Origin: Candidatus Bathyarchaeota archaeon
GTDB lineage: Archaea > Thermoproteota > Bathyarchaeia > Bathyarchaeales > Bathycorpusculaceae
DNA length: 64,000 nt
Reading direction: 5' to 3'
Assembly (NCBI GenBank): GCA_963775465.1
Contig: CAVZIW010000001.1
Coordinates: 64,001 to 128,000, forward strand
The notes under the pieces are model-generated. The model did no database searches. It was not told the origin of the DNA and saw nothing but the letters and a program-made list of their open reading frames with translations. Both the position numbers and the translations under genes were made by a program. Positions 1 through 64,000 of the stretch are shown one piece after another. Each line of letters starts with the position of its first letter. The stretch's first letter is position 1.

Positions 1-2525
1 GCCATTGATTCTTGAGCAACTGGAACTTGTGTTGGTGTTGGGGCTGCTGGATCAACTGCAAAAGCTGTTATGGCGTGTGATGGCCAATAAGATTCTGAGC
101 CTGCGAATGATGCGTAGACGGTATATTGTCCTTCGATGTCGGGTTTCCAGTTTAGGCTGAAGAATCCATCTTCGCTGATTGCAGTGCCGATCTCTCTGTA
201 GTTTCCGTTTGAATCAACAACGCTAATTACAATTGGTACGCCAACAGTGTCTGTGGGGCGGGGTTTTTGCATGTAGACGTATTCCATCCATCCAGTTTGG
301 CTTGCATCTGAAACTGCTGGTACACCGTTGGGGAATCGGGCTGCTTGCTCTTTTTGTGTTGTGCCTGCCGCTATATCGGTGATTGTGCCTTTTATCATGA
401 CGCTGCTTCCGCTTGGAATTACATCGTTGGTGACTGAAACAGTCATTTGGCTTGGGCCTTTGCCGACAGTGTATACTTGCATGTCGTATGTGTTGAGGAA
501 AACGAAGAATCCGTCTGCGACACGGTCGTAGGTTGCGTCCATGCCTGTGCCCCAGCCCATTAAAGTCCATATTTCTGTTCCGTCAGTAGCGTTTATGACT
601 CTGTATCGCACATCTTTGTAGAATGGTGAGTTGGGTGAGTGTTCTGTGGATCCTAAGAATAGTTTTCCGTCAGCAATAACGTCAAGATCGTATGGGTAGG
701 TTCCGTAGGATGTTTCAAGACCAGCATAGGTGCTGTTTCCGGGACCACCGTTTCCGTAGGTCCATAATAGGTCTCCATTGGTTATGTCATATGCATAGAG
801 TATTCCGCCATAGCCGGTTACGTATATTTTGCCGTAAGCTACCGCTGGATAGTTTCTGAAGTAGGTGTAGTCGTTCATCGGTTCAACTGGTCCCCATATT
901 TTTTCACCGTTGGCTAAGCTGTAACCAGACATTGTTCTAGGTTCTTTGTCGTATAGTATGAAGACGCCTAATTGTGGATCCCAGTTTGCTAAGCCTCGTG
1001 TGGCGTTGCCTTCTGCGGGGTCAAAGTGTTTTGTCCATAGTACGTGTCCTCTTGAGTTTGGGTTTAGACTTATGGCTGTTACGTTTGCTCCATCCAAAGA
1101 TGTTGTTGCGAAGGGCGCGGTTGGGTGTCCTCCGAAACTGCCTTGAACCAGAAGCATAATGTTATCCAGACTAGCTCTATCTACGCGCCATGTACCAGAG
1201 TTTGGTAATGTTATTGATATATTGTAGTCAAAGTTGTTTGGTGTGCTTGCGTCTATTGTTCCTGAGTACCATCCGCCTGCTCCAGTTCCTGCTGCTGTGC
1301 CGATTGATTTAGACGAATTCCATTGAAGAAGGCGCCAGTCAGGATTAGCGGTTGTGCCTTTGTTGACAACAGAGAATCGTATTACTTCGCCGTTTGGACC
1401 TGGGACAGCTGCGAGGTTAGTGTTGGTTGAAGGAACGCCCGTCACGGTCATACTGGTGGGCAGTCCTGTAGTTGGATCGTATGAGTTTGCAAAATTGTTT
1501 GTGAATAGAAGTCCGTTTGGCAAGATGCCGTGTTGGTTAGGGGTGTCAAGAGAGGGTAGCAGTCCAAAGCTTGGGTCAGACAAGCCAGATCCGGATCTTC
1601 CTATGTCTGGGTTGTACCATATTTCTTCGCCCGTTTGCAGATCCACGCAGATCCAGCCGCCTCCACCGCCTGAATTACCATACGGTAGCTCGTAGTAGAG
1701 TCTTCCATACATGATTATGGCGTTGGCAAATCGAGTTTGGTATGAGCCGCCTGAGTAGTACATTTCACCTGGGATGGCTGTGTTGTTTCCGCCTACTACT
1801 CCTCCATCTTGGAGTGGTCTGCTCCACATTATATGTGCACTGTTTGGTGCGATGCCATCAGGTTGTACTCTTGCTATGTAGAGACCAGAGGTTCCTCCCC
1901 CAATCGAGGCACCTGACAGGATGAATGGTTCTCCAAGCCAGTTTGATGAAATCGCATACCAGTCTGTGTTTTGTCCTTCTATTGGGCGTGTCCAATATTC
2001 AGTTGGCAGCGGATAGCTTTCTTTGGGTGCCGGAATTGGTTCTTGCTGAACTGTTAACTCAAAAGTTGCGTTTGCCGCTGTAAAGACGTCGTTGTTCCAT
2101 GTTCTCTCTGTTGATGAGCTGTTCCAAGTGTACGTTTGTCCGGGATAGTTGAATTCGAGGGTATATGTGCCGACTTGGTTTGGTGTGTAGCTGATGAATT
2201 GAACGCTAGTTGAGTCTGAGATTATTGGCCAGTTGAATGATTGTTCTGTTCCGTCAGGCGCTGTCACGGTTAGCGTATAGTCATGGCGTCGAATGTCGTT
2301 GGTTACGGTTGCACCGGGTAGAGGGCCGTCAACCCACATGATTACAAGTACGGGTTGACCAACACCAACAGGGTTTGGTCCAGCCTGCAGATAAGCATAG
2401 GAGTCAATCGTCCATATCGGTGTATGAGCGCTTGTCGTTGGTACAAAGAATGTCGATGTAGCCATTAGAACTGCGAGAAAAATCGCAATCAAAACAGCAG
2501 TATTTTTATTATTCAGATTTTTCAT
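1..2525 (-). CDS. Large secreted/surface protein, PQQ-like beta-propeller repeat type (runs off the left edge; absent from the ORF track)
   Basis: ATG at 2525 after GGAGAAAAG; N-terminus translates MKNLNNKNTAVLIAIFLAVLMATSTFFVPTTSAHTPIWTIDSYAYLQAGPNPVGVGQPVLVIMWVDGP (signal peptide plus the PNPVGVGQ start typical of bathyarchaeal propeller proteins); later segments read as propeller-like repeats; no in-window stop would explain its absence from the track. Confidence 0.8.
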   Translation of the reverse strand, partial: MKNLNNKNTAVLIAIFLAVLMATSTFFVPTTSAHTPIWTIDSYAYLQAGPNPVGVGQPVLVIMWVDGPLPGATVTNDIRRHDYTLTVTAPDGTEQSFNWPIISDSTSVQFISYTPNQVGTYTLEFNYPGQTYTWNSSSTERTWNNDVFTAANATFELTVQQEPIPAPKESYPLPTEYWTRPIEGQNTDWYAISSNWLGEPFILSGASIGGGTSGLYIARVQPDGIAPNSAHIMWSRPLQDGGVVGGNNTAIPGEMYYSGGSYQTRFANAIIMYGRLYYELPYGNSGGGGGWICVDLQTGEEIWYNPDIGRSGSGLSDPSFGLLPSLDTPNQHGILPNGLLFTNNFANSYDPTTGLPTSMTVTGVPSTNTNLAAVPGPNGEVIRFSVVNKGTTANPDWRLLQWNSSKSIGTAAGTGAGGWYSGTIDASTPNNFDYNISITLPNSGTWRVDRASLDNIMLLVQGSFGGHPTAPFATTSLDGANVTAISLNPNSRGHVLWTKHFDPAEGNATRGLANWDPQLGVFILYDKEPRTMSGYSLANGEKIWGPVEPMNDYTYFRNYPAVAYGKIYVTGYGGILYAYDITNGDLLWTYGNGGPGNSTYAGLETSYGTYPYDLDVIADGKLFLGSTEHSPNSPFYKDVRYRVINATDGTEIWTLMGWGTGMDATYDRVADGFFVFLNTYDMQVYTVGKGPSQMTVSVTNDVIPSGSSVMIKGTITDIAAGTTQKEQAARFPNGVPAVSDASQTGWMEYVYMQKPRPTDTVGVPIVISVVDSNGNYREIGTAISEDGFFSLNWKPDIEGQYTVYASFAGSESYWPSHAITAFAVDPAAPTPTQVPVAQESM

Positions 2526-3056
2526 TTTCTTTTCTCCAAGTTTATTTGATGTTAAACAGATTCACTTTAGTGGACTTGCTTAACAGAATCCATATCTCGT
2601 TTGCAGTTAGTATATATAATTTTGCCAATTTAGGATTTAATAATTTTATGGCATTATTGATTTGTGTTTGATCCAAAATAAATAATCATTTATGGAATAA
2701 ATTCGGTTTTATGTTAATTGTATCGATTAACAGAGCACGCGAAATGATAAAAACGAATTAGAAGTTAGTATTGTTGTAGACAGTATAAGGGGTAGATAAA
2801 AATAGACTACCATAATAGTACCAGATTTCTGGCTGTATACTACCCGAAGAATCTAATATGGCCATTTTTTAGAATTCGCGGCTTTGGTTTTTAGTTAATC
2901 ATTACTAATGCTTTTGATGGTATTGCTAAAAATCTACGGTTCTTGTCATAATATTACATGTAATCCTAATGCTTAAGCAATTTCTGTTAATAGAAAGTCT
3001 CACCTTAAGAAATAGAGTTTATTAGGAAGTTTTTAGTTTCTTCGTTGCACGTTGTT

Positions 3057-3130
3057 GCGGTAATAGTACAGCTTGGTTAGTACATAGGCTTGCCAAGTCT
3101 AGGACCCGGGTTCAAATCCCGGTTACCGCA
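3057..3130 (+). tRNA. tRNA-Gly (GCC)
   Basis: Acceptor stem GCGGTAA/TTACCGC, anticodon arm TAGGC-TTGCCAA-GTCTA, T arm CCGGG-TTCAAAT-CCCGG, no intron, CCA not encoded. Confidence 0.96.
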
Positions 3131-3232
3131 CTTTCATAAATAAGCTTTGGCACAGATGCTAAAATTCTTCAATGTATATCTTAATTCAGTTTGTCTTTGA
3201 AAAGCTAAAATAATGGCACATTGATTTATTGA

Positions 3233-3547
3233 TTGATGGTCTGCTTGTGTTCTGTGTGTAGAAGAAGCATTAGTGAGAATGTTAACCAACAGTCAATGAA
3301 GAGTTTTGGAACGGCTCTATGTTTAGAACATCAGAAGACCGCAAAGGCAAATAGCAATCCTGTTTACTGGTGTTCCGAATGCAAGAACGCAATTTCTCAT
3401 GAAGAGTTTACATACTCGATTAACCATTTTGACAAACCTCTCTGTTTCGGCTGCCAGCCTGAGGAAGAGGAAAAGGTAAGTGCCCCTCCTCAAAAAAGAG
3501 GCTTGAACAGAGGGTCTTTGATAGAATTTGGCAAGAAATATCCATAG
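3233..3547 (+). CDS. Small protein with two tandem CxxC-I...S...F...LCxx(H/C)Q putative zinc-binding repeats
   Basis: CSVCRRSI...SMKSFGTALCLEHQ and CSECKNAI...SINHFDKPLCFGCQ. Confidence 0.7.
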   Translation: MMVCLCSVCRRSISENVNQQSMKSFGTALCLEHQKTAKANSNPVYWCSECKNAISHEEFTYSINHFDKPLCFGCQPEEEEKVSAPPQKRGLNRGSLIEFGKKYP

Positions 3548-3938
3548 ACAAATTTGCCTAATACCTTGAAATACTAAGAGATAATTTTTATGCGGAGTTA
3601 AAAGCAGTAAAAGCAGAGCCAAAATTGACAAAAGAAATTAATGAAAATTTTTAAAGACAAAAATATTTTTGTTCAGATATAGAGCCTATTTTAATGCCAT
3701 ATATTGCCCAATCTATTTTTTACGCGCTCTTGACACATCAACCATACCAAAAGTTGAATCTAACGACTAAAAAATAGTCCGATTAATTTGTAATTTTAAT
3801 TTTACTTATTTTAATGCCGTTCGGAGACTTCTCAAACAAAATTAATCGAGAACTTGACTTAATTATCACTGTTTATGTAAATAGGTATATTTGTAAATGT
3901 TATAAACGCTTTTATGTATATTTTTTTGAAAAAGACAC

Positions 3939-3993
3939 GGTTAGGGTTGCAAGAAAATTATAAACTCTCTCTTTCTTTTTTGCAACCCTGACC
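3939..3993. repeat. Intergenic inverted repeat / stem-loop
   Basis: GGTTAGGGTTGCAA ... TTGCAACCCTGACC, 14-bp stem with one G-T pair. Confidence 0.7.
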
Positions 3994-4101
3994 ACTTAAT
4001 TGTATCAAAATCTTATCCTATATCGGAAAGAAGTTTAGATGCTTCAGCCTTCGAACAATTATTATTCGTGAAAAAAGGACAAGTGGCAGCTTTTTCATTT
4101 C

Positions 4102-4269
4102 TTAATTTAGTTTTTTTGTTTCTAAGAGGACAATTTTGTGGCAGTTTACACATCTGGAATAAACCAATTCAAATCCATGAAGTAGATCAAAATGTCTCTG
4201 CTTATACAATTCATGCTTTGTATGATCACAAGTTAGTTGCCTTTCACAAACTGAGTAGTCATCACTCAT
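4102..4269 (-). CDS. Small hypothetical protein (55 aa, CxH and CxxC), below ORF-track cutoff
   Basis: GGAGAAGG upstream of ATG; MSDDYSVCERQLTCDHTKHELYKQRHFDLLHGFELVYSRCVNCHKIVLLETKKLN. Confidence 0.5.
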   Translation of the reverse strand: MSDDYSVCERQLTCDHTKHELYKQRHFDLLHGFELVYSRCVNCHKIVLLETKKLN

Positions 4270-4640
4270 TTGCCTTCTCCTTTCCCTGCGAAAAGCTTTC
4301 CTTTCGCCTCAAACAAGGGATTAACTTCAGAGTTTAAAAGTGATATTCCAAAAAAAAGAATATTGCAAAAACTTAGAACTGCTAACGCATTGCCCTGAAT
4401 TATCCTTTTTCATAAATACTTTGCTAGTTTTATCTTTGTGGAATAAAATGCTCATCAGGAACTCCTCTTGTTGATCTGGCTTTAAAAGACAATAAGTAGA
4501 CATTATCGATTCTCCTTCATGATTATTCTTAGTAAAGAACGTCAACTGAGAGTCATCAAAGAGTTAAAGTTCGAATAGTTTGTTCAAGTCCATAGCAAAA
4601 TATACTAAAAAGATTAGAAAATTCTAATCGAAAGAATACT

Positions 4641-5597
4641 TTACGAACAAATTCGATCTGGTACTTCGAGGTGCAACTCTTTCTTTAAGCACTTGTATCT
4701 GTTTCTAACAGTCACTTCAGTTACTCCAGAAGCTTCTGCAATATCTTTTTGGGTTTTCTTTTCATTATTTTGAAGGCATGCTATGTAGAGTGTGGCTGCA
4801 GCTAATCCCATTGGGTCTTTCCCCGCTGAAAACCGTTTCTTTCGAGCCTCTCTGAGTAATGAAATCGCTATACCCTGTGTTTTCCCCGATATTCCGGTTT
4901 TTTCAGCAATCGTTGAGATATATGTCAATGAGTGTGCAATTGGCATTTTAATGCTGAGCTTTTGAAGTATGAGTCTATAACAGCGAGCAACATCTTTTTT
5001 ATCTACGAGACTTGCTTCAGCAATATCGCGAAGGGTGCGAGGTGTTCCGCTTTCACGGCAGGAAGCATAAACTGCAGCTGCCATGATCGAGTTAATTGAC
5101 CTTCCGCGAACCAAACCCTGGTCAAGCGCTTTTCTGTAAATTAGAGCTGCTTTTTCTTTGATTTGAGGTGGAATGTAAACGGTTCCGGATAAACGGTCAA
5201 GTTCGCCCATGGCTTGTGCGAGGTTGCGATCGATTGATGAATGCACCCGACTTCGTATTTGCCATTTTCTAAGACGCCACATTTGCAGCCTTGTTGAGAT
5301 AGGCAATTTTCTACCGAATGCATCCCTGTCGATTTGACTAATGGTTGTGGACAGTCCTTTGTCATGAATTGAGTATGATGTTGGGAGACCTACGCGGCTT
5401 CTTGAGACTTTCTCTTGCTGGGTAAACGCTCGCCATTCTGGTCCTTTAGCTAATGTCTGTTCATATAAAACTAGACCGCAGTCTCCGCAGATTGTTTCGC
5501 CTGCATCATAATCGTGAATTAGATTTTTGCTTGTACATTCTGGGCAATTTTCAACTTTGCGTTGTTGCGGGTTAGAAATTTTTTGGGTTATACTCAT
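4641..5597 (-). CDS. tfb: Transcription initiation factor IIB
   Basis: Zn ribbon CPEC...CGDCG, GPEWRAF B-reader, two cyclin repeats ending TQKDIAEASGVTEVTVRNRY. Confidence 0.97.
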   Translation of the reverse strand: MSITQKISNPQQRKVENCPECTSKNLIHDYDAGETICGDCGLVLYEQTLAKGPEWRAFTQQEKVSRSRVGLPTSYSIHDKGLSTTISQIDRDAFGRKLPISTRLQMWRLRKWQIRSRVHSSIDRNLAQAMGELDRLSGTVYIPPQIKEKAALIYRKALDQGLVRGRSINSIMAAAVYASCRESGTPRTLRDIAEASLVDKKDVARCYRLILQKLSIKMPIAHSLTYISTIAEKTGISGKTQGIAISLLREARKKRFSAGKDPMGLAAATLYIACLQNNEKKTQKDIAEASGVTEVTVRNRYKCLKKELHLEVPDRICS

Positions 5598-6181
5598 TTT
5601 TCATATTCCTTTTGATACTTAATTAATGAGGTCTTCTCACATTTTCTTCAGTGTCGAAGCTCCACGTTAAATGAACGTTTTATTTTTTTTGTCTTGGAGC
5701 TTTGCTCGAAAATAATTAGTGACTTTCAAGTTAACTAAAAGAACAAAGGAGCCTCTTCAACTACATATAGTAAAGGTTGGTGCTCGCTTATAAAGGCAAA
5801 TATCAAAAATGCTTAGTTTGCATGGAAAACTTGTTAATAGCTGTTAATTGAGATGTGTCTGTTATTGCAAAATTAAATATTTAAAAAATAATTTGCTATT
5901 TTTTTGATGCAATTATGCAATGATATTCTTTTGACTTTATTACAATCAGTGGTTGATTAATCTATGCATATTCGTTGTCTTTGTCTTTATGCTCATAGCT
6001 GTGATAAATTCTTTGGATCTTTAGCTGTATTGACAAAGTTTAATGGGATTCCCTATTGTTGTAGTTTCTAGTTTGACGATGTTGAGTATCTGATTTGATT
6101 CTGTTTGTTGTAGTGTGTTGACTATAACATATCCTTAAACACAGATCTATGCAATATTGAGATATGTTAGAAGGTGATCTT

Positions 6182-6337
6182 TTGATTCAAAATTTGGAAA
6201 TTAATTCTGCGATAACTGATTTATTGAAAAAGAACGGATATACTGAAGATATAATAAAAACAGTCATAACACTCTACAGTCAACCAACAAATAAAAACAG
6301 AAGAATCCAGTCTCGAAACAATAAAAATGTACTATGA
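6182..6337 (+). CDS. Small hypothetical protein (51 aa), below cutoff
   Basis: AGGTGA RBS then TTG; IQNLEINSAITDLLKKNGYTEDIIKTVITLYSQP... Confidence 0.45.
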   Translation: MIQNLEINSAITDLLKKNGYTEDIIKTVITLYSQPTNKNRRIQSRNNKNVL

Positions 6338-6470
6338 CTAATCAGCAATTATATTGATTGAAACAACGATTCAAATTGGACTAGTCACTACCGCGAATTT
6401 TGTTGAATCTGCAAATAATACTCAAAGTGAATATTTTCCATTTCTGAGGTCTCAATGACTAATTTGTTGA

Positions 6471-7025
6471 TCACAGGGTTTTTTCGTCAAGCTCACGGTA
6501 CTTTTCCATAGAATATTTTACGATTTCCCGAGCTTCTTTTGCGTTTTTCCATGCTCTTATCTTTACCCATTTATGGGGTTCAAGTCTTTTGTAAGTTTCA
6601 AAGAACTCTTGAATCTCTATGAGCCGATTTTTATGAATATCCGTAATGTCATGGTAGCCTTCAAATCGGGCATCATTGATTAGCACTGAAAGAATCTTGG
6701 CGTCCAAGCCTTCTTCGTCCTCAATTATTAGAGCGCCTATTACTCTAACTTTAACAATGCAGCCTACTGTTAGCGGGGCGTTGCTGAGCACCATTATATC
6801 TAAGGGATCATCATCGTCAAACCATGTCTGAGGAACGAAACCGTACTCTACTGGGAAAACGACCGACGAAGGAATAATTCTATCCAGAACGAAGGCTTCC
6901 CACTCTATGTTGTATTCGTATTTGTCACGGGAGCCACTTATGACTTCGATAATCATGTTCAGGAGTTCAGGTGGATTATCTCCGGCTGGGAGGTCTTTCC
7001 AAAAGTTCATTGTCTTTTCACCCAT
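6471..7025 (-). CDS. ppa: Soluble inorganic pyrophosphatase (family I)
   Basis: KYEY, YGFVPQT, DDDDPLD, FFETYKRLE motifs. Confidence 0.96.
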   Translation of the reverse strand: MGEKTMNFWKDLPAGDNPPELLNMIIEVISGSRDKYEYNIEWEAFVLDRIIPSSVVFPVEYGFVPQTWFDDDDPLDIMVLSNAPLTVGCIVKVRVIGALIIEDEEGLDAKILSVLINDARFEGYHDITDIHKNRLIEIQEFFETYKRLEPHKWVKIRAWKNAKEAREIVKYSMEKYRELDEKTL

Positions 7026-7241
7026 CTTTTTGCAGAAGAGTTAATCATGCATTTAAGCGCTTGCGCCCATATTTCACTTTTTCTGTATCTTGTTTGTGCT
7101 AAGGAGAAAAACAGTCAAATGATGTTTTAAAGATTTGCAGCTTCAATCATTTGTCAAGTTTTTCTGTTGTAGTCTGTAGGCAATCACAAGCCTTAATATT
7201 GATGATTGGTATTTTATGGTGAAAACAAGGAGCATGGTCGA

Positions 7242-7589
7242 ATGGACTTTTGTTCTAAATGTGGAACACGCCTCATTCCCAAGAAAGTGAAATCTGCAAA
7301 TCAACGTCTAGTAATTCTGTCATGCAGTAAATGCGGAAACAAAGCGAAAGAAACAAATGAAAAAATGCAATTAAACAGCAAGACTATACCTCATAATCCG
7401 AAGCAGCTAGTGGCTGTAATAGACAAAGAAAAACAACTCAGCACGATGCCCACCATACGCTTTACTTGCCTGCGTTGCGGGAACCAGAATGCTTATGCAT
7501 GGCAGGTTCAAACAAGGGGCAGCGACGAATCATCAACACAGTTCCTAAGATGCACCAGTTGCGGGTACACCTTTAGAGAAAATACATGA
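7242..7589 (+). CDS. tfs: Transcription factor S (TFS/RpoM)
   Basis: MDFCSKCG N-terminal ribbon; C-terminal CLRCG...QTRGSDES...CTSCG with intact DE dyad; start moved from 7206 to the ATG at 7242. Confidence 0.93.
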   Translation: MDFCSKCGTRLIPKKVKSANQRLVILSCSKCGNKAKETNEKMQLNSKTIPHNPKQLVAVIDKEKQLSTMPTIRFTCLRCGNQNAYAWQVQTRGSDESSTQFLRCTSCGYTFRENT

Positions 7590-7906
7590 AAAAATTCAGC
7601 AATCATTTTAGAGTATCTTTCATTTTTGGGCACCCAACCATGGGGCAAAAAATACAAAAGCCACATTTTTCCAACAGTAAAAATCCATTTTCTTCAATCA
7701 AAATTAACCCTCCGTAATTATTTTAGACGATCTTTTATTCAAAGATGAATATTTGTGGTTTAGTCTTAGAACCCTTCTATTACAGCTACCTTTTGACGCT
7801 TAGAACCAAACCTGTTTTTTCAGAAAATTTCCAACATTCTTTTCACTAATCGATAATGCTCTGTAATCTGATCTTTCAATCTTAGCATTCTCTTGGCAGG
7901 GATTGA

Positions 7907-8158
7907 TTATTGGATTTTATCTGAATAAGAAGATTTACAGTTCATGCACTGTTTTTTATGAACACATAATTCATCTGTAAAGGGACAGATAAGAAATATT
8001 TTTGGCAGATAATTGTTTAACGCTTTATTCACAACTGATTCGAAATCCATGTTTGCTTCAGTTAGAAGTCTCCGAATTTCCCTTGTACTTTTATAAGTTC
8101 TAACATTAACTGCTTTCATAACTAAACCCATTTTAGCAAAATTAAGCCCTTTCATCAA
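7907..8158 (-). CDS. Hypothetical protein with C-terminal Cys cluster
   Basis: CPFTDELC...QCMNC; 83-aa ORF. Confidence 0.55.
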   Translation of the reverse strand: MMKGLNFAKMGLVMKAVNVRTYKSTREIRRLLTEANMDFESVVNKALNNYLPKIFLICPFTDELCVHKKQCMNCKSSYSDKIQ

Positions 8159-8619
8159 CTAAACAAATCTTATGTGAGCGCTGAAATGACTTTTCAAGAG
8201 TACGGTAAGTTCCACAATAGCTTCCTCCGCCTCTACGACATGTAGAACTTGTTTTAGAGTAGAAATGACATCTATTCTTATTCTTACAGCTTCTTAACGT
8301 ATAAAATACTCTCCTCTTATTGATTAAAAATTAGCTCGGAACCTTAAGAGCTATATTTCCTTAGTTGCAATATTTCCAAAAACAGAATATAGAACCGAGG
8401 CTATTATTGAAAAATTGGAACTCAAAGCGGTTTTATTTCTTAAATTCTTTTTCCTCCTTTTTTCAACGTCTTATACTTAAACAAGTATAATGTTCTGCAA
8501 ATACCTGATCAAGTTTGGTATAGTTAAAATTAACCCAACGTTCAAAAAAATTTCGTTTTCATTAAAAAATATAATAAAGTACTCATGTTGTTTACAGATT
8601 TTCAATTAAACTTGCTCAG

Positions 8620-11600
8620 TTGAAATATAGCAAAGTCTTTTCAGCAAGTACGCATGAATTGAAAAAAGAGGAGGCAAACTTGCTTAGTAAAGACAAAACT
8701 AAAAAATTAATAATCAAAAATGCACCCCTCCTCATCATTCTATTCGGTACTGCATTAATCGTATTTACGCTTGGTCCATACCAAAGCTATGACACCCACC
8801 TAGAATTTGAAGCATCCTCAAACATCGTTAAAACAGGTGTTCCCTACGTCCAAGCATATGGAACTGCGATTGATGAACCACCATTGGGCTTCTACACTGA
8901 GGCATTTTTCTTAAGACTTTTTGGCTTATCAGCCAACACAGGAGTAATAATAGTTACGCTCTTTGGGCTTGCATCAGTTGTCTTAATGTACCTATTAGGC
9001 AAAGAATTGTACGACAAAACAACAGGACTTATTGCTGCAGCTCTTTTCGGTTTAAACCCCTGGCAACTTGTGCTCTCACGAAGCTTCCTTATCGATATCC
9101 AATGCCTCTTTTTCAGCATTCTTTCTCTGTTTATAGGAATTTTAGCCATTCGAAGAGGTTCAGTAAAAATCACATTAGCTACAGGAGTGATTTTTGCATT
9201 TGCCCTCATGACAAAATTCTATGCTGCCTTCGTCCTTATCCCTCTTTTTTTATTTTACGTCTATTCTCGACCCAAAAGCCTAAAACTAGTTCTCAGCCAA
9301 TTAACCGCATTCTCACTTCCAGCGCTAATGTTTGCTTTCTTTTGGTATCAGATAATTCTCGGTCATAATCTTCTTTGGATTTTCCATCACAATGACTTTG
9401 CCGATGTAGTTCCTGCAAGTACAGGTATCGTTACATCCCCTTTTTTTGCCGTTAATTTCTTGATGAATTACGGCTTAGGCGTTTGTTTTGTTGTAGCTAT
9501 CGCTTTTTCAATGCTTTTGACCCTCTCTCTTAAAAAATATTTTTCCAGAACAACAATTATTGACGTGATATTTCTATCCTCGGCAGCGTTTGTCTTAGCT
9601 ATTAATACTATTCTTGGTGCAGGTTTTAACCTTAATGTTCCATATTTTAGCGCGCTCAAATACGATTTACAAGCCCTTCCATTTCTAATTCTATTATGCG
9701 CATCATTAAGTATCAAGGGCATGTCAATTTTTAAAGCGGCAAAATCACTGGCTCAGCCAAGCAAAATTTTTTTCTATGTTATTTCAATAGTAACAGTTGT
9801 TCTACTTGGTGCGTCTCTAATTTCAAGCATATATACTACAAATGCGCTCTCAGCCCGTGATTATCTGCAATATCGAGTAGAACCGCAAGTTGATTATGGA
9901 TATGCACTGCTAAATCCAACGCCGTTAGCCATTGGGAGTGCATCTATGGCTATTCAGATTTTTGGCTTCGCAACTGTTTTATGTTCTTTAATGTTGGTCG
10001 CTAGACAAGAAGTTTTGAAGTTCGGTTCAAAGTTGAAGAATTCAATATATGCTAGTTACCTTATGCTGAATAACACTACTGTAACCAAGGACGTGACTGA
10101 TCAACCACCCAATCGATTTCGGGCAATCCTTAACAGGTGGCGAGTAGGCTTTTTATTATTTGCAGCCGTATATTGCGCTATTTTGCTTCTCACCTTAACG
10201 CATTATCCAATGCAGTGGGATGAGGTTATTCATCTTAACGGTGCTTTAAATTTACTATCGGGAAATTTCAATATCTATATCAATAATTCTTTCTACCCTC
10301 CGCTTCTTGATAGCGTAACTGCTTTCTCTTTTAATCTGGTTGGAGTTAGCTTGTTTTCAGCAAGGCTAGTTTCTGTCTTGTTTTCCCTTCTCTCGCTTTG
10401 GGTAGTGTTTGAACTCGCCAACATTATGTATGGAGAAAAAGTCGGGGTCCTCTCAGCTGTTCTACTATCGATTATGCCAGGTTACTTCTGGTTATCCCGG
10501 ATAACGTTGCTTGAAACAATGTTGCTTTTCTTCATTTTACTTGCGCTATTGTTTTTCTATCTTTGGATGAAAAATAAACAAGATAGATACTTATTTTTTA
10601 GCGGTTTTGCTGTTGGTTTAGGTTTCTTAACTAAGTATCAAGCCATAATTGCAGGAGCCATAATGGTTGTAAGTATTCTTTTTATTGCACGAGGTCAACT
10701 TAAACGTATATTCTCAAGGTTTTCTATCGTAATTGTTACGGCTTTTTTAGTTGTTATTCCATGGATTGTTGCTGCCTATCAAGTATATGCATCTAAATTA
10801 TTCAGTCAATGGCTTTACGCGCTACAAGTAGGCAATCCCGAAAAAGCCTTCTACAGCGACCGTTACCCTGCTCCTATTTTTTATTTCATAGATATGGTTT
10901 GGCCCTACGATACTTTCCACCCAATTTCAATCTTCATCTATATAGTGGGTCTAGGAGGACTAAGTATTTCTAGCATTTCGACACAGCAAAAAAGACAGAT
11001 TTCTACTAATCTGGTTTGCTAGGCATCTTTATTTTCTTCACTCTCATAGCCAACAAGGAATGGCGCTACGTGGTTCCGCTTTTTCCAGTCCTATCCATCT
11101 CAGCTGCCGTGCTTATTTCATTTGGATATGCCAACCTTAACGCTTGGAAAAAGCGGTCTCCCATAAGCAATCGGCGTCATCGAAAGATTGTGGCTGGCTT
11201 ATTTGTTGTTGTAGTTGCAAGTGCAATGGCTTACAGCATCTACGATGTCTACTCTATAACTTCTTACTTCGATGTGAATATACAGCTAGAACCTGCAACT
11301 GTTTACGCAATGAACCGCATGCAAAACAACCAATCAATCATGGTGATGTGCCCCTTCAACTTCTTTAGCCAAGACATGATCCTATTCTACCTGGCAAAGA
11401 ACGGCAATACCCAAATCCCTGTTTATCAGTACCCCGTGTTACCCGTTGATACCTACACAATTAACTTCAACATAACAGAGTTAATTTCCCTCTGCAAACA
11501 AGAGAACGTCAAATACCTTTTTACGTATGAAAACGGTGGTACCCCAACTTACTATAACAGCACAGTTAACCTTGTCCAACTTTACCAGCAAATCTACGCT

Positions 11601-11684
11601 TCCGGCAACTTCAGCCAATGGACCGACAATGGAACTTTTGGTGTTAACCCGCGAAGAATAATCATTCTAACCTTTTTAGGTTGA
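8620..11684 (+). pseudogene. Double-domain GT-C fold glycosyltransferase (GT39/ArnT/PMT-like), interrupted by two +1 frameshifts
   Basis: Two PMT-like modules (DEPPLG...TKFY; WDEVIH...YPPL...LTKYQ); removing single bases near 10962 and 11018 gives GLVFLAFRHSKKDRFLLIWFLGIFIFFTLIANKEWRY and joins ORFs 8620-11022 and 11016-11684. Confidence 0.8.
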
Positions 11685-12047
11685 AGTTGTTAAAAAAGAA
11701 AATGCTTTGTTTTTTACTAATAAAAGATTTCTTGGTTCATTTATAGAAATCTTGTCAAATGGTGCTTTATTTTTAAATTGAAGCAAGTCTAAAGAGGGTT
11801 CTCAACTTTAATTATCTGTGGGGTTGGTTTTTATAGATAAGATAACCGGATCCTTCTTGCATGGCCAACATGTGTACTCTACGAACTGACTCTATTTTCA
11901 TCGGTGAAGAATGGAGATAGATGAATTATGATGAAAAATTATGGTGACAATTATGTTGCATGTTGTTGTATACTAGCAGTCACATCTGGTTATTAATTAG
12001 TTGACATCTAATATGAAACAGTAATTTGCTTAGAGGAGAAGGCTAAC

Positions 12048-12737
12048 TTGTTAAAAGAAACAATCGCGAATACAGAAGTTGTTATAGCAGCGCTCAACGA
12101 AGAGACTGGCATAGGTATAACTATTGACGAAATATCAAAATATTTACTTGCTGACCGTGTACTAGTTGTCGACGGTCGAAGTATAGACAGAACAATCGAG
12201 GTCGCAAAAGATCGGGGTGCAGGGATTCTTTTCCAAAGTGGTTTGGGTAAGGGCGATGCTATTCTTGCAGGGATAAAGACTCTTCGATCTCAAACTGAAT
12301 ACGTTGTATTTACCGATGCTGACTATACTTATCCGGCTGAATACGTTCCAAGTATGTTGGAATTGCTAGAGCAGAATCCAGAGGTCGGTATGGTTTGTGG
12401 AAATCGATTAAGTGGAGATGTAAATGGAAAAGCTTTGCTCACTCGCTTCTATTTTGGAAATAAACTGCTTTCGTTTGCTCACAACTTGTTGAACGGTGTG
12501 GACCTTCAAGACCCCTTGACAGGTTTAAGGGTCATTAGAGCAGACATCCTGAGGAAATGGAATGTTAAATCAAAAGGTTTCGATATAGAAGTAGAACTAA
12601 ATAGCCTAGTACAAAGGCAAGGCTACCTAACAGTCGAAATTCCGATTGAATATCGTGAAAGAATAGGTGAAAAAAAGCTGAAAATGAAAGATGGCGCAAC
12701 TATTCTCAAAAGAATCCTTTTGGAAACAATTAATTAG
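12048..12737 (+). CDS. Glycosyltransferase family 2 (DPM1-like)
   Basis: IAALNEE, VVDGRSIDRT, GKG, DADYTYP, GFDIEVE, YRERIGEKKL. Confidence 0.92.
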   Translation: MLKETIANTEVVIAALNEETGIGITIDEISKYLLADRVLVVDGRSIDRTIEVAKDRGAGILFQSGLGKGDAILAGIKTLRSQTEYVVFTDADYTYPAEYVPSMLELLEQNPEVGMVCGNRLSGDVNGKALLTRFYFGNKLLSFAHNLLNGVDLQDPLTGLRVIRADILRKWNVKSKGFDIEVELNSLVQRQGYLTVEIPIEYRERIGEKKLKMKDGATILKRILLETIN

Positions 12738-12945
12738 AATTCAGCAGTTCTCAATTTCTTTTGGTTCATCTGTTTTTTGCTGCGGTTAACGTAGTTTATT
12801 TTTTCTTCTTTTTATGCTTCTCTCGAAATTTAAGAGCTGTAAAAAAAGTAAATGTTTTATTTAGCGAAATGCCGTAGTCGCGCTCTATAATTATTTCTCG
12901 AAAGAGCGCCTACTTTTGGGGTATACCGCTTTATCAGTAATTTGG

Positions 12946-14133
12946 TTACCATAAGATTGCTTTTCGATTGGCAAATTCTTTGCTGACTTTTTCGAGTTCT
13001 TCGGGTATTTGGATTTTTTGTGGGCATTTCATTATGCATGTTCCGCATTTAACGCAGAGTTTAGCGTTTCCGTTGGGATTTTTGTTATTCACATTGGTTT
13101 TTTTGTTTTGAAGTTTTCTGTATGTTCTTCGAGTCATTATTCGTCTAAAACGATTTTTTTCTAGTGTAACGTTGTTTAAGCATGCAAAGTTTTGGGGTAT
13201 GTTGACTCCTTGTGGGCAAGGCATACAATAATTGCATGCTGTGCAAGGAACGGCGATTTTTTTTCTGAATTCTTCTGTGAGTTTTTCGATTACGTTTGTT
13301 TCTGATTTTGTTAAAGAATTTATTCCAGAGTTGTCTGCACTTTCGCAATTTTCCTTGATCATTTCTTTTGAGTTCATTCCGCTTAAAACAACAGCGACTT
13401 CTGGTTTGTTCCAAAGAAACTGTAATGCCCAATCTACGGGGGTTCTTTTTTTGTCTGCCGAATTTATTATGTTTAGTGCTTCTTGTGGAGGATTAACTAA
13501 GGTTCCTCCTTTTAGGGGTTCCATTACAACAACTGCAATCCCTTTGCTGGCAGCATAGGATAATCCATCTGTTGTTGCTTGAACACCCGTGTCCATGTAG
13601 TTGTACTGGATCTGTGTTATGTCCCATGGGTAGTAGTCAACTATTTCTTTGTATACGGGAAGTGTATCGTGGAATGAAAAACCGATATTATCAATTAGTC
13701 CTTCTTTTTTTGCGTTTTCCATTTTGTTAATTAGCCCGAGTTTTTTAATTTTGTTGAATTGACCCTGATCTACTGCGTGGAATAAGTAAGCATCTATATG
13801 GTCTGTTTGGAGTCTTTTCATCTGAGTTTTTAGATAACTATTAAAATGCCCAGCGTTAGTTACCATAAACATTGGCAGCTTGGTTACTAGGTGAACTCGT
13901 TCTCTGTAACCGTCTTTTAATGCTTTTCCCAGTATTTTTTCGCTATCGCCAAGATGGTAAGGCCAAGCGGTATCTATGTAGTTGATGCCTAAGTCAATTC
14001 CGTAGCGGATTAATTGGATTGATTTGTCGATTTCAGCTCTTAGTCTGTTGAGTTTTCTTGGAGGCAACCTCATGCATCCAAATCCAAGTGCTGAAACCTC
14101 CCAGTTTAAAGATCCCATTTTACGGTATTTCAA
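12946..14133 (-). CDS. Aldo/keto reductase with C-terminal 4Fe-4S domain
   Basis: LGFGCMRLP, YIDTAWPYH, MEPLKGG, CTACNYCMPCP and CVKCGTCIMKCPQ. Confidence 0.93.
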   Translation of the reverse strand: MKYRKMGSLNWEVSALGFGCMRLPPRKLNRLRAEIDKSIQLIRYGIDLGINYIDTAWPYHLGDSEKILGKALKDGYRERVHLVTKLPMFMVTNAGHFNSYLKTQMKRLQTDHIDAYLFHAVDQGQFNKIKKLGLINKMENAKKEGLIDNIGFSFHDTLPVYKEIVDYYPWDITQIQYNYMDTGVQATTDGLSYAASKGIAVVVMEPLKGGTLVNPPQEALNIINSADKKRTPVDWALQFLWNKPEVAVVLSGMNSKEMIKENCESADNSGINSLTKSETNVIEKLTEEFRKKIAVPCTACNYCMPCPQGVNIPQNFACLNNVTLEKNRFRRIMTRRTYRKLQNKKTNVNNKNPNGNAKLCVKCGTCIMKCPQKIQIPEELEKVSKEFANRKAILW

Positions 14134-14376
14134 TTGTTAACCATCTTTTCAGTGATGTTTTATATCTCTATATTTAACGTAATGGACGTTTTCAAAGAAA
14201 ACTATGGAGTTAGACTAATGGATTGCTTTTTATTATAGTTGATAACCGCTCGCAAATCCTTGAAAATTAGCAAAGCTCACTTACTAATTGGAGTTGTAGT
14301 AGAGATAATTGCTAAAATAGAAAATAATTAAATAGATAGATAACTGAAACTTTAGTAAAAGTCCAAGGTTTTTTTT

Positions 14377-15240
14377 ATGACAGAAAATTCTGATGAAAAT
14401 AATATTTCATCTTACGTTCCAGTAACCAATCACGTTTTCTCCTTGTCCGAGTCTTTAGCGCTAAAAATCTATTCCGACAACACTCCAAAAAACATGAAAA
14501 TTGCTGACTTACAAAAAGGATTGATTCTTCTATGTAACGGAATTGATGTTGTTGGGGAAGGAACAGGATTTGGATTTCCGATTGCTAAATACTCTGATGA
14601 AACAGTTTTTCCTGGTTCATCTTTTCTGTACATTCGCAATATGGGGAGCATGCTTGAAATAAGAAAAGAATTTCTTATGAATATGGTTGCTCGAGATAGA
14701 ATCCGACACCTGAACCTGGAGAATCCGCGAGTCAGGGATGTATTTGATTATGTTTCTGAACTCTACCAAAGCCATGATTATCTTGCCCAATCAATTTTAT
14801 CAATTAAAGCACTACTTTTCAGGCTGGGAGTACAATCAAGCTTCAAGCTAAGTCCAAACAGGGGGCGTGTAGTTGTTGATTATAAAATTGGTAAAAACCA
14901 AGTATTGGTTAAACTGGCCTTTGGGCAGCTACAGCGAGCGAACCTTAGCAAAGTATTTGTGCTAAATGAGCAAGGGGCGCATTTCTTTAGTACTTACAAT
15001 GATTCAGAGGGCTTAAAGTTAGTAGATAAAGACATTGGCGCTTGGAAGAATGTAACGGCAAATTCAGCAAGAATCTCTGACTCAGAAAACAAAATTGGTT
15101 TTGGCCTTAAAAATATGAAGGGATGTATCTTGCGACGGGGAAGAGAACGAATGAAAGAATCCTTGAATTGGATTGGTTTAGATTATGAACTTGACCCAAA
15201 ATCGTATCTGTTCGAATATGAAATTGATCTTTTTGGATGA
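14377..15240 (+). CDS. Hypothetical protein, probably co-transcribed with the radical SAM gene
   Basis: 287-aa ORF ending 7 bp before the next gene. Confidence 0.8.
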   Translation: MTENSDENNISSYVPVTNHVFSLSESLALKIYSDNTPKNMKIADLQKGLILLCNGIDVVGEGTGFGFPIAKYSDETVFPGSSFLYIRNMGSMLEIRKEFLMNMVARDRIRHLNLENPRVRDVFDYVSELYQSHDYLAQSILSIKALLFRLGVQSSFKLSPNRGRVVVDYKIGKNQVLVKLAFGQLQRANLSKVFVLNEQGAHFFSTYNDSEGLKLVDKDIGAWKNVTANSARISDSENKIGFGLKNMKGCILRRGRERMKESLNWIGLDYELDPKSYLFEYEIDLFG

Positions 15241-15247
15241 ATTTTAG

Positions 15248-16612
15248 ATGACAATTTTAACTTTGGTCTATCCATACTTTCATCCTCGTATCGATACGTC
15301 TATGTTTAGATTCCCTCCGTTAGGATTGGGTTATATAGCAGCGTACCTGAGACAACATGGTATTTCTGTAGAAATTGTTGATTGCACTTTTATGGCGCAA
15401 GAGGCATCGATTAGAAAAATCATCAATTCGAAGCCAAGAATTATTGGGCTTCAAGCTATGTATTCGATGAAAGAGAAGTCGCTTGAACTAGCTGAACTTC
15501 TGAGGGATTATTGCGAGCTTCTGGTCGTTGGAGGTGCTCTTCCTACTACGGATCCTGAGTCGTTTCTTGGTGCTTTCGATATTGCAGTAGTTGGAGAAGG
15601 AGAACAGACTATGCTTGAACTCGTTAACCAATTTGTGAACGGGGGTGATTTATCTGGCATTAAGGGAATTGTGTATAGGGAAAAAACCTCTGGTAAAATT
15701 AAACGAACTTCGCAGCGTGGTTTGAGTGCAGATCTAAACTTTTTTCCTAATCCGTCAAGAGAGTTGTTTGATAATGAGGCTTATAAGAAATTCTTTTCTA
15801 AAAAATTTGGCTATACTACTACGGCAATTATGACTTCAAGAGGGTGTCCGTTTTCTTGCGATTTCTGTAGCAAACCTGTTTTTGGTAGTAATTTTAGAGC
15901 AAGATCAGCTTCTAAAGTTGTGGATGAAATTGAAGAAGTTATTTCTTTAGGTTACAGCAGAGTGTGGTTTGCTGATGATTGTTTTACTTTGGATCGTAAT
16001 CGTCTGCATGGAATATGTGATGAGATTATTAGACGTGGGTTGAAAATAAGTTGGGAATGTCTTTCAAGGGTGGATACGCTCAGTTCAGAGACTGTAGCCC
16101 TTATGAAGTTAGCTGGGTGTGTTAGAATGTTCTTTGGAGTTGAATCTGGAAACGACTCTATTTTGGAGTTAATGAATAAACAAATAACAATCAAACAAGT
16201 TGTTGAAGCTCTTCAATTGTGTAAAATCAGTGGAATTAAGGCTGGAGCTTTTTTTATAGTTGGGTACCCTGGGGAAAATGATAAAACTGTTTTGCAGACC
16301 ATAAAATTTGCATCTTCGCTTCCGCTGGATTATCTTTCGTTTACTATGCCTTACCCCATTCCTGGGACACCTCTTTTTGAGAGATTAGTTGGAGATATGG
16401 TTTGTGATGAATGGGCAGAGCCAAAAAACCTTAACTTAGTTAAGCATAAACTGCTTTTCGCCTCGGATTTATCTGAGAGGAAACTAAAATTTGCAATAGT
16501 TAAAGGCATGGCTCAGTTTTATTTTCAAAAATATTTGGGGAGAAATGGGTACAAGCTGCTTGGAAGGCCTTTTGAGAATGTTACGGATTCAATTTACAAT
16601 CTACTTCACTGA
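15248..16612 (+). CDS. Cobalamin-binding radical SAM protein
   Basis: PPLGLGYIAAYL B12-binding N-terminus, GEGE, TSRGCPFSCDFC, FADDCF, GVESG, PIPGTPL. Confidence 0.93.
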   Translation: MTILTLVYPYFHPRIDTSMFRFPPLGLGYIAAYLRQHGISVEIVDCTFMAQEASIRKIINSKPRIIGLQAMYSMKEKSLELAELLRDYCELLVVGGALPTTDPESFLGAFDIAVVGEGEQTMLELVNQFVNGGDLSGIKGIVYREKTSGKIKRTSQRGLSADLNFFPNPSRELFDNEAYKKFFSKKFGYTTTAIMTSRGCPFSCDFCSKPVFGSNFRARSASKVVDEIEEVISLGYSRVWFADDCFTLDRNRLHGICDEIIRRGLKISWECLSRVDTLSSETVALMKLAGCVRMFFGVESGNDSILELMNKQITIKQVVEALQLCKISGIKAGAFFIVGYPGENDKTVLQTIKFASSLPLDYLSFTMPYPIPGTPLFERLVGDMVCDEWAEPKNLNLVKHKLLFASDLSERKLKFAIVKGMAQFYFQKYLGRNGYKLLGRPFENVTDSIYNLLH

Positions 16613-16650
16613 TTGATTGACCTTCCTTAACCTAAAAGATTATGTAACTT

Positions 16651-16785
16651 TCATTTTTTGATAAAAAAACTGTTGTCAGTCCATCTTTCGACTAGATCTT
16701 TTATATGAAAATGCATTATATGTATGTACGCTTTGATGGGATCCTGGTATATTTCTGATAAAATAGCATTGAAAAGAGTTTGCAT
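16651..16785 (-). CDS. Small hypothetical protein (44 aa), below cutoff
   Basis: AGGAG upstream; MQTLFNAILSEIYQDPIKAYIHIMHFHIKDLVERWTDNSFFIKK. Confidence 0.3.
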   Translation of the reverse strand: MQTLFNAILSEIYQDPIKAYIHIMHFHIKDLVERWTDNSFFIKK

Positions 16786-17584
16786 TTTCTCTTTTCTCCT
16801 AAGTTTATTCGGGGTCCTGTCAGGCTCCTAATTTCAACGATCAAAAATAATGCAAATTATTTCTTTATAGCTGATTTTTCGACGAGGTACTTTTATTTTT
16901 TTCTTCACTCATAGATTTGATGTTATTAATATAAGCTAAAGATTTTGATATATTTCGATTTTAGAAATATCCTATTTAAACTTAGAAAACAACTTTTGTT
17001 TGAGGAGAAAGGAGCGCTTCTCATAAAAAAAATTGAGGCAAATTTGTGGTCGAAAAAATCTTTAAAGAAATTTTAAACAGCAAAGACGGCGACTACATTT
17101 TTAAAGCAAAAGTACTTGCCGCAATGAAACCCAACGGTTGGTAAACTGATCACCTACTCAATTTTTAAGTTTCTAGGGTGTGCAAAATTGTAATGTATTG
17201 TCTATTTTGCGTTATTTTGTTTATCTGCTAGAACAACAAAACCTAAAAAATTCTTGTTGTTGTTCTTCCGACTTTTCAGTGCGTGAAGAGAGAGGTTTGG
17301 AGCTTGTTGCTGCAAATTTTTCCCCAAAATTTTTGCTTTTCTGCAAGATGTGGCTGATTTCATTTTGAGGCATGTTGTTTTTTAATCCTTGATCGGCAAG
17401 AACTCTGATTGATCTTAGAAGTCCATATCATGGATTTCCTTTGTTTTTTCTTTAAAGGCGGTTGATTTGTTGACCAAAAGCCCGCTTACTCTACTTTGAA
17501 TAGAGAACCCTAACTTAGTTGTTGTAGTGGCAAAACAGTCACATAACGTTTATTTTCCTAATTGAGACTAAATATTGGACTATT

Positions 17585-18580
17585 ATGTCTGACGTAATTT
17601 CTGTGAAGAATCTAGTTGAAGTATATAATGATGGCACAAAAGCTGTTGACGATATTTCATTCAATGTTAAGGAAGGCGAATTTTTTGGTTTTTTGGGTCC
17701 CAACGGTGCAGGCAAAAGCACGACTATCAAGATCTTAACAACTCTGCTTAGAAAAACTTCAGGGTCTGTTGAAATTGCTGGTTTCAACCTTGATTCAGCT
17801 GCATCGGATATCCGTAAGATTATCGGTGTTCAAAGCCAAGAGACCACTGTTGATGGAGACTTAACTGGTCGAGAAAACATTGAGTTGCAGGGACATTTTC
17901 ACCAGATGAAGAGTGAAAATATCAAAATACGAGTTGACGAACTCTTGGGTTTAGTAGGTCTCCAAGAAGCTGCTGAAAAACGCGCTAGAAACTATTCGGG
18001 TGGCATGAAAAAACGCCTTGACCTAGCCACTGCCCTTATTCATAAACCAAAACTTCTCTTTCTAGATGAACCAACCACGGGTTTGGATCCTCAGTCACGG
18101 GCAGCCATTTGGGGATATTTACAGAAACTAAACAAGGATGAAGGAATAACTATTTTCTTAACTACTCAGTACCTGGAAGAAGCAGATAAGTTATGCAAAA
18201 GACTTTCAATAATTGATTCGGGAAAAATAGTTGCAAGTGGCTCTCCAACTGAGCTAAAGCGGGAAATTGGCGCCGACTCCATTAGAATTTCTCTTGAGAA
18301 CTGTAAAAAAGACAGCTCTAGAGCCAAAGAAATAATCAAAACAATGACAGATGTTACCGATATAATGGAGTCAGAAGAATGTCTCACAGTTTACGCCAAG
18401 AACGCTGGTCTACTAATCGCTGATATCGTGCGGGCTTTAGATAGTAGTGATATTCGGCTTGCGTCAGTTACGTTTTCTTCGCCTTCGCTTGATGATGTTT
18501 TTATGAAGCATACTGGCAAGCGAATACGGACTGAGGAGCTCGTTAAAGCTCCCAGTAGAATGTTTGGAGGTCGACGTTAA
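17585..18580 (+). CDS. ABC exporter ATP-binding protein (DrrA-like)
   Basis: GPNGAGKST, YSGGM, LFLDEPTTGLDP, SLDDVF C-terminal motif. Confidence 0.95.
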   Translation: MSDVISVKNLVEVYNDGTKAVDDISFNVKEGEFFGFLGPNGAGKSTTIKILTTLLRKTSGSVEIAGFNLDSAASDIRKIIGVQSQETTVDGDLTGRENIELQGHFHQMKSENIKIRVDELLGLVGLQEAAEKRARNYSGGMKKRLDLATALIHKPKLLFLDEPTTGLDPQSRAAIWGYLQKLNKDEGITIFLTTQYLEEADKLCKRLSIIDSGKIVASGSPTELKREIGADSIRISLENCKKDSSRAKEIIKTMTDVTDIMESEECLTVYAKNAGLLIADIVRALDSSDIRLASVTFSSPSLDDVFMKHTGKRIRTEELVKAPSRMFGGRR

Positions 18581-18582
18581 AA

Positions 18583-19356
18583 ATGACTTTGCTTTCTGAT
18601 ACTCGTTACATCTTCGTAAGGTACATGACAAAGCTTATTCGCACGCCTATTTTGCTTTTCTTTTCGCTTTTCCAACCGCTTTTATTCCTCTTGTTATTTA
18701 CTCAGCTGCTGGGCAGGCTCGGAAATATTCCAGGCATATTGCCTGCAGGAGTAGGTTATTTGGAGTTTGCGACGGCGGGGATCTTGATGCAAAACGCTTT
18801 TGGAAGTGCTTTGCAGTCTGGAAATTCGATTGTGGCTGATATTGATTCGGGTTTTTTGCAGAAGATGCTTGTGACTCCTGTAAGTCGTCCTGCGATTCTT
18901 CTGGGTAGGTTAAGTAGTGATGCTTTTAGGGTGGTTGTTCAGACCGCGATCATTCTAGGTTTGGCTTATGCGTTGGGTGCTTATGTTACTACTGGTGTTA
19001 TCGGAATTTTGCTTATTTTCTTTACTTTGGCATTTTTTGGGCTTGCATGGTCAGGGATTTCTTTAGCCTTGGGTATGAAGACTCGAAGTTCCGAGACGGT
19101 TTTTGCTATAGGCGGTGTTATTACTTTTCCGTTGTTGTTTTTGAGTCCTGCTTTGTTTCCGATTAGTTTTCTGCCTGATTGGGTGCAGACTGTGTCAAAG
19201 TTTAATCCTGTAAGCTACGCAGTAGATGCAAGCCGAGCCCTAATGATCAATGGCTACGACTGGGCAACAATTCTTCCAGCTTGGGGAGTAATCGGGTTGG
19301 TTGCTCTAATAACTATGAGTGCAACTCTTTACCAATTCAGAAAAGTGGTCAGCTAA
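18583..19356 (+). CDS. ABC-2 type permease (DrrB-like)
   Basis: Multiple TM helices, GFLQKMLVTP, NPVSYAVDASR; adjacent to ATPase. Confidence 0.93.
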   Translation: MTLLSDTRYIFVRYMTKLIRTPILLFFSLFQPLLFLLLFTQLLGRLGNIPGILPAGVGYLEFATAGILMQNAFGSALQSGNSIVADIDSGFLQKMLVTPVSRPAILLGRLSSDAFRVVVQTAIILGLAYALGAYVTTGVIGILLIFFTLAFFGLAWSGISLALGMKTRSSETVFAIGGVITFPLLFLSPALFPISFLPDWVQTVSKFNPVSYAVDASRALMINGYDWATILPAWGVIGLVALITMSATLYQFRKVVS

Positions 19357-19360
19357 AACC

Positions 19361-19642
19361 CTATTTAATAGGGTACATGTGAGCATCAACATCGGCTGGC
19401 TTTTTTAGTTTCCTAATTTTAATTTCGATTAATTCAGGTTCAGTTGCGTCGAGTCCCTTTAGAGTTTTTGAAACCCCCATAACGATATTTCCGATTGTTT
19501 CTTGAACAAAGTTGTTGAGCGGAACTATGTTTCCGTCAATATACATGTCTGTTTCAAAATTTTTCTTAATAACCCGATGGCTTTCTTCCAAAAAATTCAC
19601 CAATAAATCTTTGTCCATGACAGATAAAAGAATATCGCCCAA
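19361..19642 (-). CDS. Small protein resembling the C-terminal extension of archaeal MobB
   Basis: IDGNIVPLNNFVQETIGNIVMGVSKTLKG pattern recognised from memory; true start probably downstream of 19642. Confidence 0.55.
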   Translation of the reverse strand: MGDILLSVMDKDLLVNFLEESHRVIKKNFETDMYIDGNIVPLNNFVQETIGNIVMGVSKTLKGLDATEPELIEIKIRKLKKPADVDAHMYPIK

Positions 19643-19758
19643 CCACAGTTAAGCTCTATATTTTTTTGGTTAAGTATATTTTCATATATTCTTTGGGAAC
19701 AAATCATGATTAAAACAAGCTGACTAATGTAACAACTAATATACCTAAATAGTTAATA

Positions 19759-21498
19759 GTGTCAGTCTTGAGCAAAAAATTCACTCTCGAAAGGAGCGGT
19801 ACCTTGCTTACTAAACTGTCGAATACACTCAATGGCCTATCCTCCAAAAAACCCTTAAAGTACACTCTCTACCTCTCAGCAATCATTATCTTTTTCGCTA
19901 TTATTCTCGTACCACCAATCATTGGTATTCTAACCAAAGCTGGTTCACTTCAAAATGTTTTTGATAATCCATCACTGATGAATACAGCTTTGAGTGCAAT
20001 AGCCGCCTCATTCATAATTGGTCTAATTGTTGCTGCTTTGGATTTGTTAGCAGGTGTTCCGTTAGCTTGGTTTATCACTCGAGGTAAATCTAGGTGGCTG
20101 ACCGTTTTAGATACTCTGGCCGACTTACCTTTTGTTGTACCAACCGCGGCATTAGGTTATTCTCTTTTACTATTTTGGAGTTCTAGTGGCGGAATATCCG
20201 ATTTATTTGGACACCCCTTTGTTTCGCCCGGCTGGCTACTTGTGATGTTTTTACATTTCACTTTTTCTTTTCCTGTCGTTGTTCGTGTTATTGTTGGTGC
20301 AATGCTTGATTACAAGATGGAATATGAACGGGCTTCTCGAACACTTGGAGCGCCGCCTTTGACGGCTTCAAGAACCGTAACTTTCCCAATAATAAAACCT
20401 TCCTTAATTGCCGCATATACTCTTGCTTTTGCCAGATCTCTCTCTGAGACTGGGGCCACCTTTATCGTAGCTGCAGGCTTATTCCTTAATGGTCCAGTTT
20501 TTATTCAGACAGTCAGTAACCAATTCAAAGAGGGCTCTATATCACAAGGAACTTATGAAGGCGCAACAGTTTTTGCAAGCATAATTTTGATTATTGTGTC
20601 ATTAGCTATCTTTGTCCTAATTCGAATTGTTGGTCAAAGGATGAAGTTGCCTTTTGGTCATGGTTTGTCTCACTTTGAAAAGAAGTTAAGCTATAAAAAA
20701 TCCGCTTGGACACGTAACGGGGTTGCCGTAGCCGTTTTTCTGGTAATTGTCTTAATTCCATCATTGTTTGTTTCACTGCCTGCTTTCCAAGCAATTGCAA
20801 CAGGTACAACTCTATTCGATGCTTTCACTGGCTCAGGAATTTGGGCAAGTTACTGGCAAAGCCTTGCGCTATCATACACGTTAGCCGCCGTAGTTACTGT
20901 ATTAGGTATAGCTTTGGGTTTACCGATGGCAATACTTATTTCTCGCAAAACTTTTGGCAAATTCCTCTCCTCGATCCTAGACACCCTGATAAACGTTCCA
21001 ATAATTGTCCCTTCAATTGCACTTGGAGTTTCCCTAAAGTTCTTCTGGTCAAACCTGCCGGGAATCCCCGAGTTTTTGCTCCTTGTGTTTGCCCATTTAG
21101 CCATTACTTACCCTTACTTTGTGAGGTCCATGTCAGCAGCCATGGAGAGGATAAGCATAGATATGGAAGAAGCAGCTAAAACTTTAGGGGCTAAGCCGTT
21201 CACGGTTTTCAAAACAATCGTTTTGCCTATAACCAAGTATTCTATACTATCTGGCGCAATCATTGTTTTTACTCGCAGTGTTAGTGAAACAGGAGCAACC
21301 TTGGCAGTGACTTCAAAACTTCAGACAGCTCCGGTTTTGATAGTCAACTGGGTTAACTCGGTTAGAGGAACCATATCACCGATAAGCGGCGTTACCGCAT
21401 TAAATGTGGGTTTAGCATGCGGTTTGCTTATTTTGTTTAGCTTCATCATTCTGTTGGTATTAAGGCTCTTAACCAGGAAAGGGAAATATTTAGAATGA
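19759..21498 (+). CDS. ABC importer permease with two fused TM modules (Fe3+/thiamine/molybdate class)
   Basis: Two EAA loops (YERASRTLGA, MEEAAKTLGA), two ARS/TRSxSETGAT motifs. Confidence 0.9.
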   Translation: MSVLSKKFTLERSGTLLTKLSNTLNGLSSKKPLKYTLYLSAIIIFFAIILVPPIIGILTKAGSLQNVFDNPSLMNTALSAIAASFIIGLIVAALDLLAGVPLAWFITRGKSRWLTVLDTLADLPFVVPTAALGYSLLLFWSSSGGISDLFGHPFVSPGWLLVMFLHFTFSFPVVVRVIVGAMLDYKMEYERASRTLGAPPLTASRTVTFPIIKPSLIAAYTLAFARSLSETGATFIVAAGLFLNGPVFIQTVSNQFKEGSISQGTYEGATVFASIILIIVSLAIFVLIRIVGQRMKLPFGHGLSHFEKKLSYKKSAWTRNGVAVAVFLVIVLIPSLFVSLPAFQAIATGTTLFDAFTGSGIWASYWQSLALSYTLAAVVTVLGIALGLPMAILISRKTFGKFLSSILDTLINVPIIVPSIALGVSLKFFWSNLPGIPEFLLLVFAHLAITYPYFVRSMSAAMERISIDMEEAAKTLGAKPFTVFKTIVLPITKYSILSGAIIVFTRSVSETGATLAVTSKLQTAPVLIVNWVNSVRGTISPISGVTALNVGLACGLLILFSFIILLVLRLLTRKGKYLE

Positions 21499-21543
21499 TA
21501 ACTCAAAAATCACTTAATCATATGAAAAAGGAGCAAACAGAAC

Positions 21544-22647
21544 ATGCCTGATATTCGAGTTGTAAATCTAACAAAGAAATATGGTACAGTATACGCTTTG
21601 AACAATGTCAGCTTGACTATTCATGACCAAGAATACTTTTCCCTCCTCGGACCCAGCGGATGCGGAAAAACTACACTATTGCGCTTGATCGCCGGACTTA
21701 TCGATCCAGATGAAGGAGAAATCTACATAGGCGATAAACGAGTCGATAAATCTCCGCCTGAAGACCGAGACATAGGCTTTGTTTTTCAAACTTTCGCTCT
21801 TTTTCCCCATATGACCGCTTGGAGCAATGTAATCTATGGACCTAAAGTAAAAAACTATGATGCAAAGCAGGCTGAAACAATTGGGCATGAAGTTCTCGAA
21901 CTTGTCAAACTTGATGAACGATTGAATGCATATCCAGGTGAACTTAGCGGTGGAATGATGCAGAGAATTGCAGTTGCTCGCGCATTAGCCGCAGGCGCAA
22001 AAACCCTTCTTTTGGATGAACCCTTAGGGCAGCTTGATGCAAAAGTACGCAACGAAATCCGATATGAGATTCGTAGAATGGCAAAAGATCTCAAGCTAAC
22101 TGCAATACATGTGACTCATGACCAAGCGGAAGCTATGTCTATTTCTGATCGAATTGCAGTCATGAAGAAGGGTAAAATCGTGCAGATTGGCTCTCCTCAG
22201 GAACTCTATATGCACCCTAATAGCTTGTTTGTTGCCCACTTCATTGGAGAATCCAACTTTTTAGAGGGTTATGTTACAAAGACAAAAGGCAAATTCTCTG
22301 AAATTGAGTTGCGTGAGGGATTAAAGATTCAAGCTTTAAATTCCAGGAGCATAAAGCAAGACGAAAGAGTAGTCCTAGCTATAAGACCTGAAACTTGTGA
22401 AATGAAGAAAGGCCAAATAGCGGCAAAAAACGGTTTAGTTGGTAAAGTTGAAAAAACAACTTTTGAAGGAACTATTATCCGTTATGAAATTAGGCTTCAC
22501 AACGGAGATAGATTTGTAATTAACCGTCCATCGCTTACGGAAGATTGGTTTGACATAGGCGAGGGGGTTACTATTACTTATCCTCTTGAGAAAGCGCATT
22601 TGTTTCAGTATCCTGAAGCTGGCTTATCGGAAGAAATCTCTGTTTAA
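21544..22647 (+). CDS. ABC importer ATP-binding protein (PotA/FbpC-like, TOBE domain)
   Basis: GPSGCGKTT, LSGGM, LLLDEP, HVTHDQAEA. Confidence 0.94.
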   Translation: MPDIRVVNLTKKYGTVYALNNVSLTIHDQEYFSLLGPSGCGKTTLLRLIAGLIDPDEGEIYIGDKRVDKSPPEDRDIGFVFQTFALFPHMTAWSNVIYGPKVKNYDAKQAETIGHEVLELVKLDERLNAYPGELSGGMMQRIAVARALAAGAKTLLLDEPLGQLDAKVRNEIRYEIRRMAKDLKLTAIHVTHDQAEAMSISDRIAVMKKGKIVQIGSPQELYMHPNSLFVAHFIGESNFLEGYVTKTKGKFSEIELREGLKIQALNSRSIKQDERVVLAIRPETCEMKKGQIAAKNGLVGKVEKTTFEGTIIRYEIRLHNGDRFVINRPSLTEDWFDIGEGVTITYPLEKAHLFQYPEAGLSEEISV

Positions 22648-23047
22648 TTCCTTGCTGTACAAAGTTGGGCTCTTGCAACTCATCGTTTGCAACAGACAAG
22701 CAATTATCCTTTAACTGAGCTGTGCTTTTTTGTATGTTTATTTAAAAAACCATGGTGTTTACCCTTTTTTAGTTGTAAAAATTTAAATGTGAGTTTTAAT
22801 TCTTTATGCAAATAGCTCGGGGTAGTATGGGAGAATATAAGATAATTGGGGAGAGTATACTAGGTGGGTATGTCTCTACTACAAAGGATGGCTGTCTGTC
22901 ATCTATAGAATGTTCTGACGTTTTGTACAGTTTTAATGCAGAAAAATTTATATACGTTCATAGTAAAGCTTTTTGCTATAACAAGTGTAAAGTTAACTCT
23001 ACACTTAAGGCATCTTTAATGATTGCAGAAATTAGAGGAGATCATTG

Positions 23048-23389
23048 ATGGATTTAGTTATTGCAGCCATAATAGCCTTCGTGTTAATATTAGCTTCAAT
23101 ATTGGTAATTTATGGTTTAGGAAAAAGATCCGCTCCAAAAACCACTATAGGTGAAAACGAGCAAGCAGCCTACGCCTGCGGAGAAAAAGTCTCATTTCCA
23201 GGTTTAACAATAAACGTATCTCTCTACAAGTACCTAGTTTACTTTGTTGTTTTTGACACATCTGTATTGGTACTCGCTTTTGCTGCACTTGCAATAATAG
23301 AGTTTGCAAACCCGATTATTCTAATCCTTTATGTTAGCATAATACTCGCAGCTGGTCTAGTTCTACTTGACAGAGGAAAAGATGAATGA
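23048..23389 (+). CDS. NuoA-like membrane subunit
   Basis: YACGE loop, YLVYFVVFD, three TM helices; GAGGAG RBS. Confidence 0.85.
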   Translation: MDLVIAAIIAFVLILASILVIYGLGKRSAPKTTIGENEQAAYACGEKVSFPGLTINVSLYKYLVYFVVFDTSVLVLAFAALAIIEFANPIILILYVSIILAAGLVLLDRGKDE

Positions 23390-23898
23390 CTGACACAAAA
23401 ACATGGGCACGCATAAAATCTCCTTGGGTTCTTCATTTCAACTCTGGAGCCTGCAATGGGTGTGACATCGAAATCGTCGCTTTATTAACACCAAAATATG
23501 ATGTTGAACGCTTTGGAGTAAAACTTGAACCCTCACCACGTCACGCGGACGTTCTACTAGTAACAGGTTGCGTAACACAACAATGCGCTGAGCGAATGAA
23601 ACGAATCTACGACCAAATGCCGCAACCTAAATTTGTCGTTGCCATAGGTGCTTGCGCATGCAGCGGCGGCGTTTTTGAAGGTAACTATAACGTTCTTGGC
23701 GGCGTGGACAAAGTAATACCAGTTACAGCATACATACCGGGATGCCCACCACGTCCCGAGGCAATTTTGGACGGAGTGGTAAAGCTCTTAAATGCACTAA
23801 ACCCACCAAAACAAAAAAAGCCGTCCAAACAAACCGAAGTTCCAAAGCAAGAAATAAAAACAATAATTGAGGAGGCAAAACCAATTGTCAAACAATAA
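23386..23898 (+). CDS. NuoB-like / hydrogenase small subunit
   Basis: CNGCDIE, SPRHADVL, GACACSGG, PGCPPRP. Confidence 0.94.
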   Translation: MTDTKTWARIKSPWVLHFNSGACNGCDIEIVALLTPKYDVERFGVKLEPSPRHADVLLVTGCVTQQCAERMKRIYDQMPQPKFVVAIGACACSGGVFEGNYNVLGGVDKVIPVTAYIPGCPPRPEAILDGVVKLLNALNPPKQKKPSKQTEVPKQEIKTIIEEAKPIVKQ

Positions 23899-25456
23899 AA
23901 TAGACATTCTAAACGTAGTCGAGTCTAAACTCGGAAGCAAAGTCCAAATCCAACCCGGACATCTAAGCACGGGATCTATAATTGCCAACAACGGTTTGCA
24001 CCGAGAAGTCCTAAAAGCCATGATCGAAGCTGACGAAAAAACAGGCATAATCGCTATTACAGGGTTAGATCTAGGAGAAAAATTGGGTGTTTACTATCAT
24101 TTCCGTACTTCAAACGCGCTCGTTACACTTAAAGCTGAAGTACCTAAAGCAAACCCTACAATCCAAACTATAGTTGACCTTCACCCAGGCGCGGCTTTTC
24201 ATGAACTTGAAGTAACAGACCTTTTGGGCGTAATTTTCGAGGGAAACAGACCAGAGGGTCACTTTGTCTTGTCCGAATATTGGCCCCAAGGCGTTTATCC
24301 GCTAAGAAAAGACGTAAAGGCTAACGAAATTAAACTAAGTCCACCTCAGGAAACTAATAAGCCTGCAGAAGATCCACGTCAAGTTAAAATAATAATTGGT
24401 CCCCAACATCCCGCGCTGCTAGAACCTGAAAAGTTCTCTGTGACCGTAGATGGGGAAACCGTTACAAAAGTCGAACCCCGTATTGGCTATGTTCATCGCG
24501 GTATAGAAAAAGCAACTGAATCACGCACTTACCTCCAAGATGTTTACTTGGTTGAAAGAATATGTGGTATCTGCAACAGCATTCACGCAGCTGCATTCGT
24601 AGAAGCAGTGGAAAAAATAATTAAAGTAGACATTCCTCCAAGAGCAAAATATCTTCGTGTCATTGCTCTAGAACTTAACAGGTTGCACAGCCACTTGCTG
24701 ACCTTAGGCCATGCAGGATTAGAAATCGGTTATGAAACTCTTTTCCAGTATTTCTGGAGAGACCGTGAACCAATCATGGACCTTATCGAGCTAACCAGCG
24801 GTAACCGTGTCTACTCATCTTTAATGGCCGTCGGCGGAGTAAGACGAGACATCAAAAATGAAGATATCCCTAAAATTAAGTCAGTTCTAAAAACCCTTCG
24901 AGGACAATTACCTTTCTACAGACAAATTTACACAAGCGAACCAACACTGAGGCTTCGAATGAAAGATGTCGGCGTGCTTGAACGCAAAGACGCTTTAGCA
25001 TTATCAGTTGTTGGTCCAGTTGCAAGAGGCTCAGGCGTTGACATTGATGTACGTAAAGATGAACCCTATGAAGCATACGCGGAAATCCCCTTCAAAGAAA
25101 TTGTCTACAAGGACGGCGACACATGGGCAAGAATGAACGTGCGCATGGACGAAGTAGAAGAAAGTATAAACATCATTGAATACGCAGTTGACCATCTGCC
25201 TTCAGGCCCTATCAAACTTAACCTTCCACGTTCAGTTCCCGCAGGTGAAGCCGTAAACCGAGTAGAAGCTCCCAGAGGTGAACTTTTCTACTACGTTAAA
25301 GCAAACGGAACCGACAAGCCAGATCGCGTAAAAGTTAGAACTCCAACATTTGCTAACCTGCCATCCTTCCTAAAGACAGCTATAGGTGAAAGCATCGCTG
25401 ATGTCCCCGCAAACTTTGTTAGCTTAGACCCATGCTTCTCATGCACTGATCGGTGA
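23885..25456 (+). CDS. Fused NuoC + [NiFe]-hydrogenase large subunit (group 4)
   Basis: NuoC part (ELEVTDLLG, YPLRKD); L1 ERICGICNSIH and L2 DPCFSCTDR at the extreme C-terminus; GGAGG then TTG at 23885. Confidence 0.93.
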   Translation: MSNNKIDILNVVESKLGSKVQIQPGHLSTGSIIANNGLHREVLKAMIEADEKTGIIAITGLDLGEKLGVYYHFRTSNALVTLKAEVPKANPTIQTIVDLHPGAAFHELEVTDLLGVIFEGNRPEGHFVLSEYWPQGVYPLRKDVKANEIKLSPPQETNKPAEDPRQVKIIIGPQHPALLEPEKFSVTVDGETVTKVEPRIGYVHRGIEKATESRTYLQDVYLVERICGICNSIHAAAFVEAVEKIIKVDIPPRAKYLRVIALELNRLHSHLLTLGHAGLEIGYETLFQYFWRDREPIMDLIELTSGNRVYSSLMAVGGVRRDIKNEDIPKIKSVLKTLRGQLPFYRQIYTSEPTLRLRMKDVGVLERKDALALSVVGPVARGSGVDIDVRKDEPYEAYAEIPFKEIVYKDGDTWARMNVRMDEVEESINIIEYAVDHLPSGPIKLNLPRSVPAGEAVNRVEAPRGELFYYVKANGTDKPDRVKVRTPTFANLPSFLKTAIGESIADVPANFVSLDPCFSCTDR

Positions 25457-25463
25457 TAGTCCG

Positions 25464-26477
25464 ATGATCGACTATCTCTTACTCATTTTTCGAATTCTAG
25501 TTTTCCCAGGATTCACATTCATTTTACTGTTAACATTATTCTGTGACTGGATAGAACGAAAAATAGAAGCCCGAATACAAAACCGCGTCGGACCTATGGT
25601 AGCTGGTCCAGCAGGTATACTCCAGCCCTTAGCAGACTTCATTAAACTATTAACCAAGGAAGATATCGAACCAAGAGAAGCAAAAAAACTCGTTTTTCGG
25701 TATGCTCCTTTGTTGGCGCTTGCAATTATGTTTTTTGCTTTTTGCTTCCTACCGATTGACGGCGGGAGTGTACTATCCTTTGGATCAAGTGTAGGTGGAT
25801 TTAACGGTGACTTGATAATTATCTTGGCGTTTGCAACAATTGCAAACTTTTTGTTGTTCCTAGCCGGTTGGGCATCATGTAATCCATATGGTATGATAGG
25901 TTCAGCCAGAGTTTTAACCCAGTTTCTCGGTTATGATATTCCGCTCTTTTTGCTTGCATTAACTCCTGCATTTATCGCTGGAAGCCTACAAATAGCAAAC
26001 ATAGCTTCAGCTCAAGCAACCACGTTTCTGCCTTTCATATTTTTGGCGCCTTGGGCATTTGTAATGTTTGTCATAACTATGCAAGCCGAACTTGAAAAAG
26101 ATCCCTTTGATGTACCTCATTCTGAAAGCGAACTTGTCGGAGGATTAGAAACCGAATACACAGGTGCAAAACTTGCCTTCCTTCATCTTACACGTGATGT
26201 GCAAATTGTCTTCGGCTCAGCGTTAGTCGTAGAATTATTCCTTGGAGGACCATATGGGCCTGTATTTTTTGGTCCATCATGGATCTGGTACAGCCTTTGG
26301 TTTGTTCTCAAAGTAATCGGAGTTGTACTGATATCTGAATACATTACAACTGTGGTTGCCCGTTTCCGAATTGACCAAGTGCTTTCCGGTAACTGGCGAA
26401 TCTTGCTGCCTGCATCCCTGATTTCACTGATCTTAACCGTTGCTTTAGTAACATGGGTTTATCCATTATTGGTGTAA
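25464..26477 (+). CDS. NuoH-like membrane subunit
   Basis: ERKIEARIQNRVGP, QPLADFIKLLTKE, PFDVPHSESELVGG. Confidence 0.94.
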   Translation: MIDYLLLIFRILVFPGFTFILLLTLFCDWIERKIEARIQNRVGPMVAGPAGILQPLADFIKLLTKEDIEPREAKKLVFRYAPLLALAIMFFAFCFLPIDGGSVLSFGSSVGGFNGDLIIILAFATIANFLLFLAGWASCNPYGMIGSARVLTQFLGYDIPLFLLALTPAFIAGSLQIANIASAQATTFLPFIFLAPWAFVMFVITMQAELEKDPFDVPHSESELVGGLETEYTGAKLAFLHLTRDVQIVFGSALVVELFLGGPYGPVFFGPSWIWYSLWFVLKVIGVVLISEYITTVVARFRIDQVLSGNWRILLPASLISLILTVALVTWVYPLLV

Positions 26478-26482
26478 CAAAA

Positions 26483-26935
26483 ATGGCAAAGAAACGAAGT
26501 ATATCTCCAATATTCAAACGTGCTGCATCCCACATATTCACAAAACCTGCAACAACAAAGTATCCTTTCGTTAAACCTCACCTGCCTGATGATGCTCGAG
26601 GTGAGCCGATGTATGAGATTAAGGCATGCAACATTATCGACATAGGATCAGGTAATTCTGTAGGATTAAGCATAGATGTTAGATCTATAGTTGGATCTAG
26701 CTGTAGAGTTTGTGCAAGGGATTGTCCTACAGGCGCGATCCAAATAGTTCAAGTTGAAGGTAAGGGTCGTCCACAAATTAATCTAAACAAATGCATATTT
26801 TGTCATCAATGTGTCGAAACATGTCCGAGGCATGCAATTAAAGCCTCAGATCTGTACGAGTTAGCAACAACTGACAAGTCTTGCTTAATTATGAAACCTA
26901 ATGTTCAAACTGAACCCAAGGAGACATCAAAATGA
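26483..26935 (+). CDS. NuoI-like ferredoxin subunit
   Basis: PATTKYP, CRVCARDCP and CIFCHQCVETCP; ATG of MAKKR taken as start. Confidence 0.88.
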   Translation: MAKKRSISPIFKRAASHIFTKPATTKYPFVKPHLPDDARGEPMYEIKACNIIDIGSGNSVGLSIDVRSIVGSSCRVCARDCPTGAIQIVQVEGKGRPQINLNKCIFCHQCVETCPRHAIKASDLYELATTDKSCLIMKPNVQTEPKETSK

Positions 26936-27396
26936 TATTTGAAATTCTAGCTGTCGGATTGCTTATCTCCGTAATGTTAGCTTTGTTTCTTGACGAAGTT
27001 GTCTACTCTGTAGCAGCTCTTGCAGGAACCTTCCTATTCACGGCTTTAATTTATTATATTGATGGTGCGATTTACGCTGCAATTTTTCAGTTTGCTGTAG
27101 GAATAGGTACTTTGGCAGTTCTTTTCTTGTCAGGAGAAATGTTAGGTGATAAGCCAGTCAAGAAAACTTCGCCTACTCGTTTTGGCTTTTTGGTCGGTGT
27201 CGGAGTTTTGTTGTCATTACCCGCAATTTTTATATCAATTTCAGGTCCAGCAGGCATACCCTCTGATTTGACACTTGGAGATGCCTTATGGAATGTAAGA
27301 GGTCTTGACGTTGTTTTGCAAGCAATTGTTGTATTTACTATAGCGCTTGGAATTGGTATTGTTTTATATCAAAAAAACAGGAAGGGCCGAGCGTAA
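26932..27396 (+). CDS. NuoJ-like membrane subunit
   Basis: Hydrophobic, LGDALWNVRGLDV; position in operon. Confidence 0.78.
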   Translation: MIFEILAVGLLISVMLALFLDEVVYSVAALAGTFLFTALIYYIDGAIYAAIFQFAVGIGTLAVLFLSGEMLGDKPVKKTSPTRFGFLVGVGVLLSLPAIFISISGPAGIPSDLTLGDALWNVRGLDVVLQAIVVFTIALGIGIVLYQKNRKGRA

Positions 27397-27710
27397 TGGA
27401 CTTTGTTATATTAGCAATAGTTATGTTGGCACTGGGTATCTACGGTCTATTAACAAATCGTCAACTTCTAAAAGTCTTTATATCCCTCGAATTAATCGCG
27501 ACAGCTGCCACTTTGAACTTTGTTTTGTTGGCATCAAACCTAAACTTGGGTCAAGCCTTCCTAATCTTAGCATTCTCTACAGACACTGTTCTCAGTGGAG
27601 TAATCTTAGCTGTACTAGTCATAGTATCAAAACGATACGGGACAAGCGACATGGGCAAAATCGTAAAGTTGATGCAGGAAAAAAAGGAAACTGAGGTCGA
27701 CAAACAATGA
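27396..27710 (+). CDS. NuoK-like membrane subunit
   Basis: LGIYGLLTNR, SLELI, three TM helices. Confidence 0.85.
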   Translation: MDFVILAIVMLALGIYGLLTNRQLLKVFISLELIATAATLNFVLLASNLNLGQAFLILAFSTDTVLSGVILAVLVIVSKRYGTSDMGKIVKLMQEKKETEVDKQ

Positions 27711-29638
27711 TCGAAGAATTCTCAGCATGGCTCGTCTGGGTTATTCCCCTTCTAGCCAGTTTATTCGTACCCCTTATAGGAAAATACAATGAGAAAATCC
27801 GCAATTATTTCGTTGTTGCAATCGCTGCTTTAACGGCTGCATTGGCGTTGTCTTTGGTTCCTGCTGTCTGGTCAGGAAACGGAGAAGCCTTAACAACCAA
27901 CCCATTAAGCTGGATTCCTGGCATTACCGGCATCAGTGCAGGTGTCTACATCGATCCCCTAAGTGTTCTCTTCACCTGTCTAATCGGTTTCTTTGCATTA
28001 GTTATTGCGGTCTACTCCATAGGTTACATGAAAGGGGAAGAGGGTCTATCCAGATACTACTATCTAATCTTACTCTTCATCGGATCAATGATTGGCTTAG
28101 TCCTCGCAGACAACATGCTGCAAATGTTCATCTTCTGGGAAATGGTCGGCTTATGTTCATACGCCCTAATCTCTTTCTGGTACAAAAAACCTGAGTCAAT
28201 CCGCGCAGGCGTTAAAGTCTTCATAATGACCAGGATCGGAGACATCGCTTTACTTGCTGCCATCGGTTTGCTATTCTTGATGTTTAATACTCTTAGCTTC
28301 CGAGGCATAATCGCTGGAATTCAAGCAGGCGGATTTAACATGGACTACATGGTTGCAGTTGCTTTCCTTGTTTTGGGAGGTGCGATCGCAAAGTCCGCTC
28401 AGTTACCATTGTTCACTTGGCTCTATAGCGCAATGGAAGCTCCAACTTCAGTGAGCGCACTTTTACACGCGGCTACGATGGTCAAAGCAGGGGTCTACCT
28501 TCTTGCGAGGTTTATTCTCATAATTTCAGTTGCGCCAGCCATAATTACTGCACTGATGCCTTATTGGTTCCCTGTGGTAACTTGGATAGGCGTTTTAACA
28601 GCCTTAGTTGGGGCTTCATTAGCGCTTACAACTACTGACATTAAAGGAGTTCTCGCCTACTCAACCGTTAGCCAAATCGGTTTTATGATGTCAGCTTTAG
28701 GTGCAGCTGCAACTACTGGGGGATTAATAGGCGAAGGTTGGTTCGCAAGCTTATACCATATGGTTAGTCACGCCTTCTTTGAAGGCCTCGGATTCTTACT
28801 TGCAGGAGGCATAATACATGCAATCGGTACTCGAGACATGCGCTTAATGGGTGGGCTTCGAAAACTGATGCCGACTACTTTTATCCTAATGGGTATAATG
28901 ATAATTACCACCAGCGGGTTACCGCCGTTTGCAGCGTTTTTCAGCAAAGGTTTAATCATTACTAGTGTAACTGGCATTGAAACCTTAGCAGGTTTGGTTC
29001 AAGTGATAATTCTCTACGGTACAGCAGCGTTAACTTTCGCTTATTGTGTGCGTATGTTCAGCTTAGCGTTTATGGCACCAAAAACTGAACACATCGTAAA
29101 ACAGCGTGTTCACGAAGCACCAAAAGTCATGCTGATCCCCGCCGCAATCCTCGCAGGACTTTGCATAGTGTGGGGTCTAGCTGAGCCATTAGTTGCCAGT
29201 TTTATGCATATCGAACTGGCTGAAGGTTTAGTAGGTGCTTTCCTAAATATTGAAACACCCATATTCCTATTATTGCTAGTTCCCACAGGACTCATCGCAT
29301 ATTACACATACTACAAAGGCTACAAAACCGTCAGAAACCTGGCAGGCACCAAAAACCCTCTCTCCACAATCCTAAATCACGCATTCTTCTTCGACGACCT
29401 ATATAGTGCAGTCACCAAAGGTTTAACCCGATTTTCAGAAGGGTTAACCCGAGTAGAAAACACTTTGTTTGCGCGTTATCCTGACTCTGCAGGAACATCC
29501 ATCAGTGAAGCAGCAGAACCTGGTAAAGCAACAACCCTCAAAAGAGGTCCATCAGACTCGTTTAGGAACTATGTTGCAGCTGCAGTTGTTGGCTTCATAC
29601 TAATCATAGTTTTGATAATCATAACCTCAGGAGTGTAA
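27707..29638 (+). CDS. NuoL-like antiporter subunit
   Basis: WEMVGLCSY, TRIGD, KSAQLP, AMEAPTSVSALLHAATMV. Confidence 0.94.
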   Translation: MIEEFSAWLVWVIPLLASLFVPLIGKYNEKIRNYFVVAIAALTAALALSLVPAVWSGNGEALTTNPLSWIPGITGISAGVYIDPLSVLFTCLIGFFALVIAVYSIGYMKGEEGLSRYYYLILLFIGSMIGLVLADNMLQMFIFWEMVGLCSYALISFWYKKPESIRAGVKVFIMTRIGDIALLAAIGLLFLMFNTLSFRGIIAGIQAGGFNMDYMVAVAFLVLGGAIAKSAQLPLFTWLYSAMEAPTSVSALLHAATMVKAGVYLLARFILIISVAPAIITALMPYWFPVVTWIGVLTALVGASLALTTTDIKGVLAYSTVSQIGFMMSALGAAATTGGLIGEGWFASLYHMVSHAFFEGLGFLLAGGIIHAIGTRDMRLMGGLRKLMPTTFILMGIMIITTSGLPPFAAFFSKGLIITSVTGIETLAGLVQVIILYGTAALTFAYCVRMFSLAFMAPKTEHIVKQRVHEAPKVMLIPAAILAGLCIVWGLAEPLVASFMHIELAEGLVGAFLNIETPIFLLLLVPTGLIAYYTYYKGYKTVRNLAGTKNPLSTILNHAFFFDDLYSAVTKGLTRFSEGLTRVENTLFARYPDSAGTSISEAAEPGKATTLKRGPSDSFRNYVAAAVVGFILIIVLIIITSGV

Positions 29639-29640
29639 AA

Positions 29641-31227
29641 ATGTCGCTACCAATATTACTAGCAGTATTCGCTATACCTTCAATAAGCATCCCATTCGTC
29701 TACTTTACAGGAAAAAAATCGCCTAAGGCAGCAGCTTTTTTCGTTGCCCTAATCGCGCTAATCAACATTGCTTTAGTGATGTCTACAATTCCAGCTATAT
29801 TGTCGAATGGTTCTTATGCTGAATCTTACACTTGGATTCCAACAATCCTCAACACTGAATTTACTCTTTATTTGGACGGGATAAGCGCCTCTGTAGCGCT
29901 AATCAGCTTGGTGCTTATGTTTGTCGCTTCAATATTCTCCATAAATTACATGGAAGGAAAAAAGAACTTAGCATCATACTATGCTTTGCTTTGCATGCTA
30001 AGCGTGGGCTTAGTCGGGGTTTTCCTAACCAGCAACCTTATACTATTCTACTTCTGCTGGGAACTTATGCTTGTACCCGCCTACTTCATAGTGGGAGAAT
30101 GGGGCTATCGGAACGCATACAAATCTGCCTTTAAACTCTTCATATTTACCCATGCAGGCGCAGTCTTTGTGCTCTTAGGGATCGGAGCAATCTATTACCT
30201 AACAGGTTACACTGATATGTTTCAAGCCCAAACTGCCTTAATGACAGCGGCTCCAGATATCATTAAATGGGTTCTAATTGCGCTAACAGCAGGATTTGCT
30301 GTTAAGATGGCTGTTTTTCCAGTACACATGTGGCTACCCGATGCTCACTCTGAAGCACCTGCCCCAATGTCTGCTCTTCTAAGTGGCGTTATAATCAGCG
30401 CTGGAGCTTACGCAATTCTAAGATTATCCTTTGGCATTGTATTTCCCGCAGTTGGGGTAGCATTCGGAACAGATTTTCTGCATTCCTTGGCAATAGTGGG
30501 AATCATTACTGCCTTCTTTGGATCACTTCTCTCTCTTGTTGCAACTGACATAAAACGTGTCATAGCATACTCGAGCATCGCTCACATGGGCTACATAATG
30601 TTTGGGCTCTCCCTCTTCCCAGTTGCATTAGCAACAGGTAACTCTGTACTCTTAGCCTCAGCGTCGGCAATTGCAATTGTCGGAACAGTTCTACACATTA
30701 TTACTCATGCAGCAAGCAAAGGTCTTTTCTTCCTTACTGCAGGTGGTGTTATGCATCAAACTGAGCAAAGAGACATACGCAAAATGGGTGGCTTAGCTGG
30801 AAAAATGCCTTTCTCAGCAGTTTCCGGAACCATAGCAGCATTAAGTATTTCCGGGGCTCCACCGTTTGCTTGCTTTATCAGTGAATTTCTTATCTTTGTT
30901 GGCGCCTTCCAAATTATGAAAGCCGACACATTCTACATTATCCCCACGGCGTTGATGCTGATTGCAACTGTATTCTCACTAGCTTACTCTTTGAGATTCA
31001 TTTCTAAAGTGTTCCTTGGAGCATCAAAAGATGAACCAGGCGCCGAGGAGGCTCATAAAACTCTCGCAGAACATATTAAAGCAGAAGCCCACAAAATTGT
31101 TGACGTACCAAGCTACATGAAGGCTTCGTTGGCTATCTTGGTAGTTCTGGTTGTGCTTATCGGGATCTACCCGGCGTTCTTTATGAATCTAATACAAACA
31201 GTGCAATTCGGAGAGCCAGTTGGTTAG
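29641..31227 (+). CDS. NuoM-like antiporter subunit
   Basis: WELMLVP, VKMAVFPVHMWLPDAHSEAP, DIKRVIAYSS. Confidence 0.94.
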   Translation: MSLPILLAVFAIPSISIPFVYFTGKKSPKAAAFFVALIALINIALVMSTIPAILSNGSYAESYTWIPTILNTEFTLYLDGISASVALISLVLMFVASIFSINYMEGKKNLASYYALLCMLSVGLVGVFLTSNLILFYFCWELMLVPAYFIVGEWGYRNAYKSAFKLFIFTHAGAVFVLLGIGAIYYLTGYTDMFQAQTALMTAAPDIIKWVLIALTAGFAVKMAVFPVHMWLPDAHSEAPAPMSALLSGVIISAGAYAILRLSFGIVFPAVGVAFGTDFLHSLAIVGIITAFFGSLLSLVATDIKRVIAYSSIAHMGYIMFGLSLFPVALATGNSVLLASASAIAIVGTVLHIITHAASKGLFFLTAGGVMHQTEQRDIRKMGGLAGKMPFSAVSGTIAALSISGAPPFACFISEFLIFVGAFQIMKADTFYIIPTALMLIATVFSLAYSLRFISKVFLGASKDEPGAEEAHKTLAEHIKAEAHKIVDVPSYMKASLAILVVLVVLIGIYPAFFMNLIQTVQFGEPVG

Positions 31228-31245
31228 GAGAATAGGTGAAGAATA

Positions 31246-32748
31246 ATGGTACAAATAATCGACATAATATTGCCCGTACTTTCTCTGGTGATCGCATCAC
31301 TACTTACACTTCCTGTTTTTAGAGTAATACGAAAAAGTACCCATAAAACAGCCTTAACTCTGGCTTGGGTTGTTGTTTCCATAGGTATAGCAAGCTTAGC
31401 CGTCATCAACTTGGCAATAGGCTACTATAGCACGGTTAATCCAACTTCATTAAACCTAGCCATAGATGGTACTACTTCAACTGCCATAACCAGCAGTTTT
31501 CTCATAGACGCGATATCTATTTTTATGGCGATAATTATCGTAGCAACAGCTGCAGTTGTGCTCATCTACACGGTGTTTTTTGTCAACTTAAACGAACGCC
31601 CTTCCGATCGATATATAGCAATCATGTTAATGCTGACAGCAGCTATTCTTGGAGCAGTCCTCGCAGGCGACCTTTTAACATTCTTCATCTTCTGGGAAGC
31701 CGCAACTGCCGCAGCAGTGTTCTTAATCTTGTACAAAAAGAACGCCTTCAGCCTAAACGCTACACTGAAGTACATGGTGATGGTCATAATTGCGTCAGCC
31801 TTCGTATTAATGGGTCTTTCAATTGTATACGGTATAACTGGCAGCCTCAACTATATCGCAGTTAGAGACGCATTGGGCGTAATAACTTCCTCCCAACAAA
31901 ATCTTCTCATCATTGCATTCATCTTCATTGCGGCTGGATACGCAATTGAAGCTGCAGTTGTTCCTTTCCACTTCTGGCTTCCAGATGCATATACTGCAGC
32001 GCCAGCACCCTCAGCAGCATTCCTATCTGCACTTGTTGACCAAGGCAGCTACTATATCCTTATCAGAATATTACTTTTCATAGTTCTTCCCTCATCAACG
32101 TTGGATTGGACGATTATGTTAGCCATCCTCGCGGCTCTAACCATGATTGTAGGAAACGTATTCGCCCTAATCCAAAACGACATTAAACGCCTTATCGCGT
32201 ACATATGCGTCGCAGACGTTGGCTACAACCTAGTTGCAATTGCCAGCTGGCAAACACAATTAGGCATCGCAGGCAACCTCTACTTCTTCCTAATTGGCGG
32301 CTTAACTACTGCTTTGGCGTTCATGGTTATCGGAGTCATCAATAAGCATGGCATTAAAACACTCAATGACTTCGCAGGCTTAGGAAAAAAAATGCCTCTG
32401 GCATGCATAGCCTTAGTCATCGCAGGTTTATCCTTTGCTGGAGTTCCACCACTCGGAGGATTCGTAGGCAAATATCTCGTATTCACTGCAGCTATAAGCT
32501 CAAACCTTAGTTGGCTAGCAATCATAGGAGTATTAACAAGCGTGCTCCAAACCGCATACATTTTCCGCCTTATGAACGTCATGTACGGAAAGAAACCCAA
32601 AGACGAAAGCCCCATAAAAGAAAACAAACATCTTCTCATCCCGATCTTCATGCTCGTAGCAGCAATCTTCATCCTCGGGCTATTCCCAGACATGGTGTTG
32701 CAACTCATAAAACCAGTCATGAATCAACTACCCTACATAATACCATAG
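31246..32748 (+). CDS. NuoN-like antiporter subunit
   Basis: PFHFWLPDAY, DIKRLIAY, GVPPLGGFVGK. Confidence 0.92.
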   Translation: MVQIIDIILPVLSLVIASLLTLPVFRVIRKSTHKTALTLAWVVVSIGIASLAVINLAIGYYSTVNPTSLNLAIDGTTSTAITSSFLIDAISIFMAIIIVATAAVVLIYTVFFVNLNERPSDRYIAIMLMLTAAILGAVLAGDLLTFFIFWEAATAAAVFLILYKKNAFSLNATLKYMVMVIIASAFVLMGLSIVYGITGSLNYIAVRDALGVITSSQQNLLIIAFIFIAAGYAIEAAVVPFHFWLPDAYTAAPAPSAAFLSALVDQGSYYILIRILLFIVLPSSTLDWTIMLAILAALTMIVGNVFALIQNDIKRLIAYICVADVGYNLVAIASWQTQLGIAGNLYFFLIGGLTTALAFMVIGVINKHGIKTLNDFAGLGKKMPLACIALVIAGLSFAGVPPLGGFVGKYLVFTAAISSNLSWLAIIGVLTSVLQTAYIFRLMNVMYGKKPKDESPIKENKHLLIPIFMLVAAIFILGLFPDMVLQLIKPVMNQLPYIIP

Positions 32749-32893
32749 CATCTCCTTCTTTTGGCAGCCTTATTTTTTCTTCTGCCAAAATTGAAATTAT
32801 CGAGATGGCGAGGTCAATTTGAAAAACCTAAATTGTTTAATTTAAAATTTTTTAGAAAGTATAGTTGGGATAGTTCGCCAAATAAGACGAACT

Positions 32894-34132
32894 CTACCTG
32901 ATTTGGCCACTGCCCAAGACAATGTATTTTGTTGTTGTTAGGTGCTGTACGCTCATTGGTCCGCGAGCATGAAGTTTTTGGGTGCTGATACCGATTTCTG
33001 CGCCTAAGCCAAATTGGTTCCCATCAGTGAAACGCGTAGAAGCATTCCAGTAAACTGCTGCTGAATCGATCTCCTTTATGAATTGCAACGCTTTTCCAAA
33101 GTCAACAGTTAGAATACTCTCGCTATGATGGGTTCCGTATTTGTTAATGTGGTTGATTGCTTCGTTAAGGTTATTGACTACTTTAATGCCTATTTTTAAG
33201 TCAAGGTATTCGGTGCCCCAATCTTGTTCGGTTGCTGCTTTTACATCAGGCACTATGCTGCAGGTTTCTTCGTCTCCACGAACCTCAACGCCGTTTTTGC
33301 GTAACTCTGCAATTACAATAGGTAGATATTGTTTAGCGATGTTTTTGTGCACCAGTAGTTTTTCGGCGGCATTGCATGTTCCCGGACGTTGGCATTTAGC
33401 GTTTATTACAATGGGTGTTGCTTTGGTTAAATCAGCGTCTTCCTCAACATAGATATGGCAGTTTCCAGTTCCCGTTTCTATTACTGGTATGCGGGATTTT
33501 TCGATAACAGTTTTTATTAGGTCTGATCCTCCTCTTGGAACGAGCACGTCAATGTAGTCACGCATACCCATTAACTCCTCTGCGACTTTGCGGTCAGGTG
33601 AAGGAACAACTTGAATCGCATCAACAGGTATGTTGGTTCCGGACAGTGCTTCTCTGAGAACTTCCCCGATTGCGACGTTAGAGTTCAAGGCATCTGAGCC
33701 ACCGCGTAAAATGACTACGTTTCCTGATTTGATGCATATTCCTGCGGAATCAGAGGTTACATTTGGACGTGATTCATAAATTACACCGATAACTCCCATA
33801 GGAACTCGGATTTGGCTGATTATCAATCCGTTGGGACGTGTCCAAGTATTAAGATAAGTCCCTATGGGATCGGGAAGAGCAGAGACTTCTCTGAGTTCTT
33901 TAGCCATGGTTTGAATTTTCTTTTGGTCTAAAGCCAAGCGATCAAGCAGAGCGGCTTTAAGTCCTCTACTCTTTGCTGCTTCCACATCTTTTTTGTTTGC
34001 TGCCAAAATCTCCTCAGTATTTGCTTCCAACGCGTTTGCCATTCTGCACAATGCGGTATTTTTAGCCTCCGTTGACAGCTTGCCCATCTGAAAAGATGCA
34101 GCTTTAGCTTTTTTACAAATTTCTTCTATCAT
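32894..34132 (-). CDS. proA: Gamma-glutamyl phosphate reductase
   Basis: IYESRPNVT, GNCH, CNAAE, NASTRFTDG, ISTQKLHARGP. Confidence 0.97.
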   Translation of the reverse strand: MIEEICKKAKAASFQMGKLSTEAKNTALCRMANALEANTEEILAANKKDVEAAKSRGLKAALLDRLALDQKKIQTMAKELREVSALPDPIGTYLNTWTRPNGLIISQIRVPMGVIGVIYESRPNVTSDSAGICIKSGNVVILRGGSDALNSNVAIGEVLREALSGTNIPVDAIQVVPSPDRKVAEELMGMRDYIDVLVPRGGSDLIKTVIEKSRIPVIETGTGNCHIYVEEDADLTKATPIVINAKCQRPGTCNAAEKLLVHKNIAKQYLPIVIAELRKNGVEVRGDEETCSIVPDVKAATEQDWGTEYLDLKIGIKVVNNLNEAINHINKYGTHHSESILTVDFGKALQFIKEIDSAAVYWNASTRFTDGNQFGLGAEIGISTQKLHARGPMSVQHLTTTKYIVLGSGQIR

Positions 34133-35253
34133 TTTTCTTCCTCAATTAGGTGAATATTTCGATGTTCGATTACTTCTTTGGGTTTATCTGAACCCAGTTT
34201 TTTATGTACTTGTGTTATTTGCAGCCCTTTAATTAGGTTTAACTGGGTGCTGTTGTAGTTTGGGTTGCCACGGGCGAATTTAACGTGTTCTTCATCTTCC
34301 AAACTCACCACATCCCCTTCATCAAAAGTCCCTGTGACGTTAGTTACTCCAACTGGCAACAGACTGGAGCCTTCCATAATTGCCTTCTTTGCACCATCGT
34401 TAACTTCAATGGTTCCTTTAGCCGCGGCACAATAAGCGATCCAACGTTTCATCGCAGGCATCCGTGTTTGCGCTTTAAAGTGAGTTCCAACGTCTTTTCC
34501 AGTTAAAATATCTAAAATGACGTTGTTTTTTCGGCTGTTGGCAACAATAACTTGAATGCCACAGTTAGTGGCGATTTCTGCGGCTTTAATTTTGCTTTGG
34601 ATTCCTCCTCTGCCTATTTTGCTCTTGCCGTTTAGAGAATTTTTGAATTCAGTGGTTATTGACTCTACGGTTTTTATCAATTTAGCCCCGGGCTCAGAGG
34701 GATCTGCTGTGTATACTCCGTCAACATCTGAGAGAATAATTACCATATCTGCGCAGATTGCCCCAGCAACAAGTACACTGAGAATGTCGTTATCGCTAAA
34801 GTTAACTTTGTAACCTTCGGTTCTCATGAGTTCATCGATGGATGTGACGTCGTTTTCGTTAATTATAGGAATCACACCGATTTTTAGAAGTAAACTTAGA
34901 ACGTTACAGGTATGCACGTAGGATGCTCTATTTGAGAGGTCTTCGGCGGTTAACAGAATCTGGGCAACTTTCAAATCGAATTTTTTGAATAGTTCTCGGT
35001 ATTTTGCCATGAGAACGTTCTGTCCAGAAGCCGCTGCGGCTTGTTGGAAAACGATATCTTTGGGTTTAGGGGGAATTCCTAATTCTGCGATGCCTGCAGC
35101 AACCGCTCCTGAAGAGATGAGGACTATTTTGTCTCCTTTTTTTGTGGCATTGGCTATTTGACTTGTTAATTTATTCATTTCTTCGTGGTCTAGTTTTCCA
35201 TCTTTGGTTATGCCGTTTGTGCCGACTTTAACCACTATTAATCTTTGAGGCAT
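34129..35253 (-). CDS. proB: Glutamate 5-kinase with PUA domain
   Basis: VVKVGT, SSGAVAAG, INEND, DNDILS, C-terminal PUA. Confidence 0.96.
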   Translation of the reverse strand: MPQRLIVVKVGTNGITKDGKLDHEEMNKLTSQIANATKKGDKIVLISSGAVAAGIAELGIPPKPKDIVFQQAAAASGQNVLMAKYRELFKKFDLKVAQILLTAEDLSNRASYVHTCNVLSLLLKIGVIPIINENDVTSIDELMRTEGYKVNFSDNDILSVLVAGAICADMVIILSDVDGVYTADPSEPGAKLIKTVESITTEFKNSLNGKSKIGRGGIQSKIKAAEIATNCGIQVIVANSRKNNVILDILTGKDVGTHFKAQTRMPAMKRWIAYCAAAKGTIEVNDGAKKAIMEGSSLLPVGVTNVTGTFDEGDVVSLEDEEHVKFARGNPNYNSTQLNLIKGLQITQVHKKLGSDKPKEVIEHRNIHLIEEEK

Positions 35254-35417
35254 CGCAAGTCCCTTTTAAATTAGGCTTATTTGAAATATGTTCGGCTTGC
35301 TTTTAAATGCAACCAAAGCTAGGCATAAAACTGTCGCGATTTTAAGTTAATTTGATGCTGAAAACATCAAAAAGATCCTAAAAATTTAGGAAAAATATAT
35401 AAGTAAAATGGGCATGG

Positions 35418-37634
35418 GTGTCAAATATGTTACCCTTACAAGCATTAGCATCATTGTTAACTAACAGTCAATTTGTCTTTTGGATTGCACCCATTGCAGG
35501 TGTAGTTGCCGTTCTTGCGTCTCTTTTACTCATGTACCGCATTGGAAAAATGAGTCCAGGTGGACCCAAAACCGTTGAAGTTGGCAACGCAATCAGGGAA
35601 GGTGCATATGCATTTCTAAAAAGACAATACAAAACCATCGCCATAATTACAGTAGTGATTTTTGTTCTACTATGGATTGCCTTGCCCAGCGGTTATCTTG
35701 GAGTGGGTACCGCGGCAGCTTTCTTGGTTGGTGCAGTAGCATCCTTAGCTGCTGGCTACATCGCCATGGACAACGCAACTAAAGCCAACGTTCGAACGGT
35801 GGCAGCGGCAAAAGATCATGGTGCAGAAAAAGCGTTAAAGACAGCATTTTACGGTGGCGCCACTATGGGCATGGCAGTCGTCGGTTTGTCTTTGTTGGGC
35901 GTAAGTTTTCTCTTCTTGCTCTACGGCGGTTACAACGCCATGTTTAACACCCTTGACGTCACCCAAGCAGCACAACTTGGGAGAGATGCGGCAAGCGGAA
36001 TTGTAGGTATGGGTTTTGGTGCCTCCTTGATCGCATTGTTTGCTCAGTTAGGCGGCGGAATTTACACTAAAGCCGCGGACGTCGGTGCAGACCTTGTGGG
36101 AAAAGTTGAAGCAGGAATCCCTGAAGACGACCCACGCAATCCAGCGGTAATCGCAGATAATGTTGGCGATAATGTCGGTGATTCTGCAGGTAGAGGTGCA
36201 GACCTCTTTGAATCTGCAACTGGGGAGAACATCGGAGGTATGATTATCGGCGGTTTAATCAGCATCGCTACAGGTAACCTTGTGTTTCTGATTTTCCCGT
36301 TAATCGCACGTGCCTTGGGCATCTTTGCAACATTAGTTGGAATGCCTTTTGTGAAACTTACTCAAGCAGAAGCAAAACATCCAATGAAAGCATTAAGAAA
36401 AGGACTAATGGTTACGACCATTGTTTCAGGTATATTGTTCTTGTTTGCAACAATCTTTCTCTTAGGCGATGGCTCTTTCTCCATGACCTTCTTGTACCTG
36501 TATTTTGCATTACTTGCGGGTCTAGCTGCAAGCGTAGCAATTGACTACATTACAGACTACTATACAGGTGCAAACCGAGGTCCCGTATTTAAAATTGCAA
36601 AAGCCAGCGAAACAGGCTCAGCAACTAACATCATTACCGGTTTTGCCGTTGGACTAGAGACAACCGCTTTACCAATCGTTTCACTTGTAATAGCGTTGAT
36701 TGTTTCGTATTTCTTCGGTACACAATTTGCGGTTTCTTGGAACGCAACTCATCCTTCATTCATTGATCCGTTTATTGGCGGTATATACGGAACAACACTT
36801 GCGACCATGGGTATGCTCGCAGTCATGGGCATGGTCTTAGCTCTCGACGGGTTTGGTCCAATCGCTGACAACGCAGCAGGCATTGCAGAAATGTCCGGAG
36901 AAGGTGGAGCAGAAGAAACAATGGAAGCACTTGATGCAGTCGGAAACACGACTAAAGCCCTCACAAAAGGGTTTGCACTTGGCTCAGCTCTGCTTGCAGC
37001 GCAATTGTTATTCCAAACTTATGCTTCAGAAGTTACAGCAATTACGGGAGTCAACTTCGTTGTAGACATTTCGAACCCTGCAGTGTTAATCGCAGGGTTT
37101 ATCGGTGCAATGTTACCCTTCTTTTTTAGTTCCCAAGCCATTAGTGCAGTTGGCAAAGCAGCAGCAGAAATGGTCGCAGAGGTTAGACGTCAATTCCGAG
37201 AAATACCTGGCATCATGGACGGAACAGGTAAACCCGATTATGGTCGAGCAGTTGATATAAGCACAAAATCTGCACTTAGAGGCATGGTACTTCCAGGATT
37301 GATCATAGTTGTCGTTCCAATTGTTGTCGGTGTCTTATTGGGACCTGAAGCCGTTGGAGCACTCGTAATTGGAGCCACCCTCTCAGCAGTACCATTAGCA
37401 CTGTTCATGAACACAGGAGGAGGTGCATGGGATAACGCAAAGAAATTCATTGAAGCAGGACACTTCGGAGGCAAAGGAAGCCCCGCACATGCGGCGGCAG
37501 TTGTCGGCGATACTGTAGGAGACCCACTAAAAGACACTGCAGGACCAAGTCTACACGTTCTCATAAAACTACTCAGCACTCTCTCAATCGTCTTTATCCC
37601 ACTGTTTTTCAACCTCCTGCAACTGATTCATTGA
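35418..37634 (+). CDS. hppA: Membrane-bound ion-pumping pyrophosphatase, K+-independent type
   Basis: DVGADLVGKVE, EDDPRNP, DNVGDNVGD, GNTTKA (Lys at the K+-independence site), GDTVGDPLKDTAGP. Confidence 0.96.
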   Translation: MSNMLPLQALASLLTNSQFVFWIAPIAGVVAVLASLLLMYRIGKMSPGGPKTVEVGNAIREGAYAFLKRQYKTIAIITVVIFVLLWIALPSGYLGVGTAAAFLVGAVASLAAGYIAMDNATKANVRTVAAAKDHGAEKALKTAFYGGATMGMAVVGLSLLGVSFLFLLYGGYNAMFNTLDVTQAAQLGRDAASGIVGMGFGASLIALFAQLGGGIYTKAADVGADLVGKVEAGIPEDDPRNPAVIADNVGDNVGDSAGRGADLFESATGENIGGMIIGGLISIATGNLVFLIFPLIARALGIFATLVGMPFVKLTQAEAKHPMKALRKGLMVTTIVSGILFLFATIFLLGDGSFSMTFLYLYFALLAGLAASVAIDYITDYYTGANRGPVFKIAKASETGSATNIITGFAVGLETTALPIVSLVIALIVSYFFGTQFAVSWNATHPSFIDPFIGGIYGTTLATMGMLAVMGMVLALDGFGPIADNAAGIAEMSGEGGAEETMEALDAVGNTTKALTKGFALGSALLAAQLLFQTYASEVTAITGVNFVVDISNPAVLIAGFIGAMLPFFFSSQAISAVGKAAAEMVAEVRRQFREIPGIMDGTGKPDYGRAVDISTKSALRGMVLPGLIIVVVPIVVGVLLGPEAVGALVIGATLSAVPLALFMNTGGGAWDNAKKFIEAGHFGGKGSPAHAAAVVGDTVGDPLKDTAGPSLHVLIKLLSTLSIVFIPLFFNLLQLIH

Positions 37635-37723
37635 GCGCGAAAATCGGGAAGTCTTTTCTTCCCTGCCTTATTTTTCTTTTATCATTTTGAATTTGTTTTT
37701 TTCCGCAGTATATTTTTACCTCA

Positions 37724-38848
37724 TTGTGCATTCACCTAAGCTTAACGAGATGTGCTCTGTTGAAAATTATTGAAAAGAACCTGCAGCAAGATTTTGTCAA
37801 AGTGGTACCTGATTCACCAGATGATCTTTGGCATCTATATAACGTAATCTTTGCGGATGATGAAGTCTACGCTTATAGTTCAAGAGCAATAAAAAGCGAT
37901 ACTGAAGGATCACGACCCAAAAGTGGTGAAAGGGTTGCAGCTTTCATGGGTGTGAAAGTAATTTCGGTTAGTTGGGATAAATTCCTTGGCAAACTACGGG
38001 TTCATGGATTAATTTGTCATGCTCCAGATATTATTCCTACAGGAGCGCATCACACGATTAGTGTTGCATTAAACCAACCTGTTACTATTGTAAAAAAGGA
38101 ATGGCCCAAACACCTGCTTGATCGCTTGACGCATGCAAGTGAAACCGAAAAACCCATGCTTATAATCTCTATTGACGACGAAGGCTTTGCAATAGCTGAA
38201 ACAAGACAGTACGGTTATGAAACTCGGGTGGACCAACGTATGAGATTGCCTGGAAAGCAAGAGGCAGATAAACGTGTTGAAGCTACCAAAGGCTACTTCC
38301 GACTTGCAGTTAATAGCTTGAACAAATTATGGGCACTAAACCATAATCCAATCGTTATCATAGGAGCTGGGTTTGTTAAGAACGATTTTGTAAAATTTTT
38401 AGACGAAGAATCTCATGAAATGGCCAAATCTGTGGTCGATGTTAAGAGCGTAAATAATGGAGGGACGGCAGGTATCGGTGAAGCGTTACGTTCAGGTGTT
38501 TTGTTAAAAGCTGCGCATACACTGAGAATTGTTGAAGAAACCGAAACCATGGAGGAGGTGATGAAACGGCTAGGCAAGGAAGAAGGTACAGTTGCCTATG
38601 GGTTGACGGCGGTGGAGAACGCGGTGATAATGGGGGCAGTAGAGAAGTTGGTAATTGCAGATACAACTCTTCGTGAAGCTGACGAAGCGCAACGACTCAA
38701 ATTAGATGACTTGATGAGGCAGGTGGAAAAACGAAATGCATCAATAACTGTGGTTAGCACTGAACATGAAGCAGGCGCAAAACTACTTTCATTAGGTGGA
38801 ATTGTGGCACTTCTGAGATACCCATTATACAGAGATAATGCTCCTTAG
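37724..38848 (+). CDS. pelA: Pelota ribosome-rescue protein
   Basis: DDLWHLYNVI, GAHHT, STEHEAGAKL, LGGIVALLRY. Confidence 0.94.
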   Translation: MCIHLSLTRCALLKIIEKNLQQDFVKVVPDSPDDLWHLYNVIFADDEVYAYSSRAIKSDTEGSRPKSGERVAAFMGVKVISVSWDKFLGKLRVHGLICHAPDIIPTGAHHTISVALNQPVTIVKKEWPKHLLDRLTHASETEKPMLIISIDDEGFAIAETRQYGYETRVDQRMRLPGKQEADKRVEATKGYFRLAVNSLNKLWALNHNPIVIIGAGFVKNDFVKFLDEESHEMAKSVVDVKSVNNGGTAGIGEALRSGVLLKAAHTLRIVEETETMEEVMKRLGKEEGTVAYGLTAVENAVIMGAVEKLVIADTTLREADEAQRLKLDDLMRQVEKRNASITVVSTEHEAGAKLLSLGGIVALLRYPLYRDNAP

Positions 38849-39057
38849 AGATGGCATGACTATTATTGCTACCCACAAATTTGTAAATGGGCCATCGTCA
38901 CCTAATTGCACCGTTAAGGGAATATTGAACACTGGACGTTATCATTTTTCTCTCTACCAGAAAACGACTTTATAAAGCCTTGTTTAAGCCTTTATAAATA
39001 GATGCTTTATATACTCCTCTGTTAATTTAAATACTCTAACCGTGACCGTGAATTGAC

Positions 39058-39621
39058 ATGAGTAAACGAAAACCAATCATTTCGATTCAAAACATAGTTG
39101 CTTCAGTTTCACTTAACCAAAAAATCGACCTGCAGAAGATCGTGGAAAAATTTCCACAAACAGAATATAACCCCTCCGTTTTTCCAGGCTTAGTTTTTCG
39201 GCTAAAGAAACCCAAAACAGCTACCTTAATATTCGGTACAGGTAAAATGGTATGTACAGGTGCTAAATCTGAAAAAGAAAGCCGCAGCGCAGTAGAAAAA
39301 GTCGTTAAGGAACTCCGAAGCGAGGGCATCCAAATCACTGAAAAGCCAATCGTCAACATTCAAAACATCGTTGCATCAGCTGAGCTTGGCGGAGAAATCG
39401 ACCTTGAAAGTCTCGTCTATAAACTTGAACGGGTTATGTATGAACCCGAGCAGTTTCCAGGGGCAGTTTTTCGAATGGCGGAACCAAAGGTTGTTTTCTT
39501 AATTTTTAGTGCAGGTAAGCTTGTGTGTGTTGGCGCAAAGAAGGAAGAGCAAGTTTACGAAGCTGTCGACAAAATCCAGCAGTTGTTGGAAGAAAAGGAA
39601 CTCATCTACTATCCTTCTTAG
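39058..39621 (+). CDS. tbp: TATA-box-binding protein
   Basis: Two IQNIVAS repeats, YNPSVFPGL / YEPEQFPGA. Confidence 0.97.
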   Translation: MSKRKPIISIQNIVASVSLNQKIDLQKIVEKFPQTEYNPSVFPGLVFRLKKPKTATLIFGTGKMVCTGAKSEKESRSAVEKVVKELRSEGIQITEKPIVNIQNIVASAELGGEIDLESLVYKLERVMYEPEQFPGAVFRMAEPKVVFLIFSAGKLVCVGAKKEEQVYEAVDKIQQLLEEKELIYYPS

Positions 39622-40328
39622 ACTTCTTTTTTCATTCTTCGCCTAACAGCAGGATTTATTTCTGATACCTTTTTAAGTGATTGTTCAAAAGTTTCATTAG
39701 GCATCAATCCTCTTTTTAAAAATACACCAGTCCTTCCAACAGTATCCCGTTTCAATAATGCGTGGACTCTGTCTAAGACTGTTTCAGAAGATACGCCTAT
39801 TATTTTTGCGGCAAATTCTTCTCTTCCGACTATGGTGCTTTCTATGTGTCCTTTTTTGGTTGGTTCAATAAGCATCAAACGTTTGTCTACTCCCGATACC
39901 CGAATGTTTGCTATTAATTGATTTAGGGTTATTTCTCCGCCAAACCTGTAGAACTCCCGCTCAACTCGACGCATTTGCATGAGGGGGAAAGAAACAATTG
40001 TTGATTCGTCGATTTCGATATGGGCTTTCATGGCATAATTGGGTGTTGCCTGAACAACAAAACGCGTATTTACTGAGATTTTGGCTTGTTGAAGCGCAGT
40101 CTCTACCAAGAAACTGTTTTGAACTTCAGGAATAAAGATGTCGATGTCACTGCTACCTTTAACGTCGCCTCTTGCTATACTTCCGTGAACAATTGCCTGC
40201 AAATGATATTTTTCTAACGCTGTCATTATTGGATTAGCTTTTTCTCTGAGAGTAGCAAGCTGCTTCCATTTCATGTTTGTATAGATGATTTCTCGGGTAT
40301 CAGCGTTCTTGACGGGTTTAGTTGCCAT
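39618..40328 (-). CDS. Predicted nucleotidyltransferase (archaeal, Pol beta-like)
   Basis: HGSIARGDVKGSSDIDIF, EFYRFGG, GVDKRL, GRTGVF. Confidence 0.88.
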   Translation of the reverse strand: MATKPVKNADTREIIYTNMKWKQLATLREKANPIMTALEKYHLQAIVHGSIARGDVKGSSDIDIFIPEVQNSFLVETALQQAKISVNTRFVVQATPNYAMKAHIEIDESTIVSFPLMQMRRVEREFYRFGGEITLNQLIANIRVSGVDKRLMLIEPTKKGHIESTIVGREEFAAKIIGVSSETVLDRVHALLKRDTVGRTGVFLKRGLMPNETFEQSLKKVSEINPAVRRRMKKEV

Positions 40329-40654
40329 TTTGTTCCGCTGAAATAGAACTTTAATATGACATCGTTTATTTACCTAACCCATTTTTCCTATTCTTAAACC
40401 TCTTTGGCTTTTTCTTCATCTAATTTTTTACCGGGGATTTGTTCAATCAATTTCTGTTCAATCTTTATCTAAAAATGTTTTCCGCTATAACTTAAGAAAA
40501 ACTTATCTGCTTAGGATAGCTATTCGTGTTAGAATTAACTGCGCTCTCCGGCTTTAGTCTACTTCGTATTAGTGTTGTGCGCTAAAAGTTTTTGAGATTA
40601 CAAATTCACATTTTTTATATATTGTAAATTAGGTTTAATCATAACTATCGCGAT

Positions 40655-41026
40655 GTGGTGCCCAGTTTGGCAATTTCCCTAACAGTAAACGACTTCGATG
40701 AACTATTGGTACAGGTTATCGAAGAAACGATCATATATTGTTTGGGAGAAAGAAACGCAAATATTATTATTAATTATTTGGACACGCAAAACTACCCCTT
40801 AAGCGAAACGCCTAAAAGACCTGAATTTTTCTCGGAGGAGCTAAGAAACCTAATGGGTTTTGGGCGAAGACAAATTATGGGAGCTGCAGTAGTGCTCGAA
40901 GAAACAATATTAGAACTGTTTTGCAAAAAATTAGGAATGAAATTTGAAGCAGAACTACCCATAAATTTTCCATATCAAGTAAGAAAATTACGCGAATTGT
41001 GCAGAGCGGGAAACATCAGGAGGTGA
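40655..41026 (+). CDS. Small archaeal signalling-associated protein (DUF3227/NitrOD5-like)
   Basis: IEETIIYCLGE...PEFFSEELRNLMG...LEETILELF pattern; directly upstream of a receiver gene. Confidence 0.65.
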   Translation: MVPSLAISLTVNDFDELLVQVIEETIIYCLGERNANIIINYLDTQNYPLSETPKRPEFFSEELRNLMGFGRRQIMGAAVVLEETILELFCKKLGMKFEAELPINFPYQVRKLRELCRAGNIRR

Positions 41027-41033
41027 ACTTGTA

Positions 41034-41495
41034 GTGCAAAAAAGACCAAGTATCCTAATTGTTGATGATGACAAGGAGATAGCTAGATCCTTAAGCATGG
41101 TTTTAGAATCCGAAGGGTACCAAACTGCAGTAGCTAATACTATAAAAGAAGCTATTGAAAAGTCCTATGAAAGTTTTTACAATATGGCAATTTTGGATAT
41201 CAAGCTCCCAGATGGGGAAGGAACGAGCCTTCTTAAAAAACTGCGAGAGATCTCTCCAAAGACATTGAAGATAATGATCACTGGATATCCGATACTGAAA
41301 AATGCAGTTGATTCTTTAAATGACGGTGCAGTTGCTTACTTAATCAAACCAGTTGATTTACAAAAATTAACGATGACAATAAAAAATAAAATTGAAGAAC
41401 AGAAAGCCAATGAGACAACAACTGAAGACAGCATTGCCGATTTTATCCAAGCCAGATCAAAAAAGCTATTGGGCAAGAAAACAAGTTTCCAATAA
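41034..41495 (+). CDS. Single-domain response regulator (REC)
   Basis: ILIVDDD, LDIKLPD, ITG, YLIKP. Confidence 0.94.
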   Translation: MQKRPSILIVDDDKEIARSLSMVLESEGYQTAVANTIKEAIEKSYESFYNMAILDIKLPDGEGTSLLKKLREISPKTLKIMITGYPILKNAVDSLNDGAVAYLIKPVDLQKLTMTIKNKIEEQKANETTTEDSIADFIQARSKKLLGKKTSFQ

Positions 41496-41551
41496 AATCT
41501 TTAAAAAACGATCGAAGACATGGAATTAATCAAGGTTGGAATATAGAAAAA

Positions 41552-42103
41552 TTGATTGAAAAGAGCAGCCCCAAGGGCAATAAAAAGCAAAACTCGCTGA
41601 AAGGAATAGCAGACGAAACTAGCAAATTCGCAGTGGATTTTTCGAACTTAACGAACAATCCTGCAAAAAAAACAGAACACAAATCATTTGACTCGAATTT
41701 GAGAAGTATCATACCGCTAGATATAGAATACATTGGGCAATCACTCAAAAAAGTTCAAAATATTAAAATTTTTAGTGAAATGCTTTGGTCAGACAAGAAA
41801 ATTTCAGGAAAAATAACTAGCGATGTAATCAAAATAATGAATAAAGTTTACAGAAAAAATTTCTTGTTTGGAAACGGAAAGAGTTTGAGGTGCCCATTGG
41901 GAGGGTTGTTCTATCTTTTGGGTCATAGGTATGGTGATCCGAAGAAACAAAGAGAAGTAGCGCTAGTTCTTCAAACAACTGAAGTCTCGATAAGAATTTA
42001 TTACAAGCAATGGCTAAGAGATTTCCCTGAATTATTCCAAGATATAAAAGGAAAACTCTCTAAACAAGATCTTTTTCGTAAAGATTATTGTAAAATACCG
42101 TGA
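41552..42103 (+). CDS. Protein with a single TFIIB-type cyclin/HTH repeat
   Basis: GKSLRCPLGGLFYLLG...KQREVALVLQTTEVSIRIYYK aligns with TFB GKDPMGLAAATLYIAC...TQKDIAEASGVTEVTVRNRYK. Confidence 0.7.
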   Translation: MIEKSSPKGNKKQNSLKGIADETSKFAVDFSNLTNNPAKKTEHKSFDSNLRSIIPLDIEYIGQSLKKVQNIKIFSEMLWSDKKISGKITSDVIKIMNKVYRKNFLFGNGKSLRCPLGGLFYLLGHRYGDPKKQREVALVLQTTEVSIRIYYKQWLRDFPELFQDIKGKLSKQDLFRKDYCKIP

Positions 42104-42294
42104 GGGCGAATTGGATTTAATATTAGCAAGAAATGCAAAGATGTAGTAACATAGAGAATGATCAATAACCTTTACATTTGAATGATTTTATGGATCCTGA
42201 ATTCATAAATTAATTATAAACAAATTGGCGGTAGTTGATTGAGAGATGATTAGTACAACCTTCAATCTGAAAGGAGTGTATAGAATTACCAAAT

Positions 42295-45200
42295 TTGCCT
42301 GCTGCAAAGAATAATGCAATGAGAGTTCTACATGTTGAAGATGATCCATCCATCATAGAAATCTCGAAACGCATTCTAACTGAAATGAATCCCAACTTTA
42401 AGATCGAAGGTGCAAGTTGTGTTGATGAAGCCTTCAAGAAACTGTCAACTGGAAGATATGATGTCGTGGTTTCAGATTATGGGCTGCCCAGAAAAAACGG
42501 TTTACAGTTCCTTAAAGAGTTGCGTGAAGCAAAAAACGAAATCCCATTCATCCTATTTACAGGCAAAAGCAAAGAAGAAGTAGTTATCGAAGCCCTAAAT
42601 CTCGGAGCAGATGGATACTTCAACAAACAAGGCAATCTAAAGACAGTTTATGGAGAATTGGCTCATCGAATTAAGCGATTAGTAGATCAAAATCGCCCTA
42701 GTGCAACGTTATACAGTGAAAAAGAACGTTTTAGCCAACTATTCAATAACACACCTATGGCTGTAGCAATCTACGAGGCAGTTGATTATGGAGAAGATTT
42801 TATTATTAAAGATTTTAATGCCGCCGCTGAACAGATTGAAAAAATTGATAAAAAGGAGATTTTAGAAAAACGCGTTACTGCAGTTTTTCCTGGTGTAAAA
42901 AAATTTGGCATTTTTGAGGTTTTCAAACGTGTTTGGAATAGTGGGAAAACAGAACATTTTCCCGCAGCGATATATCAAGATGATCGAGAAAATGGTTCGT
43001 GGCGTGAAAACTGGGTGTTTAAACTATCAAACAATATCATCGTGGCTATTTACTGGGATGTCTCCGAACGTAAACGGGCTGAAAAGACGCTGATTCAAAG
43101 CGAGTCACATTACCGTTTGTTAGCAGATAATATGCATGATGTCATTTGGACAATGGATTTAGAGGGTCATTTCACATATGTTAGTCCATCGGTCTACCAG
43201 TTGAGAGGCTATACGTCTGAAGAAGTAATGAAACAATCAATTTCTGAAGCTCTATCTCCGGATTCAGCAATAAAAGTATTTGAGGGGATGAAAGTCTTCA
43301 ATGAAACTGGAAAAATTCCTTCTTCTTATTTTGAATTACAGCAACCTTGTAAAGATGGTTCAGTTGTTCTTACTGAAGTTAACTTTTCCGTTCTTCATGA
43401 CCAAGATGGAAGACCTTACTCTATTTTAGGTGTAAGCCGTGATGTTACCCAACGAAAGGAAGCTGAAGACGAACTTAAGCAGAAAAATGAGATTCTTGAA
43501 AGAGTAGCGGAAAGCATTGATGCTGGCTTGGCCATAATCGGCAAGGATTACCGTGTGGTTTGGGCTAATAAGCGTCTTAACGATTTGGGTGTTTTACCTG
43601 ACAAGAAGTGCTACCAGACCTTTAACAGGCTAAATTCAGTTTGTCCTGATTGCGGGGTTAAGAAAGTTTTTGAGGAAAACGCAGTTTTAGATGTCCATGA
43701 ATTTGAAACAGTAGATAAGAACGGTGAAAAAACTTGGATTGAGCTAAGAGTTAACCCTCTAAGAGATAAAAATGGAAACGTGATAGCTGCAATAGAACTT
43801 GCAGTGCCAGTCACTGAGCGGAAGAAAGCTGAAATAAAATTGAGAAAAAGTGAAGAAAAGCACAGGAATCTTGCGGATTCTCTGCCTGAAATCGTTTTTG
43901 AGACGGATATTTATGGTAAATTAATTTATGCAAATCAAAGCGCTTTTAGAATAACTGGCTATACTAAAGCTGATTTTGACAAAGGGATTTGTGTTTTCGA
44001 TATAATTGAAGAAAAAGACAAAAAGAAAGCCAAAAAAGAATTCAAAAGAATAATCGCAAATAAACCTACCGTTGACAAAGAGTACTTTTTTGTTAGAAAA
44101 GATGGCAGCATCTGTCCAACAATGACTTACAGTAAACCAATCATTGTTGATGGTAAAACTGTTGGTATCAGAGGCATAGCCGTAGATATTACGCAACATA
44201 AAAAAGCCGAAGAAGCTCTAAAAGAAAGTGAGAATAGATTAAGAGCAATAGTTGCTAATGCTCAAATCGGAATTGCAACATCAGATGATAATAACCGCTT
44301 CTTAAGCGCAAATGAAGCATTCTGCAAAATACTAGGCTACACTGAAGAGGAACTGCAGAAACTAACCTACAAAGACATAACGTATCCAAGTGATCTCAAA
44401 GTGAGCATTCTGAAAATGAATGATCTAAAAAACGGCAGAATATCATCCTTCACGATTGAAAAACGATACGTTAAAAAAGATGGAACTGTGATTGACGCAA
44501 AAATAATGGTTAGTGGAGTGCCAAATGAGAATAGCCAGCCCAGTCTTTTTGTTGCTGAACTTGAAGACATCACCGAGCAAAAGGTCTTGGAAAGTAAGGT
44601 AAACAACTATTCTAAACACTTGGAAAGTTTAGTTGAATTGAGAACTGCCCAGTTAAAGAGTGCTAATGAACGACTGGTCAAGTCTGAACGTCTTGCAACT
44701 ATAGGTGAATTAGCTGGAATGGTTGGCCATGACCTCCGCAATCCTTTAGCAGCGATTAAGAACGCAGCATATTACCTGAAAAAGAAAGATCCATCAATTT
44801 CTGAAGCGCAATCTCAAGAAATGCTAGAAATCCTTGATAGAGCTATTAACCACTCAGACAAAATCATCAATGATCTACTAGATTATTCAAGGGAACTGCA
44901 TTTGAGCCTCAAAAAATGTTCAGTTCCATATCTTATTGATTTGACTCTTGGAATGATAAAGGTTCCAGAACAAATTAAAATTGTTAATCTTGTTCATAAT
45001 GAATCTTGGGTTTCGGTCGACGCTGAAAAGATTATGCGTGTCTTCATTAATCTAATTGAGAATGCACTTGACGCAATGTCTGATAAAGGAAAACTCGAAA
45101 TCACGAGTTGCCTATCAACAGATTACGTGGAGATTGCATTCAAAGATAACGGCACAGGGATTCCAGATGACATTTTGCCAAAGCTTTTTTTGCCATTGAT

Positions 45201-45396
45201 AACGACGAAGGCACAAGGAATGGGGTTTGGTTTGGCGTTTTGTAAACGTATTATTGAAGCTCATGGAGGATCCATAAAAGTAAAAACAAAATTGAATAAA
45301 GGAACAACTTTTACGGTGACTTTGCCACTTAAAATAAAAGAGAATAATGAACAAGAAAAAATTTGGCTGAGCTTGCCTGATAAGATAGTAACTTAA
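42295..45396 (+). CDS. Hybrid REC-multiPAS sensor histidine kinase
   Basis: VLHVEDD receiver, about five PAS/PAC repeats, GHDLRNPL, NLIENALDA, DNGTGI, GMGFGL. Confidence 0.95.
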   Translation: MPAAKNNAMRVLHVEDDPSIIEISKRILTEMNPNFKIEGASCVDEAFKKLSTGRYDVVVSDYGLPRKNGLQFLKELREAKNEIPFILFTGKSKEEVVIEALNLGADGYFNKQGNLKTVYGELAHRIKRLVDQNRPSATLYSEKERFSQLFNNTPMAVAIYEAVDYGEDFIIKDFNAAAEQIEKIDKKEILEKRVTAVFPGVKKFGIFEVFKRVWNSGKTEHFPAAIYQDDRENGSWRENWVFKLSNNIIVAIYWDVSERKRAEKTLIQSESHYRLLADNMHDVIWTMDLEGHFTYVSPSVYQLRGYTSEEVMKQSISEALSPDSAIKVFEGMKVFNETGKIPSSYFELQQPCKDGSVVLTEVNFSVLHDQDGRPYSILGVSRDVTQRKEAEDELKQKNEILERVAESIDAGLAIIGKDYRVVWANKRLNDLGVLPDKKCYQTFNRLNSVCPDCGVKKVFEENAVLDVHEFETVDKNGEKTWIELRVNPLRDKNGNVIAAIELAVPVTERKKAEIKLRKSEEKHRNLADSLPEIVFETDIYGKLIYANQSAFRITGYTKADFDKGICVFDIIEEKDKKKAKKEFKRIIANKPTVDKEYFFVRKDGSICPTMTYSKPIIVDGKTVGIRGIAVDITQHKKAEEALKESENRLRAIVANAQIGIATSDDNNRFLSANEAFCKILGYTEEELQKLTYKDITYPSDLKVSILKMNDLKNGRISSFTIEKRYVKKDGTVIDAKIMVSGVPNENSQPSLFVAELEDITEQKVLESKVNNYSKHLESLVELRTAQLKSANERLVKSERLATIGELAGMVGHDLRNPLAAIKNAAYYLKKKDPSISEAQSQEMLEILDRAINHSDKIINDLLDYSRELHLSLKKCSVPYLIDLTLGMIKVPEQIKIVNLVHNESWVSVDAEKIMRVFINLIENALDAMSDKGKLEITSCLSTDYVEIAFKDNGTGIPDDILPKLFLPLITTKAQGMGFGLAFCKRIIEAHGGSIKVKTKLNKGTTFTVTLPLKIKENNEQEKIWLSLPDKIVT

Positions 45397-45561
45397 AGAT
45401 GTTCTCATTTGTGCATTTTTTACAATTTGCCCTATATACTTTTTAACCAAATAACCTCCGGGTCTTTTCATGGTTTATTCGAGTTTTGGCGCTTTAGTGA
45501 TTCTCGCAAAACCCCTGAAAAAGGCAGAGTTTGAAAAGCTTTTAAACATTTAGAAATCAAT

Positions 45562-45672
45562 ATGAACTGTGTCCCGGTGGCGCAACCGAATTCATACAAA
45601 GTAGCTAAAAAGTATTGCCCAAAATGTTGTGCCGGAACAGCCCCTAAAGTTGAAGATCCCAAATGCGGATAA
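45562..45672 (+). CDS. Possible Cys-rich micro-protein (36 aa)
   Basis: MNCVPVAQPNSYKVAKKYCPKCCAGTAPKVEDPKCG; TATA-like AAAGCTTTTAAAC just upstream. Confidence 0.35.
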   Translation: MNCVPVAQPNSYKVAKKYCPKCCAGTAPKVEDPKCG

Positions 45673-45774
45673 GACTAAGACATAAGCAAATTTCCTAAAA
45701 AAAGACAAGGGATATGGTGCGGGTAATGTTGACGGGTGACAATATATATTTAGTTATGCACCCAATCAAAAGCC

Positions 45775-46713
45775 ATGGAACCTCAAATTTGCACTTGCTG
45801 CAAAACTCGTCGAGCTTTCTTTTTTCGACAGTACTCAGGGGAGCGGCTGTGCAAAAAATGCTTTACCCAATCCATCGAAGCCAAAGTTCGCGCAACAATT
45901 ACCCGTTACCATATGTTAAACTTTAATGATCATCTGGCGGTGGCGGTTTCAGGAGGCAAAGACAGCCTTAGCATACTTTACATTTTGGCGAAGCTTAGGA
46001 AGTTCCGACCTAAAACCACTCTAACGGCGGTCACTGTGGATGAAGGTATCAAAGGGTATCGTGACGAAGCTTTGGAAATTGCTTCCGCTTTATGTGAGAA
46101 GCTTGCGGTTCCTCAACATCTTGTTTCTTTTAAGGAATTGTACGGTTTTACGCTTGATGAAATGATAGCGCGAGTTCGTGAAAGGGGGCGAACTGAACTT
46201 ACTGCTTGCGCTTATTGCGGTGTACTGCGGCGGAGGGCTATAAACGCAGGTGCAAAGCAAGTTAAAGCTGACAAAATCGCAACTGGACACACCTTAGATG
46301 ATGAAGTTCAAACGGAGCTTATGAACATTTTTCATGGTGACATCGCACGCTTAGCCAAAGAGAAACCCGTCACAAGTGAAGTACATCCTTTATTCGTGCA
46401 GAAAATCAAGCCTTTTTGTGAAATTCCTGAAAAAGAAAGTGCTCTTTACGCTTATGTTAAAAAAATCGATTTCCAAGACACTCCTTGTCCTTATGCTTCG
46501 GAAGCGTTACGTAACGACATCCGAGGAATGCTCAACTGCATTGAAGCTAAACATGCGGGAACCAAGTTCACGGTTTTCAAAGCTATAGAGCGACTGCGTC
46601 CAGCCATCGAAGAAACTGTTAAAAAAGAAAGCTTTAAAACTTGCATGGAATGTGGTGAGCCTTCTGCTTTGGATATTTGTAAAACTTGTGAAATGCTTCG
46701 GCATGTGCGTTAA
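45775..46713 (+). CDS. tRNA 2-thiolation protein (NcsA/TtuA/Ctu1 family)
   Basis: SGGKDS PP-loop, CAYCGVLRRR, ATGHTLDD, CPY, terminal Zn fingers. Confidence 0.92.
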   Translation: MEPQICTCCKTRRAFFFRQYSGERLCKKCFTQSIEAKVRATITRYHMLNFNDHLAVAVSGGKDSLSILYILAKLRKFRPKTTLTAVTVDEGIKGYRDEALEIASALCEKLAVPQHLVSFKELYGFTLDEMIARVRERGRTELTACAYCGVLRRRAINAGAKQVKADKIATGHTLDDEVQTELMNIFHGDIARLAKEKPVTSEVHPLFVQKIKPFCEIPEKESALYAYVKKIDFQDTPCPYASEALRNDIRGMLNCIEAKHAGTKFTVFKAIERLRPAIEETVKKESFKTCMECGEPSALDICKTCEMLRHVR

Positions 46714-46949
46714 CTTTTGACAAAGCCTTTTTCGCTTTTTAGTTTTTTGAGAATTTCTGACGCTTCTTTAGCTGTATTTGCAGATGCAACTTTTTGTGCA
46801 CGCAAAAGGGTCACATTTGCGCCGCAGTAAGGGCAAATTTTGGTCTTCTGTGCTTTTGCAGTAAGCATATAACCTCCGCATTTGGTGCATTTTACGATTA
46901 CTGTGGTGCCCATTTGTTGGTAGCTTCCGAAAACCTTTTTCACATACAA
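46710..46949 (-). CDS. Zn-ribbon protein (DUF1922-like)
   Basis: CTKCG...KTKICPYCG; true start probably at MGTT. Confidence 0.75.
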   Translation of the reverse strand: MYVKKVFGSYQQMGTTVIVKCTKCGGYMLTAKAQKTKICPYCGANVTLLRAQKVASANTAKEASEILKKLKSEKGFVKS

Positions 46950-46987
46950 GCAGATAACAGTTTAGTAGGGATAAGAGAGCGAGCATC

Positions 46988-47347
46988 ATGAGAGATGAAG
47001 GTCAGGTAAAACCTAGAAATCGTTTAATCGAATTGGCAGTTAAGTACTTCAAAAAGGAAGGTTACAAATTAAATTATGAAAATGCCCAGTTAGAGGGTCA
47101 TAGCGGTATACTGCGTCATTTTGATTTGATTGTGCAGAAAGGGCGTTTTGAGCAGGGTGTCTGGGTTAGAGATTGGAATCGCACAATAGGTGTAAATGTC
47201 ATTATTAATTTGGATTCAGCCTCTGACGATGTGGGCATGTCAAGCCCAATAATGATAGGCGATAAATTCAGTGACCATGCAAAATCATATAGCAATCGCC
47301 GAAAAATCACGTTGTTAACTAAGCAAAAACTCGGAAGCTTACGTTAG
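46988..47347 (+). CDS. Small PD-(D/E)XK / Mrr-like restriction-endonuclease-fold protein
   Basis: YFKKEGY, GHSGILRHFDLIV, FSDHAKSY; catalytic ExK motif not evident (WVRD). Confidence 0.7.
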   Translation: MRDEGQVKPRNRLIELAVKYFKKEGYKLNYENAQLEGHSGILRHFDLIVQKGRFEQGVWVRDWNRTIGVNVIINLDSASDDVGMSSPIMIGDKFSDHAKSYSNRRKITLLTKQKLGSLR

Positions 47348-47350
47348 ACC

Positions 47351-47932
47351 TTAAGCTCTAAGGTACTGATCGGTTAATCCTTCTTTTTCTAGCATTCCAA
47401 GCCAATCTACAAATCCAATGCAACATTTCTTAGGGGCGCCCAAAACATCTAGTATTTCAGCTGTGACTTCATCCACAGTTTTTGAGGTGGCATCGATTTC
47501 GCATACTTTGCCTTGCTGGGTTTGAATGGCTTCAATTAGGCAGCTGTCAAGAATCTCAGCGGAGAGGTTTTCCCAAAGCTTGTTTTCTGTATACCCGCGG
47601 TTTTCCATGAAGATTTTAAGTTCTTTTGGGTTTCGCCGCAAAACAAACACGTTGCTGACAAGCTCGCTTGGAGTAACAGCTGGAGCGTAGTGTCCGTCAA
47701 TGATAATCGTCTGATTGGATGAATCTTGGATTGTTTTTTCCAGTTCTTGTCGCATAGCTTTTTCGTTAATTATCGTTGTTTGGCGTATTTTGTCTTCGTC
47801 AAGTGTTAAGTTACGGGTTTTTGCATAGTTCGTTAAGTTGATGTATTCCGCGTTGAGCTTGTCGGTTAGGATCTTTGCAATTGTGGTTTTTCCTACGCAT
47901 GGCGTGCCTGTTATGAGGATAACGTGTTTCAT
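47351..47932 (-). CDS. Adenylate kinase (AK6/Fap7 family)
   Basis: ITGTPCVGKTT, IIDGH, RGYTENKLWENLSAEILD, VDW. Confidence 0.92.
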   Translation of the reverse strand: MKHVILITGTPCVGKTTIAKILTDKLNAEYINLTNYAKTRNLTLDEDKIRQTTIINEKAMRQELEKTIQDSSNQTIIIDGHYAPAVTPSELVSNVFVLRRNPKELKIFMENRGYTENKLWENLSAEILDSCLIEAIQTQQGKVCEIDATSKTVDEVTAEILDVLGAPKKCCIGFVDWLGMLEKEGLTDQYLRA

Positions 47933-48089
47933 GGATTATGTTCTGTTGGGCGCTTAATTATTGGTTTTGGCTCTCAAAAAAGCATCAAAAAAGCTTAGCT
48001 CTATGGAGTTGTCTTCTATTTTGTTCGATCAAGGCAAAATTCCCACGTTTGGTGGTTATCTTTATTGGTTGGAACTGTGCAGTTTGAAT

Positions 48090-48402
48090 TGGGCTGGCGT
48101 GTTGGTGTGTGGCTTTCGGACCCCAAAGGGTCTGAGGAAACTCCGCCCACATGTAGAATTGCAGTGCCCTCAGGGTACAAGTCGAGAGGCTTGGCAACGG
48201 AGCAGAAACGAAACGTCCAACTGGATATGGCCATGACACATTTGTGATGTCGAGTCCGCCAGCTTGGAAACGATGAAACGGCCGTCCTGCAAGTGGAAAG
48301 GGCAAACAGCGCCGATGAAGTCTCTACCGGAAGGTGCAGGTAGCCCGATTAGCCGAATGCCACAAATAACAGAAGGCGGGTTACGGCCAATACACCAGCC
48401 CA
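48090..48402 (+). ncRNA. rnpB: Archaeal RNase P RNA
   Basis: P1 TGGGCTGGCGTGTTGG / CCAATACACCAGCCCA; CR-I GAGGAAACTCCGCCC; CR-II GCAGAAAC; CR-III TGAAACGG; CR-V AACAGAAGGCGGGTTA completing P4. Confidence 0.95.
48373..48401 (+). repeat. attL: 29-bp direct repeat equal to the 3' end of rnpB
   Basis: AAGGCGGGTTACGGCCAATACACCAGCCC, matched at 56931-56959 with one mismatch. Confidence 0.9.
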
Positions 48403-49609
48403 CGTATTCAACAGAAGATAGCTGAAATAACAAATAACAGCCCTTCTGTTATATACGCCAATTCTAATGCTTTGGAATATTGGAAAAAGGAATTAGCAAA
48501 TAGAGACAGCAAAACTGCTTTACGATATCTCCAATACTTCAAGGGTTTCGTGGAATACATGGGACTGACTCCAGACCAAATATTAGCACAGCGAGAGCTG
48601 GATTTAAGAAGTTTAAATAGAAAAGTACAGCGCAGATTTGAAAGTGAATTCAAAGCCTACTTAGCCAAGAAAAGGGATGAAGGATTCAAAATTGCCACCC
48701 AGCAAGTAATGTTTGCTGCAATTCGCTCATTTTTTGAAATTCACTATTGCCCTCTAATAATGAGGAAAGGAGACTATCCAAAAGGAGATAGTAACGGTGT
48801 AAAAAGAGCAACAAAAGAAGCTATACTCAAAATCTTAACAAATAAAACAAGAAATTCCTTCACTTCACACACTCTTATTTTATTCATCAAGGATACTGGA
48901 TTACGCATTAGCGACGTAGTTGCAATGAAATGTGGAGACATTCCCCATCAGATTGAGAAAGGAATTTGCCCCATACAAATTAACGTAATCACTGAGAAAA
49001 CTAACCTCTTAGCTAAGACTTTCATAGGAAAAGAAGCCATCGATGCACTCAAAACCTATCTCGAAATACGAAAAGTTGGAAGTAAATGGCATAAGGAAAT
49101 AATTCCTGAAAAAATAACGCCAAATAGCCCATTGTTTAGATCTTGGACTTGTGGCTTAGTTAAGCCTTTGAACCGAATAACCGCTTCGCATCTGATCCGA
49201 AACGCATTTCTCTACATTGAAGAGAAGAGGATGTCAGCTCACAGTTTGCGAAAGAAGCTTCAAACAGATTTGGAGAAAGCTGGAGTAAACTCTAACTGGA
49301 TAGACCAGATCTTAGGGCATCAACTCATAAACAGCCGAGACGCATACAGTTTACCGACTGATGAAGAGTTAAAAGATGCCTATACAATCGCATACCAATA
49401 CATCAATCTATTCAGATTCTACATTAACTAAGGAAGGATCTAAACAAAAGACAAATGTTTCATACGAGTCGACAAAAGCAGACAACTGCGATTATTCAGT
49501 AGCAGAGGCAAGAAATATTATAGAAGTAAAAACACTATTGGCAAAAGGCTTCAAATATGAGATGGACTACGATGGCATTAAGCTATTTACAAAAAATAGG
49601 CACTTTTAA
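48373..49609 (+). CDS. Tyrosine recombinase/integrase, C-terminal part; frame open from the att site; apparent frameshift near 49408
   Basis: TGLRISD, EKT, HSLRK, LGH, DAYS catalytic set in ORF 48472-49431; the frame continues upstream to the att (KAGYGQYTSPRIQQKIAE...); ORF 49376-49609 tail (EVKTLLAKGFKYEMDYDGIKLFTK) resembles archaeal integrase C-termini. Confidence 0.88.
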
Positions 49610-49661
49610 TGTTTGAAAGTCTTTTATACTTAAAAAACTGAAAACCCATAGAGGTAATTTC

Positions 49662-50450
49662 GTGAATCGAAGTCCAATTCAAGAACATACTACTGCACTT
49701 GTAAAGAACCTGATTAATGAATCAAAATCACTAAAAAAATTGGATCAAACAACAGTTAATGGCCGTCTAAAAGAACTGTTTATCTCTAAACTATTGAGCA
49801 AGTTTCTAACTAGCCAATTCGGAATAGGAAGTGGAGTGATAATTAATCAAATAGGCAAAGCTAGCAAGCAAATTGACATCATAATATATGATAAGAGAAT
49901 ACTACCACCGTTTATTGTTGAGCAAAACATAGGCGTTTATCCGATTGAATCTGTTTTAGCTGCCATTGAGGTACGAAGTCACGTAGATAAGTCGACAATT
50001 AAAATGTATGCAGAAAAAGCAACAAAATTAACTGCTGAAATATATGATTCTGATTGGAGTTTATACAGAGACTACTCGAAATATTTACCGTTTTATTGCC
50101 TTGTAGGTTTTTGTGATAAAGAACCATTTAAAGGTAAGAATTTTGACGAGATCTGGAGTTGGATGGCAAACAATGCCAAACCGCTTTTCGGCGTTTGCAT
50201 TATAAATAAACTTTCTTGGTTAAAAGTCTGTGGCGTAAAAGGTGCATTACATTTAGTAGACGATAATAGCGAGGAGACGAAAGCATTTATAGCGATCTTG
50301 CTTGACAATATTCGTACTTCTTCTCAGCGGAGATACCTGCACCTTGCTTATCACATAGATTGGCTAGGAATTTACACTCGAGATCAAACGGGAATAAAGA
50401 ATATTTTTGAGCAAAGAGAGGTTTCAAGAAAAGCGCAAGGAAAATTCTAG
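49662..50450 (+). CDS. Putative PD-(D/E)XK nuclease (DUF6602-like)
   Basis: GRLKE...FL...GSGVII...SKQIDIIIYD...PIESVLAAIEVRS. Confidence 0.75.
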   Translation: MNRSPIQEHTTALVKNLINESKSLKKLDQTTVNGRLKELFISKLLSKFLTSQFGIGSGVIINQIGKASKQIDIIIYDKRILPPFIVEQNIGVYPIESVLAAIEVRSHVDKSTIKMYAEKATKLTAEIYDSDWSLYRDYSKYLPFYCLVGFCDKEPFKGKNFDEIWSWMANNAKPLFGVCIINKLSWLKVCGVKGALHLVDDNSEETKAFIAILLDNIRTSSQRRYLHLAYHIDWLGIYTRDQTGIKNIFEQREVSRKAQGKF

Positions 50451-50798
50451 TAATTTGGCTACAACTTATTAATTCGTTCCAGTTTGCGCGGGTCGCTCCG
50501 CTTCCCCGCTTTCTTTCAAATGAAAAGAAAGACAAGAAAAGAAACGGTTGCAATTGCAAAACCTTCCTACACTTTAGACCTTCGTCAACGAACCAAAAAA
50601 CTATGCGCATCAATCACATATCGTTCTCTTAATAGAAAAAAGAGTTATCTAAAGTAAAAACTAAAATATCAATAATTTTAAATAATGTTGAATTGAATTC
50701 ATTTGGATTTAAGAATAGATATTTCGATAAATTTTATTTGATGCAAAATTTCTTATACAACTTACGTCTAGAATTTATAGTTAGCGAGGTATGTTGCA

Positions 50799-51908
50799 AT
50801 GGTAAATAGAGAATCTTTTTCACGTGCTAAAAAGAGTGCTAGTGAACATTACAATGCGGCTCTTGGTGCTATACTTCTTTTGGTAGTTGCGGTTACTCTC
50901 TTGATAGGTTTGCCTTCGTTTATTGATCCAGAATCAGCTGTGGGTCTGACTGTTACGGTTGTTTGTGGAGTAACGGCGCTGTTGGCCACTTTGGTTCTTA
51001 CTACTTTTATTTTAAGTTGCTTAGGCTTATCGAATAGGGATGAGGCACTTGGATTGCCAACGGGTAGCGTGCGAGCGATTATTGCTTTGAGTCTAATTCT
51101 AATCTTTTCTATCCTGAGTATTTTTATGTTTCAATATATGGATGATCCCGTGGTTACAACAACAATTAATACTGTCACAACTAATAATTCTACAATTGGT
51201 CAAGAAATAATCACAAACCAGACAGATGTAATCAAGGGGACTTCACAAGCTGTAGTTGACTTTTCTAAGCAAACGTTAACAACTGTTGGAACCTTGGTTG
51301 TTGCTATTGCGGCTTTCTATTTTGGAACAAGATCTGTTCAGGTTGCTCAAGGTTCGACAGAAAAAACTGAATTATTCATTGATCCTTCAGGAACAAAAGA
51401 ATTAGTAATAGATTCTGATAATAAACTAACACCACTTACCATTTTAATAAAGCCTACTCCAGATGACGCGGCAGTTAGTTACAAAGTAGTTGACGATGAG
51501 TATAAATCGCTACAGCGTGAGAGTTCAAACAGGTATATTTATACCCCCACTACTGCAGAGGCGAAAGATGTTACTTTAACTTTCGAAATGCCAGCTTACT
51601 CTGATGTCGCGGCTAAAGAGCTCAAAGTGAAAATTGTCAAACCTGAGCTATCTATCGAACCTTCTACAGACAAGGAAATAACAAAAGGTGCCAGTATATC
51701 TTTTGAAGCTAAACCTTCGCCTAAAGACACGGATGTTGAATGCACTTTGGCTGGCGATGATAAAGGCTCAGTGAAGCAAGATCCTAAGAACAAATTTACC
51801 TATACATCTGCAATTGACGAAGGCAAAGAGGCTACTTTAACTTTCAAAATGTCTAAGTACCCCAATGTCGCGGCTAAAGAGCTCAAAGTGAAAATTGTCA
51901 AAAAGTAG
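50799..51908 (+). CDS. Membrane protein with two C-terminal beta-rich (Ig-like) repeats
   Basis: Four TM helices with LGLPTGSVRAIIAL and FYFGTRS; duplicated YT...LTFxM..Y..VAAKELKVKIVK. Confidence 0.8.
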   Translation: MVNRESFSRAKKSASEHYNAALGAILLLVVAVTLLIGLPSFIDPESAVGLTVTVVCGVTALLATLVLTTFILSCLGLSNRDEALGLPTGSVRAIIALSLILIFSILSIFMFQYMDDPVVTTTINTVTTNNSTIGQEIITNQTDVIKGTSQAVVDFSKQTLTTVGTLVVAIAAFYFGTRSVQVAQGSTEKTELFIDPSGTKELVIDSDNKLTPLTILIKPTPDDAAVSYKVVDDEYKSLQRESSNRYIYTPTTAEAKDVTLTFEMPAYSDVAAKELKVKIVKPELSIEPSTDKEITKGASISFEAKPSPKDTDVECTLAGDDKGSVKQDPKNKFTYTSAIDEGKEATLTFKMSKYPNVAAKELKVKIVKK

Positions 51909-52057
51909 GTTGCAGAGGTAATATTAATTGACAAGCTAACTCCATCCTTTTTTTATTATCATTTCTTAATTTTCTTTAAAGAGGTTATAGACTCAGCAAA
52001 TATTTACTTATACTTCTTTTTAGCAAAGAACCTTGCAAAGAACCTATCAAATCGCAG

Positions 52058-52366
52058 CTATTCGAAGTCATTCTCAGCTCTGAATTTCTCCCATATATCC
52101 AGCATATCTACAAAACCGTAGAATAAACTAGGCAAAGTTCTAGGCGCATAAGCACCTAAAGAATCGAATGACAAAACAACATTGAAAAACAGATAATGGC
52201 TATTAAAACGATAGTAGATTGAAATGCTGTTAGTCAATCTTAATTTGTGGTATCCTTTGGAATGAGCGGGAGTCACCCAATCTCTGTCATCAACCAAGCT
52301 ATCGCTTTCGACGTTATCCAAAATCATGTTTTCCCCTCTCGACCCAAACGTCTCCTTGCCCCTCAT
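52058..52366 (-). CDS. Hypothetical protein downstream of rep
   Basis: ORF overlapping the rep stop; likely start at MILDN. Confidence 0.5.
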   Translation of the reverse strand: MRGKETFGSRGENMILDNVESDSLVDDRDWVTPAHSKGYHKLRLTNSISIYYRFNSHYLFFNVVLSFDSLGAYAPRTLPSLFYGFVDMLDIWEKFRAENDFE

Positions 52367-53374
52367 TTATGTCACAAAATTCGCTTCTCTGATAGTCAAC
52401 GCTGTCTTTGCTGTAGATGAAACATCGATTGCCGAGATAGCGTAAGGGAACCAATTTTTTTTGACAAATAGGACAAAGCTCTTTGCGTTTTTGAATGGTG
52501 ACTTTTAGTTTGCGGTAGCTGCACGTTCCAAACCAAGTTGCAACGTGGAAGCGGACAACATTGCGTTTAACAGAAGCATGGTTCAGTTGATACCAAGCCG
52601 TTCCCATGATGGTTTTACGTTCATCTTTGACCTTTACGATATAACCATCTTTTTCAAACAATCGCCGAGTTCTTGCTTCAAATCCGTTACAACCCGCGCA
52701 AGTGATTATGCTTTTAGCGTTGAATTTCGGGCAATGGCGACATTGTCCGTAACCATTTAGGATAAAGCCAATACAGTGAAAGTGAGGACTCCAGTACCAG
52801 CCCTTCATGTTGCGGATTCCGTTATTGTAAACATCGTGGGCACGATATCTGAAACCATGAAAGATTAGTACACCACCGATAACGCCTCTCGATTTCAGGA
52901 TTTTTGAAGCTTTTAATCGTAATTGCTCAAAATCTAATCCATAATCAGTTTTGGGAATACTTACAATGATGTGTTCGGCAACACCAGAAGTCTTGGAAGC
53001 CTCACATATTCGCTGAGTTATTCTATCTGCTTCACGAACAGCCCAACCAGACTTAAACAGACTGGGCAAGTCGGTTTGTCACAGCTAGCATGAACCTTTC
53101 GAACAAACACCTTACCTTTATAGTTCATTCTGTCTAGCGTTGTCTTATTGTGTAATTCGGTATGAAGGCAACCCTTGAAACTGACAAATCGACCGCAGTT
53201 TGAGTTAGTTAGTTTTCCATGACCTACGAGTTCGAAATCGCCATAGACACCCCACTTCTGAAAACTCTCATCGTCGAGAGATTTCTCGAACTCTTGATAA
53301 GCCTTTTCTTCTTCGGATTTAACAAACAATGTTTTTTCATTTTTTCTCTTGCTAATATAATGAGGAAAACACAT
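52314..53374 (-). CDS. rep: HUH-superfamily rolling-circle replication initiator, frameshifted near 53056
   Basis: Motif I-like HIIVS, motif II WSPHFHCIG, motif III WYQLNH; adding one T to TGTTTAAG joins ...SCDKPTCPVC to FKSGWAVREA; C-terminal CPIC. Confidence 0.8.
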
Positions 53375-53416
53375 AAATGGTAAAGTAAATTTGCCAGTAA
53401 AGGAGATTGAGTACTT

Positions 53417-53974
53417 GTGGAGAAATTTAAGGATGAATATTGTGAAAAAATTTTCGTAGTAATTTCAAACAATGATAACGAAGTTAGATTCAACGAATTA
53501 CACCGACAACTAGCCAAATATGGTGCAAAAATGTCAAAACCGACTTTGATTCAACATTTAAATCACCTTTTAGAAAAAGGAATTGTTCTACGCAAGGAAA
53601 CCGACAAACAAAATGTAACCTATGGAATAGATTGGAAAGAATACATTGAGGCGCAAAGAGTCAAGAAGTCTATGGAAAAAATGTCTAAGAGTAAAGAGAA
53701 TTTCAAGTTGGAAAGCATAAATAATCAAGTTATTTACGCCTGTGGTATGTTAACTTTGGGCGAGTTCTATTTTACTAAATTTGCTATTCTTGACCTTATT
53801 GAACCAGAAAAAAAGCTACAGCACTATATCTCTTATCAACTGATTCGAAGGATTTCTAGTATTTACTTTTCATGGCTTTTAGATACCTGCAAAGGTTCCC
53901 AAGAAAACAGTCAAAAAGCACTAAAATACATAGACAAACGCATCAAAGAAATTCACAAAGCTCTTTCAGGATAG
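53417..53974 (+). CDS. Winged-HTH transcriptional regulator, divergent from rep
   Basis: VRFNELHRQL...MSKPTLIQHLNHLLEKGIV...VTY. Confidence 0.85.
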   Translation: MEKFKDEYCEKIFVVISNNDNEVRFNELHRQLAKYGAKMSKPTLIQHLNHLLEKGIVLRKETDKQNVTYGIDWKEYIEAQRVKKSMEKMSKSKENFKLESINNQVIYACGMLTLGEFYFTKFAILDLIEPEKKLQHYISYQLIRRISSIYFSWLLDTCKGSQENSQKALKYIDKRIKEIHKALSG

Positions 53975-54428
53975 TAAACATAAAAAACATACTTGGTAGA
54001 ATAAGGGAGTAACATCGCTAACGGCTCCCTCTTCTTCAGCCATGGCGTATTTGCCCTTTAAAAATAGACCGCTTTTTTATAAAAAGCTAAGCAAAAATGA
54101 ATTACTCTATGTTTGCACAAGAGTAATCAGAAAGCCTTGTTTTTTGGCACCCCAAGACCCAAAAAACCGCCAATTTAACAGCTAATATGATGTTGCCCTT
54201 TTAGCAATCCTCTATGCCTTGCAGAACAACGCCTGCATCTTTTTTGACCCGTTGGAATTTTCCGCCATTCAGGAGTCTTGGCGCGTGCCTTAAGCTTCCC
54301 ATTACAGTCACAACAGTGATATTTTACTGGTCTATCCCTAATTCCAAAAATCTGCAAGAATTAATCACTTTAAAACTAATCTTTCTGCTTTTAACTCTGT
54401 CTTATCAGTCTCATATTAATGTTTATGA

Positions 54429-54501
54429 AGCAAGACACCTCGCCTAGCGGATGACCCCATCCTAAAGGATACCTCCCCGCAGGCAAGGGCTCTGTCTTGC
54501 T
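54429..54501. repeat. Long imperfect hairpin; partial copy at 58001-58050
   Basis: AGCAAGACA/TGTCTTGCT outer stem, CCTCGCCT(A)GCGG/CCGCAGGCAAGG middle stem, ATCCT-AA-AGGAT apex. Confidence 0.75.
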
Positions 54502-54719
54502 AAATAAACAAATAAACGAAAAAGAGAAGTATCGGTTTCTTATTATTTGATTAGCTCTTATTGATCTGATTTTGGAGTTGAGAGTGAGTTCCTAAATATT
54601 ATATTGTAGAAAAAACAGTTCAACAATACATTGAACAATTGCGGGGCTGTGTGCTAAAGGAAGGTAGTTACTGTTGGCGGCAATGTCCCCTAAATATTTG
54701 GATAAAAAATTAGTGAGTA

Positions 54720-55064
54720 TTGATGCTTTTGAAAATGAATTCAGCCGTGGAAAAGAGCTACACTCTTATTATTAGAGTGGTTAATTTTAAAGAAAACAAA
54801 CCAATTGAAAATGTTAACGTGACAGTTTTCAGATTAGAACAGGAATCAATAACTCTTAATCAGTGGACTGAAAATCTCAAAAATGGAACTCCATTTAAAA
54901 GGTTGATTTTTTCGATGAATACCGATAATAATGGCATGGTGACCGCTGAGGTTTCAGAAGGTATTTATGAAGCTAAAATCGAAAAATATGGTTTAACTAA
55001 AATTTGTGAGATAACGCAAAACGATGAAATTGTTTTTGTTGAACCAAAAAAGCATTGGTGGTGA
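54720..55064 (+). CDS. Hypothetical protein, carboxypeptidase-regulatory-like beta-sandwich
   Basis: PIENVNVTV...TDNNG...EGIYEAKIEKYG. Confidence 0.65.
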   Translation: MMLLKMNSAVEKSYTLIIRVVNFKENKPIENVNVTVFRLEQESITLNQWTENLKNGTPFKRLIFSMNTDNNGMVTAEVSEGIYEAKIEKYGLTKICEITQNDEIVFVEPKKHWW

Positions 55065-55129
55065 TAGTGAAGAGTGCGCCCGCACTGAATTGCATATTTA
55101 GAAGAAATTCATTAAGAAATCAGAAACAG

Positions 55130-55348
55130 CTATTGTTTGAAAATTACCAGATATTTTCTTTCTATATCTTCTACTATGGTTAATCCATGCTTTTTCGCAT
55201 GAGCTTCTATTCCTGATTTGTTATAATCGCACTTTATTTGAATCTGATAATGGCTAGGAACTCTTTCACATATGTTTACGTATGACGGTTCAACTAAATC
55301 TTTTGACACTAATTCTTTTAGAATAGCCATGGCTTGCTCTCTATTCAA
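55130..55348 (-). CDS. Hypothetical protein
   Basis: 72-aa ORF with plausible composition. Confidence 0.6.
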   Translation of the reverse strand: MNREQAMAILKELVSKDLVEPSYVNICERVPSHYQIQIKCDYNKSGIEAHAKKHGLTIVEDIERKYLVIFKQ

Positions 55349-55783
55349 ATCTAAATACCCACAAAGAATTTAGTTATTTCAAGTAGGCTAAATATTTTTC
55401 CATAGAGAAAGCATAGACAGAACTATCAAAAAATGACCTAATATGTTACTTTAAAGCCTGTTTCGCAGTTCTTACACGTATACTGTTCAACGCGGAAAAC
55501 ATTGCAACTTAGAAATTTGTCAGGGTTGGAAACGTTTTTTCCGCAATTAGGACATTTAGCCACATGCAGCCCTCGAGCATAAACTAGTACTTTTGAAAAA
55601 AGACTTAAGAAGATTTGTGATTACATCAAGGTACAATAGCCATTCCAAAGTTTTCCATAAACACGCGCTAAAAAACAAGTAGTCCTATCAGTAAAGGAAC
55701 CTTGGCTAAAGCAAGTCAGCATTACGCGAAAAGGAATAGACAAGATAACATATATATTTAGAACAAATCAAAATAGTTGTTGA

Positions 55784-56080
55784 GTGAATTATATGATAAA
55801 TTTTGAAGAAATTATGGGGTTACAGGTGGTAACTTCGGAGGCAAATATTATTGGAGTAGTAGAAGGCGCAAAAGTTGACACCGCAACTTGGATGATAAAG
55901 TTTTTGAACGTGAAACTTACTGGTGAGGCTGCCGATAATCTCGGAAAGAAGAAGAGATTCAGAAGTACCAAAATATGCATTCCAGTTGGCATGGTTCAAG
56001 CAGTTGGGAATATAGTAACCATCTCAAGGTCGATAGAAGAGTTGGAAAGCTCTCAGGAAATTACAGAATGCACAAAATAA
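55784..56080 (+). CDS. PRC-barrel domain protein
   Basis: IMGLQVVTSEANIIGVV...VDTATW...IPVGMVQAVGNIV. Confidence 0.85.
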   Translation: MNYMINFEEIMGLQVVTSEANIIGVVEGAKVDTATWMIKFLNVKLTGEAADNLGKKKRFRSTKICIPVGMVQAVGNIVTISRSIEELESSQEITECTK

Positions 56081-56233
56081 AATGAACTAAGATCTTAAGC
56101 ACTGAGACAAGATAGTCTCATATTAGAAACTAAGAGCTTGCTTCAGAATAACCCAACATCTTTGGGGTTTTCTCGCAAATGAGGACTTTGAATTGCCGAC
56201 ACAATTTACCTGCTATGTGTAAGAGAGTTGATT

Positions 56234-56734
56234 TTAGAGAATGTGCATAGTGATGAGAACATGAAATATTATCACCAAGAAAAACACCATGACCAAGCTG
56301 GCGTGAATAAACTTGTTAGTTTTATGGTCAATTTGCTTTATTAACGGGAATCTCTCAGCGAAACCTGATATTACTTCTAATGTCATGGAAATGTAAATAG
56401 CTAAACCCGTTCCTAAAGACGGATAGAAGAATATGGATCTTCCTAGTTGACCCGAAAAATGAATTGAGACTAAAGAGAAGAATAGAAGATTACCGAATAT
56501 GTGGTACCTAAGAAGGCCTTTGTACTTTTGAGGATAATAACGCTTTAAAACTACGAATGCTGGGGTACTGATGGCGATGTAACTTGTTCCAATTATGGCA
56601 AGCCAGTGACTGAAACGAAGAGGACCAACAAAGAAGCTTACGTTAATCCAATGTAGGAAGGCTGCGACCATGAGCAAGGCTGTTACTATGATAAATAGTA
56701 ACGCCAGCAGAAATTCTGAGTTTTTAAAGTCCAA
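56234..56734 (-). CDS. Membrane protein with conserved TM histidines (cytochrome b-like); paralog of 61835-62365
   Basis: SHWL, RYHIFGN, SIHF, FIH, FHV. Confidence 0.75.
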   Translation of the reverse strand: MDFKNSEFLLALLFIIVTALLMVAAFLHWINVSFFVGPLRFSHWLAIIGTSYIAISTPAFVVLKRYYPQKYKGLLRYHIFGNLLFFSLVSIHFSGQLGRSIFFYPSLGTGLAIYISMTLEVISGFAERFPLIKQIDHKTNKFIHASLVMVFFLVIIFHVLITMHIL

Positions 56735-56854
56735 TAAAAATCCTCTTCCTTAAAGTATTGATAACTAAATATAAGAATTACTTAAGGCAGCTTAACTTCA
56801 AATTCTCCTTTCGATGGACTCTAATAAATAGATGACGCGCACTAAAGGAAAACT

Positions 56855-56866
56855 AAAAGTTTATAA
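56855..56866 (+). promoter_or_regulatory. BRE/TATA promoter facing attR, upstream of the putative integrase N-terminal fragment
   Basis: AAAAG-TTTATAA about 33 bp before ATG 56899. Confidence 0.55.
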
Positions 56867-56930
56867 CTAGATAGCGACATAAAGACACAGAGATCAACAT
56901 GAGCGATAATAGAAGAAAATTACTAAGCCC

Positions 56931-56959
56931 AAGGCGGGTTACGTCCAATACACCAGCCC
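56931..56959 (+). repeat. attR: displaced copy of the rnpB 3' end
   Basis: AAGGCGGGTTACGTCCAATACACCAGCCC. Confidence 0.9.
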
Positions 56960-57066
56960 GCATATACAACAGAAGGTATCTGAAGTAACAAAAGACAGCC
57001 CTTCTGTTATACATGCCAATTCTTAATCTTTGAAATATTGGAAAAAGGAATTAGCAAGTAGTGATG
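56960..57066 (+). pseudogene. Truncated remnant of a second, related integrase
   Basis: Translates (P)HIQQKVSEVTKDSPSVIHANS*SLKYWKKELASSD versus PRIQQKIAEITNNSPSVIYANSNALEYWKKELANRD at the left end. Confidence 0.8.
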
Positions 57067-57125
57067 ATAATCTCCAAAGGTTTACTTCTCTCCTGCTCGC
57101 GCTTATCGCCTGTTTAAATATCTGC

Positions 57126-57440
57126 TTATGGATTAAAATTTACAGTGTCAATTCTGTGATGTTCCACTTCAGGTTGCCTTTCAAAAAAAGGAGTAACTTT
57201 GTCCATTGTGGAAGAAAATAACTCTTCTGATTCTAAAAATGACTCGTTGTCTTCCCACATCGTTATAATTAAAGCAACGTCGTCATTGTCACATGAAAAT
57301 GATGATACATAACCTCGATACCCCTTTGCGCTTCGTACAAGTTTGTTTAAGATAAGGTCTAACTCAGCAAAGCCTTCTTCGCGTTTTCCAGATTTAAAGA
57401 AAAACTTTGCTATTCTTGCGACAACCAATTCATACACCAA
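57126..57440 (-). CDS. ABM (antibiotic biosynthesis monooxygenase-like) domain protein
   Basis: KSGKREE...KGYRG...ITMWED. Confidence 0.8.
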   Translation of the reverse strand: MVYELVVARIAKFFFKSGKREEGFAELDLILNKLVRSAKGYRGYVSSFSCDNDDVALIITMWEDNESFLESEELFSSTMDKVTPFFERQPEVEHHRIDTVNFNP

Positions 57441-57625
57441 GATTAGATTATTTTTTTATAGATTTAACTTTTTGCAAATCTTTAACTTCGATAAGTCTGA
57501 GGGTTCCACCCTCTTTTGTCGCCAAACATTTTGAGTACCATCCAATGATTAAAATTTGACGAAAAATAGATCTACATCTCTTATAGCGTTGCCACTTACC
57601 TATTCTTCTCAAAACTTGTAAAGCA

Positions 57626-57856
57626 CTATGTTTTAAATGACCTAAAGTTTCGGTATCCCTTTTTTTCCATTTCAGCTAAGAAACCTTCACTCTCAGATTC
57701 GGGCAAAAGAGGACAAATGCTAAACTGTACTTTACCATTTTGATGTTGCTCTTCAGTGGTTTCATCAAAAACACATCTTTTATTTCCTTCAATTAGAAGA
57801 ATACACTTAGCATTATTATCGAAGTTACAGCATATTTTACGACCAAATTTGCCCAA
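57626..57856 (-). CDS. Small Cys-containing hypothetical protein
   Basis: GGTGG RBS; CCN...C...C...CPL. Confidence 0.55.
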   Translation of the reverse strand: MGKFGRKICCNFDNNAKCILLIEGNKRCVFDETTEEQHQNGKVQFSICPLLPESESEGFLAEMEKKGYRNFRSFKT

Positions 57857-58064
57857 AATTCCACCTTCATAGTTCTGAATGATATAGAGCCTTGGAGTAA
57901 AAATATTATACGCTAATCTTTCGCGTCGCTCCCGCTCCGCTTTTTGCCTTGCGCTTTTAAATACAGGCTAAACGGTTAAAGCGACTCGGTTGTGGTGGCA
58001 GATGACCCTCCCTAAAGGATACCCTCCCCGCAAGCAAGGGTTTTGTCTTACAACATCATATTGG

Positions 58065-58984
58065 CTAAAGAAATTCGGCATTTTTCGGTTCAATTTGTAT
58101 TGTCGTATGTTCGATACCAAATTTATCGTTTAATAACTTGTTTATTCTTTGGATAATTTCACTCACATCTTCGCTACTATGTATAGTCGCTTCTATATGT
58201 GCGGTTAAGGAATACATTCCAGAAGTTATTTCCCATATATGCATGTCATTAATTGCCGATTTACTTCAGGGATATTTTTCTTAATTTCCTCTGTAACAAC
58301 ATTTGCGTTAATTCCTTTAGGGGAAGTCTCCATTAGAACATTAATGGAGTCTTGCATTAATCCGAAAGCCCAAATAAAGATTAGCACTGAAATCCCAATG
58401 CCCAATAATGGGTCAATTATATACCAACCAGTTAAAGAAACAACGATTGCGCCAATTATGATAAACACAGAGGAGGCTGTATCAGCAAACATGTGAAGAA
58501 ACGCACCTTTAACATTTAGGTCGTTCTTAATGCTTTTTCGCAGAATTAGTATGCTAAATCCATTTGCAGCCAATCCCGCCAAAGCAACGAGAAACATTTC
58601 AAAGCCTAAAACAGGCTGAGGATTTAGTAACCGTTCTATCCCCTGAAAAAATATGTATGCAGTTACCCCGAAGAGGAAAATGCTGTTAAATAAAGCTGCC
58701 AAAATTTCTGCTCTGTAATACCCGAATGTTCGATGATGACATGGTTCTCTGCAGGAAATCATGATCGCTGCAAAACTGATTATCAGGGCAAATAAATGGG
58801 TAAACATGTGACTTGCATCGCTGATTAACGCTAAGCTACCAGATAGTATACTTCCAACAACTTCGATTACCATAACCGACGCTGTAACAACCATAGAAAG
58901 AATTAATCGATTCTTAGTAACGTTCTTATACTCATGAATATCGGACAAAGTATCCATTTTCGGTCTATGATTGTGTTTCATCAA
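58065..58984 (-). CDS. Cation diffusion facilitator (CzcD/ZitB-like), frameshifted near 58260
   Basis: ALISDASHM, TFGYYRAE, GAFLHMFAD; the shifted frame continues INDMHIWEITSG...LTAHI...FGIEHTTIQIE to a stop at 58065. Confidence 0.9.
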
Positions 58985-59122
58985 TCTGCTCTCAGGGTAA
59001 AAAGGTAATTCTTACTTTTTAACCATAACATCATTAAATGTATTTCCAAGAGTTGTAAAGATAGATCGCTGAATTAGATAGCCAAAATGGAAAAAATGCC
59101 TGTTGAGAATTTTTCTTTCGTC

Positions 59123-59677
59123 TTAAAGCAAATGTTCTATCAAGATGCGAATCCCTATTACTATAAGGATGACACCTCCGAGTATCTCAATTTTCTGGCC
59201 AAAAAGTTTGCCTAAACCGCTACCAAAGATGAACCCCACAAATGAAAGTAGAAAGGTCACTGCACCGATAAGGGCGATTGGTAGCGCAATAGAGATTTCT
59301 AAAAAAGCAAAACTAAAACCAACCATTAAAGCGTCAATACTAGTAGCAACTGCTAAAACAAACACTGAAGATAATTTAATACTATCTTCTTTTTTATTGT
59401 CTCCATTTTTTAAAGATTCATAAATCATTTTTACACCGATAAAACCCAGTAACCCAAACGCTATCCAATGATCGATGCCGACTATAACATCTTTAAAACT
59501 TAATCCTGCAACCCACCCGATAACCGGCATTATCATTTGGAAGCCGCCAAACAATGAAGCTAATAATATAGCTGATTTGCGTCTATCCTTTTTGAAAGTT
59601 ATTCCCTTTGCTATTGAAGCAGCGAAAGCATCCATTGCTAAGCCTAAGGCAATCAGGAATATAGTAAGTATATCCAC
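59123..59677 (-). CDS. mntP: Manganese efflux pump MntP family
   Basis: GLAMDAFA, FQMIMP, DHWIAF, ATSIDAL, EILGG. Confidence 0.92.
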   Translation of the reverse strand: MDILTIFLIALGLAMDAFAASIAKGITFKKDRRKSAILLASLFGGFQMIMPVIGWVAGLSFKDVIVGIDHWIAFGLLGFIGVKMIYESLKNGDNKKEDSIKLSSVFVLAVATSIDALMVGFSFAFLEISIALPIALIGAVTFLLSFVGFIFGSGLGKLFGQKIEILGGVILIVIGIRILIEHLL

Positions 59678-60259
59678 TTATTTCACCTAGCAAAGTTGAT
59701 ACAAAAACTAATTTCGGGAATATAGGTTTTATACGTATTTGCTAGATTTCTAAAAATACAACAGAATTCCTAAAGGTCAATCTAGACGTTGATGAAAAGG
59801 AATCAAGTATAAAATGTAGGAATAATGAGAAGGTGCTAAATCTAAAAACGGGTACGACCAACGCACTAAGCTGTGATGATATCACAAGGGGACATGTTGT
59901 AGTGTTTTAACACCAACAACAGTTTAAAGGGTTGATAGAACTTTATTTTGTAATGCGGATTTCGCCGTTTAGTCCTCATGCTAAAACATTCGCCATCTTT
60001 CCTCAAAGACAGCTTATTTTTTGCTTGGATAAACGACGAGTTCCGTTCACGTTTTCAAATTAGTAACTCTCAAAAGAAAGTAGGGAAAAGGGTCGATACT
60101 TAGAACGTCGGCCTTATTGATAATTTGATCAAATTAGATGGAACTGAAAGCAGTCAAAACTCAAGTTCTTGTTTGTATAAGTGAAACACGGGTTAAGGGG
60201 ACTTTCTTTGACTGAATCTTAATTAGACGATACAACTATTATGTACTTGAGGGATTTTT

Positions 60260-61100
60260 TTGGCGACACCTCAAAAGGAAACAAAAAGAATGTTGCCTGG
60301 CGTTGTCGATATTGCTTATGAGCAGTATAAACGTGATTTACAAAGTTATCAGATGGCAAAGGAAATAATGAGTCAGAATGTTGCTACTACAGTTCCAGAA
60401 GCTTCGCTCAAAGACGTTTCTCGAATTATGGGTGAGAAACATATTGGAAGCCTAATCGTAATGAAATATAAAACGCCCGTTGGAATAGTTACTGAACGCG
60501 ACTTACTCAGCAAGGTCCTAGCGTATGGTGAGTTTATAGGAGACGAAAAAGTTGAAGATGTGATGTCATATCCGCTATTTTCAGTTTCTTCTACAACTAA
60601 AATAAAAGAAGTTGCTCAGCTTATGATTAGTAGAAAGGGTAGACTTGCAGTATTTGATGCTGGAACTCTACGTGGGTATTGTGGCCGCTTCAGACCTAAT
60701 CAAAAGTCTGCCTGATGTTGCTGAAACTGAAGTTAAAGTTGATGACTTCATGACCAAAAATGTCATTACTGCCGACGAAGAAGCATTCGTTATCAACATA
60801 GCTAAAATTATGGGTAAACAACGTGTAGGCAGCATCATTATTACACGTGACGATGAGCCATTTGGGATTTTTACTGAACGGGACCTGCTAACGAATTTCT
60901 TGGCCACAGGCAAGTCAATGTATACAGAGTTAGGGCCAGTATGTTCACATCCTTTAATCGTTATTCCCATTGGTGAAAGCGTACATAGAGCGGCAGCCGC
61001 TATGGCACTCAAACACATTAGACGATTGCCTGTAGTTAGAGATGGCAAGTTGATAGGTATTATAACTGCACGCGATCTCGTCGAGGCTTATGCAAAATAA
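60260..61100 (+). CDS. CBS-domain protein (two CBS pairs), frameshifted near 60671
   Basis: GIVTERDL, GIFTERDL, GIITARDL; removing C60671 gives GTLVGIVAASDLI and joins the two ORFs. Confidence 0.85.
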
Positions 61101-61316
61101 TTTTCCTCCTTTTTTGTTTTTGCACTCAATTTTGGTAAATCATCTCAAACAAGTAACCTGCCCAAAACTCTAACTCAGACACGAAGGTGCATCCTACATG
61201 AATAAAGATGTGTCTTCAACGTTGGAATATTGAAAAAATGTAGTAGCAAACAAAATCGAAATCAATTAGAAACGACTTTGGTGATTCGCTTCCGCTCAGC
61301 CTCACAAATTTTATGT

Positions 61317-61724
61317 TCACTCTTTTTTAGATATAAAATAAAGTGCAAACATGTGGTTCTGATATGTCACGGGAACCACAATGACATTAGCATCAAATAC
61401 CTGCCCTGAAGTAGTCTTTAGCTTAACATCCATTGAAGAACCAATCATTTTCTCAGTAGCGTTAAAATATGCTGAAACCACCGCGTCCTGACTCTTCTTG
61501 TCAACGTTTTCTTCCAAAGGATTTTTTATTTTAGCCCAATCCTCAGGCGAAGTATAGCCTAAAAGTGAAGCAAACTTGTTATTGCAAACCTTGTGGTTAT
61601 CATCTAAATAAAGATAAATTGCCTGCTCTGACATGTCAAAAATTAGCTTTAACTGATTATGAAATCCGCTAACAAGCTCTTCATGATGTTTTTGTTCAGA
61701 ACTCATATCCTCACCGATGTTCAT
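61317..61724 (-). CDS. Stand-alone PAS-like protein
   Basis: IFDMSEQAIY...CNNKFASLLGYTSPEDW. Confidence 0.72.
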   Translation of the reverse strand: MNIGEDMSSEQKHHEELVSGFHNQLKLIFDMSEQAIYLYLDDNHKVCNNKFASLLGYTSPEDWAKIKNPLEENVDKKSQDAVVSAYFNATEKMIGSSMDVKLKTTSGQVFDANVIVVPVTYQNHMFALYFISKKE

Positions 61725-61834
61725 GTTTATCTAAAGGTCAGCTCTTAAATGATTGTGGTTGGCAATCAGTAACCACAACCTCTTTCGCGGTCGATCTGCT
61801 TTTATTTTCGACTTCAGATAATAAGAGCCCTCTT

Positions 61835-62365
61835 TTAAATTATGTTTAAGCCATGAAGAATGTGAACGAATATGATTAAGTAAAAAGTAAACGCTAAACC
61901 AGCATGAACAAAACGGTTTGTTGCAGGGTTTAAACGTTGAATTAAGTTAAATCTAAGACATAGCCCAGTTCCAACTAGCGAAACCATTCCAATATACAAC
62001 GCTAAACCTGTGCCAAAGGTAGGGTAGAAATCTGCTGGTCTTCCCACTTGACCTGCAAAATGCATTGAAATCAAAATGAAAGCAATTAGGTTGCCAAACC
62101 CATGGACTCTTAAAAGCAGTTTATACTTTTTTGGGGTCCTTCGTTTCAAGAATGAGAACAGAATCACTCCAAAAGCAATGTAGAGGGTTCCCGCGAATGC
62201 AATGTAGTGAATTATGCGAAACGGACCTACTCGATCAGCAAAACTGAACCAGCGGTTGTAGTATGCAAACATTAAGAAAACGGTCAGAACTATAGCTATT
62301 GTTGCGAGCCAGAGTTCCCAGTTCCTAGTTTCTTTTAGCCTCCAAACTTTTCCCAGTTTATGCAT
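61835..62365 (-). CDS. Membrane protein with conserved TM histidines; paralog of 56234-56734
   Basis: VGPFRIIHY, RVHGFGNL, SMHFAGQVGR, GTGLALY, FVH, VHIL. Confidence 0.78.
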   Translation of the reverse strand: MHKLGKVWRLKETRNWELWLATIAIVLTVFLMFAYYNRWFSFADRVGPFRIIHYIAFAGTLYIAFGVILFSFLKRRTPKKYKLLLRVHGFGNLIAFILISMHFAGQVGRPADFYPTFGTGLALYIGMVSLVGTGLCLRFNLIQRLNPATNRFVHAGLAFTFYLIIFVHILHGLNII

Positions 62366-62554
62366 GAATTATTTATCATGATTCCTTTTTATAATTATTC
62401 ATTTTAAAAGCGTATAATCTTTTTTTGAATCTCGAGCAGTATTTCGGTTTTATTTTTTTTAACGATTGCTTCACTTCCACCGCAATGCCCTTTTAGGCAT
62501 GAAGTTTTAATTTATTTGCTTTATCTAACAAAATAAATATTAACAAAAGAAAAG

Positions 62555-62833
62555 ATGATTTCTGTGAGACTAAAAGAAATGACTACTGGCAAATTTGAAG
62601 AAAAAATTGTTAGGCCTTATCTGCCAAACAAAATTGTTCCACCAGAATACATTCGAGACGTATTAAAAGAGGCTGATAATGATTTTCCAACTGTAGATTT
62701 TGAATTTGAGCTCCCTCATAAGTGGCAAAATGATGAATACAAGAACAAATATGAGGAATTAGAACGTCAGATGATTGAAATTCTTTCTTGGCGTGCAAGA
62801 TGGTTTGGAAATAAAGAAACAGATAAAAAATAA
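62555..62833 (+). CDS. Hypothetical protein
   Basis: 92-aa ORF. Confidence 0.6.
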   Translation: MISVRLKEMTTGKFEEKIVRPYLPNKIVPPEYIRDVLKEADNDFPTVDFEFELPHKWQNDEYKNKYEELERQMIEILSWRARWFGNKETDKK

Positions 62834-62936
62834 ATATCATTATAATTTTTTTCCTTAGACAATAACACCTACGTTCTTGCAGTTTAAAAATTAAATAATA
62901 AAAAGATAAATAGAATAGAGATAGAAAGCTTTTAGA

Positions 62937-63695
62937 TTGCTAATGAAAGTAGGACTTTTTGGATTTGGTAGGGCAGGGAAAGCTGTTGCGACAGTACTGC
63001 TGCAAAGTGAAGAAGTGTATCTTTGCTGGGTTATAAGAAAATCAAAAGGGTTGCAGCATAGATCAGTTTCAGAATTTCTAGGAATTAACAAAGATGATCA
63101 AGGATTAATATTCTCAAAAGATGAATGGACACCCGAGCAGCTTTTCGACAAACACCCTGTGGATGTGATAATCGACTTTTCTTCTTCTAATGCCGTTTTA
63201 TCTTACGGAAAGGAGGCGGCTAAAAGAGGCATAGCCATTGTATCTGCAATTTCTATTTACCCTAATGAAACAATTGAGTTGCTAAAAAACTTGGCGAGGA
63301 AAACAAGAGTACTCTGGTCTCCCAATATAACCATAGGTATCAATTTCTTAATGCTGGCAGCTAAAACTCTAAAAAATATTGCTCCTTTTACGGATATTGA
63401 AGTAATAGAAGAGCATTTTAAAAATAAAAAAGAAGTTTCTGGGACAGCTATAAAAATTTCAGAGTCTTTATCGCTGCTTCATACAGATATTAAATCTGTT
63501 AGAGTGGGCGGTATTGTTGGTCGTCATGAGATTATTTTCGGTTTTCCTTATCAAACAGTGCGTTTAATTCATGAATCTATACAAAGAGAGGCTTTTGGAA
63601 ATGGGGCATTGTTTGCTGCTAAGAATCTTGTCGGCAGAAAAAAGGGATTTTATACTATGGAGAATCTATTAATACCTTTTTTTAATTTGAAATGA
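62937..63695 (+). CDS. DapB-like dihydrodipicolinate reductase family protein
   Basis: GFGRAG Rossmann motif, IIDFS, SPNITIGIN, EEHFKNKKEVSGTA, GGIVGRH, REAFGNGA. Confidence 0.85.
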   Translation: MLMKVGLFGFGRAGKAVATVLLQSEEVYLCWVIRKSKGLQHRSVSEFLGINKDDQGLIFSKDEWTPEQLFDKHPVDVIIDFSSSNAVLSYGKEAAKRGIAIVSAISIYPNETIELLKNLARKTRVLWSPNITIGINFLMLAAKTLKNIAPFTDIEVIEEHFKNKKEVSGTAIKISESLSLLHTDIKSVRVGGIVGRHEIIFGFPYQTVRLIHESIQREAFGNGALFAAKNLVGRKKGFYTMENLLIPFFNLK

Positions 63696-63814
63696 CTTCG
63701 CTAATACCTTACCTTTTTTGATATGACGCCGACAACCCATTAGTAGACGTCTATCCAATTCGAATTAAAAAAGAAAAAGAAAAAAGGGCAATTTGTAGAT
63801 TTAGTCAGGTGATT

Positions 63815-64000
63815 CTAAAGCCATGGTGACAGTATGCCAATTCCGATAATTGCCAATATGATTGCTAGTATTGCGATCACTATTGCAAATATAACTACAG
63901 CAACGACAGCGATTACGAACGCTTTTAGCCATCCACAATCAAAGAAATGTTTGATCAATGCCAGCCAGATTATCAGCAATATTATGGTTGCAATCAAGTT
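63815..64000 (-). CDS. Small membrane protein (start probably beyond the window)
   Basis: IKHFFDCGWLKAFVIA plus hydrophobic helices. Confidence 0.65.
   Translation of the reverse strand, partial: NLIATIILLIIWLALIKHFFDCGWLKAFVIAVVAVVIFAIVIAILAIILAIIGIGILSPWL

Follow-up and report, generated by a model that had tools for sequence, protein, structure and literature searches.

Bathyarchaeial integrative elements that probably use the RNase P RNA gene as their attachment site

Main

SSV-type archaeal integrative elements (Sulfolobus) carry attP inside the integrase gene, and integration splits that gene. Genomic islands and prophages insert at the 3′ ends of genes for tRNA and tmRNA (Williams 2002, as cited in PMC12540744), and in TIGER/Islander an integration site falls into one of just three classes, tRNA/tmRNA, protein-coding or intergenic, with rnpB unmentioned (PMC12424338). 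Phage phiEf11 integrates in the 4.5S/SRP RNA gene ffs of Enterococcus faecalis, with which it shares a 27-nt block of identity close to its integrase gene, and a 2025 report presented this as a novel kind of target; the accessible part of that report gives tRNA/tmRNA and csRNA genes as the known non-coding RNA targets and lists RNase P models in its scanning tool, with no rnpB case (PMC12540744). Our literature search returned no description of the gene for RNase P RNA, rnpB, as an attachment site.

Here we analyse a 64,000-nt window of a Candidatus Bathyarchaeota archaeon (Bathyarchaeia; assembly GCA_963775465.1, contig CAVZIW010000001.1, positions 64,001–128,000, forward strand). It is highly likely that 48402–56930 represents a plasmid-like element, or the most recent of several stacked ones, that entered the chromosome by tyrosine-recombinase site-specific recombination between attP and an attB formed by the 29-nt 3′ end of rnpB, and that its integrase belongs to an rnpB-targeting clade (Table 1). 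As in the tRNA and tmRNA islands, a tyrosine integrase lies beside an intact structured-RNA gene that the 3′-end copy brought by the element would rebuild, a displaced 3′ fragment lies at the far end, and tandem arrays and remnants occur; the target here, however, is the RNase P RNA gene. The locus resembles phiEf11, as far as that account describes it, in that the proposed attB is a structured RNA gene that belongs to the core machinery and is not a tRNA gene, although phiEf11 is a bacterial tailed phage and uses a different RNA.

Table 1 Features of the locus in window coordinates
Feature	Position	Strand	Evidence
rnpB, archaeal RNase P RNA	48090..48401	+	Rfam RF00373 match and extended P1 pairing
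attL core: last 29 nt of rnpB, P4 3′ strand through P1 3′ strand	48373..48401	+	Direct repeat
Left arm (P′ arm), rnpB–int spacer: ACAGAAG 48411–48417, inverted copy 48443–48449, TATA-like TTATATA 48449–48455	48402..48471	+	
Tyrosine integrase, main ORF, 319 aa	48472..49431	+	PF00589
Integrase conserved C-terminal domain of ~35 residues, in another frame; break after the catalytic Tyr	49376..49609	+	Homologues
PD-(D/E)xK nuclease, DUF6602/NucC-like, cargo	49662..50450	+	PF20247, E 1.7e-22
Cargo protein, 369 aa, hydrophobic N-terminal part, internal 114-nt repeat, no family	50799..51908	+	Reading of the translation
Small ORF travelling with Rep	52058..52366	-	Homologues beside Rep or Rep fragments in three other loci (L075, L095, L125)
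Probable HUH rolling-circle replication initiator (Rep), frameshift-split in 53018–53069	52314..53374	-	Motifs, weak fold and embedding matches
Winged-helix regulator candidate	53417..53974	+	Weak HTH matches, all below curated cut-offs; Csa3 E 6.4e-6
Distal module: 114-aa ORF 54720–55064 (+), PRC-barrel ORF 55784–56080 (+), 166-aa membrane protein 56234–56734 (-)	54720..56734		
Right arm (P arm): TATA-like TTTATAA 56860–56866, ATG 56899–56901 with ORF entering the core	56860..56930	+	
attR core: displaced rnpB 3′ end	56931..56959	+	Direct repeat
Stump of an older related element: left arm and first ~35 nt of integrase ORF, with stops	56960..57064	+	87% identity to 48402–48506

The 3′ end of rnpB recurs downstream

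The archaeal RNase P RNA model RF00373 fits 48097–48395 (+) end to end (model positions 1–288) at 193.1 bits (E 6.7e-56) against a gathering score of 84 bits, and this single match across the 2.4-Mb genome makes it the only rnpB copy. The closing helix is longer than in the model, pairing 48090–48104 with 48387–48401 over 15 positions with one C·A mismatch and one G·U, and therefore sets the bounds of the gene, in agreement with the gene call at 48090–48401/2 in the initial annotation of this DNA. A further helix read from the sequence, 48142–48150 with 48375–48382 (eight pairs and one bulged U), we take to be P4, in the canonical layout of the conserved 5′ region with conserved region V.

The two 29-nt cores, reported initially as a recurrence of the rnpB end 8.6 kb downstream, have one mismatch in 29 positions, G>T at a site unpaired in the RF00373 model, and two matches appeared in 0 of 100 shuffles. 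That core stands as described, but it is not the whole repeat, which measures 134 nt at 87% identity (48373–48506 versus 56931–57064) because the stump of an older related integrase lies directly 3′ of the right copy; the added length spans the spacer and ~35 nt at the start of the integrase ORF. The stump, which is also present in the closest relative (genome G022), therefore records more than one use of the rnpB site by serial integration. Misassembly of the second repeat is disfavoured by the same architecture in many independent assemblies, including single-contig genomes.

Identity begins on the left at the same base in 24 attL/attR pairs taken from other loci, and strand exchange would, on a weak pattern in such pairs, lie in the last ~14 nt of the identity block. 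The block does cover the 3′ strands of P4 and P1, as first proposed, but this coverage does not show that the incoming element must supply the catalytic-core strand, as the accompanying claim has it. The heptamer ACAGAAG reaches 5.3 per kb in 46 distinct rnpB–int spacers against a background of 0.13 per kb, and is a putative integrase-binding site. Many loci have a conserved right arm at their right ends, and displaced rnpB copies elsewhere are followed by T-rich sequence, as is rnpB in genomes that have no int.

Integration would split the integrase reading frame

The integrase that abuts the left copy, already recognized in the initial annotation, matches PF00589 at 60.7 bits (E 2e-16), above the gathering score of 27.1. 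Residues R145, K176, H257, R260, H283 and Y292, which we take to be the catalytic Arg, Lys, His-x-x-Arg, His and Tyr of tyrosine recombinases, are invariant in 25 integrase sequences, and homologues of 360–395 aa contain the C-terminal tail within a single ORF. We found 298 homologues at E≤1e-3. The nearest NCBIfam model is archaeal XerA (NF040815), and a score of 76.1 bits against the equivalog cut-off of 220 rules out XerA itself and leaves a XerA-related enzyme. A profile search of PDB sequences for kinship with fusellovirus integrases, one of which is presumably in the PDB, gave only XerA, XerC-like and XerD chains at E≤0.01.

The frame of the integrase is open upstream to 48370, through the att core, giving an open frame of 353 aa; the position of the core inside the integrase frame is a feature absent from the earlier sequence-only reading. 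When attP junctions were reconstructed in silico for 19 loci, 10 contained an int-fused ORF running from the right-arm start through the core, 6 contained a leader ORF that stops 13–20 nt before the aligned int start, and 3, including the window, had neither. The att core is thus predicted to lie within the integrase frame or an int-overlapping leader ORF in 16 of 19 reconstructed junctions, the arrangement of an SSV-like split on integration, and as in SSV-type elements the integrated copies accumulate as remnants. In contrast to the SSV type, a tRNA gene is not the target, the integrase is closest in sequence, among solved structures, to the Xer chains named above, only ~12–35 codons are split off from int, and some members have regained a start codon of their own. 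In the window the right-arm ATG ORF and the int frame are out of register by one base, and one extra A follows 56930 in 4 of 4 public metagenome runs compared.

One element or several layers

Homologues of the distal module occur outside att-bounded intervals in relatives, and this distal 2.5 kb may be older than the int–Rep module. Only ~48402–54140 (int, nuclease, membrane protein, Rep and winged-helix gene) might then be the latest element and 54430–56930 the tail of an earlier one whose left att has been lost, so that what lies between the two 29-nt copies would be two or three generations of element and not one unit. We regard such a composite island as a tentative but serious alternative. 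Similarity in other populations stops near 54137–54166 and resumes near 54428–54459, summed contig depth over 54.1–57.4 kb exceeds that over 48.6–54.1 kb in 3 of 4 public runs (X2–X4), although contig depth is a poor measure, and one 26.5-kb contig links 54459–55067 to 56879 onward through 105 other letters, the PRC-barrel and membrane-protein genes being absent. G022 carries the right part at 99–100% protein identity with no close integrase found in its assembly (best 25% identity), a gap that may equally reflect an unbinned contig, and two further genomes of the genus (G013 and G023) have homologues of the 114-aa ORF past the displaced copy, outside att-bounded intervals. Against several layers, no att-like sequence was found between 53974 and 54720, and the right arm is a typical element end immediately left of the core.

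Cargo and a probable replication initiator

The cargo nuclease also matches the PADLOC models PD_DExK (E 6.6e-31) and NucC (E 5.7e-17). The frame-split Rep has an intact homologue of 380 aa in another genome (G003), and a related population carries one extra base after 53054 that, on our reading, would rejoin the two rep frames. A word-seeded search of 5.8 billion proteins returned 20 Rep homologues at E≤1e-3, in which the motifs PHxH (P205, H206, H208) and WYQLxH (Y278, Q279, L280, H282) are invariant and which carry a Pfam domain in 0 of 20 cases. Rep had no match in Pfam or PHROG (best Rep_1, E 0.32, in 1 of 20 members) and no fold match in the PDB by Foldseek (best E 0.32). The predicted fold (pLDDT 74.7) gave 10 BFVD matches at E≤1e-3 (best 7.5e-6, TM 0.2–0.3); 4 of the top 50 are named, all of them microvirus replication proteins, and the Atlas embedding neighbours carry Rep_1 and REP_ORF2-G2P. 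Rep thus resembles HUH initiators of the Rep_1 and microvirus VP4/gpA types in its invariant H-u-H and Tyr motifs in the expected order, its zinc-ribbon inserts and its weak fold and embedding matches, and differs from them in lacking a Pfam or PDB fold match and in the small number of its homologues. The rolling-circle Rep placed inside the element by the initial annotation is accordingly kept as a probable HUH rolling-circle initiator, split by a frameshift and outside Pfam and PHROG families. Rep-like genes occur together with int in 19 of 113 loci.

These genes also admit a provirus in place of a plasmid, such as a small membrane-enveloped virus whose genome is of the rolling-circle kind. 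The small size, an HUH initiator with named fold neighbours among microvirus replication proteins only, and the 369-aa protein, whose hydrophobic N-terminal part and repeated C-terminal part could make it a virion protein, would all suit this reading; we nevertheless consider it unlikely, as searches of Pfam, PHROGs and NCBIfam yielded no family for a capsid, spike or packaging protein, the integrase had 0 relatives among 2.9 million viral contigs scanned, and the element genes of the window other than int and Rep have few or no homologues in the 113 related loci.

A clade of integrases beside rnpB

Within the genus, close homologues of the integrase (54–66% identity) occur in 3 of 24 other genomes (G008, G010 and G013), each beside rnpB or a piece of it. 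Synteny holds across the genus for the three genes upstream of rnpB and breaks down on the downstream side. Further copies of rnpB positions ~277–305 share a contig with rnpB, downstream of it, in G001, G002 (2 copies), G003 (2 copies), G008, G013, G019, G021 and G023. Displaced short copies are singly weak (E 0.0005–0.9), so the case for them rests on shared position and strand.

Homologous integrases elsewhere repeatedly adjoin rnpB. In 18 of 33 integrase loci from a genome collection scan a full or contig-cut rnpB lies on the same strand, ending ~45–115 nt before int; 4 others have a 3′ piece only, 1 an inverted piece, 2 an rnpB nearby with an int remnant, and 8 none. A metagenome scan of 80 loci showed rnpB directly upstream in 34, a 3′ piece in 2, an inverted piece in 2 and none in 42, the last including 9 outgroup rows and several contigs that begin inside int. 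In a tree of 90 full-length homologous integrases, comprising an ingroup of 81 (SH-aLRT 100) rooted with an outgroup of 9 (28–30% identity), rnpB or rnpB-derived sequence lies directly upstream of 58 of 81 ingroup members (27 full, 20 cut by a contig end, 4 pieces, 3 inverted, 4 short att-like) and of 0 of 9 outgroup rows. One derived ingroup clade of 22 (SH-aLRT 99) has no rnpB upstream, and 19 of its loci scanned held no Rfam RNA of any kind. This large integrase clade has so far been seen only in Bathyarchaeia-type records, and rnpB is its predicted ancestral and near-universal target. The proposal of an archaeal plasmid-like family specialized for rnpB, with integrases forming an rnpB-associated clade, is upheld by this tree and the recurrent layout, the 22-member clade excepted.

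In locus L111 the flanking proteins are 88–97% identical to those of the window but the integrase only 63%, and its rnpB differs from that of the window at 7 sites in the first ~283 nt and 3 in the last 17 nt. In two public runs, contigs match through rnpB to 48401 and then diverge, leaving loose ends at 48402. A resident, vertically inherited Xer-like gene merely beside rnpB, with the 29-nt repeat a local duplication or assembly artefact, would fit the nearest named families (XerA, XerC, XerD) and the conserved upstream side of rnpB, yet is highly improbable given the score far below the XerA cut-off, the scarcity of close homologues in the genus, the variable cargo, repeats at the same positions in many independent assemblies, a different integrase in the near-identical host of L111 and a repeat of 134 nt on a contig of ~430 kb.

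Discussion

In the mechanism that we propose for a plasmid-like element, attP would recombine with attB, the 29-nt 3′ end of the one RNase P RNA gene that the host has. As these 29 nt are also present in attP, rnpB would stay whole after integration, and its original end would be pushed 8.6 kb downstream, following the logic of tRNA-gene islands at rnpB. An intact RNA gene beside int, with a direct repeat of its 3′ end at the far side, is the layout of the window and of many other loci. With the att core inside the int frame or an overlapping leader ORF, integration would separate int from its promoter and start codon, left at the far end; this SSV-like partition would tend to trap elements in the chromosome, consistent with the genus-wide occurrence of stumps and of repeated rnpB ends on the downstream side of rnpB. 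The free form would probably replicate by rolling circle from the orphan HUH initiator. Terminal overlap occurred in 0 contigs of the 80 metagenome loci and no circle-junction joint was found among the public-run metagenome contigs compared with the element, both weak tests of a free circle in that contigs drop rare forms. Within the same species the search for an empty site found none, and contigs of the closest relative (G022) break at the site; in a different species of the genus (G007) a CAAX-protease-like gene and citrate synthase come after rnpB, and 7.2 kb there contains neither int nor a repeat.

The integrase, rep and the right-arm start are each frame-broken, and the window copy may have lost its mobility; it is probably decaying, unless assembly indels account for the breaks. 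For the wider family, rnpB would be an attachment target for which we found no published description, and the integrase clade stands beside it in dozens of other assemblies.

Bathyarchaeial integrases adjoin rnpB

The gene for RNase P RNA (rnpB) is essential, and the genome that contains the window (2.4 Mb, 15 contigs) has a single match to it. The archaeal RNase P model of Rfam fits end to end at 48097–48395 with a score of 193 bits against a gathering score of 84, which bears out the identification of this RNA in the initial annotation; a longer closing helix in the sequence pairs 48090–48104 with 48387–48401 beyond the model match, and we therefore place the gene ends at those of the helix. 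The recurrence of the rnpB 3′ end downstream, also claimed initially, holds as well: the two copies of the 29-nt att core (attL and attR) differ by one mismatch, at a base unpaired in the RNase P model, and two matches were obtained in 0 of 100 shuffles. Relaxed searches for further att copies recovered the two known copies and the P1 5′ strand and nothing else, and a candidate third copy at 61222–61250 (29 nt resembling the start of the integrase gene, int) was rejected because alignment shows no att core there. The core spans the 3′ strand of the helix that we take to be P4 (48375–48382, complementary to 48142–48150 with one bulged U) and that of the presumed P1, up to the final base of rnpB. 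Beyond the core, the repeat extends to 134 nt at 87% identity, and the right copy continues with the rnpB–int spacer and the first ~35 nt of the integrase open reading frame (ORF), now with stop codons. The right copy thus doubles as the left end of a related element of older date, and the site has been used at least twice.

Association with rnpB extends across a family of integrases. Among 33 integrase loci from a genome collection, 31 of them from Bathyarchaeia or Bathyarchaeota records, 18 have a same-strand rnpB ending ~45–115 nt before int; the others have a 3′ piece only (4), an inverted piece (1), rnpB nearby with an integrase remnant (2) or none (8). Of 80 metagenome loci, rnpB lies directly upstream in 34, a piece in 2, an inverted piece in 2 and none in 42; many metagenome contigs start within rnpB, as they would if assemblies forked at this gene. 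In a quick IQ-TREE phylogeny of 90 full-length sequences (support values are SH-aLRT only), the ingroup of 81 rows has support of 100, and 58 of its integrases, with all deep branches represented, have upstream rnpB-derived sequence. The element of the window is thus not a single case, in line with the initial proposal of integrases specialized for rnpB. Upstream rnpB is absent from one derived clade of 22 (support 99) and from the rooted outgroup clade (9 rows, 26–30% identical); a tenth row chosen as outgroup, L186, was placed with the ingroup and lacks upstream sequence. Three deep-branching loci have an inverted rnpB 3′ piece just upstream of int, and in these elements int would lie at the far (attR) end, pointing inward.

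Within the genus, the three genes upstream of rnpB are syntenic and the downstream side differs genome by genome, a variable hotspot that follows from targeting of rnpB. Only 3 of the 24 other genomes of the genus encode close integrase homologues, in each case adjoining rnpB or a piece of it, and eight genus genomes have short repeats of the same stretch of rnpB downstream of the gene. The site may serve more than one integrase lineage: the single-contig genome G003 encodes a different integrase directly 3′ of rnpB, followed by an intact homologue of the candidate replication initiator (Rep) and, at a distance of 4.5 kb, a displaced end of rnpB. This integrase was not seen in a search with the window integrase and is distantly related, and its last ~30 residues are similar to the small C-terminal domain found in the window family. 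Locus L064 carries a C-terminal fragment of a phage-type integrase, convergent with rnpB and 27 nt past its end, and homologous DNA lies just 3′ of rnpB in L061 (genome G012); the fragment is probably a remnant of another kind of element at the rnpB site.

Two further rnpB loci are unusual. L084, on a contig of 253 kb, has two complete, near-identical rnpB copies at the contig end; they are in facing orientation, separated by 2.4 kb, and integrase-type sequence follows both, a layout due either to inverted duplication or to a fold-back artefact of assembly. In L073, rnpB positions 1–23 are joined almost directly to 178–305, as if the copy had lost its interior; the query used found no full rnpB in this 95%-complete assembly.

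The clade without upstream rnpB may represent a switch of target specificity. No Rfam RNA was found in the 19 loci scanned, and a conserved TATA-plus-G-run motif stands ~75 nt before int (L083, L086, L120, L123, L138, L144–L148 and others), with short repeats of the motif elsewhere in the contigs. ACAATAG-like repeats occur where other loci have ACAGAAG repeats, and Rep homologues are still found in L083, L120 and L144.

Features of the rnpB-associated element and of related loci
Feature	Position (strand)	Remarks
Window
rnpB	48090–48401	
attL core	48373–48401	last 29 nt of rnpB
Left arm (spacer)	48402–48471	rnpB to int
Tyrosine recombinase (int)	48472–49431	PF00589
Integrase C-terminal domain	49376–49609	in another frame
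NucC-like PD-(D/E)xK nuclease	49662–50450	PADLOC PD_DExK, E 6.6e-31
Repeat-containing protein	after nuclease gene	hydrophobic N-terminal part
Small ORF and 350–380-aa split protein	opposite strand to int	the split protein is the Rep candidate
Winged-helix protein, 114-aa ORF, PRC-barrel ORF, membrane protein	beyond Rep	in that order
59-nt G+C-rich sequence, first copy	54447–54505	inside island
Inverted-repeat arms (37 nt)	54401–54437, 54493–54529	
Membrane-protein paralogue	56234–56734 (−)	166 aa; same as the membrane protein above
Right arm	56860–56930	left of attR
attR core	56931–56959	
59-nt G+C-rich sequence, second copy	57998–58056	beyond island
Membrane-protein paralogue	61835–62365 (−)	176 aa
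Related loci
G003 (L056) integrase	3319–4239 (+)	306 aa; PF00589, E 5.4e-17
L064 (G014) integrase fragment	3329–3724 (−)	131 aa
L073 (G020) rnpB	17875–18030	
L084 rnpB copies	176–479 (+), 2855–3161 (−)	
L094 inverted rnpB piece	8725–8761	
L159 inverted rnpB piece	1076–1113	
L167 inverted rnpB piece	951–992	

Site occupancy and strand exchange

Comparison with related loci suggests mobility at the rnpB end. Between the window and locus L111, flanking proteins are 88–97% identical and the integrases only 63%; the rnpB genes of the two have 7 differences over about 283 nt and 3 more in the last 17 nt, with unrelated sequence beyond. Contigs of two public sequencing runs follow rnpB to 48401 and then carry other sequence. 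Genomes without int after rnpB have a T-rich stretch 3′ of the gene, similar T-rich sequence lies 3′ of displaced rnpB copies at occupied loci, and in genome G007 the next genes after rnpB encode a CAAX-protease-like protein and citrate synthase. An empty site in the same species was not found; in the closest relative, G022, the contigs break off within rnpB and start again within the island. The circular form anticipated in the initial annotation did not come to light: neither the circle junction (56930 to 48402) nor the restored-site joint (48401 to 56960) is listed among the contigs of four public runs, which hold small shares (0.21–0.27) such that missing or low cover (48.6–54.1 kb) says nothing on absence. 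Nor did a viral-contig scan with the integrase return a relative, and no metagenome locus has a terminal overlap. Four loci with only a 21–27-nt att-like piece before int (L081, L112, L128 and L133) are at most attP candidates: of their upstream DNA, only the core matched the right ends of integrated relatives.

In all 24 attL/attR pairs compared, identity begins abruptly at one and the same base, directly behind the ACAG of conserved region V, and its right edge is the end of rnpB. Mismatches cluster at +5 to +7 after GGTTA in 6–10 of the 24 pairs, and a manual count finds GT at these positions in displaced copies of 9 of 23 pairs and in resident copies of 4 of 24. This pattern in the aligned sequences hints that strands exchange 3′ of the +5 to +7 point; the comparison of the window with L111 can be read the opposite way. 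The initial annotation had the incoming element supply a strand of the catalytic core: the core does cover the P4 3′ strand, which the element may supply, depending on where within the 29 nt the strands exchange.

Junction ORFs and a probable attP within the int unit

The right arm is conserved across loci, with a TATA-like box and, ~25–35 nt later, an ATG that lies about a dozen codons ahead of the core. For 19 loci, we reconstructed the junction in silico by joining the two flanks at the core. In 10 of these, one ORF runs from the right-arm ATG through core and spacer into int; in 6, all of one clade, a leader ORF of 45–55 codons stops 13–20 nt before the aligned int start; 3 fit neither pattern. 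In members whose spacers were examined, the leader ORF ends past int's own ATG, which is preceded by a GGAGG-like site. The core is read in two different frames in different clades, and the int frame agrees in each. Together, the junction ORFs and this agreement place attP within the transcription and translation unit of the integrase. In the window, the int frame stays open through the core as far back as 48370, and the right-arm ATG (56899) is off register by one base; at the register break, one more A is present in all four public runs and in G022. The rnpB–int spacers contain ACAGAAG-like repeats, one to three apiece, that reproduce the start of region V (5.3 per kb versus a background of 0.13). 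We infer that these are integrase-binding sites, and the motif may be the means by which the integrase reads its target.

In SSV, attP lies inside int, and integration splits the gene; the bathyarchaeial elements are probably arranged likewise. In the mechanism we propose, integration would rebuild the ribozyme gene and cut int from its promoter and start codon, leaving both at the far end. With this loss the elements would be trapped, and the DNA 3′ of rnpB would become a hotspot of gene capture in which dead elements lie in layers. The 29-nt core would have two readings, encoding the P4 and P1 3′ strands of the ribozyme in the chromosome and, in the free element, about ten codons of the integrase N terminus or leader ORF. 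We give even chances to the full reading, in which a bathyarchaeial integrase clade is specialized on rnpB, with attP inside the int frame, a dual-read 29-nt core and integration that traps the element.

Gene content and state of the element

The nearest named family of the window integrase is archaeal XerA, with a score far below the cut-off. Homologues are 360–395 aa long with a conserved C-terminal domain of ~35 residues. The NucC-like nuclease, of which locus L118 has a 73% identical copy after int, may function in defence or addiction. In the window copy, three parts carry a frame break each, through either decay or assembly indels: the tail of int, the rep gene and the start in the right arm.

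The rep gene is broken by a frameshift within 53018–53069. Its homologue in G003 is an intact 380-aa protein, and a related population has an extra base after 53054 that, from our reading of the sequence, would rejoin both frames. Only 20 relatives were found among 5.8 billion proteins, none with a Pfam domain, and the H-u-H and WYQLxH motifs are invariant across them. A structure model (pLDDT 74.7) matched 10 viral models at E ≤ 1e-3; among the top 50 matches the named ones number four, all microvirus replication initiators, and Atlas neighbours carry Rep_1. Searches against Pfam, PHROGs, a PDB sequence profile and PDB with Foldseek gave nothing usable. The split protein is probably an HUH rolling-circle initiator; the initial designation as a rolling-circle Rep thus keeps the support of conserved HUH and tyrosine motifs and of weak viral fold matches, and lacks a family or PDB match.

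From the depth of contigs, their breaks in other populations and the positions of genes in relatives, the 54.4–56.9 kb segment may be older than the int–Rep module. No convincing att remnant was found between this module and the distal part (53974–54720). An intergenic 59-nt G+C-rich sequence occurs twice, at 71% identity and with no Rfam match at the gathering score; inverted-repeat arms flank and partly overlap the first copy, and contig breaks in other populations fall close to it. Paralogous membrane proteins of no family, 45–47% identical as measured over their G022 homologues, lie one inside the att-bounded interval and the other 5 kb beyond.

Discussion

Site-specific elements are known to prefer tRNA and tmRNA genes as targets, at the 3′ end. 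With rnpB, the targeting rule of a conserved 3′ end of a structured RNA gene extends to a third RNA class. In the text covered by our literature search, rnpB is undescribed as an attachment site. The integration mechanism is a known one; new, as far as checked, are its use on rnpB, how large the dedicated clade is, and an att site that overlaps the int frame. PMC12540744 (2025) reports the SRP RNA gene ffs as a novel integration site and gives tRNA/tmRNA and csRNA as the known RNA-gene targets. The TIGER/Islander announcement (PMC12424338) sorts sites only into tRNA/tmRNA, coding and intergenic.

Island finders that anchor only on tRNA and tmRNA genes would class rnpB islands as intergenic. 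To our knowledge, few plasmids or viruses have been described from Bathyarchaeia, and adjacency to rnpB offers a ready marker for mobile elements in this class. The class is so far largely uncultured, and a conserved attB with a matching integrase family across it could serve as a genetic tool.
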